From assembly GCA_965227805.1 (NCBI GenBank), contig CBDDGJ010000001.1, positions 34,249 to 98,248 on the forward strand: a stretch of 64,000 nucleotides of DNA, read 5' to 3'. The DNA comes from Parvibaculaceae bacterium. GTDB lineage: Bacteria > Pseudomonadota > Alphaproteobacteria > RS24. This document shows positions 1-64,000 of the stretch, one piece after another; within the stretch, counting starts at the first letter, position 1; every line of letters starts with the position of its first letter. The translations under genes were made by a program, and so were the position numbers. Below the pieces are notes generated by a model. The model was not told the DNA's origin, ran no database searches, and saw only the letters and a list, made by a program, of their open reading frames with translations.

Positions 1-1
1 T

Positions 2-2032
2 GATGGCAAAACCCTTGCGCTTGCACCGGGAATAACCATTCTGCAAGCCTGTGAAGCTGCAGGCGTTGAAGTGCCGCGTTTTTGTTATCATGAACGCTTA
101 TCGATTGCGGGTAATTGTCGCATGTGTCTGGTGGAGGTGGAAAATGCACCCAAGCCGGTTGCGAGCTGTGCAATGCCAATTGCGCCTGATATGACAGTGC
201 ATACAAAAAGCGATATGGTTAAACAGGCGCGTGAAGGGGTTATGGAGTTTTTACTGATTAACCATCCGCTGGATTGCCCAATTTGCGATCAGGGCGGTGA
301 ATGTGATTTACAGGATCAAGCCCTTGGCTTTGGTGGAGATTATAGCCGCTTTGACGATAATAAACGCGCGGTTGAAGAAAAAAATATGGGACCCCTCATC
401 AAAACGGTTATGACGCGCTGTATTCATTGCACGCGTTGTGTCCGGTTTGCGCATGAAGTGGCGGGCACTTCGGAAATCGGTGCGATCGGGCGGGGTGAGG
501 ATATGGAAATTACCGCGCTTAGTGATATGGTTATGTCCGAGCTTTCCGGCAATGTGATTGATTTATGCCCCGTTGGGGCGTTGACCTCTAAACCCTTTGC
601 CTTTACGGCGCGCTCCTGGGAGTTACGTAAAACCGAAACCATAGATGTTATGGATGCTATGGGCGCACATATTCGGGTTGATGCAAGGGGGCGTGAAATC
701 ATGCGCATTATGCCACGCGCCTGTGATGATATAAATGAAGAATGGCTAGGGGATAAATCACGCTTTGTGTGGGATGGTCTTAATCGCCAGCGTTTGGATA
801 CGCCTTATGTGCGTAAGGATGGAAAATTAACACCTGTAAATTGGGATGAGGCTTTTTCAGCCATAGCCGCTAGGGTTAAAGGAAAAGGCGATAAAGTGGC
901 AGCCATTGCAGGGGATTTGGCCTGCGCGGAAAGTTTGCAAGCCTTGAAAGATTTAATGAATATGCTGGGCTCACCGCATATGGATTGCCGGCAGGATGGC
1001 GCAAAATTATCCGGGCCACGCGGACATTATTTGTTTAATAGTGGCATTGCCGGCATTGATGTGGCAGATGCTATTTTACTTATCGGCACCAATCCGCGCC
1101 TTGAGGCATCGGTGTTAAATGCGCGTATTCGCAAGCGTTGGCTTGAAGGGGGGATAGAGATTGGGCTTATCGGTAAATATGCAGATTTAACCTATGAGCT
1201 AACCCATATAGGGGAAAGTGCTGACCTGATTGACGCCGTCGCAAGTGGTGGGCATGCTTTTTCGCAAACGCTAAAGCGGGCAAAACGCCCGATGGTGATT
1301 GTTGGGCAGGGGGCGCTTATGCGTTCAGACGGGGAAAGTGTTTTATCCGCAGCGCTAAATTTGGCCGATAAAATGAATATGGTTAGCGAAAGCTGGAACG
1401 GATTTAATATTTTACATGATGCAGCTGCGCGTGTTGCGGGGTTGGATTTAGGTGTGCTCCCCGGTGAAGGGGGGTTGGATTGTGCGGGAATTTTGAGTGA
1501 GGCACAAACCGGCACGGTCGAAACGGTGCTTTTATTGGGAGCAGATGAAATTGATATGCAGGCGCTGGATAATGCATTTACCATATATATCGGCACGCAT
1601 GGGGATGCGGGGGCGCATGCGGCTGATGTTATTTTGCCAGGCGCGACCTATACCGAAAAACAAGCGCTTTATGTGAATATGGAAGGTCGTGTACAAATGA
1701 CAAGCCGTGCGGTTTTTCCGCCTGGTGAGGCACGCGAGGAGTGGAAAATTTTGCGTGCTCTTTCGGCTTATATTGGCGCGGCATTACCTTATGATAATGT
1801 GGATGCATTGCGGGCACATATATACGCGCAGGCACCCCATTTTGACGACTTAAATGCGCGCAAAGTAGATAATAACATGACAGTGCCAACAGCGAAGCGC
1901 TCTTATCTTAAAAAGGCTTTAGGCATAAAAAATAATCATTATTACCAAACAAACCCGATTGCCCGTGCATCGCATACATTGGCACAATGTGCACAATTAA
2001 AGTCAGAAAACAAGGGTATCGGTAATGGATAA
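2..2032 (+). CDS. nuoG: NADH-quinone oxidoreductase subunit G (5' end outside the window)
   Basis: The frame is open from base 2 ([46 protein letters not shown]). Fe-S cysteine motifs [14 protein letters not shown] and [10 protein letters not shown] are present. It is followed by nuoH-N in canonical order. Confidence 0.95.
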
Positions 2033-3035
2033 TATGCTGTTCAACGATTATATATGGCCGGTATTTCTGGTGGTTGCACATAGCATGGCATTGATTTTGG
2101 CTTTGCTTATTTCGCTTGCCTTTTTCATGTATGCCGACCGTAAGATATGGGCGGCGGTGCATTTGCGGCGTGGCCCGAATGTGGTCGGCCCGTTTGGGTT
2201 ATTGCAAAGTTTTGCTGATATTTTCAAATATTTGGTAAAGGAAGTCACCATTCCGACCAATGCCAATAAGTTTGTTTTTTTGCTTGCGCCTTTTATCACA
2301 ATGTTTCTGGCTTTACTTGGCTGGGCGGTGATCCCGGTAAATGAAGGCTGGGTTGTGGCGGACATCAATATCGGTATTATGTTTATTTTTGCCGTGTCTT
2401 CGCTCGGGGTTTACGGTGTGATTATGGGCGGCTGGGCGTCTAATTCAAAATATCCATTTTTAGGCGCGCTACGTTCTGCGGCGCAAATGGTGTCTTATGA
2501 AGTATCGCTTGGCTTGGTGATCATTACGGTGTTGCTATGTGTCGGCTCGCTTAATTTGAGTGATATTGTGCGCGCTCAAAATACGGTGTGGTTTGCCATA
2601 CCCTTATTTCCGATGTTTGTGGTGTTTTTTATTTCGGCTTTGGCAGAAACAAATCGCCCCCCCTTTGATTTGCCGGAGGCTGAATCCGAACTTGTTGCCG
2701 GTTTTATGACCGAATATTCTTCCACCCCCTATGTGGTGTTTATGATCGGGGAGTTGGCAAATATTATTCTTATGTGCGCCATGGGCACAATTTTATTTCT
2801 GGGGGGGTGGCTGCCTCCAGTTGATATAGCGCCTTTTAATATGGTGCCGGGTGTTATATGGTTTATCGGAAAAATATGTTTTCTGTTTTTTATATTTTCG
2901 CTTGTCAAGGTGATCGTGCCGCGCTACCGCTATGATCAGCTTATGCGTTTGGGGTGGAAAGTCTTTTTGCCCTTTTCGCTTTTATGGGTTGTTCTGACGG
3001 CTGGTTTCTTACAATTTTTTCATTTGGTGCCATAG
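2025..3035 (+). CDS. nuoH: NADH-quinone oxidoreductase subunit H
   Basis: 336-aa polytopic membrane protein with the motifs [26 protein letters not shown]. Its start overlaps the nuoG stop. Confidence 0.95.
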
Positions 3036-3057
3036 GTCTTTAGAAAGGGATATTTTA

Positions 3058-3549
3058 ATGTCATGGCTTAAACACACATTAGGAAGTTTGTTATTGCTGG
3101 AGTTTCTATCCGCTTTTATTTTGGCTATGCGATATTTTTTCAAACCAAAAATGACAGTAAACTACCCTTATGAAAAAGGTCCGCTTAGCCCGCGGTTTCG
3201 GGGTGAACATGCTTTGCGCCGTTATCCGAATGGGGAGGAACGCTGTATTGCATGTAAATTATGCGAAGCTATTTGTCCGGCGCAGGCCATTACCATTGAA
3301 GCCGGTCCGCGTAATAATGACGGCACGCGGCGCACGCTTCGCTATGATATTGATATGGTGAAATGCATTTATTGTGGCCTATGTCAGGAGGCGTGCCCGG
3401 TCGATGCGATTGTTGAGGGACCGAATTTTGAATTTGCCACACAAACGCGCGAAGAGCTTATTTATGATAAAGAAAAATTACTCGCAAATGGCGACAGGTG
3501 GGAAAGCGAGATTGCGAAAAATATCGCGTTAGACGCACCTTATCGCTAG
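3058..3549 (+). CDS. nuoI: NADH-quinone oxidoreductase subunit I
   Basis: Two 4Fe-4S ferredoxin motifs: [12 protein letters not shown] and [12 protein letters not shown]. Confidence 0.95.
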
Positions 3550-3560
3550 ATGGATATAAA

Positions 3561-4163
3561 ATGAATCTTGTAAGTTTAGCCTTTTATCTGTTTTCCATTA
3601 TTAGCGTTGCAAGCGCTTTTATGGTGATTGCGTCACGCAATCCTGTCTATTCGGTTTTATTTTTAATTTTGACCTTTTTTAATGTAGCCGGATTATTTGT
3701 GCTGGTTGGGGCAGAGTTTTTAGCCGTATTACTGGTTGTGGTTTATGTCGGTGCGGTTGCGATTTTATTTTTATTCGTTGTTATGATGCTGGATATTGAT
3801 ATTGTGCAAATGCGTGCCGGTTTTTTACAATATATGCCGGTTGGCGCAACTATCGGGCTTATTTTGCTGGTTGAGCTGATTTTAGTTTTCACCACAGCAT
3901 TCTATACAGATGCGAACCTAGTGCCGCAAGCAACTCCGCCGGGAATGAGTAATGTAGAGGCTTTGGGGCGGGTTTTATATACGGATTATATTTATTATTT
4001 CCAAGCCGCCGGTGCAATTTTGCTTGTGGCAATGATTGGGGCGATTGTTTTAACATTTCGTTATCACCCGAATCCGCGCAAACAAAATATCGCGGCGCAA
4101 AATGCAAGGCGGCGCGCGGATGGCGTAAAATTGGTGGATGTCAAACCCGGGGATGGGTTATGA
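3561..4163 (+). CDS. nuoJ: NADH-quinone oxidoreductase subunit J
   Basis: Hydrophobic protein in the nuoJ position. I prefer the internal ATG at 3561 (MNLVSLAFYLF...), because the track ORF start at 3498 lies inside nuoI. Confidence 0.9.
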   Translation: MNLVSLAFYLFSIISVASAFMVIASRNPVYSVLFLILTFFNVAGLFVLVGAEFLAVLLVVVYVGAVAILFLFVVMMLDIDIVQMRAGFLQYMPVGATIGLILLVELILVFTTAFYTDANLVPQATPPGMSNVEALGRVLYTDYIYYFQAAGAILLVAMIGAIVLTFRYHPNPRKQNIAAQNARRRADGVKLVDVKPGDGL

Positions 4164-4190
4164 AACTGACTTATATAGGACGTGTATAAT

Positions 4191-4499
4191 ATGGGTATAG
4201 GATTAACGCATTATCTGACCTTGGCGGCAATTATATTTACCATAGGTGTGTTTGGCGTGTTTTTGAATCGCAAAAATGTAATCATTATTCTTATGGCCAT
4301 AGAGCTTATGTTGCTTGCGGTAAATATTAACCTTGTTGCATTTTCGGCTTATCTCGGAAATATAACAGGGCAGGTCTTTTCCTTGCTTGTGCTTACAGTT
4401 GCAGCGGCAGAAGCGGCAATCGGGCTTGCGATTTTGGTTGTTTATTTTCGCAATCGTGGCAGCATTACCATTGAAGATATTAGCCAAATGCGCGGTTAG
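4191..4499 (+). CDS. nuoK: NADH-quinone oxidoreductase subunit K
   Basis: About 100-aa protein with 3 TM segments (MGIGLTHYL...[15 protein letters not shown]). ATG at 4191 is preferred over GTG at 4182. Confidence 0.9.
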
Positions 4500-4526
4500 C
4501 CAGATATTAAGAACAGGAAGACAAAT

Positions 4527-6455
4527 ATGTTGCATGCCATATTATTTTTACCCCTTGCTGGCGCCGTGATAGCAGGCTTTTTTGGTCGTTTTATCGGTGC
4601 GCGGGCAAGCGCGCTTATAACCAGTATATTTTTAAGTATTGCGGCCATTTTATCATGGCATGTATTGATAACGCTTATATCCACCGGTGAGACGGGTAGC
4701 GTAAAAATATTGGACTGGATTCATTCGGGCGATCTTGTGCTTGATTGGTATTTCCGCCTTGATATGCTAAGCGCAGTCATGCTGGTTGTGGTAAATAGCG
4801 TATCGGCTTTGGTGCATATCTATTCCATTGGCTATATGAGCCATGATCCCGATAGACCACGTTTTTTTGCCTATTTATCGCTCTTTACCTTTATGATGCT
4901 GGCTTTGGTGACGGCAGATAATTTTTTACAGCTTTTCTTTGGCTGGGAAGGCGTTGGGCTTGCCTCTTACTTATTGATCGGGTTCTGGTTCAAAAAAACA
5001 TCGGCAAATAATGCAGCGATTAAGGCCTTTGTGGTCAATCGGGTAGGAGACTTTGGTTTGATTTTAGGTATGGCGGCTATTTATTTCACCGTTGGGTCGC
5101 TTGATTTTGATATTGTTTTTGCATCTGCCTTTGCCCTGGCGCAGGGGCAATTTGAATTTTTATCCATGACGGTGCCAAGCCTCACGGCAATTTGCCTGCT
5201 TCTATTTATGGGGGCAATGGGAAAGTCGGCACAGTTTTTTCTGCATACATGGCTTCCCGATGCAATGGAAGGGCCTACGCCGGTTTCGGCGCTTATTCAT
5301 GCGGCCACTATGGTGACAGCCGGTGTATTTTTGCTTGCGCGATGCTCTCCACTTTTTGAATTATCGCAAACGGCATTAAATGTTGTTATTGTGATGGGGG
5401 CGCTTACCGCCTTTTTTGCGGCAACGATTGGGCTTGTGCAAAATGATATTAAGCGGGTTATTGCCTATTCAACCTGCTCGCAATTAGGCTATATGTTTGT
5501 AGCACTTGGCGTAGGGGCTTACCAAATTGCGCTCTTTCACCTGTTTACACATGCTTTTTTCAAAGCATTACTGTTTTTGGGTGCCGGTTCGGTTATTCAT
5601 GCTATGGGCAATGAGCAAGATATGCGTAAAATGGGGGGGCTCAGCACATTTATTCCGATAAGTTGGGTGCTTATGCTTATTGGCACATTGGCACTTACTG
5701 GTTTTCCGCTTACGGCAGGTTATTTCTCGAAAGATGCCATTATCGAAGCAGCCTTTATATCGCATAGTGCACCCCATATGTTTAGCTTTGCTTTATTGGT
5801 TGTCGCGGCGGCGTTCACCTCTTTTTATTCTTGGCGACTTATTTTTCTTACCTTTCATGGGCAACCGCGCTGCACCAATGAAGTGTTAAACCGTGTTCAT
5901 GAAAGCCCTCTGGTTATGCTGGTGCCGCTTATTTTGCTGGCATTTGGGGCTTTGGCGGCGGGGTATATATTCGCGCCTTATTTTATCGGGGCGCATCAGG
6001 CAGATTTCTGGCAAGGCAGTATTTTTGTAGCCGAAAATAACCATATTTTACGTGATATACATACAGTGCCCTTATGGGTGAAACTTGCGCCTCTTATTAT
6101 GATGCTGCTTGGGTTTTTGGGTGCCTGGTTATGTTATATAAAGTTTCCGTCTGTGCCAGCAGCGATTGCGGGTGAGCATGATTTAGCTTACAAATTTTTA
6201 CTACATAAATGGTATTTTGATGAGCTTTACCATTTCATTTTTGTGCGTCCTCTTGGCGGTGTGGCGCGGTTTTTATGGAAAAAAGGTGATGGTCGTGTGA
6301 TAGATGGTATCGGGCCAGATGGTGTTGCCGCTTTGGTTGAGCGCGCAACATCAATGATTGTGCGCTTGCAAACAGGATATGTATATCATTATGCATTTGC
6401 GATGCTTCTGGGTGTTGCCGCTTTGGTAAGCTGGTTTATGTTGGGGATTAAGTAA
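4527..6455 (+). CDS. nuoL: NADH-quinone oxidoreductase subunit L
   Basis: 642-aa antiporter-like subunit with the motif WLPDAMEGPTPVSALIHAATMVTAGVF. Confidence 0.95.
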   Translation: MLHAILFLPLAGAVIAGFFGRFIGARASALITSIFLSIAAILSWHVLITLISTGETGSVKILDWIHSGDLVLDWYFRLDMLSAVMLVVVNSVSALVHIYSIGYMSHDPDRPRFFAYLSLFTFMMLALVTADNFLQLFFGWEGVGLASYLLIGFWFKKTSANNAAIKAFVVNRVGDFGLILGMAAIYFTVGSLDFDIVFASAFALAQGQFEFLSMTVPSLTAICLLLFMGAMGKSAQFFLHTWLPDAMEGPTPVSALIHAATMVTAGVFLLARCSPLFELSQTALNVVIVMGALTAFFAATIGLVQNDIKRVIAYSTCSQLGYMFVALGVGAYQIALFHLFTHAFFKALLFLGAGSVIHAMGNEQDMRKMGGLSTFIPISWVLMLIGTLALTGFPLTAGYFSKDAIIEAAFISHSAPHMFSFALLVVAAAFTSFYSWRLIFLTFHGQPRCTNEVLNRVHESPLVMLVPLILLAFGALAAGYIFAPYFIGAHQADFWQGSIFVAENNHILRDIHTVPLWVKLAPLIMMLLGFLGAWLCYIKFPSVPAAIAGEHDLAYKFLLHKWYFDELYHFIFVRPLGGVARFLWKKGDGRVIDGIGPDGVAALVERATSMIVRLQTGYVYHYAFAMLLGVAALVSWFMLGIK

Positions 6456-7970
6456 ATGACGAATTGGCCTATTCTCTCAACCATTACATTTTTACCCCTT
6501 TTCGGCGCATTATTTATTTTTCTCATTCGTGGCGATGAAGCAACCATTGCACGTAATAGTAAGGCCGTCGCCCTTTGGACGAGCTTTATCACCCTTGTTT
6601 TAACTATCTTCATGGTAGGTGCTTTTGATGGCACACGCGCCGATATGCAATTTGTTGAACGGGTAAGATGGTTGGGGGGCGGCATTGATTATGCAATGGG
6701 GGTTGATGGTATTTCATTGCTCTTTATTGTGCTTACGGCATCACTTATGCCGTTATGTATTTTGGCAAGCTGGCAAAGTATCACCTACCGCGTGCGTGAA
6801 TATATGCTTGCCTTTTTGATTTTAGAAACATTGATGATCGGTGTGTTTTGCGCGATGGATCTGGTATTATTTTATCTTTTCTTTGAAGGTGGCCTTATTC
6901 CGATGTTTTTAATTATCGGCATCTGGGGGGGAGAACGGCGCGTTTATGCTGGTTTCAAATTTTTCCTATATACGCTGCTTGGGTCGGTTTTAATGTTGCT
7001 TGCGATTATGGTGATGTATTGGCAAACGGGAACAACCTATATTCCTGACCTCATGGCATATCCATTTGCATCTGACATACAAATATGGCTATGGCTTGCT
7101 TTTTTCGCGTCTTTTGCAGTGAAAATGCCGATGTGGCCAGTGCATACATGGCTGCCAGATGCGCATGTAGAAGCACCGACAGCAGGGTCGATGATCCTTG
7201 CCGGCATTTTATTGAAAATGGGGGGCTATGGGTTTTTACGCTTTTCCTTGCCTATGTTTCCGATCGCTTCGGATTATTTTGCGCCCTTTATATTCTTTTT
7301 AAGCGCGGTTGCAATTATTTATGCGTCGCTGGTTGCCTTTGCGCAGGAAGATATGAAAAAACTTATCGCCTATTCATCCGTTGCCCATATGGGGTTTGTC
7401 ACTATGGGTATATTTGCAGCAACCACGCAAGGGGTGCAAGGCGCGGTGTTCCAGATGTTGTCACATGGGTGGGTTTCGGCAGCCTTATTCTTTTGTGTCG
7501 GGGTGATTTATGACCGCATGCATACGCGTGATATTTCTGCCTATGGCGGGCTTGCGACCAGAATGCCGATTTACGCGACATTTTTCATGCTATTTACAAT
7601 GGCAAATGTTGGTTTGCCGGGCACATCGGGTTTTGTTGGCGAGTTTCTCACAATTTTAGGAACATTTCAGATAAGCACATGGACAGCCCTTTTTGCCGCA
7701 AGCGGTGTTATTTTTTCTGCCATATACGCACTTACGCTTTATCGGCGTGTAAGTTTTGGAACGATAGATAATGAATCTCTTATTGATATTTCCGATATGA
7801 ATATGCGTGAAATCGGAATTATGTTACCCCTTGCGCTTGCAACTGTGCTATTTGGCATTTGGCCGGTTTTCATATTGGATGACATTACGGCTGCTTCAAT
7901 TGAGCTACTTCTGAGCCAATATCACGATGCTTTGGTTGTGCATAGTTCGGGTGTTTTAAGTGTGGAATAG
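6456..7970 (+). CDS. nuoM: NADH-quinone oxidoreductase subunit M
   Basis: Motif [30 protein letters not shown]. It starts immediately after the nuoL stop. Confidence 0.95.
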
Positions 7971-7978
7971 GGGGGGAT

Positions 7979-9457
7979 ATGTTTACTGATATATTTGCCA
8001 TTTTGCCTGAATTAACTCTATTTCTTGTGGCAATGGGCTTGCTTATGGTTGGTGCATTCCGCAATTCGGTCTCACTTATATCGATGAATTGGGCAGCAAT
8101 AGGCGGGCTTGCCCTTGCAATTATTTTTAGCCTCATACAAAGCGGTGCGCCGCTTATGGCATTTCAAAACACCTTTATTGTTAACGAGTTTACGCATTTT
8201 ATCAAAATCGTGATTTACTTTACGGTCATTATCGCTTTGCTGCTTTCTACAGGCTTTATGCTTAAAGAAAAAATCGCACGCTTTGAATATCCTGTTTTGG
8301 TGTTGCTGGCAGCAACGGGTATGGGGATGATGGTGTCGGCGAATGACCTGATCGCTATGTATTTGGGCATAGAGCTGCAAAGTCTGACGCTTTATGTGTT
8401 GGCCGCCATCCACCGCGATTCGTTGCGCGCGAGCGAAGCGAGTATGAAATATTTTGTATTAGGTGCTTTGTCTTCTGGCATGCTGCTTTATGGATGTTCT
8501 TTGCTTTACGGATTTTCCGGCACCACAAATTTTGACTTATTAGCTACCCGTATTTCGGGAAGCGGCGCAGATATTCCTCTATCATTTATTGTAGGCATTA
8601 TTTTTGTTTTGGCAGGGCTTGCCTTCAAAATATCGGCAGTGCCGTTTCATATGTGGACACCCGATGTCTATGAAGGGGCACCAAGTCCGGTGACGGCATT
8701 TTTTGCAGCAGCTCCCAAAATTGCAGCCATGGCACTATTGCTCAGGCTCTTGATAACGGCATTTCCTAATGCGCTTGTGGCCTGGCAACAGATAATTGTG
8801 TTTCTTGCGATTACCAGCATGTTACTGGGGGCGTTTTCTGCTATCGGACAGCGCAATATTAAGCGGCTTATGGCTTATTCGTCTATTGGTCACATGGGGT
8901 ATGCGTTAGTGGGGTTATCTACGGGGACAGTTGAAGGGATTGCCGGCGTGGCGATTTATATGGTGATTTATGGCGCCATGACGCTGGGCGCCTTTGCGTG
9001 TATTTTAGCGATGCGGCGTGATGAGACACTCGTTGAGAAAATAGATGATCTAGCAGGCTTAAGCCGACAACAACCTTTTATGTCGGCGGCATTAGCGATT
9101 TTAATGTTCTCGCTGGCAGGTATTCCACCATTGGCCGGTTTTTTCGGTAAATTTTATGTATTTCGCGCCGCGATAGAGGCAGAGCTTTACGGGCTTGCCC
9201 TTATTGGTGTATTGGCAAGTGTGGTTGCGGCTTTTTATTATTTACGCATTGTTAAAATTCTTTATCTTGATAATACCGAAGATGAAACTTTGGATAAGAT
9301 GCCGCGTGACTTATCCATTATTGCGGGGTGTATGGCAGGCTTTGCGCTCTTATTCTTTGTCTATCCATCTGTTTTGGTTGACATTGCCTATGCAGCAGCA
9401 CAGGCCCTTATTACAACCGATGAAACCATATTTGCCGTGCTTACCCTGCTATGGTAA
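7979..9457 (+). CDS. nuoN: NADH-quinone oxidoreductase subunit N
   Basis: Motif PFHMWTPDVYEGAPSPVTAFF. It is the last gene of the nuo operon. Confidence 0.95.
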   Translation: MFTDIFAILPELTLFLVAMGLLMVGAFRNSVSLISMNWAAIGGLALAIIFSLIQSGAPLMAFQNTFIVNEFTHFIKIVIYFTVIIALLLSTGFMLKEKIARFEYPVLVLLAATGMGMMVSANDLIAMYLGIELQSLTLYVLAAIHRDSLRASEASMKYFVLGALSSGMLLYGCSLLYGFSGTTNFDLLATRISGSGADIPLSFIVGIIFVLAGLAFKISAVPFHMWTPDVYEGAPSPVTAFFAAAPKIAAMALLLRLLITAFPNALVAWQQIIVFLAITSMLLGAFSAIGQRNIKRLMAYSSIGHMGYALVGLSTGTVEGIAGVAIYMVIYGAMTLGAFACILAMRRDETLVEKIDDLAGLSRQQPFMSAALAILMFSLAGIPPLAGFFGKFYVFRAAIEAELYGLALIGVLASVVAAFYYLRIVKILYLDNTEDETLDKMPRDLSIIAGCMAGFALLFFVYPSVLVDIAYAAAQALITTDETIFAVLTLLW

Positions 9458-10227
9458 ATGCCGATTTTCCGGGGTATAGGCTTTTACAATTTGGTGAAAT
9501 TGATAGCACCAATGAAGAAGCAAAACGCCTGGGCGCACAAGGTGAAACGCATGCATGCTGGATAATGGCGGAACGTCAAAATGCTGGGCGCGGGCGGCGC
9601 GCGCGGCAATGGGACTCACCACGCGGTAATTTGATGACCACACTTTATTTGCCCGAACGCATGGCGTTGACGAAAGCAGGCTTTTTCTCTTTTATTGCCG
9701 GACTTGCTTTGTTTGATACGGTTGCGCATTTTATTACCGCTACGCAAACACAAAAAGCGCTTCGCTTGAAATGGCCGAATGATTTACTATTCAACAACGC
9801 AAAAATTGCCGGTATTTTATTAGAGACAGCGTCGCTGGAAAATGAAATGATTAGCTGGATTGCGATTGGTATTGGGCTTAATTTACGCTATTTTCCCACA
9901 GATACACCTTATCCAGCCACTGCGCTTTTACCGGCAACGGGGGTGGAGGTATCACCTCTTGACGCCCAGAAAGTTTTAGCGGCACGTTTTACACATTATA
10001 AAACTTTATATGAGGCGCAAGGGTTTTCTGCCCTTAGAGATTTATGGATGATGCGGGCGCAAGGCAAGGGAGAGCGGGTTTTCGTTCGTCTACCGCAAGC
10101 AACAAAAGTGGGTATATTTAATGATATAAATGAAACTGGTGCTCTTATCTTGCAGTTGGATAATGGGCAAAGGGAAGACATATTCGTCGGTGATGTATAT
10201 TTTGATCCTCCTGATGGAGGCAGATGA
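9451..10227 (+). CDS. birA: Biotin--[acetyl-CoA-carboxylase] ligase (no N-terminal HTH domain)
   Basis: Biotin-binding loop QNAGRGRRARQWDSPRGNL. At 258 aa it is too short to carry a repressor HTH domain. Confidence 0.85.
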   Translation: MVNADFPGYRLLQFGEIDSTNEEAKRLGAQGETHACWIMAERQNAGRGRRARQWDSPRGNLMTTLYLPERMALTKAGFFSFIAGLALFDTVAHFITATQTQKALRLKWPNDLLFNNAKIAGILLETASLENEMISWIAIGIGLNLRYFPTDTPYPATALLPATGVEVSPLDAQKVLAARFTHYKTLYEAQGFSALRDLWMMRAQGKGERVFVRLPQATKVGIFNDINETGALILQLDNGQREDIFVGDVYFDPPDGGR

Positions 10228-11877
10228 ATGAACGGCAAGATGCTTTTTCTACCACTTGGTGGCACAGGTGAAATCGGCATGAATTGCAATCTTTATGGAT
10301 TTGCGGATGGAAAACATACGCACTGGATTATGGTGGATGCAGGTGTGAGCTTTGCCCCGCCCGCTATGCCGGGGATTGATCTTATTATGCCCGATTTAGA
10401 GTTTATCGCGCAGCAAAAAGAAAATTTGCTTGGCTTATTTTTAACCCATGGGCATGAAGACCATATTGGTGCTGTCGGGCATTTGTGGCGATATATGCGC
10501 TGCCCGATTTATGCCACTGCTTTTACAGCTGAATTGGTGCGTGGAAAATTGGCCGAGGCGGGTTTGGATGATGTGCCGTTACAATGTGTTACGCCGGGCG
10601 ATGTGATAAGGCAGGGTAATTTTTCGGTTGATTATATTGGCCTTACCCACTCCATTGCCGAGGCGCATGGATTGCTTATTGAAACACCTGCAGGGCGTGC
10701 CTTTCATACGGGAGATTGGAAAATAGATCCCGCGCCGCTTATTGGTGCACCGACACAAATTGAACGTCTAAAAGAGATTGGTGCCCAGGGCATTGATGCG
10801 ATTATTTGTGATAGCACCAATGTTTTGAATGCTGGTCGCGCAGGGTCTGAAGCAAAAATATATCAAGACTTACATGATACGATTGCCGATAAAACGGGTC
10901 GTGTCGTGGTGACCGGTTTTGCCTCTAATGTCGCGCGCATGCACTCTGTTGCGCGTGCGGCACAAGCGCATGGCCGCCATATTTGCTTGCTTGGGTGGGG
11001 TATGCATAAAATTTATAATGCAGCAAAATCCAGCGGTTATTTTGCTGATTTTCCCGAACTTATTGCAGAAGATCATGCTGGGTTTTTTCCGTCAGAAAAA
11101 ATCTTATTTTTATGCACCGGCAGTCAAGGGGAGCCTAATGCGGCTTTGGCGCGGCTTGCTGAAGATAGGCATCCGCATATTACGCTTGATAAAAATGATT
11201 GCGTTATATTTTCTGCGCGTATGATTCCAGGAAATGAAGCGGATATTTTGCGTTTACATAATTTATTGGTATCACGCGGAATTGAGGTTATCACTGCACA
11301 GCGTGATTATTTGCACGCATCGGGGCATCCTTGCCGCGATGAGTTGGCCGACATGTATGGGTGGATTAAGCCCCGCGCTGCTATTCCAGTGCATGGTGAG
11401 GCACGGCACCTAATCGAACATGCACGTTTTGCATCTGAATTAGGCGTTCAGGAACCGTTGCAGATTTTTAATGGTGATATGGTGCGCCTTGCGCCAGCAC
11501 CAACCCGTATGGTTGAAAAGGTGAAAGCGGGAAGAGTATATTGCGATGGAAATATAATCGTGACAGCTGATAATGAAGCAATAAAGCAGCGTAAAAAATT
11601 AGCTTATGGGGGTGTTGTGCTTGTCACTATTATTGTAGATCAATCCGGTTATTTGCGTGCCTCTCCCAAAATTGACCTAATGGGTGTGCCGGAATATGAT
11701 AATAATGGCATAGACATGAAAGCGTGGGTGTGCGAGGCTGTGGATAGGACAATTCCGAAAACTGAAAAAATTGCCCTGAAAGGGGGGGCGGATAAAATTC
11801 GCATTTCAGTGAGGCGTATAGTGCGGCAACATTACGGTAAAAAAATAGCTGTGCGCGTCAAACTTATTGAAATTTAG
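10228..11877 (+). CDS. rnj: Ribonuclease J family metallo-beta-lactamase/beta-CASP RNase
   Basis: The HGHEDHIG motif, a length of 549 aa, and the conserved alphaproteobacterial position after birA. Confidence 0.85.
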   Translation: MNGKMLFLPLGGTGEIGMNCNLYGFADGKHTHWIMVDAGVSFAPPAMPGIDLIMPDLEFIAQQKENLLGLFLTHGHEDHIGAVGHLWRYMRCPIYATAFTAELVRGKLAEAGLDDVPLQCVTPGDVIRQGNFSVDYIGLTHSIAEAHGLLIETPAGRAFHTGDWKIDPAPLIGAPTQIERLKEIGAQGIDAIICDSTNVLNAGRAGSEAKIYQDLHDTIADKTGRVVVTGFASNVARMHSVARAAQAHGRHICLLGWGMHKIYNAAKSSGYFADFPELIAEDHAGFFPSEKILFLCTGSQGEPNAALARLAEDRHPHITLDKNDCVIFSARMIPGNEADILRLHNLLVSRGIEVITAQRDYLHASGHPCRDELADMYGWIKPRAAIPVHGEARHLIEHARFASELGVQEPLQIFNGDMVRLAPAPTRMVEKVKAGRVYCDGNIIVTADNEAIKQRKKLAYGGVVLVTIIVDQSGYLRASPKIDLMGVPEYDNNGIDMKAWVCEAVDRTIPKTEKIALKGGADKIRISVRRIVRQHYGKKIAVRVKLIEI

Positions 11878-11914
11878 GCTATATATTTGTATCACATAGA
11901 TATGGAGGTTTGAA

Positions 11915-12319
11915 ATGATTGGAAATTTGAATCATGTTGCAATCGCAGTGCCGGATGTTGAGGCAGCAGCGATGACATATAAGGAAACTCTAGGCGCGCG
12001 TATATCCGCCCCTTTGCCGTTACCCGCGCATGGGGTAACGACAATATTTGTTGAACTGCCCAATACAAAAATAGAGCTTATTGAGCCTTTAGGTGAAAAT
12101 TCACCCATAGCCGGCTATTTGGACAAAAACCCGAAAGGGGGCATGCATCACATATGTTATGAGGTGGAAGATATTTATCAGGCACGCGATCGGATGATTG
12201 AACAAGGCGCCACAATAACGGGCACAGGTGAACCCACTATTGGTGCGCATGGCAAGCCGGTTATTTTCTTACACCCGAAAGATTTTTGTGGCACATTGGT
12301 TGAGCTTGAGCAGGTCTGA
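11915..12319 (+). CDS. mce: Methylmalonyl-CoA epimerase (VOC/glyoxalase fold)
   Basis: 134-aa VOC-family protein (LNHVAIAVPD...GGMHHICYEVEDI...FLHPKDFCGTLVELEQ). Confidence 0.8.
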   Translation: MIGNLNHVAIAVPDVEAAAMTYKETLGARISAPLPLPAHGVTTIFVELPNTKIELIEPLGENSPIAGYLDKNPKGGMHHICYEVEDIYQARDRMIEQGATITGTGEPTIGAHGKPVIFLHPKDFCGTLVELEQV

Positions 12320-12603
12320 TGGTTGAGATTAGCTTTGCATTTGGTGTTGCTATTTATTTTATCACTTGGTTTTTGACACTCTTTATGATTTTGCCTTTTG
12401 GTGTGCGGACGCAGGCCGAAGCAGGCGAGGTCGAAAGCGGCACAGCACCAAGCGCGCCGGTTAATCACTATATATGGCGTAAATTCTTTTTCACGACTAT
12501 TTTAGCAGGATTATTTTATGCTGGCATTTATTGGTTTTTGACGGGAGATGCCTATTTAGCCGTGGCTGATTGGTTTTTTGATCCGATAAAGCCTGCAACA
12601 TAA
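12319..12603 (+). CDS. Small membrane protein, DUF1467-like
   Basis: 94 aa with 2 predicted TM segments. Its start overlaps the mce stop (TGATG). This position matches the small conserved gene seen in Rhizobiales-type synteny. Confidence 0.6.
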   Translation: MVEISFAFGVAIYFITWFLTLFMILPFGVRTQAEAGEVESGTAPSAPVNHYIWRKFFFTTILAGLFYAGIYWFLTGDAYLAVADWFFDPIKPAT

Positions 12604-12605
12604 AA

Positions 12606-12631
12606 AGCGGAGTCCGATGAAAGACTCCGCT
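12606..12631. terminator. 9-bp GC-rich hairpin, possibly a bidirectional terminator
   Basis: The stem is agcggagtc / gactccgct with an 8-nt loop. It is preceded by AAAAA, which reads as a TTTTT tail on the minus strand, and followed by CTTGTG. It lies 2 nt after the DUF1467 stop. Confidence 0.45.
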
Positions 12632-12827
12632 CTTGTGACCCCAAATAGATGGGGAAGGTTCCTCCCAGACCCAAAAGCGTGATATGCTTTTTCACATAAG
12701 TATGATGATACGCAAACAATACGCTCATGCAAGTAAAATATGCCATTTTCATGACAAAATTAGTCTATAGGCATATATCTATACGTGCTATATTCTTAAA
12801 AATCAGACGAATGAATAAAGGTGTTTT

Positions 12828-14159
12828 ATGCGTTTATCGCAGTATTTTTTACCGACATTAAAAGAAAATCCGGCTGAAGCGCAAATTATATCGCACCGGC
12901 TGATGCTGCGGGCAGGGCTTGTGCGCCAAAGCGCAGCGGGAATTTATGTGTGGCTTCCTTTGGGATTGCGCGTGCTTAGGAATATAGAACAAATTATTCG
13001 GGAAGAACAAAACAGAGCCGGCGCAATAGAAGTGTTGATGCCGACATTGCAATCGGCTGATTTATGGCGTGAATCTGGTAGGTTGGATGGCTATGGTAAG
13101 GAAATGTTACGGATAAAAGATCGTCATGCGCGTGATCTGCTTTATGGGCCAACGAATGAAGAGCAAATCACGCAAATCTTTCGCGATAATATTCGTAGCT
13201 ATCGCGATTTACCGCGTAACCTTTACCATATTCAATGGAAGTTTCGTGATGAAATTCGCCCACGTTTTGGCGTGATGCGTGGGCGTGAATTTTTGATGAA
13301 AGACGGCTATAGTTTTGATTTGGATGAAGCAGGCGCGCGGCAATCTTACCAAAAAATGTTTGTTGCTTATTTGCGTAGCTTTGCCCGCATGGGGTTGCGC
13401 GCTTTACCTATGGCTGCCGATACGGGGCCGATTGGCGGTGATTTAAGCCATGAATTTATTATTCTGGCAGAAACGGGGGAGTCGGAGGTGTTTTGCCATG
13501 CCGATTTATTGCGTTTATCCATTCCGGAAACAGATGATCTGCAAAATTTGGAGATGATTATTGAGCGTTTTACCTCACTTTACGCGGCGACGGATGATAT
13601 GTATGATGCGCATAAGTTTCACGCGCATGTGCCGCAAGATAAACGTATTCAAACGCGCGGTATTGAGGTTGGACATATTTTTTATTTCGGAACAAAATAT
13701 ACTGCACCTATGGGGTGCACAGTTATGGATGCGAAAGGTGAGACTGTCGCATTGCATAGCGGGTCTTATGGCATTGGGGTATCCCGCCTGGTTGGCGGTA
13801 TTATTGAAGCCTTTCATGATGAACAGGGGATTCAATGGCCCTGGTCGGTGGCACCGTTTAAGGTTGGGTTAATCAACCTTAAAGTCGGGGATGCACAAAC
13901 CGATGCGCGATGTGAAGACTTATATGCGGCACTTCGGGCACAAAACTGTGATGTGCTTTACGATGATCGCGATGAGCGGGCGGGTGCAAAATTTTCTGAT
14001 ATGGATTTAATCGGTTTACCATGGCAAGTCGTTATTGGGCCGAAGGGGGTGGCGGCCAATGAGGTCGAAATAAAAAATCGTATGACCAATGAAAAGCAAA
14101 TGATTCCTTATGAAGATGCGCTTAATGTGTTAACCCACCCGCCGGAGCAAGCGATATGA
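12828..14159 (+). CDS. proS: Proline--tRNA ligase (short form without the insertion/editing domain)
   Basis: 443-aa class II aaRS. N-terminus [34 protein letters not shown], plus motifs [12 protein letters not shown] and GSYGIGVSR. Confidence 0.95.
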
Positions 14160-15415
14160 GTGCGCCCTTTGGTTTATTGGAATGGCATATTGTCGGGCGT
14201 TATTTGCGTGCCCGCCGGCAGGAGGGGTTTATCTCCTTCATCGCTCTCATTTCTTTTATCGGTATTATGTTGGGGGTCGCCACGCTAATCGTGGTAATGG
14301 CGGTGATGAACGGGTTTCGCGCTGATTTACTCGATCGTATTTTGGGGGTGAGCGGGCATGCGCTTGTGCGTAATGCACAGATTGAGCTTGAAAATGCTGA
14401 TGCGCTTATTGAAAAACTAACCGCAATAGAGGGCGTTAAATCTGCGTCACCCATGCTGGATGGACAAGCCATGATTTCTTTGCATAAGGGGCGTGTTGTT
14501 CGTGGGGTGATGATACGCGGTATGCCGATAGACAAATTCGCCTATTTACCAGCTTTGGCAGGGCGTATTGAACAAGGGGCATTAGCCGATTTAGCCGATC
14601 AAAAAAGCATTGCCATAGGTGTCCGCTTAGCAGAAAATTACGGAATTGGTTTGGGCGATAAGGTGACATTGATCACGCCGCAAGGAACCATCACGCCTTT
14701 TGGTATGGTGCCCCTTGTGAAGTCTTATCGAGTAAGAGCTGTTTTTAATATTGGGCTTTCGGATTATGATTCGGGGGTTGTGCTTTTACCGCTTGCGGCA
14801 ACACAACAATTATTCGGACGCGATGAAAAGGCAGGTGTTATTGAAGTTATGTTTGATGACCCTGAAAAGGTAGATAGTATTGCCCCGCTCATTCGCGAAG
14901 CTGTAGGAAATGAGTTTCGGGTTACGGATTGGAAACGGTCTAATGCCACGCTTTCCGGTGCGCTTGAGGTAGAGCGCAATGTAATGTTTCTTATTTTAAC
15001 ACTTATTTTATTGGTCGCTTCTTTGAATATTGTCTCAGGTCTGGTCATGCTGGTGCGTGATAAGGGGCGTGATATCGCCGTTATGCGTTCTATGGGCGCG
15101 CATCGGGGAATGATATTGCGTATTTTCTTCTTAACGGGTGCAAGTATTGGTGTTGCGGGCACCTTATTTGGTGTTCTTTTGGGCGTGATATTTTGCACCT
15201 ATATTGAAGAAATTCGGCAATTTTTAATATGGATTACCGGTGCGGAAATTTTTTCTGCCGAGATTTATTTTCTCGATAAAATGCCGGCGCGTATGGAATT
15301 GCCTGAAGTTATGAGCGTGGTGATTATGGCACTGGTGCTGTCTTTTATATCAACACTTTATCCGGCTTGGCGTGCGGCGCGCATGCAACCGGTTGAGGCA
15401 TTGCGTTATGAGTGA
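14156..15415 (+). CDS. Lipoprotein-releasing ABC transporter permease (LolC/E family)
   Basis: 419 aa with an FtsX/MacB-type topology. It overlaps proS at its start and lolD at its end. Confidence 0.85.
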
Positions 15416-16085
15416 ACCTGCTCTTATATTACACAGTATTGTTCAATCCTTCACGCAAGGCGATAATACGCTTCAAGTCTTACGGGGAACGAATTTAACC
15501 ATTCATGCCGGTGAAATTGTTGCTTTGCTCGGGCCTTCGGGATCGGGAAAATCTTGCCTGTTACATTTGGCGGGGCTATTGGAAATGCCGGATGCAGGTG
15601 AGATTATCATCAATGGGGAAATCGTAACCAGAGATGATAAAGCGCGCACATTATTACGGCAAAAATATATTGGTTTCATTTACCAGTTTCACAATCTGCT
15701 CCCCGAATTTTCTGCTTTGGAAAATGTAATGTTGCCGGCGCGCATAGCGGGTATGACAAAGCGTGTGGCAAAGCAAAGAGCCCATGATTTACTCGGTGAG
15801 CTTGGTTTGCAGGGACGTGTGACACATTTGCCGGGGCAGCTCTCAGGGGGTGAGCAACAACGTGTTGCTATTGCGCGGGCTTTGATAAATGAACCGAAAC
15901 TTGTGCTTGCGGATGAACCGACTGGTAGCCTTGATCAAACAACCGGGGCATATGTGTTCGATCTATTGCTGGATATGGCACGGGCGCATAATGCGGGCGT
16001 GCTTATGGCAACGCATGATGAAACGCTTGCCCAGGCAGGTGATCGGATTACCCGCCTTAAACAAGGCGTGCTACAGATGCAATAG
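15408..16085 (+). CDS. lolD: Lipoprotein-releasing ABC transporter ATP-binding protein
   Basis: Walker A GPSGSGKS, signature [15 protein letters not shown] and Walker B LVLADEP. The ATG at 15408 overlaps the permease stop (ATGAGTGA). Confidence 0.9.
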
Positions 16086-16089
16086 GGGC

Positions 16090-16590
16090 TTATTTATCAC
16101 GAAATGAATCAAGGCTGACAATTTCTGCACTTTGCGGTTTTGTATTTATTGCTTCATTTTCTGTATCCGCTATATTTTCCGTATTGGCTTGGCTATGTGC
16201 TTCATCACGCGGCGGGGTTTCTTCTTGCGTATCTATATTTGTGTGATGGAACTCAAGCCCAAATTCGACGCTTGGATCATAAAAGCGTGTAATGGCATCA
16301 TAAGCGATATGTAAATCTTCGGGTTTGGACTCAAAATGCAGGCGCACTGAAAAATGTGTTTTATGCGCGGTAAGGTTTTCAAATTGGTGTTGTAAAATAA
16401 TTGTCATATATTCAGGGTAACGTTGTTTAAGTGCAGGGCTTATAGTTACATTTTCTGCACGCGTATCAAATGTGATATAGAAATGATGCGCACCTGGCAT
16501 GCCGGTTTCTGCAACTTGTGTAATCACGTCACGCAAAACCGCGCGCAATGCGTTTTGTGCGAGGTCTTGATAATTTATTTTTTGTGTCAT
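16090..16590 (-). CDS. sspB: ClpXP adaptor SspB (alphaproteobacterial type)
   Basis: Matches the alpha-SspB pattern: PGAHHFYITF...YPEYMTIILQHQFENL...FYDPSVEFGLEF, followed by an acidic tail. It lies directly downstream of ssrA on the same strand. Confidence 0.8.
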   Translation of the reverse strand: MTQKINYQDLAQNALRAVLRDVITQVAETGMPGAHHFYITFDTRAENVTISPALKQRYPEYMTIILQHQFENLTAHKTHFSVRLHFESKPEDLHIAYDAITRFYDPSVEFGLEFHHTNIDTQEETPPRDEAHSQANTENIADTENEAINTKPQSAEIVSLDSFRDK

Positions 16591-16611
16591 AGCGTTATTC
16601 CAGTTTAGTGG

Positions 16612-16925
16612 AAGGCTCCTGTTGCCGGGTGCCTTCCGAACCCCGCCTAACCCTTGCGACGGATTAGGGCTTTAGGTGAAATTCTGGCACCGCTTACGCA
16701 GCGACAGCAACTTCCGCATAGTTGTCATTTGCAACTAAAAAATGGCCCGATAACGATGGTGCCATGCCGAGCGCCGGTTACTTCCTTTACGCCCTCGTCG
16801 ATCCTGTTTCGCCCCCAAAATGGACTATATGGTGGAGGCGCCGGGTACTGCCCCCGGGTCCGATGGGTTTATTACGAAGCCCGTTTATCGCTATAGTCGA
16901 GCAAAGCCGACACCCCTATATACGC
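16612..16925 (-). ncRNA. ssrA: tmRNA, circularly permuted two-piece form
   Basis: On the minus strand the tag reading frame GCA AAT GAC AAC TAT GCG GAA GTT GCT GTC GCT GCG TAA (16732..16694) encodes ANDNYAEVAVAA. The coding piece starts GGGGGCGAAACAGGATCGACGAGGGCG at 16816. Upstream of it, the acceptor piece ends GCCTCCACCA at 16830, which gives a G3:U pair with the 5' strand. The outer ends are approximate. Confidence 0.8.
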
Positions 16926-17002
16926 CTTTTATGTCTGGAAAAATAGGGGGTCATGGTTATTTTTATTGCGGAATCTGTGTAAGATTCTTAATAATAGAGC
17001 TT

Positions 17003-17818
17003 ATGCAGACTTATCTTACATTTTTACGCCATGTGCTCGAGGAAGGTGTCATACGTGACGACCGCACCGGCACCGGCACGAAATCAATATTTGGTTATCA
17101 AATGCGTTTTGACTTGCAGGCTGGCTTTCCGCTGCTTACGACGAAAAAGCTGCATATGAAATCCATTATTTATGAGCTTTTATGGTTTTTGTCGGGTGAC
17201 ACAAATATCGCTTACTTAAAGCAAAATGGTGTATCGATTTGGGATGAATGGGCAGATGAAAATGGAGATTTAGGGCCAGTTTACGGGAAGCAATGGCGCA
17301 GCTGGCCGGATAAAAATGGTGAGACGATTGACCAAATTACGCGCCTTGTCGCACAACTTAAAAATAATCCAAATTCACGTCGCCATATTGTTACGGCATG
17401 GAATCCACAAGATATTGACTCTATGGCCTTGCCGCCATGCCATTGCTTGTTTCAGTTTTTTGTTGCTCCCGATGATGCAGCACCAGCCGGGGGACGGCTA
17501 TCTTGCCAACTTTATCAACGCTCTGCCGATATATTTTTAGGTGTTCCATTTAACATTGCGTCCTATGCCTTGCTAACGCATATGGTGGCACAAATATGCG
17601 GTTTTTCGGTCGGTGAGTTTATCCATAGTTTTGGCGATGCACATTTATACCTTAATCATACCGAGCAAGCAAAAGAACAACTAAAGCGTATACCACGTGC
17701 ACCGCCACGCCTTATTATGAATCGCGATGTTACGGATTTATTTTCCTTTCGCTATGAGGATTTTCATTTTGAAAATTATGATCCGCATCCGCATATTGCC
17801 GCCCCTGTTGCGGTATAA
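17003..17818 (+). CDS. thyA: Thymidylate synthase
   Basis: [16 protein letters not shown]..., the active-site region [12 protein letters not shown], and DAHLYLNH. The track ORF start at 16820 runs through the tmRNA gene and is rejected. Confidence 0.95.
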
Positions 17819-17842
17819 TGGAGTGGATTTATGGAGATTCAT

Positions 17843-18325
17843 ATGATTGTTGCCGTGGCGGAAAATGGGGTGATTGCTCATAATGGTGAAATGCCGTGGC
17901 GTATGCCAAGTGATTTGCGTTATTTCAAGCAAATTACATTAGGCAAGCCGGTGATTATGGGGCGTAAAACATGGGAAACGCTTCCCACGGCTTTGCCGGG
18001 GCGGTTAAATATCGTCATTAGTGGATCACGTAAACCAAAGCAAGAGGATAATATCCATATTGTTCCCACAGGAGAGGCCGCGCTTGTTTGCGCGCAAGCA
18101 TCGGGTGCCGAGGTGGCCATGATTATAGGGGGCGGGGAGATTTATACGTTTTATGAAGCGCAGGCGCAGCGTATTTATCTTACGCGTATTCATGCCGAGC
18201 CGGAAGGTGATGTGTCTTTTCATTTGAGCGCGCCGCATTTATGGACAGAAACACAGCGGCACTTTCATAAGGCAGAGCAAGGCGATAGCCATGATTGTAG
18301 CTTTATTATTCTGGAACGTAAATAA
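17843..18325 (+). CDS. folA: Dihydrofolate reductase
   Basis: MIVAVAENGVIAHNGEMPWRMPSDLRYFKQITLGKPVIMGRKTWETLP. It is adjacent to thyA. Confidence 0.9.
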   Translation: MIVAVAENGVIAHNGEMPWRMPSDLRYFKQITLGKPVIMGRKTWETLPTALPGRLNIVISGSRKPKQEDNIHIVPTGEAALVCAQASGAEVAMIIGGGEIYTFYEAQAQRIYLTRIHAEPEGDVSFHLSAPHLWTETQRHFHKAEQGDSHDCSFIILERK

Positions 18326-18339
18326 ATGAGGTAGCTCTT

Positions 18340-19251
18340 ATGCAAGAAATAGCATCCGGATTATTATTTCCCGAAGGGCCGATTGCCATGACGGATGGCG
18401 CGGTGATTTTGGTTGAAATTGCGCGTGGCACATTAAGCCGGATTACACGCGATGGAAAAATATCTGTTATTGCTGATTTAGGTGGCGGTCCTAATGGTGC
18501 TGCCATCGGGCCGGATGGGGCGGTATATGTGTGCAATAATGGCGGATTAGGCGGCATTACGCGTAATGGGCGTATTTACCCGGGCGATCGACCGGATGAT
18601 TATTCGGGCGGGCGTATTGAACGTGTTGATCTGGCGACGGGGAAAAGTGAGCGGCTTTATGATATGTGTAATGGTATAGACCTTAAAGCCCCGAATGATA
18701 TTGTATTCGATAAGCAGGGTGGGTTTTGGTTTACTGATTTGGGAAAAGCCTATGGTCGTGTGCGTGATCGTGGTGCGCTTTATTATGCGACGATTGACGG
18801 CAACCATATTCGTGAAGCAGCCTTTCCATTGGATAGCCCTAATGGTGTGGGGTTAAGCCCACAAGAAGACAAGGTCTATGTAGCCGACACAAATAGTGCA
18901 CGGCTTTGGGGGTTTCCGATTGAGGCGCCGGGAAAATTGGTTAAGCCCGCAACAACAAGATCGGCAAATTTTATTGCCGCGCCAGCGGGGTTGAATTTCT
19001 TTGATAGCCTTGCGGTTGAAGCAAATGGCACAGTCGCGGTTGCGACCATTGTAAATGGCGGTATAACGCGCATCAATCCTGTTAACGGAGATATGCAGCA
19101 TATTCCGACCGATGATGGGATCACCACCAATATTTGCTTTGGCGGTGTGGATTTGAAAACGGCTTATATTACTTTGTCATCGACAGGACGCCTCATATCC
19201 ATGCCGTGGGATTACGCCGGTGCGCCGCTTAATTTTCTTAACGAAACATAG
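18340..19251 (+). CDS. SMP-30/gluconolactonase/LRE-like beta-propeller protein
   Basis: 303 aa with motifs typical of the family: LLFPEGPIAM, PNGAAIGPDG, PNDIVFDKQGGFWFTD, PNGVGLSPQED. Confidence 0.75.
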   Translation: MQEIASGLLFPEGPIAMTDGAVILVEIARGTLSRITRDGKISVIADLGGGPNGAAIGPDGAVYVCNNGGLGGITRNGRIYPGDRPDDYSGGRIERVDLATGKSERLYDMCNGIDLKAPNDIVFDKQGGFWFTDLGKAYGRVRDRGALYYATIDGNHIREAAFPLDSPNGVGLSPQEDKVYVADTNSARLWGFPIEAPGKLVKPATTRSANFIAAPAGLNFFDSLAVEANGTVAVATIVNGGITRINPVNGDMQHIPTDDGITTNICFGGVDLKTAYITLSSTGRLISMPWDYAGAPLNFLNET

Positions 19252-20013
19252 CTAGAGAAGAGAGCGAATGGTTTTTCCATGCCGAAAACGGATAAAGGGC
19301 GCGCTTGCGCTAAACCTTTTGGCTGGTGGGAGCGTAATTCGCTTTTTTACCAATGTTATGACTTCACGCGTGATAAGGGGGAGGTCTAACGCATAGGCGT
19401 CATCTGGTGTAAGCCAGTGTAGATCGGAAAGTTCGCCCGAGGCACGTGTTGTGTCTTCCAGATCATTATAAATATGTGCCGCATCACACAGAAAAAAACG
19501 TGTGTCAAATCGCCGTGTTCGATATGTCGGTGTAATGGCGCGTGCAATGAAATCCATTTCTTTAAGTGGTGGCGCAACATTATGGGTAAAATAATCACGC
19601 CATTCTTTATGGGTGCTTTTTAACGGGTGCCTGGTTTCGTGCCCGAGCACAATGCCGGTTTCTTCAAAGGTTTCGCGTATAGCTGCCAAAGCCAACCCAC
19701 GTAGACGGGCTTTGGTGATGGAGCTATGCTTTTGCAAGCGGCGCATAACAGGGGCACGCAAAGTCTGCGTAAGTTTAAGGCGTGAATCAGCAGGGTCAAC
19801 CTTGCCCCCCGGAAACACAAACTTATTGGGCATGAATTTATGTGTGGGTGCGCGTTTGCCCATCAAAATACGTGGGGCCATATCATCGTGGCGAACCAAA
19901 ATAAGGGTCGCGGCGTCTTTGGGGCGCACGGCTTTCGCGCCTGCTTCGGCATATTCGCCGGGCTGTCCGGGCGTGTGCGGGTGTTTTATGCTGGGGGATG
20001 TTTGTGATGTCAT
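19252..20013 (-). CDS. NUDIX hydrolase
   Basis: NUDIX box FPGGKVDPADSR...ALAAIRETFEETGIVL. Confidence 0.75.
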   Translation of the reverse strand: MTSQTSPSIKHPHTPGQPGEYAEAGAKAVRPKDAATLILVRHDDMAPRILMGKRAPTHKFMPNKFVFPGGKVDPADSRLKLTQTLRAPVMRRLQKHSSITKARLRGLALAAIRETFEETGIVLGHETRHPLKSTHKEWRDYFTHNVAPPLKEMDFIARAITPTYRTRRFDTRFFLCDAAHIYNDLEDTTRASGELSDLHWLTPDDAYALDLPLITREVITLVKKRITLPPAKRFSASAPFIRFRHGKTIRSLL

Positions 20014-20025
20014 ATAAATTTTGTA

Positions 20026-22218
20026 TTAGTGTTTTCTTTTATAATGCTTTTTGCGACGTAGTTGTTTAGGAGTTAGTTTATGCGCTGCGGGCGTAAATAT
20101 CAATCCGCCTTTTAAGGGGAAAGCTTCTTTCACGGTGACGCGAATTGGCATGCCAATATGAAATGTTTTGCCGCTTTGTGCGCCTGTTAAGGTAAACTTG
20201 CTTTTGTCAGCAAAAAAATGCTCTGTCCCTAAATGTGAAACAGGTAAGAAGCCTTCTGCACCGGTTTCGTTTAACCGCACAAACAAGCCTGCGCGCGATA
20301 GGCCACTGATTTTTCCGTCAAATACCGCGCCAATATGCGTGTGCATATAGGCGCTTAAATATCTATCCAAAGCAGCACGTTCGGCACGCATGGCGGTGCG
20401 TTCGGTTTGAGAAATATGCGCGGCAATATGAGGTAAATTTTGCAGTGCTGCATCGCTTATGCCGCCTTCGCCCAATCCAAGAACGCGAATAAGGGTGCGG
20501 TGAATAAGTAAATCGGCATAGCGACGAATCGGCGAGGTAAAATGTGTGTAGCGTGTAAGGTTAAGTCCAAAATGTCCGATATTTTCCGTATTATATTCGG
20601 CTTGCATTTGTGTGCGTAAAACCGCTTCCGCAATAATATCGGTTTGATTGATTTTTTCACCTTGTTCCAATATTTTATTGAAAACATGAGGTGTTTTAGG
20701 CTGGTCAAGATTTAACTTAAGCGAAAACCCTTGAAGAAAATGCGCTAAATCTCTTATACGTTCTCGCTCTGGTTGCCCATGTATGCGATATAATAATGTC
20801 ATTGCGTGAGCTTCCAGCGTTTCTGCTGCACATATATTGGCGGCAATCATAAACTCTTCAATCAGCTTATGTGCTTCCAAACTTTCGGGGATATATATAT
20901 GTTTTATTGTGCCTGTTTCATCCATGTCAACCTTGCGTTCAGGACGATTGAGCACCAGTGGCGCGCGTGCATTACGTGCCTTTGCCATGGCACAATAGAC
21001 CTGCCATAGCGGTATAAGGCAGCTTTCCATAAGCGGCATGGTTTGTGCATCGGGCGTGCCGTCAAAAGCGGCTTGTGCTTGTTGGTAAGTTAATTTTGCC
21101 TGCGACTTTATCATTGCCCGATAAAACATATGCTGCCTGCGGACACCTTTTTTATCAATATCGATTTGGCACACCAAAACGGCGCGCATTTCATGTTCAC
21201 GTAAAGAACATATATCTGTTGAAATATGTTCGGGGAGCATTGGCACAACGCAATCCGGTAAATAGACGGAATTGCCACGTTTTTGCGCGTCAGTGTCCAT
21301 AGCACTATTTTCGGGCACAAAGGCAGCAACATCTGCAATTGCGACATAAAGTGTCCATCCATCCTTTTGGGGCGCGGCATAGACTGCATCATCATGGTCG
21401 CGCGCCGTGGCAGGGTCTATGGTCACAAAAGGCAGATGCGATAAATCAGTTCGCGCATCTATATCAGTAAGTGCCGCGGCGTTTGCTTCGGCAAGGCTTG
21501 CTTCACTAAATACGGTATCTATATCCTGCTCGGCAAGGGCAATAAGCGAAAAACAAAAGGGATCATTTTGCGTGCCCACATATTTCACCGGTTGTGCCAC
21601 GCGTTCACCATAGCGTGTTTCTTCTTGTTGTATTGCGCTGATAACATCGCCATCTTTTATATTTATATCGCCTTTTATGAGCTTATAATCGTGCCGGTCG
21701 CGCCGATTAGCGCTGACAAGATAGGCACCACTGGCGCGTATGCGAACCACGCCGATAAGCGTTTGCATTGTTTTGTTTAAGATACGGATAATGCGTGCGC
21801 TATAATGCATATCCGGATTTTGAATGAGCCGCACCAATAAGCGATCGCCTTGTTTTAGGCTGATGTGCTTATGCATGCGCCCGCGCCGTATTGCATCGGA
21901 TACATAAATAAGTGGCGCCGGATTAGGCTGCGTCTCCCGCATGGCGTGTGCTAGAAAATTGCCATCTTCATCTTGCCCGATAATTTGCACCACACATACA
22001 GGCGGCAATGCGCTTGCGGGATGAATTTTTTTGCGCTCAATATTTAGTAACCCCTCGGCTTCCAATTCGCGCAAAATACGCTTTAAGTAAATCCGGTCAC
22101 TGCCTTTAATCTGAAAGGCACGCGCGATTTCACGTTTGCCGATAGTGCCCCCTTTCGTTTTGACAAAATCTAAAATATCCTGTCGCGTAGGCAGATTATC
22201 ACTATGAGTGCGGGGCAC
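20026..22218 (-). CDS. rnr: Ribonuclease R
   Basis: RNB-domain motifs (TIDPATARDHDDAVY, HFGLNLTRYTHFTSPIRRYADLLIHR) and a C-terminal S1 domain with a basic tail. The track ORF start at 22299 overlaps topA by 77 nt. An in-frame GTG at 22218 lies 4 nt downstream of the topA stop and is the more likely start. Confidence 0.9.
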   Translation of the reverse strand: MPRTHSDNLPTRQDILDFVKTKGGTIGKREIARAFQIKGSDRIYLKRILRELEAEGLLNIERKKIHPASALPPVCVVQIIGQDEDGNFLAHAMRETQPNPAPLIYVSDAIRRGRMHKHISLKQGDRLLVRLIQNPDMHYSARIIRILNKTMQTLIGVVRIRASGAYLVSANRRDRHDYKLIKGDINIKDGDVISAIQQEETRYGERVAQPVKYVGTQNDPFCFSLIALAEQDIDTVFSEASLAEANAAALTDIDARTDLSHLPFVTIDPATARDHDDAVYAAPQKDGWTLYVAIADVAAFVPENSAMDTDAQKRGNSVYLPDCVVPMLPEHISTDICSLREHEMRAVLVCQIDIDKKGVRRQHMFYRAMIKSQAKLTYQQAQAAFDGTPDAQTMPLMESCLIPLWQVYCAMAKARNARAPLVLNRPERKVDMDETGTIKHIYIPESLEAHKLIEEFMIAANICAAETLEAHAMTLLYRIHGQPERERIRDLAHFLQGFSLKLNLDQPKTPHVFNKILEQGEKINQTDIIAEAVLRTQMQAEYNTENIGHFGLNLTRYTHFTSPIRRYADLLIHRTLIRVLGLGEGGISDAALQNLPHIAAHISQTERTAMRAERAALDRYLSAYMHTHIGAVFDGKISGLSRAGLFVRLNETGAEGFLPVSHLGTEHFFADKSKFTLTGAQSGKTFHIGMPIRVTVKEAFPLKGGLIFTPAAHKLTPKQLRRKKHYKRKH

Positions 22219-22222
22219 GCGC

Positions 22223-24778
22223 TTAGCTTTTCTTTCGCGTTGTGCGTTTTTTTCGTGTTGTTCCCTTTGCGGCGCGTGCAGCGATAAGTTCAAGCGCACG
22301 TTCCACTGTTATATCTTCCGGGTTTTCACCTTTGGGAATTGTCGCATTTATTTTATCATTCTTGACATAAGGACCATAGCGCCCATCCAACACATTTATG
22401 GGCTTACCGTTTTCGGGATGATCACCCAATTCTTTAATGACGCTGCTGCCGCGTCTTTGCTGTGTGGTTTTATTTTTCTTTTCTGCAAGAACCGTTACCG
22501 CACGATTGATCCCAATATCAAACACCTCTTGTGTATTTTCTAGGCTGGCCGAATTTTTTCCGCTGCGAAGATAAGGGCCATAGCGGCCAATATCGGCGGT
22601 AATTGGGTCGCCGGTTTCGGGGTGCTCACCCACAAGGCGCGGTAAGGATAATAGCTGCAATGCATAGTCGAGCGTCATATCCTGCACAGTTTTATCTTTT
22701 GGCAGGCTTGCACGTTTGGGTTTTTTATTTTCTTCACTCACAGTGCCTTTTTGCACATAAGGGCCAAAGCGTCCGTTTTTAAGATGAATATCCTCACCGG
22801 TTTCGGGGTCTTGCCCGAGTATGTCATCGACATTTTCGCTTTCCGGTGCATCGCTCGCAAAGGGGCGGGTATATGTGCAGTCGGGATAAAGCGTGCAGCC
22901 GACAAAAGCACCAAAACGACCGGTTTTAAGGCTAAGCGCGCCATTGCTACAGCGCGGGCATATACGCGGATCATCCCCTTCATTACCGCTGGTGTTTTTG
23001 AAAATATGCTGCCCCAAAACATCATTCATACGATTGAGCACATCCGTATTCCGCAATTCAAGTGTGGTATCAACCGTAGGCTTAAAATCACGCCAAAACC
23101 GTGCGAGCAGGGCTTTATAGTCAAGTTCGCCATTTGAAACCTTATCCAAATCGCCTTCAAGCTCTGCTGTAAAATCATATTCAACATAGCGTGCAAAGAA
23201 ATTCTCCAGAAAGGCCGTTACAAGTCGCCCCTTATCATAGGGAACAAAGCGATTACGCTCCATTTGCACATAATCTCTGTCACGCAGCACCGATAGGACG
23301 CTGGCATAAGTTGAAGGCCGTCCGATTCCCAATTCTTCCATTTTCTTAACCAGGCTTGCCTCGCTATAGCGTGGTGGCGGTTCGGTAAAATGTTGTTGTG
23401 GGGTAATCGTTTCGTGGGCGAGCGCTTCGCCTTCTTTTACAGGCGGCAGGCGTTTTTCATCATCCGCATCATCAGCGCGTTTATCGTCATATCCTTCTTC
23501 ATAGAGCGAAAGAAAGCTCATAAAGGTGATGATTGTGCCGCTCGTGCGAAGTCCGATTTTTTTATCATCGCTCAAAATATCAATTACCGTGCGTTCTACG
23601 CGGGCATTTTCCATCTGGCATGCCAAAGTGCGTTTCCAGATAAGTTCATATAGCTTTTGTTCATCTTGTGTGAGCAGATGAGCGACATCCTCTGGTTTAC
23701 GCATAATAGACGTTGGACGTATTGCCTCATGCGCTTCTTGCGCATTGGCGGCTGTTTTGGTGTAAAGCCGTGGCTTTTGCGGCAAATAATCATCACCATA
23801 ATCGCGCTTAATCATATCACGAATTTCATGGCGTGCTTCGGCTGCAATATCCAGCCCGTCTGTGCGCATATAGGTGATAAGGCCGGTCGTCTCCCCGCTT
23901 ATGGATTTTCCTTCATAAAGTTTTTGCGCTGTTTGCATGGTGCGTTTTGCGTTAAAGCCCAATTTTCGTGCCGCTTCTTGTTGCAGGGTTGATGTCGTGA
24001 AAGGGGCGGAGGGACGCCTCTGCCCGGGTTTTTTCTCAACCTTGGTGATTGTAAACTGCGCGCGCTCAATTTGTGCGCAGGCATTTTGTGCATGGTCTTG
24101 TGTGCCAAGTGAAAATTTATCCAGTTTTTCGCCATCCAGCATAGTCAGGCGGGTAGGGAGCTTAGCCTTGTTTTCGGTCAGGCAGTCTACAATAATGCTC
24201 CAATATTCGCGTGGCTTAAATGCTTCGATTTCAATTTCACGTTCACAAATAAGCCGTAGGGCAACCGATTGCACACGTCCCGCCGAACGTGAACCGGGTA
24301 ATTTTCGCCATAAAACCGGCGATAGGGTGAAACCAACAAGGTAATCCAAAGCGCGGCGTGCAAGATAGGCATCAACCAGTTTTTCATCAAGTTCACGCGG
24401 ATGTGCCATTGCCTCCAATACAGCAGAACGCGTAATTGCATTAAACACCACACGACATATTTGTTTATCTTTCAAAACGCCTTTTTTTTGCATAACTTCG
24501 AGCACATGCCAGCTAATGGCTTCTCCCTCTCTGTCGGGGTCGGTGGCGAGCACCAGGCGATCGGCTGATTTTAAGGCTTGTGCAATTTCATTTAAGCGCT
24601 TAGACGCACTGGCTTGAATTTGCCAATCCATAGAAAAATCACGGTCAGGGTCAACAGAGCCATCTTTTTCCGGCAAATCGCGCACATGTCCGAAAGAGGC
24701 AAGCACTTTTGCATCTTTTCCCAGATATTTATTTATTGTGCCTGCTTTTGCCGGCGATTCAACAATGACGACATCCAT
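22223..24778 (-). CDS. topA: DNA topoisomerase I
   Basis: 851 aa. It has a TOPRIM N-terminus (MDVVIVESPAKAGTINKYLG), the active-site region GLITYMRTDG, and C-terminal Zn-ribbon-like repeats (GRFGPYV/GRYGPYL). Confidence 0.95.
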   Translation of the reverse strand: MDVVIVESPAKAGTINKYLGKDAKVLASFGHVRDLPEKDGSVDPDRDFSMDWQIQASASKRLNEIAQALKSADRLVLATDPDREGEAISWHVLEVMQKKGVLKDKQICRVVFNAITRSAVLEAMAHPRELDEKLVDAYLARRALDYLVGFTLSPVLWRKLPGSRSAGRVQSVALRLICEREIEIEAFKPREYWSIIVDCLTENKAKLPTRLTMLDGEKLDKFSLGTQDHAQNACAQIERAQFTITKVEKKPGQRRPSAPFTTSTLQQEAARKLGFNAKRTMQTAQKLYEGKSISGETTGLITYMRTDGLDIAAEARHEIRDMIKRDYGDDYLPQKPRLYTKTAANAQEAHEAIRPTSIMRKPEDVAHLLTQDEQKLYELIWKRTLACQMENARVERTVIDILSDDKKIGLRTSGTIITFMSFLSLYEEGYDDKRADDADDEKRLPPVKEGEALAHETITPQQHFTEPPPRYSEASLVKKMEELGIGRPSTYASVLSVLRDRDYVQMERNRFVPYDKGRLVTAFLENFFARYVEYDFTAELEGDLDKVSNGELDYKALLARFWRDFKPTVDTTLELRNTDVLNRMNDVLGQHIFKNTSGNEGDDPRICPRCSNGALSLKTGRFGAFVGCTLYPDCTYTRPFASDAPESENVDDILGQDPETGEDIHLKNGRFGPYVQKGTVSEENKKPKRASLPKDKTVQDMTLDYALQLLSLPRLVGEHPETGDPITADIGRYGPYLRSGKNSASLENTQEVFDIGINRAVTVLAEKKNKTTQQRRGSSVIKELGDHPENGKPINVLDGRYGPYVKNDKINATIPKGENPEDITVERALELIAARAAKGTTRKKRTTRKKS

Positions 24779-24961
24779 GACTTAACCTATCCGCATAATT
24801 ACTTTTGCATAAATGGGCAAAATATATGGTAATGTCAAATCTCTTTTTAGAAAAATTATAATCACGCGCAAAATTTTTATGGTTTCCGCATAAAATAAGT
24901 CATTGACTCGCGCATTAGTTGCTTTTATTGTTATAAATATCTTTATAGGTTAGTTTTATAT

Positions 24962-25129
24962 ATGAAAGCTAAACGCCCACAAAAACCCGAATTACAGCGC
25001 CGTAGTGAAGTGGCGGGCTATATTTATGAACATTTGCATATACTCCATGCGTTGAGTAAAGATGCGCATTGGCCGGAAATGGTCTACTTTATTGAAATGG
25101 CATTAAATGAAGCGGCGGACCATAAATAG
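24962..25129 (+). CDS. Hypothetical 55-aa protein (below the ORF-track cutoff)
   Basis: ATG..TAG ORF MKAKRPQKPELQRRSEVAGYIYEHLHILHALSKDAHWPEMVYFIEMALNEAADHK in the topA/dprA intergenic region. There is no recognisable domain and coding is unproven. Confidence 0.3.
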   Translation: MKAKRPQKPELQRRSEVAGYIYEHLHILHALSKDAHWPEMVYFIEMALNEAADHK

Positions 25130-25132
25130 GGT

Positions 25133-26251
25133 TTAGTTTTCGGAGGGAATAAGGCTAATGCCACCCCCGACCAGATCATAGGATAGGCGTCCGGCAAGCT
25201 CTAATTCAATCAAAACCACATTGACAACAGGCACTGGCAAGCCGCTATGTCGAATAAGCTCATCAATGTGAACTGCAGAAGGGCTTAGCAAAGATAAAAG
25301 TGCATTGCGGTCTTGCGGTGATATGTCTTGTGATTGTGGGCTGATAGTGACAATCGGTTTTTGCGGGCGCGTTTCAAACATATCTGTATGTGTGATCGAC
25401 TCAATCTCGTGCAATACATCCTCTGCCGTTTGTATGACCGTAGCCCCCGTTTTTAATAAGAGATTGCTTCCATGGCTGCGTGCTTCGGGCGCAAAGGGAA
25501 CGGCCATCACTTCACGTCCCTGATCGGCAGCCAGTTTCGCGGTGATAAGCGAGCCGGAGTCTTTTTTCGCCTCAATGACGAGCGCACCGAGCGAAAGCCC
25601 TGACACAATGCGATTGCGGCGTGGAAATTGCTGCGCGAGCGGCTTGGTGCCCGGCGGGTGCTCTGTGAGAATAAGACCGCTTTCACGAATTTGCGCTTGT
25701 AAAGCCGCATTATCTTTCGGGTAACTTATATCAATACCATTGGCGATAACGGCGATGGTGCCACCTGCCAAGGCGGCGTCATGGGCACAGCTATCTATGC
25801 CTCTTGCCAGGCCAGATACGATAATAATACCTTTCGCGCTAAGGGTGGCACAAATATTACGGGTTATTTTTTGTGCGGTTATAGAGGCGTTGCGTGACCC
25901 GACAACAGCAAGACATTGCTTTTTACACAAATCAAGTGCACCATAAGCCGTGATAAGTGGTGGGGGATCATAAATATGGGTAAGGTTATATGGGTAATCA
26001 TCATCCCCGAGGATAAGAATACGCCCGCCCATAGCTTCGGCCTGCTCAAATTCAGTCTTTGCTTGGGCGATGGGGAGTGGCTTTAATTTCCTCTTGCGCC
26101 CGCCACGTGCTGCGAGCTCAGGCAAAACCTTTAGGGCGTCTTGCGCGGTGCCGTAAGTGTTGCGTAGATGTTGAAAACTTATTGGCCCAACATTTTCCGT
26201 GCGTGCGAGCTGAATATTGGCGATGATATCATCATATGAAAAGGCGACCAT
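25133..26251 (-). CDS. dprA: DNA-processing protein DprA
   Basis: Rossmann-like core CLAVVGSRNASITAQKITRNI...IVSGLARGIDSCAHDAAL...TIAVIANGID. The C-terminus resembles a winged helix. Confidence 0.9.
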   Translation of the reverse strand: MVAFSYDDIIANIQLARTENVGPISFQHLRNTYGTAQDALKVLPELAARGGRKRKLKPLPIAQAKTEFEQAEAMGGRILILGDDDYPYNLTHIYDPPPLITAYGALDLCKKQCLAVVGSRNASITAQKITRNICATLSAKGIIIVSGLARGIDSCAHDAALAGGTIAVIANGIDISYPKDNAALQAQIRESGLILTEHPPGTKPLAQQFPRRNRIVSGLSLGALVIEAKKDSGSLITAKLAADQGREVMAVPFAPEARSHGSNLLLKTGATVIQTAEDVLHEIESITHTDMFETRPQKPIVTISPQSQDISPQDRNALLSLLSPSAVHIDELIRHSGLPVPVVNVVLIELELAGRLSYDLVGGGISLIPSEN

Positions 26252-26260
26252 ATAGTTCCT

Positions 26261-26845
26261 TTATTTTTGTCCAATGCGTGGTTCTTCACCTCGGATTAAA
26301 CGTCCAATATTTTCACGATGCGTGAAAACAACAATAAAAGATAGCACTATAGTAAAATAGGCAAGCTCTTTTGTTTCAAAAAAGAATAGATAAATCGGGG
26401 TTAAAACACAAGCTATAAGTGCACTAAGCGAAGACATACGAAAGACAAAGGCGCTACCGATCCATAGGAGGCAAAAGCATAAAGCGCCATAGGGGGATAG
26501 GCCAAGTAATGCGCCGATATAAACAGCAATCCCCTTGCCGCCGCGAAACCGGAGCCAGATAGGGGCTATATGCCCGATAAAGGCTGCAAAACCGGCAAGC
26601 ATACCGGCAGTGGGGCTTATATAATATGTGAATACAAAAACGGGTAATGCGCTTTTTGCACTATCCGCAAGTAAGGTGAGGAGCGCAAGGCTTTTTCTTC
26701 CTGTGCGTAAAACATTTGTCGTGCCAATATTGCCCGAGCCTAAAGCGCGTATATCGCCCAGACCAGCCAGACGGGTGAAGAGTAATCCGTAAGGAACGGA
26801 ACCAGATAAATAACCGATAAATAAGGCGATAGCGAGCATAGTCAT
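26261..26845 (-). CDS. plsY: Glycerol-3-phosphate acyltransferase PlsY
   Basis: 194-aa membrane protein with motifs GSGNIGTTNVLRTGRK and FRGGKGIA. Confidence 0.9.
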   Translation of the reverse strand: MTMLAIALFIGYLSGSVPYGLLFTRLAGLGDIRALGSGNIGTTNVLRTGRKSLALLTLLADSAKSALPVFVFTYYISPTAGMLAGFAAFIGHIAPIWLRFRGGKGIAVYIGALLGLSPYGALCFCLLWIGSAFVFRMSSLSALIACVLTPIYLFFFETKELAYFTIVLSFIVVFTHRENIGRLIRGEEPRIGQK

Positions 26846-28128
26846 AATGTTTTCTCTCTTTCATAGACACATATACCATCCACATAAGTGGCCTGCACAT
26901 ACCCTTGTAAATAACGCCCATCCATTGCAGCATTTTTTGATTTGGATGACAACATGGCTGCGTTTACCTGCCAGGGGCTTTCACTATTGATAAGGCATAA
27001 ATCTGCTGCATATCCTGGTTTTAAGCTCCCCCCTGCAAGGCCAAGCAATTTTGCGGGGTTACACGTAACGGCGGCAAGTAAATGCGATAATGAGATATTT
27101 TCGCTATGATGCAGGCTAATCAGACTCGGCAACAGCATTTCCAAACCAACCGACCCATAAGCTGCTTGTGCAAAGGGTTGGCGTTTGGCTTCTGCATCTT
27201 GCGGATTATGTGCGGAAACCACCGCATCAATGGTGCCATCTGCAACACCTTGCACCAGCGCTTTGCGGTCTGCCTCGCTACGCAAGGGGGGCGAGAGCTT
27301 GGCAAAGCTACGATAATTCATAACATCCGTTTCGTTGAGCATAAGATGATTGACGGAAACCGAACAGCTTATCGGTAAGCCGCGTGCTTTTGCAGCGGCA
27401 ATGGCGGCGACGCTTTCGGCGGCAGAAATTTGCGCAACATGATAGCGCGCGCCCGTAAGCTCAACCAACCGAATATCTCTGTCAATTATACTGGTTTCTG
27501 CTGCAACCGGAATGCCGGCAAGCCCCATACGTGTCGCCAGCTCTCCTTCATGCATCACCCCAAAGCCTAAATGCGGGTCAAGCGCATGGTGCATGAGCAA
27601 TGTATCAAAATTAGCAGCATAAGCAAGCGCCCGGCGCATGGTGAGGGCATTCATCACACATTGGTCTGCATTGGTAAAGGCCACCGCACCTGCCTCGCTC
27701 AATAGACCAAACTCGGTGAGTATATCCCCCGTACAATTTTGGGTAATGGCCGCCATAGGAAAGACACGCACTGCGGCCGTATCACGCGCGCGGCGCAAGA
27801 TAAAATCGACCAAAGCTGCATCATCTATTGCCGGGTGCGTATTGGGCATAACCACCATGCTTGTAACGCCCCCTTTTTTCGCTGCATTAGATGCTGTTGC
27901 TAAAGTTTCTCTATGTTCTTCTCCCGGTTCACCGGTGAAAACTTGCATATCAATCAGCCCGGGAATAAGCATCTGCCCGTCACATGTGATAATTTCTGCA
28001 TCTTCAGGGCAGGTAATATCTTCACCAAGCGCGATAATTTTGCCATCAGCAATAAGCAAATTACCCTTTATATCGATAGAATTGGCATAATCCAGAATAT
28101 GCGCATTTCGGAAAAAAAGCGAGGTCAT
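26842..28128 (-). CDS. Dihydroorotase-like protein, probably non-catalytic (PyrC'/PyrX type)
   Basis: 428-aa amidohydrolase fold that overlaps pyrB. Expected metal and catalytic positions are substituted: [13 protein letters not shown] where DxHxH is expected, HVAQIS where HVxHxS is expected, and SAHNPQ where DHAPH is expected. Confidence 0.8.
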
Positions 28129-29087
28129 GCGATCTCCGTTGCATGGGCAAGGTTTTCGGCCAGGGCCTCAAGTGCCGCCATGCGCACGGCAACACCCATC
28201 TCCACCTGATCACCAATGAGACTGATTTTAGGGTCATCCGCCAGCAAACTATCTATTTCAACCCCGCGATTCATCGGTCCTGGATGCATAATCAGTGCAT
28301 CTGGTTTGGCAAAGGAAAGTTTTTGTGCATTTAATCCGTAAAGTTGATAATATTCGCGCGTGGATGGAATAAGGCGACCAGCCATGCGTTCATTTTGTAG
28401 GCGCAACATCATCACAATATCACATCCTTCTAATCCGTATTGCATATGATTGAAAATATGAACGCCAAGCCGTTCTATGCCGCGCGGCATAAGTGTGGTT
28501 GGTGCCACCACATTAACCTGTGCACCCAGCATGGTAAGCAGCAAAATATTAGAGCGCGCCACCCGCGAATGGGCAATATCTCCGCATATGGCAATTTTCA
28601 AGCCTTCAATTTTTCCTAAGCGCCGTCTTATGGTGAGGGCATCTAATAGGGCTTGGGTTGGGTGCTCATGCGTGCCGTCACCGGCATTGAGCACGGCACA
28701 GCTTACTTTTTGCGATAATAGTTCAACCGCACCACTTTCGCCATGGCGCACAACAAGCAAATCCGGGTTCATGGCATTTAGCGTTGCTGCCGTATCGAGC
28801 AATGTTTCCCCTTTACTTACAGCAGATGCAGGAATATTCATATTCATCACATCGGCGCCCAATCGTTTTCCAGCCAGCTCAAAAGAGCTTTGTGTGCGCG
28901 TAGAGCTTTCAAAAAATAAATTGATGAGTGTGCGTCCGCGCAAAATATTATGTTTTTTATCGGCGCGCCGATTAAGCGCAACATAGTGATCGGCTAAATC
29001 CAATAATGCCGTAATATCATCCAGTGTCAGGCCATCTATTGCCAGCAAATGTTTATGGGGAAATTTTTTTAATGTGGCTTTATTCAT
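28125..29087 (-). CDS. pyrB: Aspartate carbamoyltransferase catalytic chain
   Basis: Motifs [28 protein letters not shown] and [11 protein letters not shown]. Confidence 0.95.
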
Positions 29088-29130
29088 TAAAGATATAGCC
29101 TATAGGCTTTTTTATACCAAATAGCAAGCA

Positions 29131-29613
29131 TTATGTAGCTGTGCGCCAATAAAAATCGAGATAACCTTGCAAAATATAGGCAGCGGCCATTTTATCAACG
29201 ACTTGCGCCCGTTTGGCGCGGCTGGCATCGGCGCTTAGTAAGGTGCGGGTAACGGCCTGTGTCGACATGCGTTCATCCCATAATCCGAAAGCGAGATCGG
29301 GGAAGCCATCATGCGCTTCTAAATTGCGGATAAAACGATATGTTGCCTGCACACGCGGGCCCTTGCTGCCATCCATATTAAGCGGCAGACCGCATATAAT
29401 CGCCCCAATATTTTCATTGTCTATGATTGTTTTTAGCTGTTCAGAATCTTGCATAAATTTACGCCGCTTTATTGTATCAAATGGGGTTGCGATTTTTTGT
29501 GATGTATCGGATAGAGACAGGCCAATGGTTTTGCTTCCCAAATCGAGCCCAAGCAGCCTTTGCCCTTTTGCCAGCTGTGGAATGAGTGATTTTATATCAT
29601 CAATAATAGCCAT
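29131..29613 (-). CDS. ruvX: Holliday-junction-resolvase-like nuclease RuvX/YqgF
   Basis: LLGLDLGSKTIGLSLSD...DERMSTQAV...VDKMAAAYILQGYLD. Confidence 0.9.
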   Translation of the reverse strand: MAIIDDIKSLIPQLAKGQRLLGLDLGSKTIGLSLSDTSQKIATPFDTIKRRKFMQDSEQLKTIIDNENIGAIICGLPLNMDGSKGPRVQATYRFIRNLEAHDGFPDLAFGLWDERMSTQAVTRTLLSADASRAKRAQVVDKMAAAYILQGYLDFYWRTAT

Positions 29614-29729
29614 ATCTATTTATAGGGGGGATTATGCTTTCTGTCTAAAATAATCTTAGGCAATCATATTGCTTTCGTGTAGGGAAGTTGCTAATTATCC
29701 GTGGCGATGAATGGCCGTAAGGAGACGCA

Positions 29730-30017
29730 ATGTCGATTGATGAAAAAACCGTAAAGCATATTGCGACCCTGTCGCGTATTGCCGTAGCGGATAATGAGAT
29801 TAGCGATATGACGCAGCGGCTTTCGGATATTTTGACCTTTGTCGAACAGCTTAATGAGCTTGATACGCGCGCGATTGCCCCTATGACAGGTGCTATGGAT
29901 ATTGCAATGAAACAACGTGCTGATAAAGTTACGGATGGGGGCTATGTTGCGGATATTGTGGCCAATGCGCCGCAAAGCGATGATGATTATTTTGTTGTGC
30001 CAAAAGTTGTAGACTAG
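29730..30017 (+). CDS. gatC: Glu/Asp-tRNA amidotransferase subunit C
   Basis: 95 aa beginning [19 protein letters not shown]. It is preceded by the RBS aaggag and followed by gatA and gatB. Confidence 0.9.
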
Positions 30018-30021
30018 CATT

Positions 30022-31518
30022 ATGGATGAACTGGTAAAACTCAATTTACATCAAGCGCGCGACGGTTTGCGCGCCGGTGCGTTTTCTGCAACCGAGCTTA
30101 CGCAGGCACATATTGAGGCGATGCAGTGTGCCCAGGCGCTCAATGCCGTTATTGTGGAAACCCCCGAACACGCATTAAATATGGCCGCCAAAGCCGATGC
30201 ACGGCTTAAAGCAGGTGAAGCGCGTGCCTTAGAAGGTTTGCCGATAGGGGTTAAGGATTTATTTTGCACAAAAGCTGTGCATAGCGCGGCTTGTTCCAGA
30301 ATTCTCGGAGAATTTGCGCCGCCCTATGAATCATATGTAACACAAAAATTGTGGCAAAGCGGTGCCGTTATGCTGGGCAAGCTGAATATGGATGAATTTG
30401 CTATGGGCTCATCCAATGAAAGTTCTGCTTATGGTGCGGTGATCAATCCGTGGCGGCGGGCGGGAGATGACACCCCACTTGTGCCGGGCGGATCATCGGG
30501 GGGATCATCGGCGGCAGTGGCTGCACATATCGGTGTGGCTGCTACGGCAACTGATACGGGCGGGTCTATTCGTCAACCGGCAGCGTTTACGGGCACGGTG
30601 GGGCTCAAACCCACTTATGGCCGTTGTTCGCGCTGGGGTATTATTGCCTTTGCCTCTTCGCTGGATCAAGCTGGTGTGATTAGCCGTAATGTGCGCGATG
30701 CAGCAATTATGCTGGAAGTTATGGCAGGGCATGATGCGCGTGATACGACCAGCGTTGATGTGCCTGTGCCCGCTTATGAAGCTGCCTTAACGGGGGATAT
30801 TAAAGGCATGCGCATTGGTATTCCACGTGAATACCGTCAGGATGGCATGCCGAAAAAAATTGAAGATTTATGGCAGCAAGGCATAGAGTGGTTAAAGGCG
30901 CAAGGCGCACAGATTGTCGATGTGAGCTTGCCGCATACCAAATATGCACTACCGGCTTATTATATTATTGCGCCGGCTGAGGCGTCATCTAATTTGGCAC
31001 GCTATGACGGGGTGCGTTATGGTATGCGCGTTGCGGGTCAGGATATCAATGATATGTATGCCCAAACCCGCGCGGCAGGCTTTGGTGATGAGGTGAAGCG
31101 GCGCATTATGATCGGTACTTATGTTTTATCTTCTGGCTATTATGATGCCTATTATGTAAAGGCGCTCAAGGTGCGCAGGCTCATTGCGGATGATTTTGCG
31201 AAAGCCTATGAAAGCTGCGATATGTTGCTGACACCGACAACCCCCGGTGCCGCTTTTGCCGTGGGCGAAAAAAATGATAATCCGCTGGATATGTATCTTA
31301 ATGATGTCTTTACTGTAACGGTTAATCTGGCCGGTTTGCCGGCTATTTCTGTGCCATGCGGTTTAGATGATAGCGGGCTTCCTCTAGGGTTACAGCTTAT
31401 CGGCAAAGCATTTGGTGAAGAAGATTTATTGCGTGCAGCCCATGCGCTTGAGCAGGCAGCTCATTTCACCGCCCACCCAACCCCGTGGTGGCGCACAAAT
31501 AAAGGGCAAAGCATATGA
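30022..31518 (+). CDS. gatA: Glu/Asp-tRNA amidotransferase subunit A
   Basis: Amidase signature [13 protein letters not shown]...[14 protein letters not shown]. Confidence 0.95.
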
Positions 31519-32990
31519 CACATAATTATATTATGGGAGCAACCGGAGACTGGGAGATTGTGCTTGGTCTTGAGGTTCATGCACAAATTATGTCTGATGC
31601 AAAACTATTTTCCGGCGCGGCAACGGCTTATGGGGCCCTGCCAAACACACAGGTTTCGCTTATTGATGCGGCTATGCCGGGCATGTTGCCCGTAATCAAT
31701 CAAAAATGCGTGGAGCAGGCAGTGCGCACTGGTTTGGGGCTTAAAGCCAAGATAAATTGTGAATCAATATTTGACCGAAAAAACTATTTTTATCCTGACC
31801 TGCCACAAGGCTATCAAATCTCGCAATATCAGCACCCAATTGTTGGTGAGGGGATCATTGAGATAGATTTAGATGATGGTGTCGTTAAAAAAATTGGTAT
31901 TGAACGCTTACACCTTGAGCAAGATGCCGGAAAATCCATGCATGACCAGCACCCGGAGCTAAGTTTTGTTGACTTAAATCGTTCTGGCATTGCATTGATG
32001 GAGATTGTCTCCAAACCCGATATGCGTTCGGCTGCCGAAGCACAGGCCTATGTGAAAAAATTGCGCACCATTATGCGTTATTTGGGCACATGTGATGGGA
32101 ATATGGAGCAGGGGAGTTTACGCGCTGATGTGAATGTGTCTGTGCGCCGCCCGGGTGAGGATTTGGGAACACGGTGTGAAATCAAGAATGTAAATTCCAT
32201 TCGTTTTATTGGCCAGGCGATTGAAAGTGAAGCGCGCCGCCAGATTGCTATTTTGGAAGATGGGGGCACGATTGCTCAGGAAACCCGCTTATTCGACCCC
32301 AAAAACGGGGAGACTCGTTCTATGCGCTCGAAAGAAGAAGCGCATGATTATCGCTATTTTCCTGATCCCGATCTTGTGCCCCTGCGGTTTACGCAAGACT
32401 GGGTGAATGAGATAGCGGAAACCTTGCCTGAACTGCCAGATGAAAAAAAATCCCGCTTTATCAATGATTATGGCCTGTCAGCTTATGATGCGGGTATTTT
32501 GACTGATGAAGCTGAAAATGCGGCATTTTTTGAGCAAGCAGCCCATGGGCGCGATGCCAAGCAGGTTGCGAATATGGTGATTGGCAGTGTATTTGCGGGG
32601 CTGAATAAATCGGGGCTTGCGATTGTGGATTGCCCGGTAAAGCCAGAGCAAATCGGGCAATTAGTCGATTTGGTGAGCAATGACACAATTTCAGGGCGTA
32701 TCGCCAAAGACGTATTTGATATGATGTTTTATGCAGGCGATATGCAAGGCAAAGACCCGGCTGTGATTGTCGCGGCAAAGGGCTTAAAACAAGTCACCGA
32801 TATGGGGGCGATAGAAGCCGCGGTTGACGCGGTGATTGCGGCCAATCCCGATAAGGTGGAACAGGCCAAAGCGCGGCCTAAAATGGCGGGCTGGTTTGTC
32901 GGGCAAGTCATGCAGGCAACGGAAGGGAAAGCCAACCCGCAAGCTGTAAATAAGCTGGTGCACGAAAAATTAGATATGGGTCTGACATAG
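31515..32990 (+). CDS. gatB: Glu/Asp-tRNA amidotransferase subunit B
   Basis: [13 protein letters not shown]..., [16 protein letters not shown] and LEQDAGKS. Confidence 0.95.
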
Positions 32991-33005
32991 ATAATAGTTT
33001 ATTTT

Positions 33006-33153
33006 TTACTTGAACCACCATTTTATCAGAACTGTGCTCATGTTCGCAACAGGCCGATAGTTGAACCGCCATTCACACTCTTTGATAAAGAGGTGAAAGT
33101 GCTCTTTGAGGATGCCATTGTAGCGCCAGAGGTGGCGCTTTGACTGGTTCCAG
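33006..33153 (-). pseudogene. C-terminal stub of an IS1595-family transposase
   Basis: The minus-strand translation (H)WNQSKRHLWRYNGILKEHFHLFIKECEWRFNYRPVANMSTVLIKWWFK* matches the characteristic IS1595/ISXO2-like C-terminus (..FNGI.KEHF.L.LKECE.RFN). Its upstream part has been replaced by the IS3-family element that starts at 33154. Confidence 0.6.
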
Positions 33154-33181
33154 TGGTCAACCCCGGATTTATGTTCCACTT

Positions 33182-43017: not shown

Positions 43018-43023
43018 TATTTC

Positions 43024-44706
43024 ATGATTAACTCAAACTTTTCAGATTTGATTGCAATCCCGCATAAACTGTCTGCGATGGTTGTACATTTAAAATTTAA
43101 TAATATTAACATAAAGTTAGTATCACTTCTAAATGCCCTCCAAAATATAACCAGCTTTTTATTGATGATAATCCCCCTAAAAGCATTATTATTTATACTT
43201 AGTGACAGGTATTATTTTGCAATTTTAGGTGATAATATAGATAAATTTATTTACTTATCTATACTAATTTTGATATTTTTGTTTTTTGCAATAATAGATC
43301 ATTTTATTAAAGCCCGCATTAAGACAATCAAGTATCAACTTTCAGTAAAGTATAGAAATATAGACAGATATAAGGTTTTTAATAGCCAAAACTACTTTGT
43401 TGTACCAATTATTGATCACATGATCGATTTTTATTCATCTATAATTTTGTTTTCCCTATATTTTGCCATAGCTCTTTTAATAAAACCAATTGTAGGTTTT
43501 TTGTATGCTTTTATTGTTGTTATGTTTGCATTTGTCTTTTTGCGCGTCAAGAATAGCCATACAACTAAGAGGCTTTCTTATTTTTTCTACTTCAGAATAA
43601 TATCAATAACACTAACACTTATTTTTATTGTAAGTATTTTAAATGAAACAGTAATATTTTTGTCTTTAGTCCTTTTTTTTGTAACTCGACAATGGCTTGC
43701 TCAAATAATTCAAATAGGTTCTGTACTTGTTAAGTTAGATAATGTGAAAATGCCACGGGTTCTTATTTCTCGGAAATTAGATGACCAAGAAACACTCAAA
43801 CATCCTACTATTATGAAAACGTACATTAACGATGAAATAAAGCATAACATAATAAAACTAATTTCAAGAAAAGTTGAAGGTAAGTATGTCGAACTGAACG
43901 AATTTAGATTTAGATATTTATATACCCCGCTTTCATCTATAGACACTTTTTATCTTTCTGGACCACAAAACGATTTGGTCCCAAAAAATAATTTGGTTGT
44001 TTACTACAAAAAACTGCAGTTATTTCTCAGTGAGCTGGAGTTGCAACCATTATTTCGTTGTTCTTCTTTAACTTGCGATATAGAGATCGTTCAGCATCGT
44101 GAGTTAAACGGTGTGGTTTTTAAGGAAGAAATTGGGAGTAGATATTCTAAAAACAGTTTTATGAAAAATATCCAACATATACTGGTAGAACTTTGGAAAG
44201 TTAATCCAGAGTATGGCGCTGTAAATGGTATTAATGATTGTTATATTGAACGAAATTTGAATAAGAACATTATTGAAGACCTTATTTTGATTGCTGAGAA
44301 CGATCAAGAAAGAGCTATTCTTAGCAGCCTAGCTCAAAAGACTGATCTAATTATAGAAAAAATTTCAAAGTATCCTCAGGTGTTTTTTCACCCTTTTTTT
44401 TCATCCGATATTTTTTTTCAGGGCAACGATGATACACCTAGAATGATAGGTTTTGGTTATCTGGAAGTAGCTCCTGTTGGGGTACAACTTGCATTTATTG
44501 AAAAGGATTTAAGTCCAGAACAATTAAATGTTATTCTAAAACAATTGCTATCAAGTAGACCTGAGTTCTCCAATATCTTACCAGACGATTTATTGGTTCC
44601 TAAGATAGCATATCAATTTTTAAGAGCATTTAGGCAAGCGCAATACGTAAATGCGAAGTATAAAGCAATCAAACTAGCTGCGGCTGTGGAAAGACATGAT
44701 ATATAG
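43024..44706 (+). CDS. Hypothetical membrane protein (N-terminal TM bundle plus a ~300-aa soluble domain)
   Basis: 560 aa in very AT-rich DNA. The first ~240 aa contain several hydrophobic helices. There is no Walker A motif. In the C-terminal part, VFFHPFFSSDIFFQGNDDTPRMIGFGYLEVAP weakly resembles the catalytic-loop region of an APH/kinase fold, but without the HxD residues. Confidence 0.5.
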   Translation: MINSNFSDLIAIPHKLSAMVVHLKFNNINIKLVSLLNALQNITSFLLMIIPLKALLFILSDRYYFAILGDNIDKFIYLSILILIFLFFAIIDHFIKARIKTIKYQLSVKYRNIDRYKVFNSQNYFVVPIIDHMIDFYSSIILFSLYFAIALLIKPIVGFLYAFIVVMFAFVFLRVKNSHTTKRLSYFFYFRIISITLTLIFIVSILNETVIFLSLVLFFVTRQWLAQIIQIGSVLVKLDNVKMPRVLISRKLDDQETLKHPTIMKTYINDEIKHNIIKLISRKVEGKYVELNEFRFRYLYTPLSSIDTFYLSGPQNDLVPKNNLVVYYKKLQLFLSELELQPLFRCSSLTCDIEIVQHRELNGVVFKEEIGSRYSKNSFMKNIQHILVELWKVNPEYGAVNGINDCYIERNLNKNIIEDLILIAENDQERAILSSLAQKTDLIIEKISKYPQVFFHPFFSSDIFFQGNDDTPRMIGFGYLEVAPVGVQLAFIEKDLSPEQLNVILKQLLSSRPEFSNILPDDLLVPKIAYQFLRAFRQAQYVNAKYKAIKLAAAVERHDI

Positions 44707-47041
44707 AAAATTTTCAACCGGCTGGATGCTCCTAGGCCGTCAAACACTATTAAAAAATTACTCCGCAATAGCTGGGTGGGATGAATATGACCTTGGGAGT
44801 TTTACTCTTTTTAGTGAACCTGACAATAAATACTTGGTCTGCAAACATGGTGATACGCAGATCATATGCTTCGGACTAATCAACAATGTCTATAATTATT
44901 TGTTGGAGAGTGAAGAAATACTAAAGGATATGACTAAAGGTTTAGCTGAGCAGGGTTTTGAAGCGTTATATAAATCAATAATTCCATTAGGTGGTAGTTT
45001 TGTACTGATTATAAAGAAAGATGATGATGTCTATGTTATTCTTGATGCCTCAGGATCGAAGCCAGCATGTTTTTTCAAGAATGAAAGTATAAGATGCATT
45101 AGTTCGCATCCCAGATTGATCGGTAGAGGGTTTGAATTAAACGAAAGTGAATTTTCGATTGGTTGGCGAAATCACCCTAAAGTGGGAGCAGGTGGTAGGT
45201 ATTATCCTGGATTAAAGACTATGTACGAAAATGTTTTAGCAATTACTCCGAACCTAATATTCTGTGCAAATACGAATTCATTCAGCAGATGGTATCCATT
45301 TCGCAATTTGCCGCATTTGACGATAGATGAAGTCGTCAAGGAAACATCACCATTGTTAAAAAACCAACTCAAATGGTTAATAGCAAAAACTAAAAAGTTA
45401 TATATATCATTGAGTGGCGGCATAGATACGAGGCTTACCTTGGCTTTGAGCCGAGACATTTATAATGCTTGTACATATTTTACCTATTTCAATAAGGGGC
45501 CAATATTAAATACCGATGTAGTGACGGCTCAACTACTTAGCAAAAAACTGGGTTTGAGACACAAGATTTTTCCTTCAAGCTCAGTTCCCGACAAACAATA
45601 CGAACAAGATTTTTACGAGAGTGAAGGCGAAATTAGATCATCACCAATGACACTTTTTGAAATGCACAAAAATATCCCGCAAAATTGTGTTCATGTAAGA
45701 TCAAATGTATTAGAGGTTGCTCGAGGTTTTTATCTAAAAAACAAGGCTAATCATCCAAATAAATTTGATGCTGAAAGGTTGTCACGATTATTTAGAAATT
45801 CAACTAAAGATTTGTTCGTCAAAGAGTTTCAAGAATTTATAGATGAAACACATTTTGTACAGGAAAATTTCTTTAACTATCACTATTCAGACTTATATTA
45901 TATGGAACATAGGCTTGCGTGTAATTATGGCCCTATTCTCCGAGGGCATGGTGGTGCGTTCGAAACCTATTCAATATATAATAGTTACGCCATTATAGAG
46001 CTACTTCTATCCATCGACAAGATTGAGCGTAGTGCCAATTCAGCAATACTGGAATTAATAAAATATCAATGGCCTGAAACCCTCGATGTTCCGATATTTA
46101 GTGGATCAAAATTTTTATCTAATCCTCTGCTCAAGGATGCAGATGATTTAAAATTTGAACTTGAACTAAAAGTCAATACTGAACGATCATCAGCACCGCC
46201 GAAAGGCTTTCGAATGTACGTTAACCCCGCAACGGGTATACCAATATCTTGGTACGGCACATATAAAGGTGTTGATATTGGATTAAAGACGTCGACATTG
46301 TCTTTGGCAGAACGTGGAATATACTATTGGAATAAGTATCTTCGAAAAGGCAAAAGGCAATACTTACTTTCCTACGATTGGGAAGTCACTTACCCCAGCA
46401 ATAAAGACACTGAACCTAGGAGTCAGGATGACGCCGCTATTGCTATGCAGAATTGCGCAGATGTTCTTATCACCAGTTACACTGAAAAAGACGGTTTTTC
46501 GATTTGGCTCCATGACTATCCTTTCCCTTACAATACTCCTTCTGGATGGAGCAGTGCTCATTCGCAAGCAGCGGGTATGCTACTATTAGCGCTAACATTT
46601 AAATTAACCAAAAATGAAAAGTATTTCTTACCGATTAATAAGCTCTCAAATGCGTTCTCAAAATCTATAGAAGAAGGCAGTTTTTCTGTAAGATTAGGGG
46701 CCGATTCTGTTTGGTATGAGAAAATTAGTTCTGCTGAGAATGATCAGCCACGAATTTTAAATGGCATGATGATGACATTGTTATATCTATATGAAACCTA
46801 TAAATTAACTGAAGACGAACAATTATATGATTATTTTCTAAAGGGATTTACTGCTTTAGAGCAAAATATAAAAAAGTATGACACAGGAACTTGGTCATTA
46901 TACGACAAGTGGAAAAAATCATCTCGACATTATCATGAATTACATATGGACCAGCTAGTCGAACTAATAAAAATCAAACCCAGTGCCCGCTTAATTTTAA
47001 CATTAGCATTGTTCAAAATTTATTATTTATTTAACAAATGA
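44696..47041 (+). CDS. Fusion protein: asparagine-synthetase-like (PP-loop adenylating) domain plus D-glucuronyl C5-epimerase-like C-terminal domain
   Basis: GGSFVLIIKKDDDVYVILDASGSKPACFF fits the AsnB N-domain pattern, but there is no Cys at position 2. The PP-loop is LYISLSGGIDTRLTLAL. The C-terminus carries GWSSAHSQAAGMLLLALTFKLTKNEKY, ILNGMMMTLLYLYE, YDTGTWSLYD and YHELHMDQLVEL, which fits the C5-epimerase C-terminal pattern. Confidence 0.65.
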   Translation: MIYRKFSTGWMLLGRQTLLKNYSAIAGWDEYDLGSFTLFSEPDNKYLVCKHGDTQIICFGLINNVYNYLLESEEILKDMTKGLAEQGFEALYKSIIPLGGSFVLIIKKDDDVYVILDASGSKPACFFKNESIRCISSHPRLIGRGFELNESEFSIGWRNHPKVGAGGRYYPGLKTMYENVLAITPNLIFCANTNSFSRWYPFRNLPHLTIDEVVKETSPLLKNQLKWLIAKTKKLYISLSGGIDTRLTLALSRDIYNACTYFTYFNKGPILNTDVVTAQLLSKKLGLRHKIFPSSSVPDKQYEQDFYESEGEIRSSPMTLFEMHKNIPQNCVHVRSNVLEVARGFYLKNKANHPNKFDAERLSRLFRNSTKDLFVKEFQEFIDETHFVQENFFNYHYSDLYYMEHRLACNYGPILRGHGGAFETYSIYNSYAIIELLLSIDKIERSANSAILELIKYQWPETLDVPIFSGSKFLSNPLLKDADDLKFELELKVNTERSSAPPKGFRMYVNPATGIPISWYGTYKGVDIGLKTSTLSLAERGIYYWNKYLRKGKRQYLLSYDWEVTYPSNKDTEPRSQDDAAIAMQNCADVLITSYTEKDGFSIWLHDYPFPYNTPSGWSSAHSQAAGMLLLALTFKLTKNEKYFLPINKLSNAFSKSIEEGSFSVRLGADSVWYEKISSAENDQPRILNGMMMTLLYLYETYKLTEDEQLYDYFLKGFTALEQNIKKYDTGTWSLYDKWKKSSRHYHELHMDQLVELIKIKPSARLILTLALFKIYYLFNK

Positions 47042-47089
47042 GATTTTGTTTTGTAGGAGTATAGTAAAATTTCTGTAGAAAATATTTCG

Positions 47090-48307
47090 ATGATTGTTTG
47101 GAACGATTTCCGTAATGACGCTCGGGTTCTAAAGGAAGCACAGACACTTCAATCTGCTGGTTATCAGGTGACGGTACATGCTATACATACACCTGGAGTG
47201 ACTCAGAAACATGAAACCCTGCCTTGTGGCGTAAAAGTAGTACGTGTCGCCCGTAGTCCATTGTGGAAATGGCGTAAAAAGAATCTGGCTACGGCTAATG
47301 GTAATACACAAGCGCAGGGGAAAAAGCCATCGGGTCCTATTAAAAAATTATCTCTGAAAGGCCAACTTCTGCGTATTATCGCTCGTGGCTGGACTCACTT
47401 GTGGTTGCTGTATCAGCTAGTGCGTTCCAAGCCAGATGTGGTACATGGTCACGATGTAAATACCCTACCTACAGCCTGGCTGGCCTCGGTGATTGCCCGT
47501 GTGCCTCTGGTCTACGATGCTCATGAGATCAGTACTGATCGGGAAGGTTATGCTAGTTTCCGTAAAGTAGTGGGTTGCATTGAGAAATGCCTTATGCCAA
47601 GAGCAGCAGGGAGAATCACCACTACCGATACCCGTGCCAAGTTTTTTGCACGTGCCTACGGTATTTCCCGACCATTGGTTTTGCAGAATCGATCGCAATA
47701 TCTATTGGTAGATCGTTCTGAAAGAATTCGGAATGAACTTAATTTGCAAGAAAGATGGCCCATTGTGCTCTACCAGGGTGGCTTGCAACAAGGGCGGGGG
47801 CTTGAGCGTATTATTGATGTCGCACAAGAAGTAAAAAACGCTTATTTTGTCTTTATCGGTGGTGGCCGTCTTGAACCTAAATTAAAAAAACAGGCTGCTC
47901 GATTAAATCTTAAAGGTAAGGTGTATTTTATTGATACAGTGTCATTGGATGACTTGCCCTATTACACGGCTTCAGCAGATATAGGTGTGCAGGCAATAGA
48001 GAATACCTGTTTTAACCATTTCTCTACCGATTCAAATAAAGTTTTTGAATATGTTATGGCTGGCTTGCCCGTTATTTCTTCTAACCTACCAGAAATCCGA
48101 AAATTGATAAAAGAATACAGTTTTGGTGTGTTGGTGGAACCTGGATGTAATAATTCTTTAAAAGAGGCTATTCAGCAACTTGTAGATGACAAAATGCTAC
48201 GCTATAAGTTAAGTTGTAAATCCAGTGTTGTAAAAACTAAATTAAACTGGGAGGAGCAGCAATCGAAGTTAATTGATCTTTATACGGAGATCATCCGAGG
48301 CCATTGA
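47090..48307 (+). CDS. Glycosyltransferase family 4 (GT-B)
   Basis: 405 aa. The N-terminal GT4 donor-less domain has HGHDVNTLPTAW. The C-terminal part has ..SADIGVQAIENTCFNHFSTDSNKVFEYVMAGLPVISS, an E-x7-E-like region. Confidence 0.8.
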   Translation: MIVWNDFRNDARVLKEAQTLQSAGYQVTVHAIHTPGVTQKHETLPCGVKVVRVARSPLWKWRKKNLATANGNTQAQGKKPSGPIKKLSLKGQLLRIIARGWTHLWLLYQLVRSKPDVVHGHDVNTLPTAWLASVIARVPLVYDAHEISTDREGYASFRKVVGCIEKCLMPRAAGRITTTDTRAKFFARAYGISRPLVLQNRSQYLLVDRSERIRNELNLQERWPIVLYQGGLQQGRGLERIIDVAQEVKNAYFVFIGGGRLEPKLKKQAARLNLKGKVYFIDTVSLDDLPYYTASADIGVQAIENTCFNHFSTDSNKVFEYVMAGLPVISSNLPEIRKLIKEYSFGVLVEPGCNNSLKEAIQQLVDDKMLRYKLSCKSSVVKTKLNWEEQQSKLIDLYTEIIRGH

Positions 48308-49491
48308 TGCGTATTCTTTATTTGTCTTTTTATTTTGAGCCAGATTTCGGACCCGCTGCAATACGAAACACACTTATTGCAAAAAAATTGTCCGAACATA
48401 ACTCTGTCGCTGAAGTACATGTTATAACAACAATGCCGCATCGGTGGAAGGATAGCTTTAGTCGTTCGGAAAATGGCTCAAAAAAACTAAAAATCTCAAA
48501 AGTTGATACTGCCTCAAAGCATAATGGCATTTTAGGGCAGATTTTTCGCTTTTTTGTGTATCAAAAATTTGTTCGTAAAAGTTGTATATCACAAGATTAC
48601 GACTTGGTTTTTGCCTCATCTTCGAAGTTAGGCACGTCTCTTCTTGGGGCACTGATGTCAAAAAAACTAAAAGCCTATTACTATCTCGATATTAGAGATT
48701 TGTTTATAGAAACAATTGATGATTTTTTACCCGGCAGAATTTTTAAACCGATAAAATTTATTCTGTTTGTTTTAAATAGATATAGTATTAAAAAAGCTCA
48801 TCGCATAAATGCGCTATCAACTTCATTCATAAATCAATTGTCCCAGATAAATAGTGAGGTAAAAATAAGATCCATTTATCATGGAATTGACAGTCAATTT
48901 CTTAATGTTGTTGGCAGGCGCGCTAACATCGATTTTTACAAAAAATCTCGATGCCACAATAAAACACTGCTTTACGCTGGTAATTTTGGTTTCGGGCAAG
49001 GTTTGCATAAATATCTCCCGGCTATATCATCATTGTTACCACCTAATTGGGAAATTCATTTATATGGTGACGGACCTAAAAAGAATGAAGTAGCAGAAAG
49101 TGCTGCTAACTTAAAAAACGTGAAATTATTTCCTTTTGTCGAAAGGAGTGAGTTGCCTGAGATATATTCGAAATCCGATATATTGTTTCTCACACTAAAT
49201 TCTACGCTTGCATTTCAAAACAGTTTGCCTTCAAAAATTTTTGAGTATTGTGTGACTGGCAAGCCAGTTATCGCTTTTTGTAGTGGGTACCTTCAAAAGT
49301 TTATCCTAGAAAATAACATCGAAGGTGTTTACTCCATAAATCAAGATGACTTTGGTAAACTCAGGGAAATATTACCTGAAGTGGAGGGCAAAGAGTTTGA
49401 TCGTACGCTCTTTTTCGAGAAATGGTGTAGAGAAAAACAAGTTAAGTTAATGGTGGACGATATAATTTCATTAGGTTTGAATATCCCCTAG
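48304..49491 (+). CDS. Glycosyltransferase family 4, WbuB/WcaI-like
   Basis: MRILYLSFYFEPDFGPAAIRNTLIAKKL is a WbuB/WcaI-type N-terminus. The C-terminal part has LPSKIFEYCVTGKPVIAF. Its start overlaps the stop of the previous GT gene. Confidence 0.75.
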   Translation: MMRILYLSFYFEPDFGPAAIRNTLIAKKLSEHNSVAEVHVITTMPHRWKDSFSRSENGSKKLKISKVDTASKHNGILGQIFRFFVYQKFVRKSCISQDYDLVFASSSKLGTSLLGALMSKKLKAYYYLDIRDLFIETIDDFLPGRIFKPIKFILFVLNRYSIKKAHRINALSTSFINQLSQINSEVKIRSIYHGIDSQFLNVVGRRANIDFYKKSRCHNKTLLYAGNFGFGQGLHKYLPAISSLLPPNWEIHLYGDGPKKNEVAESAANLKNVKLFPFVERSELPEIYSKSDILFLTLNSTLAFQNSLPSKIFEYCVTGKPVIAFCSGYLQKFILENNIEGVYSINQDDFGKLREILPEVEGKEFDRTLFFEKWCREKQVKLMVDDIISLGLNIP

Positions 49492-49540
49492 AATTGTAGA
49501 CACTTTACTTGTTAAATATGGAAGTAAAGGAGGTATACAA

Positions 49541-49660
49541 ATGCCAAAGGGAATTTGGTATTCAGAAGAGTTCAAACGTGATGCGTTTTCGCAGGTTATT
49601 AATCGCGGTTACAGCGTTTAGGAGGCTGCGGGCAGACTCGGGATCACGATCAAATCGCTT
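49541..49660 (+). pseudogene. N-terminal stub of another IS3-family OrfA
   Basis: MPKGIWYSEEFKRDAFSQVINRGYSV*EAAGRLGITIKSL has an in-frame stop and is cut off by an IS type A end at 49661. A strong aaggagg RBS lies upstream. Confidence 0.65.
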
Positions 49661-49783
49661 GGTAATCCCCCCATAAATTAGTAGTTTTTTGAAGTAGAAT
49701 TTTCTATCGTTTAGCGAAGGAGATTTACGATGAAACAGAAACGATTTAGTGAGACACAGATTATGCAGATATTGAAACAGGCG
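49661..49783 (+). mobile_element. IS type A left-end fragment (~120 bp)
   Basis: By eye I saw no mismatch to 35231-35353, which covers the IR GGTAATCCCCCCATAAATTAG and the first OrfA codons. It abuts an inverted type A right end. Confidence 0.85.
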
Positions 49784-50290
49784 GGTAATCCCCCCTTTAT
49801 TATTAGGGGTCTGAAGTAGACAGTTTTGTTTTGGTGGCTTTAGCCAGTTTCATTGCTGGTGTTATGCCGCCGATAGCCATACTAGGTCTTTCATTATTAT
49901 ATGTCCATAGCCATTTTGTTGCCGTGAGTTGCGCCTCCTCAATCGTATTAAATTCGTTCATCTCCAGCCATTCATGCCTGACGGTGCGGTTGTAACGTTC
50001 AATATAAGCGTTCTGTTGTGGCTTGCCTGGCTGGATATGAGCGAGCCGGATGCCTCGCTTATTTGCCCAGCATCTCACTGCCCCACTGATATATTCAGGG
50101 CCATTATCACAACGTATCACGCGTGGTTTACCACGCCATTCAATGATCTGCTCCAGTGAACGCTTCACACGCTCAGATGGTAAGGATAGATCAACCTCTA
50201 TACCCAACCCTTCACGATTGAAGTCATCCAATACATTGAAGGTTCGGAACGCCTTGCCGGTGCTGAGCTGGTCGGCCATAAAATCCATCG
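49784..50290 (-). pseudogene. IS type A 3' part (OrfB C-terminal ~160 codons plus right IR), inverted
   Basis: [29 protein letters not shown]... matches copy 1 OrfB except for a few substitutions (e.g. RTVRHEW versus RTVSHEW). The IR is GGTAATCCCCCCTTTATTATTAGG at 49784. Confidence 0.85.
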
Positions 50291-50345
50291 GTAATCTCCC
50301 CATTATTATTAGGGGTCTGAAGTAGACAGTTTTGTTTTGGTTGCT
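50291..50345 (-). mobile_element. Second IS type A right-end fragment (~55 bp)
   Basis: ggtaatctccccattattattaggggtctgaagtagacagttttgttttgg repeats the sequence at 49784-49835. It directly abuts IS type B. Confidence 0.8.
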
Positions 50346-50349
50346 TGTG

Positions 50350-51147
50350 TCAAGCCCCATAATTTTGTGCCAGTTTTTGTGAGAGTATTTTTGTGTTTTG
50401 GTTGAGTATGTTTGTTTCTGGTGCTGGTGGTTTGTAGTTTAGTGCTTGGTGCGGTCTGATATGGTTATATTGCTTTACCCAGCCTTTTATTACCACCTTT
50501 GCTTCTGTCAGCGACAAGAAGGTTTCTGCATTTAACAACTCGGTTCTGAGTATACCGTTAAACCTTTCATTAAAGCCATTTTCCCATGGCGACCCTGGGG
50601 CGATATAAAGCGTTTCGGTGCCCACATTACGCAAGAAACGCTTTATATCGGTGCTGGTAAATTCTCTACCATTATCCGACCTGATATGCTCAGGCACGCC
50701 GTGTTTGGCGAAGCATTTTGCCAGTGTTTCAATCACATCTATGGACTTGATATTGTAGCCAACTTCCACAGCTATCGCCTCTCTGCTGAACTCGTCGAGC
50801 AACGTTAACATTCTGTATTTCCTGCCATTATGCAGCTTGTCCCCCACAAAGTCATAGCTCCAAATATGGTTCTTATATTTGGCACGAAGTCTGAGGCAAG
50901 AGGAAGTGCCATCATATATGCGCTTGCGCTTTTTGTGTCTTTTAGGCAGCTGCAAGCCTTCTTCGCGCCATAGTCTTTCTACCTTCTTATGGTTAACATT
51001 ATGCCCCTCAACCCGCAATAATGCTGCTATCTTGCGGTATCCATAACGACCATATTGCTTGGCTAGGCGTATCATATCAAGCCGTAGCTGTTCATCGCTG
51101 CAAGCTTGAGTGGGTTTATACTGACACACGCTTCTTGGAATATCCAA
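50350..51147 (-). CDS. IS3-family transposase OrfB (type B)
   Basis: [52 protein letters not shown]. The frame is open upstream of the first ATG, towards OrfA. Confidence 0.8.
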
Positions 51148-51224
51148 AGCCTTGCAAACTTTACGCTGGCTTGTGCTCAGCCTTTGTTGGCAATGGACTG
51201 CAATAGAGCGCTTATCTGCTGTGG

Positions 51225-51515
51225 TTAGGCCTTTTTCTTGTCCAAAAAATCGAGCCCCTCCTTGAGAATCAACTTATCTAACTCTAGCGCAGCAACTATC
51301 TTTTTAAGGCGCACATTCTCCTGCTCCAAGGCTTTTAGGCGTTTAACCTCGCTATTCTTCATATGACCATAATTGCCACGCCAGCGGTAATATGTCTGCG
51401 GGCTAATGCCACTCTTGCGGCAGGCAGAATCGGTATCCATACCCCCACCAATATTCACCTCAACCTCACGTAATATGCGGATTATATCATTGTCACTAAA
51501 ACGTTTTCTGCTCAT
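51225..51515 (-). CDS. IS3-family transposase OrfA (type B)
   Basis: MSRKRFSDNDIIRILREVEV...SGISPQTYYRWRGNYG...RLKALEQENVRLKKIVAALELDKLILKEGL. Confidence 0.8.
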   Translation of the reverse strand: MSRKRFSDNDIIRILREVEVNIGGGMDTDSACRKSGISPQTYYRWRGNYGHMKNSEVKRLKALEQENVRLKKIVAALELDKLILKEGLDFLDKKKA

Positions 51516-51623
51516 CTTTTACTCCTATAATTGATGTTTCTTAAAATCCTAACGAGAAATATACACCCAATCAAAGACAATAATCTCTCGCTAAAACTGG
51601 TACAATTATAAGGGGGAAGGACA

Positions 51624-52041
51624 GAAAAGGTGGCACACGCAAGCCGAATACTCACGCCTCTCTCGTTTACTGCCCATTTCGCTATCCCTTTGCGAAGCGA
51701 AGGGCTTACCACTTTTTTCCAAGGGCTTCCTTCAGCAAATCATTCTGCATGCTCATCTCAGCATACATCCGCTTCAGGCGATGGTTTTCATCCGCCATGG
51801 CTTTCATCTGGGAAATCATCGACGCATCCATCCCGCCATATTTGCTCCGCCATTTGTAAAAGCTCGCGCTACTCATACCATGCGCGCGGCACAGTTCAGA
51901 AACAGAAACGCCTTGCTCCGCCTGTTTCAATATCTGCATAATCTGTGTCTCACTAAATCGTTTCTGTTTCATCATAAATCTCCTTCGCTAAACGATAGAA
52001 AATTCTACTGCAAAAAACTACTAATTTATGAGGGGATTACC
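51624..52041 (-). mobile_element. IS type A 5' part (left IR, OrfA intact at 51706-51975, first ~30 codons of OrfB)
   Basis: Near-identical to 35231-35648 in reverse orientation. It ends with ...GGGGATTACC at 52041. Confidence 0.85.
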
Positions 52042-52194
52042 GGGTTAACCAAGGGCGTGTAGCGACATGAACAATCAAGGCAAACCTACCTTAAAAAAGC
52101 CCACTAAGCTGTCCAAACATATCGTAACACCTCAATATAATGGCTTCTTGCAAGGCTATTTATATATATTAAAAGCCATTAGCAAATACAATAG

Positions 52195-53940
52195 TTATGC
52201 TATATCTAGCTGATAGTCGCCTGAGCTGTCATCACTGCTATATAAATAAATGTAATAAGTCTCGGTCGCATCTGCCGTAAATGTAAGCCTGTCTATATTG
52301 GTTCCAGCATTATTTGTAGCGCCTAGTATTGTTGTAGCTGTTTCATCCAGAACGAAGAAATTACCATCAAAACCTGCATCTTGTGTTACGGTAATTGTGT
52401 ATTGAGTGTCTTGCGTAACAGATAAGGCGTAGAAATCTATATCGTTACCTGACTCAATCGTGTCGGTTACACTTGTGCTGGTCTGAAGTGCATCTAAAAT
52501 AATATGAGCTTGCGTGTAATAGCCTCCTGTTGTGCTATCAGCGCCTGTGACGGATAGATAATATGTGCCGGCGGTTAATGTATGTGTTCCAAGTTCAGTT
52601 CCACCAGCACCATTTATATTGGTATTCGTAGAGCTTATTACAGTGCCATTGATATCATATAGCCCGTTAATTCTGATGTCGAGTGAACTACTTTCCGATT
52701 CGCTGTATGTTAAAAAGGCATAATCGTCATCTTCAGTGATTGTAACTTGATGCCAATCTTCATCACTAGAAAAATCTATTATGCCCGATATATCAGAGTT
52801 ACCCCTATTTAACGTGAGTGAGGCCTCTGTTGCACTATCGGCTGATAAATCATCTTCAAAAACGTGTAATGTGTAATCACTACCCAAAAGTGAATGTTGT
52901 CCATTATATATTACAAAATAATAATCGCCAGATTCACTTGGTGTATAGGTGAAATCACCGTCTAAAGAATCAAAATTTGTAGCTGTTGCGTCAAAAATAT
53001 AATAGGCAGGAGAAAAAAAAGATTTTTCGTTAACCGTTTCAAAAGAATACATCTTATTTGCTGTTAGAAATAAACGATATAAATGCGCTTCATCAAACGA
53101 AAGTGTATTAAAAATATTTATACTCACTATATCTTCACCGATAGTTAAATCAGCAACATCTCCGGTTAAATCGAGCACATCTCCGGTTAAATCAGTATAC
53201 TCTGGGCTGGTTGCATCAGGATATTCTGCGATGGTTACATCAGAACCAATGGTTAAATCAGTATACTCTGGGCTGGTTGCATCAGGATATTCTGCGATGG
53301 TTACATCAGAACCAATGGTTAAATCAGGATACTCTGGGCTGGTTGCATCAGGATATTCTGTGCTGGTTACATCAGCAACATCTACGGTTAAATCAGTATA
53401 CTGTGTGCTGGTTACATCATACGTATCTGGACTGGTGGATGAAGTAGACGTATCTGGGCTAAGTGCACTGGAAGCAGCTACACTAGATATATAGGCCTCT
53501 CGCACAGCGTAGGGGATGATGCGATAATCACCTGTTGTGTCATTTGCACTACCCACAGCAAAATAATACGCGCCTGCGTCCAAAGTATAAATGCCTACCT
53601 CGGTATCATTATTGTAATTATTAGCGTTTATTATATCTCCATTAACGAGGTTTCCATTTTCATCATATATGCCGAGAATTTCAGTGTTTATTGTAGGTGA
53701 CCGTGCGTTAACGAGAAAGAGATATTCCCCGCTTTCATTGATGACAATTTTATGCCAGTCTTGATCGCTGGCGGCTTCTATTTCGCCCCCTGTGGTTGTG
53801 GCGCTATCTACAGCTATTGTAGATGCCGTTGCGGGGGTATCCGTAAAATCGTCTGAACCGGATGACACGTCACCATCACCGTTGCCGCTATCACTGGCGC
53901 TCCCACCGCAGGCTGTTAGCACTAGCATGGATGTCATCAT
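52195..53940 (-). CDS. Surface lipoprotein with about four PPC (pre-peptidase C-terminal)-like modules and a central tandem repeat
   Basis: The signal and lipobox are MMTSMLVLTAC|GG. The upstream ATG at 54063 would add 41 non-signal residues. Module endings recur: DAGAYYFAVGSANDTTGDYRI, SGDYYFVIYNG...DYTLHV, TAGTYYLSVTGADSTTGGYY and TETYYIYLYSSDDSSGDYQLDIA. DWH(K/Q)(I/V) motifs are present. No catalytic domain was recognised. Confidence 0.65.
   Translation of the reverse strand: MMTSMLVLTACGGSASDSGNGDGDVSSGSDDFTDTPATASTIAVDSATTTGGEIEAASDQDWHKIVINESGEYLFLVNARSPTINTEILGIYDENGNLVNGDIINANNYNNDTEVGIYTLDAGAYYFAVGSANDTTGDYRIIPYAVREAYISSVAASSALSPDTSTSSTSPDTYDVTSTQYTDLTVDVADVTSTEYPDATSPEYPDLTIGSDVTIAEYPDATSPEYTDLTIGSDVTIAEYPDATSPEYTDLTGDVLDLTGDVADLTIGEDIVSINIFNTLSFDEAHLYRLFLTANKMYSFETVNEKSFFSPAYYIFDATATNFDSLDGDFTYTPSESGDYYFVIYNGQHSLLGSDYTLHVFEDDLSADSATEASLTLNRGNSDISGIIDFSSDEDWHQVTITEDDDYAFLTYSESESSSLDIRINGLYDINGTVISSTNTNINGAGGTELGTHTLTAGTYYLSVTGADSTTGGYYTQAHIILDALQTSTSVTDTIESGNDIDFYALSVTQDTQYTITVTQDAGFDGNFFVLDETATTILGATNNAGTNIDRLTFTADATETYYIYLYSSDDSSGDYQLDIA
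53201..53400 (-). repeat. Tandem repeat, 66-bp unit, about 3 copies, in frame in the lipoprotein gene
   Basis: Units at 53201 and 53267 are almost identical and a third at 53333 is diverged. They encode repeats of the form DATSPEYTDLTIGSDVTIAEYP. Confidence 0.9.
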
Positions 53941-54336
53941 GCCAAAAGGCGCATAAAGTTTTCTATGCCTGATTTTGACATAAGGCTTCAAGAAATCAAA
54001 TGCTGTGACGTTTTGTGATTTATTGCGTGACTGTGCGATAAAAATAGACGCGAATGATGTCATGGCCTACCTCCATATCCTTTTGCCATTATGACAGCCC
54101 CTCTATCATCACCATTTCCCTTCTTTGATTTTGCCACACTATTATTCTAGTTACAAGCATAAAATCGCGTAAAATTACGAAAAGGCGGTGGCCGAAAACA
54201 GCTGATTTATATTACCTTTCCACGTCGTATGATAGCTTTCTGTAAGGCGATCTGCTGCATTTTTCCTGTTTCGGCAATATGTATATTCATCCAGATAGCG
54301 TCCCTCAATCCACCTCGAAATTGTTCCACACATGAT

Positions 54337-54579
54337 TCAAGCGGGTGGGCATTGCGCCCATACATATCTAAGGGGGAAGGACAGCTGATAGCCAAAAAAT
54401 TCAGGGCTATTACTTGCAAGGTCAATGTAATTGAGATTACCTTGTTTGATGATTTTTCTGAGTTCTGTTATGCCTATATGTAAGAAAAGCGATGCTTCCT
54501 TAATCGTAAACCTTTGATATAGGGAAATCCCCATGCTATCGGCTATGTCTTTGAGTGTGTTGTCGAATGGTGATTTCAT
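54337..54579 (-). CDS. Small HTH protein, excisionase/AlpA-like (C-terminus possibly disrupted)
   Basis: RFTIKEASLFLHIGITELRKIIKQGNLNYIDL fits the MerR-superfamily excisionase-type HTH. The last ~15 codons run into a 15-16-nt match to the IS type B terminus (54369-54384). Confidence 0.5.
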   Translation of the reverse strand: MKSPFDNTLKDIADSMGISLYQRFTIKEASLFLHIGITELRKIIKQGNLNYIDLASNSPEFFGYQLSFPLRYVWAQCPPA

Positions 54580-54661
54580 AGCCTGACAGAGTAACGGCTT
54601 TTTGTATGGATAGCAAATAGTGGGTGACTTTTCCTAGTTCGAGGGGTATCATAATTGAGTT

Positions 54662-55027
54662 ATGAATGAAACAGCACATATTTTTACACCTAGGGATGAT
54701 ACGCTCAAATCAAAAGTGGAAGCCTATCGCCGTGTATATCAGGCATGGTTGAATGCTGAAGCCAGTATAAAGCTTCATGATGATGATAACTGGCACGATA
54801 CGTTGGGCGACCGTGAAGACATCAAGCAGGCTTTGGATATTAGCATTCATAGTCTTTCTGTTGCGGCTGATTCTTTCACACGAGAAGACCTGCTTGAAGC
54901 TAAAAAAGCCCATTTGATTGAAGATGAAGAGATTTTGGAACTCACTCAAAACCAGCGACAGAATGAAATGCGGAAACTGCGTGAAAGTTCGCAATTTTTC
55001 AAGTCTTCTGAACAAAGTCAAAAGTAG
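54662..55027 (+). CDS. Hypothetical acidic 121-aa protein
   Basis: Intact ORF with no signal peptide and no recognisable motif. Confidence 0.4.
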   Translation: MNETAHIFTPRDDTLKSKVEAYRRVYQAWLNAEASIKLHDDDNWHDTLGDREDIKQALDISIHSLSVAADSFTREDLLEAKKAHLIEDEEILELTQNQRQNEMRKLRESSQFFKSSEQSQK

Positions 55028-55074
55028 CAATGTAATTAATTTTCTAAAATATTAGTATTTTTGGTGTGGTAGAT

Positions 55075-55818
55075 ATGAAACTAAATAACTTATTATTATC
55101 CTTGGCCATGTTGGTTGTTTTTTCAGGATGTACAGTTAATTTTGAAGAAAGAAGAATCGAACAAGATAATACGATTAAACAGCTAGATATTCTTGATAAA
55201 CAAAATAAGAAAATCGCATTGTTTGAAAAACTCTCAACTGATTTACCATCTATTAACTCGGCCCGTCAAATCAAACCTTACTTGGACTGGCTTCAAGAAA
55301 AGGTTTTATTTGATGGGGAAACTTTTAGATACTCCACTATGTATGCATTTTATTTATGGAAAATTCAAAAAAAGGATCTTGCTGAAGCAATGATATTACA
55401 TGCTCAGTTGAGATTAGAAACTGACTTTAGTAGGTGCAAGAATAAAGATAAGTCTTTAAATAAATATATTGGTTGGTATGAGGGTGGCGAAATAGGTTCA
55501 GTAATACTGAAAAGTTATAAGGAGCGTAGTCCTGAGACAAAAAAATTACATCTCCAATTGGCTTTTATGTTAGAAGAACAACAAAAAAGCCGTAAAGGGG
55601 ACTCGTGGTTATGTAGTAGTATCAACTGGGAAAAAGTACTAAAACAGTATGATAAGCTGAGAAAAAAAGAAAAGACGTTTGGTTCAGAAAATTTAGGAAG
55701 AGTTGTGGAGATAGAACCAGACAAAAATATTTCATTAATGCCTTCTTTTGTACCGAATGAGATATGGATTGAAAATAGAAACAAAGCTCTCAAAAAGTTT
55801 GAGGAAAAGTATCAGTAA
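55075..55818 (+). CDS. Hypothetical lipoprotein
   Basis: The signal and lipobox are MKLNNLLLSLAMLVVFSGC. The gene is very AT-rich and the protein is Lys-rich with no recognisable domain. Confidence 0.5.
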   Translation: MKLNNLLLSLAMLVVFSGCTVNFEERRIEQDNTIKQLDILDKQNKKIALFEKLSTDLPSINSARQIKPYLDWLQEKVLFDGETFRYSTMYAFYLWKIQKKDLAEAMILHAQLRLETDFSRCKNKDKSLNKYIGWYEGGEIGSVILKSYKERSPETKKLHLQLAFMLEEQQKSRKGDSWLCSSINWEKVLKQYDKLRKKEKTFGSENLGRVVEIEPDKNISLMPSFVPNEIWIENRNKALKKFEEKYQ

Positions 55819-55847
55819 TTATCTTTTAAGAGAGTGGAATTTCTGCA

Positions 55848-56255
55848 TGTGTCAAGCCCCATAATTTTGTACCAGTTTTTGTGAGAGTATTTTGGTGTTT
55901 TGGTTGAGTATGTTTGTTTCTGGTGCTGGTGGTTTGTAGTTTAGTGCTTGGTGCGGTCTGATATGGTTATATTGCTTTACCCAGCCTTTTATTACCACCT
56001 TTGCTTCTGTCAGCGACAAGAAGGTTTCTGCATTTAACAACTCGGTTCTGAGTATACCGTTAAACCTTTCATTAAAGCCATTTTCCCATGGCGATCCTGG
56101 GGCGATATAAAGCGTTTCGGTGCCCACATTACGCAAGAAACGCTTTATATCGGTGCTGGTAAATTCGCTACCATTATCCGACCTGATATGCTCAGGCATG
56201 CCATAGTTTAGGAATAAATCGCTTAAGACATCCAACACATCATCACTATTGAGGC
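55848..56255 (-). pseudogene. Chimeric IS3 OrfB 3' fragment (type B right end fused to type C-like sequence)
   Basis: 55848 to about 56195 is near-identical to 50346 to about 50695 (type B). About 56200-56255 (ttaggaataaatcgcttaagacatccaacacatcatcactattgaggcg) is identical to type C at about 33558-33610. Confidence 0.75.
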
Positions 56256-56886
56256 GATAACCTTGATATCATTGGCCGCAATCGAACACGCAACACGGCG
56301 TTCACCAACATGAAAACCCAGATGACGTAACTCTATGGTCATACGAATACGGCCATGGGAAAAATCACAAAGTCTTGCTTGCGCTCGAATATGGGCTGCC
56401 AATACCATATGCCTTACGTGCGCGTTCACTCATCGGTCGCCGCCGCCATGCCCTGAAACCACGCGAACTCACACGAATAATACGACATAGCACCTCAATG
56501 GAATACGCCTTTTTCATTCGTTCAATAAACTCAAAGCATATCACTTTTGGCTCGCAAAGAAGGCGGTCGCCTTTTTTAATATATCACACTCCTGTTGGGC
56601 AATTTGTAATTCTTTGCGCAAACGTTTGTTTTAAGAAACCAAATCTATATGGCTATCGGCAAAACCTGTCGGCTTGCTATAAAGGTCAACCCAGCAGTTC
56701 ACATGCGATAAGCCAACCCCAAAATTACCACCACCTGCTCACGCGTCTAACCGCTTGTGAGCGCAAATTGCGCCACTTCGCGTTAAAAATTTTCTTCAAT
56801 CTTCTTTGCCAACCGTTAACTCCTTTTATAATTAAGTATATCTCAAAAAAGCGGAACAAAAACAGCGCAAGTCCAGACTATAGTCA
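56256..56886 (-). pseudogene. Degraded IS3-family element (fifth type): OrfA with in-frame stops, OrfB N-terminus frameshifted and truncated
   Basis: Minus-strand translations give AKKIEENF*REVAQFALTSG*TREQVV, KRLRKELQIAQQECDILKKATAFFASQK, YSIEVLCRIIRVSSRGFRAWRRRP and GRIRMTIELRHLGFHVGERRVA. A putative left IR, TGACTATAGTCTGGACTTGCGC, ends at about 56886. Confidence 0.7.
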
Positions 56887-56923
56887 TCGCCAGTCATGTT
56901 ACATCTCCTTTGCGCGTGAATCG

Positions 56924-57871
56924 TCACGCCTTTGATGCCGCAAGATAACGCTCTGCCTCCAAAGCCGCCATACACCCCATACCCGCCGCTGTCACGGCCT
57001 GACGATAAGTGTCATCTGTCACATCACCGGCGGCAAATATGCCCGCGATCGAGGTTGCTGTGCTATCTGGCTTGGTGATGATATAATCCCCCTGTTTCAT
57101 ATCCAATTGCTTGTGAAATAAAGCCGTTGCGGGGGCATGGCCTATGGCGATAAATATGCCGGCAGCAGAAATATCTTGTATATCACCGCTTTTGGTGTCG
57201 CGCAGCTTGGCGCCGGTTACGCTAAGCGGCGCTTCATCGCCATAGATCTCCGCAATCTCGCTATTCCATAGAACAGAGATTTTTTCATGATTATGGAGAC
57301 GCTGCGCCAAAATTTTCTCGCACCTCAACGCATCTCGCCGATGAATCAGCGTAACTTTAGAGGCAAAATTGGTAAGAAATAGAGCTTCCTCAACCGCTGT
57401 ATTGCCGCCCCCCACCACCAAAACCTCTTTATCGCGGTAAAAAAAGCCGTCGCATGTGGCGCAAGCCGATACCCCAAACCCGCGAAACCTTTCTTCGCTT
57501 GGAAGTCCAAGCCATTTGGCTTGTGCCCCCGTCGCGATAATCAGGCTATCGCATGTATAAAGCATATCGCTATCGCCGTATAAGTGGAAAGGGCGCTGCG
57601 ATAAATCGGCCTTGGTGATAAGGTCGGCCACTATATCCGTGCCGACATGGCGCGCTTGCGCTTCCATTTGCTGCATAAGCCAAGGCCCCTGGATAGCCTC
57701 GGCAAAACCAGGATAGTTTTCAACATCGGTGGTGACGGTTAATTGCCCGCCCGGTTCCATACCTTGAACCAGTAAAGGCGATAGCATGGCGCGCGCGCCA
57801 TAAATGGCGGCGGTTAAGCCAGCAGGGCCAGAACCAAGAATGAGCAGTTTTGTATGCTTTCGGTTTGTCAT
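56924..57871 (-). CDS. trxB: Thioredoxin-disulfide reductase
   Basis: [17 protein letters not shown], the redox centre CATCDGFFY, and GVFAAGDV-like IFAAGDVTD. Confidence 0.95.
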
Positions 57872-58830
57872 ACTCTACCTTTTATATGAGTCTCAAATGC
57901 GTGCATAATTTTATTGGCAATATGCGGGGTATCATTATAGCTTTGCGTGGGGTAGGGGGCTAATGTGCCAGTAAAACGGCGTGTCATGCCGCGCTCTTGT
58001 AATGTCGTATGAAAGTCATGAAATTTGCGCTTGCCGCCTTTGAGGGGAAACACATAAACGGGCTTTCCGGCAATACAGGCCTCACCAGTCATATTAACAC
58101 TATCTTCGGTTGTTAACACATAATCAGCCACGCCCAATAAGGCAGGGTAAGGGTTATCACCTGTGCCATCCCAAAGATAATAATCAAACGGGGTAAGCGC
58201 CTCGCGTAAAAGATGAGCAAAAGCCGCAGGCGAGCGGCGCGATAATGTAATTATGCAAAAAATATCTTGTGCGGCAATCTGTGCGAGTTTAGCGGCAAGC
58301 TGTTTCATTTCGGTGATAGAAAATGGGTAAGCATTGCTTGGCCCCCCAATAAGAATGGCTGCACAGCTTTGCCCCTGTTTACGGGTAGGGAAAGACAAGT
58401 TTTGTGCAGCACGCTTAATATCTTTTGCCTGAATATCATGCGGGGATAATAATGTTTTATATATATTTTCCCCTTCAATTTTATCATGCAAAGGCGCCCA
58501 GATAAAATCAAAATATTTTGGTGAAATATGCGGATGCTGTAAATGCACACAAAAACTTTTTCCCTTTGAGATTTTACGGATATAACGCGCATAGGGCACT
58601 GGCGCGCGCCCGACGCTGATTACCATATCCGGCCATGCATTTTGAAATCTGCTATCGGTGCGGGCATTCATCATTGCCGGAGCGAAAGGAGCGAACCATC
58701 GCCATGGGCAGGCCGGCGCTACATGGAATAGGTCCATATTTCCCGGTAAATAGGTGCTAATACCACGACATTGTGTGTCGGCACCTTGTGTACCATTGGT
58801 AATTGCCCATATTTTAAGGTTTTTATTCAT
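57868..58830 (-). CDS. ELM1/DUF1022-family protein (GT-B-like, function unknown in bacteria)
   Basis: The N-terminus [19 protein letters not shown] and the overall length fit the pattern of bacterial ELM1 (mitochondrial fission) homologues. It overlaps the trxB start. Confidence 0.6.
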
Positions 58831-58917
58831 ATATTATATTTTTACGCAATAAACTTATATGCTATATAAGCAAAATGAATGCAAAAACAAGTTTGTGAAA
58901 GAGATGAGGGTAGCTAT

Positions 58918-59379
58918 ATGAAGCATCCAGACACAGTTGATTTAGAGATTTTGCGCGTTCTTCAACAAGAAGGACGCATTAGCAATGTTGAGTTAGCGCG
59001 GCGTATCGGCATCTCGGCTCCGCCCTGTTTGCGTCGGGTGCAGGCTTTGGAGCGCGAAGGCATAATCACAGGTTATCACGCCAAACTTGATAATACCCAA
59101 TTAGGTTTTGGTGTCACTGCTTTTGCCATGGTAGAATTGAATCGCCAGGCCGAGGCGGATTTACGCGCTTTTGAAACGTTAGTGTCATCATGGCCAGACG
59201 TGCGTGAATGTCACATGCTTAATGGTGAGATTGATTTTATCCTCACATGTGTGACGCGTGATTTGGAAAGCTTTCAGACATTTCTCACAGAAAAACTAAC
59301 ATCCGCGCCCAATGTTGCCCATGTCAAAACCGCTTTTCGTATTCGGCAATCAAAATATGAATCCGGTATTCCTTTATAA
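58918..59379 (+). CDS. lrp: Lrp/AsnC-family transcriptional regulator
   Basis: DLEILRVLQQEGRISNVELARRIGISAPPCLRRVQALEREGII, followed by a RAM domain. The ATG at 58918 has an upstream gaggg RBS. Confidence 0.85.
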   Translation: MKHPDTVDLEILRVLQQEGRISNVELARRIGISAPPCLRRVQALEREGIITGYHAKLDNTQLGFGVTAFAMVELNRQAEADLRAFETLVSSWPDVRECHMLNGEIDFILTCVTRDLESFQTFLTEKLTSAPNVAHVKTAFRIRQSKYESGIPL

Positions 59380-59596
59380 GCGGGCGTTATGTATTGGCCA
59401 CGCTAACTGGGTGGTGACACACCCTTGGTAGCGAATTTTATTGTCGTGCCGTTTTTGATATGGGTGTTATTACAAATTTATGCGTATAGCCTTGTTTATG
59501 CCATAATATTATGGAATATGATTATGCGATCGAGAGTTTTGGATAACCAATGATATTAAATATAACGACATTAACTATTATGAAAGGCAAACAATT

Positions 59597-60193
59597 ATGA
59601 GTTTAATGAGACCTATTCTTATTGCAAGTATGACAGTGGTGCTTGCGGCGTGTGCACAAGACGCACCGAAACCATCTATTGCAGCGCAACCTATTCCGGA
59701 TTGTGTATTTCCAAATACAAAAGAGGCCGCCCCGGGCTGGGTGTGTGATGAACCTGTGCCGGGCATTGATGTATCTGCTGTCGGCATTGCTGAAAAATCA
59801 GCAGCCGGTATTAGTTTCATGAAAGACCAGGCAGCGGCAAATGCACGTGGACGTCTGGCCGAACAGTTTAAGGTAACGGCAAGCAAAATGGTTAAACAAT
59901 ATCTGGGCACCACCGGCGTGGGGGAAGCCCAAACCGTAGATGCAGCCTCGGAAAGTGTATTGCGCACAGTTACCGAAGAAACGCTTTATGGCAGCCGCGT
60001 GTATAAAAGCCGCACCGGTCCAAATGGCCGGCTTTATGTTCTTGTCGGACTTGACACTGCTTCAACGCAAGAGGCGGTTAAAAATGCGGTCAAAACCAGT
60101 ATAAATAATGAGCAGGCGCTGTGGCAGCAATTCAAAGCCCAGCAAGGTTTTGATGAAATGGCTTCAGAAATTGCGAAACAGAAAGTGCAATAA
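59597..60193 (+). CDS. LPP20-like lipoprotein (operon gene 1)
   Basis: Lipobox MTVVLAAC. The pattern is APGWVCDEPVPG...AVGIAEKSAAG...QAAANARGRLAEQFKV: a PxW motif, a Gly-rich turn, then an Ala-rich helix. Confidence 0.6.
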   Translation: MSLMRPILIASMTVVLAACAQDAPKPSIAAQPIPDCVFPNTKEAAPGWVCDEPVPGIDVSAVGIAEKSAAGISFMKDQAAANARGRLAEQFKVTASKMVKQYLGTTGVGEAQTVDAASESVLRTVTEETLYGSRVYKSRTGPNGRLYVLVGLDTASTQEAVKNAVKTSINNEQALWQQFKAQQGFDEMASEIAKQKVQ

Positions 60194-60342
60194 TGTATCG
60201 CTCTATTTTGATTGCGGTGTTTGCGTATGGGCTTGTTGCATGCGACAAGCCCATGCCACGGGATGAAACAACACAGCAAAACCGTGCAGACCGTGCTTAC
60301 GAGACAATGAATAAAGAAGCCGACAGGATAAACTCACAATAA
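60193..60342 (+). CDS. 49-aa lipoprotein (operon gene 2; below the track cutoff)
   Basis: MYRSILIAVFAYGLVAC|DKPMPRDETTQQNRADRAYETMNKEADRINSQ. Its start overlaps the gene 1 stop (TAATG). Confidence 0.5.
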   Translation: MYRSILIAVFAYGLVACDKPMPRDETTQQNRADRAYETMNKEADRINSQ

Positions 60343-60347
60343 GGCTA

Positions 60348-60806
60348 ATGCGCATAGATTTGTTTTTTATTGCTATTTTAGCATGTGCACTGGCAGGGTG
60401 CAGCATGGGTGGCGATAGAACCGGCAAGGTGGCTTGTGTTGAAAAAGCGCAGGGCTATGCTGCATCTCCCCCCTGTTGGCTTTTGCAAGGCATATCGCAT
60501 GGGGTGCGGGTTGAAGGTGTAAAACATAGCGGTGCCAATGGCTGGCTTAAGGCGCGCAACGCCTTATTGCATGAAGCTATGGTGGAGCTTAGTCTGGCTA
60601 AATATGGGGCAGATATTGATCTTGCATCCCTTGTCACCAGAGATGTGCGTGATAGTGGCGGCGCGGTGCAAAAGAATTTGCGTGTTGTAAAACAGGCAGT
60701 CTTTACTTATGGTGGAGAGAAAATACATATAAAGGCGCATATTGAAGATTATTATTATGCGCCCCGGGTGGAGAAAATTTATTTATGGGTTATGGAGGAT
60801 GACTAA
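60348..60806 (+). CDS. LPP20-like lipoprotein (operon gene 3)
   Basis: Lipobox ACALAGC. PPCWLLQGISHG...ARNALLHEAMVELSLAKYG follows the same PxW and helix pattern as genes 1 and 5. Confidence 0.5.
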   Translation: MRIDLFFIAILACALAGCSMGGDRTGKVACVEKAQGYAASPPCWLLQGISHGVRVEGVKHSGANGWLKARNALLHEAMVELSLAKYGADIDLASLVTRDVRDSGGAVQKNLRVVKQAVFTYGGEKIHIKAHIEDYYYAPRVEKIYLWVMEDD

Positions 60807-60808
60807 TT

Positions 60809-61930
60809 ATGATACGCGCGCGGAGATTGACAAAATTATATATAACATTATGTTTAGTTATAGCGGTTGCCGCTTGTGCACGTGCGCCGATTAGCCCGGC
60901 AAATTATACGCAAATATCCACCGAGCTACGCGCATCTACGCCGGAAGAGCGAAAAGCCCTGCAACGTAAGATTGAGCGGGCGCGCAATGAAAAACGCAAA
61001 CTGGTTATTGTTGACCAGTTCAAACATAAAAATAGTGCGAGTGCGTTTGCGGGTGATGCAAGCAAGGTGGGCATGCAAAGCGTGAAAAAAATATTGCGTA
61101 GCGCAGGGGTGGAAACCAAAGAGCAGGATATACCGCCGCAAATGCGCCAACAAATTGAAGAGCTGGAATTGTCTGGTATGTTGGAGGATAATAGCCTTTT
61201 AGCTGATGCGGATTATTTTTTACTCGGGGAAATTTTGACTATATCTGTAGCAAAGGAATATGTAAAAACCAGTATCGCCGCTGAGGCCACTGGGCTGGCC
61301 ATTCAAAAAGAATTTGAAGATAGTGGTGGGGCGCTAGGTAGTTTGCTCGGTGCGGTTGCCGCGCAATCTGCCAAACAGGCAATTACGCCGCCCCATTGCG
61401 CGGTGACAGCACGTGCCGAAGTGAGTTTATTGCTTTATAATGCTAATCCGGTTGAGTTATTAAAATCAATGTCGTTCGAAGAAGAACATGAAGCTGACCG
61501 CAATAATGTGTCCACCTGTAAAGGTATAGATGGAAAAGCCGAGGCCTTAGAAGCCGTGCGTAAAACCATTGCCCGCAGTGGGGGCGATATTACAAATATT
61601 TTTACGCCCGAGGCGTATATTATAGAGCAGCGCCAGCAAGAAAATGATTATATTTTCAAAACCAGTTTTTCATCTAAAGTGCAGTTAGAGCCAGGCACGA
61701 CCATACGTGTTTATAAGCGGATTGTGTCAACCGATCCGATTAGCGGCATCAGGCAAGAAGAAAAAGCCTTGCTTGGCACAGGCGCAATTATAAAAACCCT
61801 TGGAACACAAGATATATGGATTGCATTGGATGATGATAAGATACGCAATAAGGTGCGTCTCGGTGATATTGTGCAGGCTGTGAATAAGAATAAGTGTCCG
61901 ATAACCGATACAAGTTGTTGGAGGCGCTAA
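60809..61930 (+). CDS. CsgG/LpoB-like lipoprotein with a C-terminal beta-rich domain (operon gene 4)
   Basis: Lipobox IAVAAC. KLVIVDQFKHK.., ADADYFLLGEILTISV and TARAEVSLLLYNANPVELLKS resemble the strand pattern of the CsgG/LpoB fold. The C-terminal ~90 aa resemble an SH3/OB-type domain (GTTIRVYKRIV...GDIVQAV). Confidence 0.45.
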   Translation: MIRARRLTKLYITLCLVIAVAACARAPISPANYTQISTELRASTPEERKALQRKIERARNEKRKLVIVDQFKHKNSASAFAGDASKVGMQSVKKILRSAGVETKEQDIPPQMRQQIEELELSGMLEDNSLLADADYFLLGEILTISVAKEYVKTSIAAEATGLAIQKEFEDSGGALGSLLGAVAAQSAKQAITPPHCAVTARAEVSLLLYNANPVELLKSMSFEEEHEADRNNVSTCKGIDGKAEALEAVRKTIARSGGDITNIFTPEAYIIEQRQQENDYIFKTSFSSKVQLEPGTTIRVYKRIVSTDPISGIRQEEKALLGTGAIIKTLGTQDIWIALDDDKIRNKVRLGDIVQAVNKNKCPITDTSCWRR

Positions 61931-62919
61931 TGCGTAACAAAAAAATAGCCCTGAATTATGTCTTTATATTAACCATTATTTTGGGTTTGAGCTTGGCCAT
62001 GCCGCTTTATGCACAGCCGCCTGCATGGTATCATGCGGTTGAGCCTGCAGCGTCTGCCTTTCTAAAAGCGTCAGGCACCGGGGCAAGCGAAGAAGAGGCA
62101 ATCGCCGATGCACTAAAAAAAATTGCCGAGCAAATTTTAGTTGATATTCGTGCCGAAACTTCATTACAAACACAGGTAAATAATGATAAAGCCTCTTTTT
62201 CGGGGACACGTAAAATTGAAACGCGTATTTCAGATTTTCGTATAAGCGATTACCAAAAAGAAAAATCCATGCAAGCAGATGGTGCATTTTGGGTGCGCCT
62301 TGCGGTGCGTAAGCAGGATTTGCGTGATGTTAATCTGCGTGAAGCAACGGATATAATGAATGAACTTGCTGTATGGACAGAGCAAGGTTCGACCAAAGGC
62401 AACATTGATTTTTTGCGTCGCCGTGATAGTTTATATGAAAAACTTGCTCTGGCACGGCAAAAATATCAAATGATTGCCGTTCTTGATAAGGCCTTTTCCT
62501 ATCAGACGCATAGCGAAAAAATTCTTGCCTATGAGCAAGCGATAGATAAGGCATTAAAACAATCTGTTATTTATGTCGTATCCGATGCAGATATGCGTTT
62601 TTTGGGTGAAAAAATTGCACGCAAACTGAACGAAGAAGGGTTTGCGGCGGTTATGGGTGAAAAAGCGGGTTATATTACGCTTAAAATATCCGGTTCATTC
62701 ACCGAACATGATCACATTACCTCTTATAAATTTGTCACTGCTGATATATTATTCACGCTAAGCGATGAGACGGGCACAGTGCGTCTTACCAAATCATATC
62801 CGGTAAATGCACGCGGTATGACCTCTTTTGCCGCGACCAAAAAAACAGCACTGAATAAATTTATGCGCACGCTTTTGAAAGACGATAAGACCATCGCGCA
62901 AATGCTTACACTCGATTAA
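61930..62919 (+). CDS. Secreted LPP20-like N-domain protein (operon gene 5)
   Basis: Type I signal MRNKKIALNYVFILTIILGLSLAMPLYA|Q, followed by PPAWYHAV...GTGASEEEAIADALKKIAEQILVDI. The ATG overlaps the gene 4 stop (TAATG). Confidence 0.5.
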   Translation: MRNKKIALNYVFILTIILGLSLAMPLYAQPPAWYHAVEPAASAFLKASGTGASEEEAIADALKKIAEQILVDIRAETSLQTQVNNDKASFSGTRKIETRISDFRISDYQKEKSMQADGAFWVRLAVRKQDLRDVNLREATDIMNELAVWTEQGSTKGNIDFLRRRDSLYEKLALARQKYQMIAVLDKAFSYQTHSEKILAYEQAIDKALKQSVIYVVSDADMRFLGEKIARKLNEEGFAAVMGEKAGYITLKISGSFTEHDHITSYKFVTADILFTLSDETGTVRLTKSYPVNARGMTSFAATKKTALNKFMRTLLKDDKTIAQMLTLD

Positions 62920-63007
62920 AGTTTGGGTTTTACGCAAGCCGGATTGCCATAGGGAATGAAATTTGCTACTTCCTGCACATATAAAATTAGGCAGGAAATC
63001 TTGAATT

Positions 63008-64000
63008 GTGGCTGAGTTAGAGCAAAATAATGTAAATAATGCCAGCTTACGCGAAGCTGATTTTCTTGAATCAGATACGTCACGTGAGGTTTTGCGCTAT
63101 GTGCTACAGCAACTTGTAGACGAAAACCGGACAACATTATTAAGTTTCATTGCTGATACACATGACTCCGATATTGCACATTTATTGAGCCTGATGTCAT
63201 TTGAGCAGCGTAGCCAGTTTATGCAGCTTGTTGGGCATGATTTACCTGCGCATGTTTATCCCGAACTCGATCCGGCAATTTGCCACGAAATTGTCGAATA
63301 TCTTGATTTGGCGCATCTGGTGACAACTGTGCAGACTCTGGAGAGTGATGATGCGGTTTTTCTTTTAGAAGATTTGGATGAAGAAGATAGGGAAGAAATT
63401 CTTGAGCAAATCCCTGAAACCGACAGGCTTATTTTACAACGGGCACTTGACTTTCCTGAAGATAGTGCGGGCAGGCTTATGCGTTCAGCGTATGTATCGG
63501 TGCCGCCCTTTTGGACAGTCGGACAAACGATAGATTATTTACGTATCAGAGAAGACTTACCGTATGAGTTTTTGGAAATCTTTGTTTTGGATTCAGCCTA
63601 TAAGCCGCTTGGGGTTGTGCCGCTTAATCGTATTTTGCGTGCCAAACGCCCCGAGCTTATGCAACAACTTATTGATGAAGACTTCTCTATGATTGACGCC
63701 TATACCGACCGTGAGCAAGTGGCGCTTATGTTTGAACGCTATAATTGGGTAAGCGCGGCAATTGTTGACAAAGACCAGCGCATGTTGGGGGTGATTACGG
63801 CTGATGATGTTTTGGAAGTGATAACCGAAGAAGCGGGCGAAGATATTTTGCGCCTTGGGGGGGTTGGCGATGAGGCGATGACGGATAATGTTATCGCCAC
63901 GGCGCGCGGACGTTTTTCATGGTTATTTATCAATCTGCTTACGGCCATTCTTGCGTCCCTTGTTATCGGTCTGTTTGATGCGTCACTTAAAGAAATGGTT
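63008..64000 (+). CDS. mgtE: Magnesium transporter MgtE (3' end outside the window)
   Basis: A frame starting at GTG 63008 stays open to the window edge. It contains the MgtE N-domain (DSDIAHLLSLMSFEQRSQFM), a CBS pair (AGRLMRSAYVSVPP.., VSAAIVDKDQRMLGVITADDVLEVI) and the start of the TM domain (RFSWLFINLLTAILAS). Confidence 0.9.
   Translation, partial: MAELEQNNVNNASLREADFLESDTSREVLRYVLQQLVDENRTTLLSFIADTHDSDIAHLLSLMSFEQRSQFMQLVGHDLPAHVYPELDPAICHEIVEYLDLAHLVTTVQTLESDDAVFLLEDLDEEDREEILEQIPETDRLILQRALDFPEDSAGRLMRSAYVSVPPFWTVGQTIDYLRIREDLPYEFLEIFVLDSAYKPLGVVPLNRILRAKRPELMQQLIDEDFSMIDAYTDREQVALMFERYNWVSAAIVDKDQRMLGVITADDVLEVITEEAGEDILRLGGVGDEAMTDNVIATARGRFSWLFINLLTAILASLVIGLFDASLKEMV

Follow-up and report, generated by a model that had tools for sequence, protein, structure and literature searches.

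Within the analysed window, a stretch of 64,000 nucleotides, one gene encodes a 781-residue protein that joins an N-terminal domain of the asparagine synthetase (AsnB) superfamily (N-domain) to a C-terminal domain of the glucuronyl C5-epimerase (GLCE) family (C-domain). The fusion is genuine, the two domain families are genetically linked repeatedly, and the gene lies in a mobile polysaccharide operon. With about as much for the proposal as against it, the protein would be a cytoplasmic bifunctional glycan-tailoring enzyme, which epimerises a ManNAcA-type residue at C5 and fixes the product by amidation.

Architecture of the fusion protein

The gene and the features of its product are as follows.
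44696-47041, + strand: fusion reading frame, uninterrupted, 781 aa plus stop, start MIYRKF (from the ORF list)
44696-45310, + strand: Ntn-amidotransferase-like sub-domain, aa 1-205; beta-rich in the model, without the Cys1 nucleophile
45311-46123, + strand: PP-loop ATP-pyrophosphatase (synthetase) sub-domain, aa 206-476, from the model and alignments
45407-45436, + strand: PP-loop motif SLSGGIDTRL, aa 238-247, from a motif search; aligns with the PP-loops of NadE and CarA
46124-46213, + strand: inter-domain linker, aa 477-506; poorly conserved, of lower pLDDT, and differing in length by 17 aa in the second fused sequence, L001
46214-47038, + strand: GLCE-like C5-epimerase domain, aa 507-781; a beta-hairpin and then eight helices
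46721-46726, + strand: K676-I677, at the positions of GLCE E499-Y500
46760-46762, + strand: N689, equivalent to GLCE N510; invariant
46901-46903, + strand: Y736, equivalent to GLCE Y560; kept in at least 90% of the clade
46931-46936, + strand: Y746-H747; Y746 is equivalent to GLCE Y578, placed through the Y578F mutant chain 6i01

The frame agrees with that described in an earlier sequence-only reading, and all the motifs quoted there are found: GGSFVLIIKKDDDVYVILDASGSKPACFF at aa 99-127, GWSSAHSQ at aa 617-624, ILNG at aa 687-690, YDTGTWSLYD at aa 728-737 and HYHELH at aa 745-750. The N-terminal Cys nucleophile is missing, as that reading noted, and a hidden one is impossible because an in-frame stop lies seven codons upstream of MIYRKF. 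No signal peptide or transmembrane segment is predicted in the 781 residues, the maximum Kyte-Doolittle 19-residue window is 1.49, and the protein is predicted to be soluble and signal-less. This lack of a hydrophobic segment, together with the need of the N-domain for ATP, points to a cytoplasmic location.

A C-domain of the GLCE family

By both sequence and fold, the C-domain is a member of the GLCE family. PF06662 (C5-epim_C) matches aa 613-761 with E = 8e-27 and 94.4 bits against a cut-off of 23.3, which bears out the C5-epimerase-like part claimed from the sequence, and the structural comparison with GLCE suggested at the same time returns GLCE as the top match. Specifically, the C-domain model (pLDDT 92.6) finds its best Foldseek matches in the human and zebrafish GLCE structures 6i01, 6hzz and 4pxq (E 2e-9), superposing with an rmsd of 2.6 Å over about 215 columns. 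Among the structural matches GLCE leads the next fold class by five orders of magnitude, the lower ranks being occupied by alpha/alpha-barrel lyases and hydrolases. Moreover, a profile of the bacterial clade recovers human GLCE 6hzz at E = 1e-32, and GH88 gives a weak sub-threshold match to the C-terminal half. The C-domain has the same size as the stand-alone bacterial PF06662 forms and likewise lies in a polysaccharide gene cluster. The earlier statement that bacterial GLCE homologues are rare went too far, as PF06662 proteins of roughly 300 aa in O-antigen clusters were already catalogued in 2011 (PMC3068255).

The catalytic residues of GLCE are E499, Y500, N510, Y560 and Y578 (PMC13308652). 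The C-domain shares the helical catalytic-domain fold and keeps three of these five (the equivalents of N510, Y560 and Y578), whereas the E499-Y500 dyad is replaced throughout the bacterial clade by an invariant Lys followed by Phe or Ile (consensus K-F). Because E499 and Y500 give way to K676 and I677, the GLCE mechanism is not transferable unchanged, and the C-domain might, given this replacement, not be an epimerase. Animal GLCE also has beta-hairpin and beta-sandwich domains at its N-terminus; the C-domain lacks these and is fused to an AsnB-like domain. Whereas the animal enzyme resides in the Golgi lumen and acts on GlcA flanked by N-sulfated glucosamine, the fusion lacks a signal peptide, is predicted to be cytoplasmic and, judged by gene context, would probably act on a ManNAcA-type residue.

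The N-domain is AsnB-like in fold

The AlphaFold model of the N-domain is confident (pLDDT 89) and aligns over about 500 columns with CarA, TsnB9, beta-lactam synthetase, E. coli AsnB and human ASNS (E 1e-15 to 1e-10, TM about 0.6), the first three ranking ahead of AsnB itself. Its Ntn-like sub-domain aligns with the glutaminase domains of AsnB, CarA and beta-lactam synthetase, and more weakly with PurF and GlmS, and contains the family-invariant D117 (LDASG) and S137-H138-P139. In the synthetase sub-domain, the PP-loop residues S238, S240, G241, G242, D244 and R246 are invariant across the N-domain family, as are the motifs RSNxxE (aa 335-340), HYSDLxYxEHR (aa 396-406) and FSGS (aa 468-471).

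At the profile level, the PF00733 (Asn_synthase) match that had been expected fails to appear in the Pfam search, and the N-domain lies under the threshold of every curated AsnB model, including Pfam PF00733 and NCBIfam AsnB (TIGR01536). The sole direct profile match is a weak PP-loop match to LarE. Relatives 29-32% identical to the N-domain reach up to 4e-14 with TIGR01536, under its cut-off, and a lasso-type macrolactam cyclase model matches one relative weakly. Judged by the model, the term AsnB-like is valid for the fold and superfamily, not for family membership: the two-domain fold, the PP-loop and the lack of Cys1 stand, and membership of PF00733 or of the AsnB family does not.

Within the AsnB superfamily, CarA (1Q15), beta-lactam synthetase (1JGT), the hydroxyamidotransferase TsnB9 (7YLZ) and the lasso-peptide/macrolactam cyclases no longer have glutaminase activity. 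In CarA, TsnB9 and beta-lactam synthetase the nucleophile is not ammonia derived from glutamine; like AsnB and the lasso-type cyclases, these enzymes form an amide through carboxylate adenylation. The N-domain shares with the members that lack glutaminase activity the full-length Ntn-like plus PP-loop fold, the SxSGGxDS/T PP-loop and the absence of Cys1, and by analogy would adenylate a carboxylate for attack by a nitrogen nucleophile. However, it is only 10-15% identical to them, falls under all curated family thresholds, carries its own invariant SHP, RSNxxE, HYSDLFYWEHR and FSGS motifs, and occurs in the context of polysaccharide synthesis rather than of secondary metabolites.

WbpS-type proteins are canonical glutamine-dependent members of the AsnB family that carry Cys1 and score on the curated AsnB models. 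The N-domain, lacking Cys1 and falling under the PF00733 and TIGR01536 cut-offs, differs from this general picture of WbpS, and the WbpS analogy drawn earlier has to be given up at the family level. What remains common is an AsnB-related protein in a surface-glycan cluster and a hexuronic acid carboxylate thought to be converted to an amide. WbpS/WbtH-type homologues are proposed to convert UDP-GalNAcA to UDP-GalNAcAN (P. aeruginosa O6; H. pullorum; PMC6025236), that is, at the nucleotide-sugar level, whereas the fusion to a glycan-level epimerase suggests an assembled glycan here.

The fusion is genuine and its domains recur together

A second fused sequence, on metagenome contig L001, is 47% identical, colinear over the junction and in one reading frame there, and in other organisms the two domains occur as adjacent genes; the fusion claimed from the sequence is thus real. 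In a Rhodobacter MAG (L002), separate N-domain and C-domain genes lie 47 bp apart; in L058, a pyruvyl-transferase-GT4 protein is joined in one gene to a remote paralogue of the N-domain (25% identity), and a C5-epim_C gene lies immediately downstream. The order in the linked cases is invariably N-domain then C-domain, in at least three independent contexts including the distant paralogue. Searching 1.84 billion representative proteins exhaustively gave 3,190 matches at E up to 0.001, and the best 150 of these contain no further full-length fusion. About 60 of the 66 N-domain loci with enough downstream sequence lack a C-domain and some C-domain loci lack an N-domain, so neither activity depends strictly on the other; stand-alone C-domain genes without an N-domain nearby also carry the same Lys.

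It is extremely improbable that two adjacent genes were merely run together here, whether by an error of assembly or sequencing or in a pseudogene. The sequence-only reading had considered that the halves might normally be separate and be joined here by a frameshift error. They are indeed separate genes in L002 and L058, and L001, the only other fused copy, does bear a single frameshift; however, the latter lies at an A7 homopolymer about 57 residues inside the C-domain, on a contig labelled 3x, and the frame in the window is uninterrupted. Additionally, GC is 0.358 in the N-terminal half and 0.363 in the C-terminal half, GC3 is likewise the same, and the two stand-alone families meet at their natural termini, with about 30 aa of linker between them, stand-alone C-domain proteins beginning at the equivalent of about aa 505-507.

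A mobile polysaccharide operon

The fusion gene is part of a low-GC operon bracketed by inverted IS3-family repeats.
35927-36433, no strand assigned: left arm of the inverted IS3-family repeat, 507 nt, 99% complementary to 49784-50290; rve transposase domains
36806-37963, + strand: wecB, UDP-GlcNAc 2-epimerase, first operon gene (TIGR00236, 514 bits vs 210)
38007-39257, + strand: wecC, UDP-ManNAc dehydrogenase (NF008286, 632 bits vs 459)
39238-43017, + strand: 1259-aa protein with pyruvyl-transferase, GT4/GT1 and methyltransferase domains, from domain matches
43024-44706, + strand: 560-aa protein, hydrophobic in its N-terminal third, without a family match and conserved in L001; the last 11 nt of its gene overlap the start of the fusion gene
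47090-48307, + strand: GT4 glycosyltransferase, downstream of the fusion gene
48304-49491, + strand: GT1 glycosyltransferase, last operon gene
49784-50290, no strand assigned: right arm of the inverted repeat, partner of 35927-36433

The presence of wecB and wecC, noted earlier, is confirmed by the scores listed; both lie upstream in the same operon, and by these family matches the pair supplies UDP-ManNAcA. No initiating transferase, flippase, polymerase or ABC exporter is identified within the island, and the operon contains no glutaminase or obvious nitrogen-donor gene. Elsewhere, N-domain homologues adjoin wecB-wecC pairs in several metagenome loci (a raw co-occurrence) and in an E. coli plasmid capsule locus, and a C-domain relative adjoins wecB and WecG at one locus; at the Rhodobacter locus, neither wecB nor wecC occurs in the 10 kb on the upstream side or the roughly 5 kb on the downstream side. 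Both domain families have the GT4 part of the 1259-aa protein as their most constant neighbour. Modules in this neighbourhood are shuffled (Pv-GT4-MT, Pv-GT4-Ndom, SGNH-Cdom), further arrangements being a C-domain with a C-terminal extension weakly matching polysaccharide deacetylase and an XcbB/CpsF-like domain joined to an N-domain.

Proposed function and alternative explanations

In the preferred reading, the operon would make UDP-ManNAcA through wecB and wecC and build a glycan with its GT4/GT1 transferases. The C-domain would reversibly remove and re-add the C5 proton of a hexuronic acid residue in the lipid-linked or nascent glycan, by gene context most likely turning D-ManNAcA into L-GulNAcA. 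The N-domain, with its PP-loop and no glutaminase nucleophile, would spend ATP to adenylate the C6 carboxylate of the epimerised residue and hand the acyl group to free ammonia, an amine or an amino acid, giving a uronamide. The substrate, the order of steps, the nitrogen donor and the activity of either domain are what we infer here.

A related logic is found in V. cholerae VPS, in which L-GulNAcA is amide-linked to glycine through WecB/WecC-type enzymes, ManNAcA transfer, C5 epimerisation (VpsJ) and glycine ligation (VpsH) (PMC3901696, PMC13463779). The VpsJ and VpsH steps take place on a lipid-linked disaccharide, and deletion of the epimerase gene leaves the glycine missing (PMC13463779, PMC3901696). 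The VpsA/VpsB/VpsK/VpsJ/VpsH system thus resembles the fusion operon in its WecB/WecC-type ManNAcA supply, and would resemble our proposal in cytoplasmic, lipid-linked C5-epimerisation to L-GulNAcA followed by amidation of the C6 carboxylate by an ATP-type ligase. In contrast, VpsJ has been described as representing a new class of epimerases that resembles the AGE fold only distantly, VpsH is of the PaaK/CapK-like ANL type whereas the N-domain has a PP-loop, and the two are separate proteins rather than one polypeptide.

It is unlikely, though worth weighing, that both domains act on the same polysaccharide at different residues or stages, for example in nucleotide-sugar amidation plus polymer-level epimerisation without chemical coupling, the fusion serving only co-expression or complex assembly. 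The free shuffling of neighbouring modules, the solitary occurrence of most members of each family and the UDP-sugar level proposed for WbpS-type amidation (PMC6025236) are consistent with this, whereas the constant domain order, the linkage in at least three independent contexts including the distant paralogue, and the VPS precedent, which puts both modifications on the same residue, argue against it.

The replaced dyad bears on two further explanations. The change of E499 to Lys and of Y500 to Ile or Phe across the clade, the weak GH88 match and an alpha/alpha-barrel fold common to lyases and hydrolases could mean that the C-domain has ceased to be an epimerase and either binds or presents a uronic-acid glycan to the amide synthetase or works in the manner of a lyase or hydrolase. 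We regard this as quite improbable, since the equivalents of N510, Y560 and Y578 and the adjacent His are conserved, an invariant Lys is to be expected where the residue acts in catalysis or neutralises a carboxylate and not where a site decays, GLCE is well ahead of all other structural matches, and a cytoplasmic lyase would be odd in a biosynthetic operon. Very unlikely is an adenylation-assisted epimerisation, in which the acyl-adenylate formed by the N-domain on the uronate carboxylate would mainly acidify H5, the Lys-bearing GLCE-like site would epimerise, and an amine or water would resolve the adenylate. The clade-wide charge reversal at E499 fits a carboxylate that is masked or carries phosphate, fusion or adjacency keeps the two domains physically together, and the operon offers no glutaminase or obvious nitrogen donor. 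However, to our knowledge no polysaccharide epimerase of this kind has a precedent; the same Lys is kept in C-domains without an N-domain nearby and is therefore independent of adenylation; and in VPS epimerisation precedes ligation and is independent of it.

Under the preferred reading of epimerisation followed by amidation, the irreversible second step would trap the epimerised product and would therefore explain the adjacency or fusion of the two activities. By analogy, the fusion would be a functional counterpart of the probably non-homologous VpsJ/VpsH pair.

Organisation of the fusion gene and its operon

The fusion protein is encoded by a single, unbroken reading frame of 781 codons that joins an AsnB-like domain (residues 1-476, the N-domain) to a domain resembling the D-glucuronyl C5-epimerase of animals (GLCE; residues 507-781, the C-domain). 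The frame and every motif quoted in the sequence-only reading are found at the expected positions. The first residues are MIYRKF, and an in-frame stop lies seven codons 5' of the start, thereby ruling out a hidden N-terminal extension. The gene is the fifth in a row of seven same-strand genes, in which neighbours are spaced, or overlap, by a few to about 50 bases:

36806-37963, forward: wecB (NCBIfam TIGR00236, 514 bits versus an equivalog cut-off of 210)
38007-39257, forward: wecC (NCBIfam NF008286, 632 bits versus an equivalog cut-off of 459)
39238-43017, forward: pyruvyl-transferase/GT4/methyltransferase protein, 1259 aa
43024-44706, forward: 560-aa protein, its 3' end overlapping the fusion-gene start by 11 nt
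44696-47041, forward: fusion gene, between the 560-aa gene and the GT4 gene
47090-48307, forward: GT4
48304-49491, forward: GT1

The proposed presence of wecB and wecC in the same operon is borne out, both genes scoring above their equivalog cut-offs. The 560-aa neighbour has a hydrophobic N-terminal third and an apparently soluble remainder; it has no match in Pfam, NCBIfam or the PDB, and a homologue with 26% identity occupies the equivalent position in the related metagenome contig L001. Within the 1259-aa gene, three tandem 93-nt (31-aa) repeats that are 98-100% identical (40568-40847) lie in the spacer separating the pyruvyl-transferase and GT4 domains, and are Lys/Glu-rich and coiled-coil-like in appearance. 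No initiating transferase, flippase, polymerase or exporter is recognised among the island genes, and the operon of the fusion gene contains no glutaminase partner.

The cluster has a GC content of 34-41%, versus 45-49% in its flanks, and is framed by the following elements:

34439-35491, reverse: phage-type integrase fragment
35231-35354 and 49661-49784: perfect 124-nt direct repeat, adjoining the integrase fragment
35927-36433 and 49784-50290: inverted IS3-family copies, 507 nt, 99% complementary, bracketing the operon (36.8-49.5 kb)

The layout resembles a composite transposon or a mobile island, and because the cluster is an IS-bracketed, low-GC island, the trait probably passes from one bacterium to another. 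Lacking any hydrophobic segment and carrying an ATP-dependent domain, the fusion protein is assigned to the cytoplasm. Elsewhere in the window, a tmRNA gene (16603-16922, reverse) encodes the tag peptide ANDNYAEVAVAA, and just outside the island, past the IS copies, a 622-aa protein (52195-54063, reverse) carries Por_Secre_tail (T9SS C-terminal sorting) and PPC domains.

Authenticity and rarity of the fusion

An exhaustive phmmer search with the fusion protein against 1.84 billion representative proteins yields 3,190 matches at E up to 0.001. The best 150 of these comprise about 130 N-domain proteins (mostly stand-alone, 470-520 aa) and 16 C-domain proteins (mostly stand-alone, 240-365 aa), and P0001 is the sole junction-spanning protein among them. 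By Pfam, C5-epim_C is absent from the longer N-domain proteins P0019, P0058, P0071, P0075, P0078, P0105, P0127 and P0136, whose extra parts are methyltransferase or GT28 domains or nothing recognised, while P0022 presents an SGNH domain fused to C5-epim_C. A word-index homologue search gives no match with the C-terminal half as query and nine proteins with the alignment of the clade (the bacterial C-domain relatives); the phage collection contains no homologue.

P0001 derives from contig L001, which by tblastn is colinear with all 781 residues (47% and 44% identity) and repeats the gene order of the window, namely GT4-methyltransferase, 560-aa homologue, fusion and GT4. One reading frame passes through the L001 junction, and a lone frameshift at query residue 563/565 falls in an A7 homopolymer of this contig, labelled '3x', and is most simply a sequencing error. 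Split versions occur in two further loci. In L002 (a Rhodobacter MAG contig), the N- and C-domains are separate genes 47 bp apart, positioned 3' of GT4 and methyltransferase genes. L058 encodes a pyruvyl-transferase-GT4 protein longer than 1,696 aa that ends in a distant N-domain paralogue (25% identity), and the overlapping ORF directly after it starts with C5-epim_C.

The sequence-only reading had allowed for halves that are normally separate and a frameshift error in the present sequence; split copies do exist, but the reading frame in the window is unbroken. Stand-alone C-domain proteins begin at the equivalent of about residue 505-507 and stand-alone N-domain proteins finish just past FSGSKF, so that the fusion connects a natural end to a natural start, bridged by a linker of about 30 aa with little sequence conservation. 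With GC and GC3 also equal in the two halves of the gene and the frame kept across the junction in L001, the frameshift explanation is rejected, and an artefact is very unlikely. The domain fusion is genuine and very rare, being present in the window and in a single metagenome contig; other loci have the split forms.

The C-terminal domain adopts a GLCE-type fold with an altered catalytic set

Pfam C5-epim_C (PF06662) matches residues 613-761 at 94.4 bits (E=8e-27), far above the gathering threshold of 23.3 and as anticipated from the sequence. The single C-domain sequence retrieves zebrafish Glce (4PW2), and a profile built from 17 clade members reaches human GLCE at E=1e-32. The AlphaFold model (pLDDT 92.6) is built from a short beta-hairpin and then eight helices, and in a Foldseek comparison with the PDB GLCE occupies all of the first eight ranks (E about 2e-9; rmsd 2.6-2.8 A over about 215 columns), ahead of the AGE-type 2-epimerases, the next class of fold, at E 3e-4. 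An unrelated alpha/alpha toroid such as a lyase, the alternative raised in the sequence-only reading, is set aside because the best fold matches are all GLCE, which ranks above every lyase and hydrolase fold.

The catalytic residues of GLCE are E499, Y500, N510, Y560 and Y578 in human numbering (PMC13308652). HMM alignments place N510 at N689, Y560 at Y736 and Y578 at Y746, the last equivalence being pinned by the Y578F mutant chain 6I01; N689 is invariant across the clade, and Y736 and Y746 are each kept in at least 90% of its members. E499 and Y500 are absent from the fusion protein, where K676 and I677 take their places, and at these positions the clade has an invariant Lys followed by a consensus Phe (WYEKF). 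With E499 and Y500 replaced, the GLCE mechanism is not transferable unchanged to the C-domain, and the invariant Lys (K676) may serve as a general acid/base or as a carboxylate-neutralising residue. On sequence grounds, the C-domain truly belongs to PF06662, with a changed set of catalytic residues, and epimerase activity is predicted for it.

The domain also differs from animal GLCE in its architecture and location. Only about 215 of the roughly 510 GLCE residues align, the N-terminal beta-hairpin and beta-sandwich domains being absent here, and animal GLCE is secretory, whereas the fusion protein has neither a signal peptide nor a transmembrane segment. Stand-alone bacterial GLCE homologues likewise lack the animal N-terminal domains (PMC3068255).

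The N-terminal domain resembles AsnB-superfamily synthetases and lacks the glutaminase nucleophile

The N-domain matches neither PF00733, which the sequence-only reading had expected, nor any other Pfam family, and an NCBIfam scan returns a weak PP-loop match to LarE and nothing else. The AsnB model TIGR01536 does not match the query itself; it matches the relatives P0008, P0010, P0019 and an E. coli plasmid protein, which are 29-32% identical to the N-domain, at 4e-14 to 2.5e-4, corresponding to 20-52 bits versus a cut-off of 267. One relative also matches a lasso-type macrolactam cyclase model below threshold, and one carries the PGAP label 'asparagine synthase-related protein'. Against the PDB, the profile of the family of N-domain relatives gives weak PP-loop matches to NadE and CarA alone.

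The structural comparison extends the resemblance over the whole domain. The model (pLDDT 89, pTM 0.91) aligns over 496-542 columns with carbapenam synthetase (CarA), TsnB9, beta-lactam synthetase, E. coli AsnB and human ASNS (Foldseek E 1e-15 to 5e-10, TM 0.55-0.67), followed at lower ranks by Ntn amidotransferases (GlmS, PurF) and PP-loop enzymes (NadE, TilS, TtuA, LarE), and it presents the two-domain plan of an Ntn glutaminase-like half and then a synthetase half. The PP-loop SLSGGIDTR (residues 238-246, motif SxSGGxDS/T) aligns with those of NadE and CarA, and its residues S238, S240, G241, G242, D244 and R246 do not vary among 12 family members. The same 12 all share D117 and S137-H138-P139 in the Ntn-like half, as well as several motifs of the family's own. 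The reported absence of the Cys1 nucleophile holds, given the MIYRKF start and the upstream stop, and none of 11 N-domain homologues has a Met-Cys start. As modelled, the N-domain is an AsnB-superfamily fold without glutaminase that lies outside the curated AsnB family.

Two known enzyme types were weighed as identities for this domain. The WbpS-type uronic acid amidotransferase, which we take to be a canonical glutamine-dependent member of the AsnB family, differs from the N-domain in those features, as the N-domain falls short of the curated AsnB thresholds and has no Cys1. A WbpG/PseA-type acetamidino synthase was rejected, as no NCBIfam model of that type is matched.

Neighbourhoods of related loci

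Downstream sequence of at least 900 bp is available for 66 of the 85 N-domain loci, and within these 66 the C-domain is found only in L001, L002 (the same contig as L008) and L058; the linkage of the two domains is recurrent and not obligatory. The most constant partner of N-domain and C-domain families alike is a TIGR04063-related GT4, present in L001, L002, L003, L014, L058, L087, L088 and L089 at 42-59% identity. A wecB/wecC pair or single gene lies near the N-domain gene in about a dozen metagenome loci (raw count), and on the E. coli plasmid pCE1537-B an ABC-transporter-type capsule locus (L088) places wecB/wecC beside an N-domain gene. Four related loci illustrate the range of arrangements:

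L088, 8104-10449: N-domain extended N-terminally by 300 aa, next to wecB-wecC, in the E. coli plasmid capsule locus
L090, 8001-9773: SGNH-C-domain protein (SGNH-C5-epim_C), near wecB, WecG and an ABC transporter
L089, 2-1682: GT4, then the C-domain directly
L058, 54-7101: pyruvyl-transferase-GT4-N-domain giant protein and an extended C-domain protein

Modules are reshuffled among these loci. The 300-aa extension in L088 has no Pfam match, and the equivalent extension in the relatives P0008 and P0019 weakly matches the XcbB/CpsF model; the L058 C-domain protein is extended at its C-terminus by about 370 aa, and this part matches polysaccharide deacetylase only weakly. Heparinase II/III-like proteins (Hepar_II_III_N/C; L006, 16850-18661 and 1210-1983; L090, 11293-12999) share loci with stand-alone C-domain genes, near pyruvyl-transferase genes, and constitute a second uronic-acid-acting fold within these clusters. 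A Solirubrobacteraceae MAG contig (L004) carries three N-domain paralogues inside 8 kb (1473-2861, 6121-7548 and 7723-9108) and no C-domain. In L002, the GT4-methyltransferase-N-domain-C-domain cassette is flanked by a Peptidase_G2 protein and a phage-type integrase (3769-5325 and 12536-13714); Peptidase_G2 is a tailspike-type autoproteolytic domain, and this context suggests that the cassette is mobile or prophage-associated.

Proposed mechanism and significance

AsnB-superfamily enzymes adenylate a carboxylate and then transfer the acyl moiety onto a nitrogen nucleophile, which in members without glutaminase activity is another amine or an intramolecular nitrogen, and GLCE-type enzymes catalyse reversible C5-proton exchange on a uronic acid within a glycan. 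The most economical reading of the fusion is a two-step tailoring of a single hexuronic acid residue at the cytoplasmic face, in which the C-domain would epimerise C5 reversibly and the N-domain would then use ATP to turn the C6 carboxylate into an amide, rendering the C5 inversion irreversible. Because wecB and wecC lie in the operon, the conversion would be that of D-ManNAcA to an L-GulNAcA amide. The coupled epimerisation and amidation put forward in the sequence-only reading is partly supported: the two domain folds, the genuine fusion and the wecB/wecC pair speak for it, and the missing membership of the AsnB family and the replaced E499/Y500 pair speak against it. Another reading, in which the PP-loop domain adenylates the carboxylate and so acidifies H5, the Lys-for-Glu GLCE-derived site inverts C5 of the activated residue and amide formation then locks the L-configuration, strikes us as improbable; if true, such ATP-driven, irreversible C5 epimerisation would define a class of polysaccharide epimerase with a new mechanism and would also explain what a large orphan family of AsnB-like proteins does.

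A functional parallel is provided by the Vibrio cholerae polysaccharide (VPS), which contains glycine amide-linked to L-GulNAcA (PMC3901696). In the pathway described in 2026, the sugar is supplied by VpsA/VpsB and transferred by VpsK, after which VpsJ epimerises C5 at the stage of the lipid-linked disaccharide and VpsH ligates glycine, a ligation that is absent upon vpsJ deletion (PMC13463779). VpsJ is described with an AGE-like fold and VpsH with a PaaK/CapK-like fold (PMC13463779). The likeness is functional only, and since the described folds belong to other families, the fusion protein would be an analogue of VpsJ/VpsH and not a homologue. For primary uronamides, WbpS-type AsnB enzymes are the accepted candidates (PMC6025236).

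The fusion, with its split and adjacent versions, acts as a Rosetta stone that ties two uncharacterised groups to uronic acid tailoring: an AsnB-like family, covered by no curated model, to which most of the 1,382 matches with E of 1e-10 or below belong, and a bacterial clade of GLCE homologues. Many bacterial surface glycans contain L-configured and amidated hexuronic acids, including GulNAcA, GulNAcAN and amino-acid uronamides. To our knowledge, the enzymes for them are mostly not known, and the VPS genetic assignment of 2026 is the first one, involving protein families that differ from the present ones. The fusion further suggests a reason for coupling an epimerase with an irreversible trapping step; GLCE and 2-O-sulfotransferase have been postulated to interact likewise (PMC12203961). 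As a candidate cytoplasmic, soluble GLCE-type enzyme with a changed catalytic set, the protein is relevant both to the mechanism of C5 epimerisation and to the engineering of glycosaminoglycan-like polymers.
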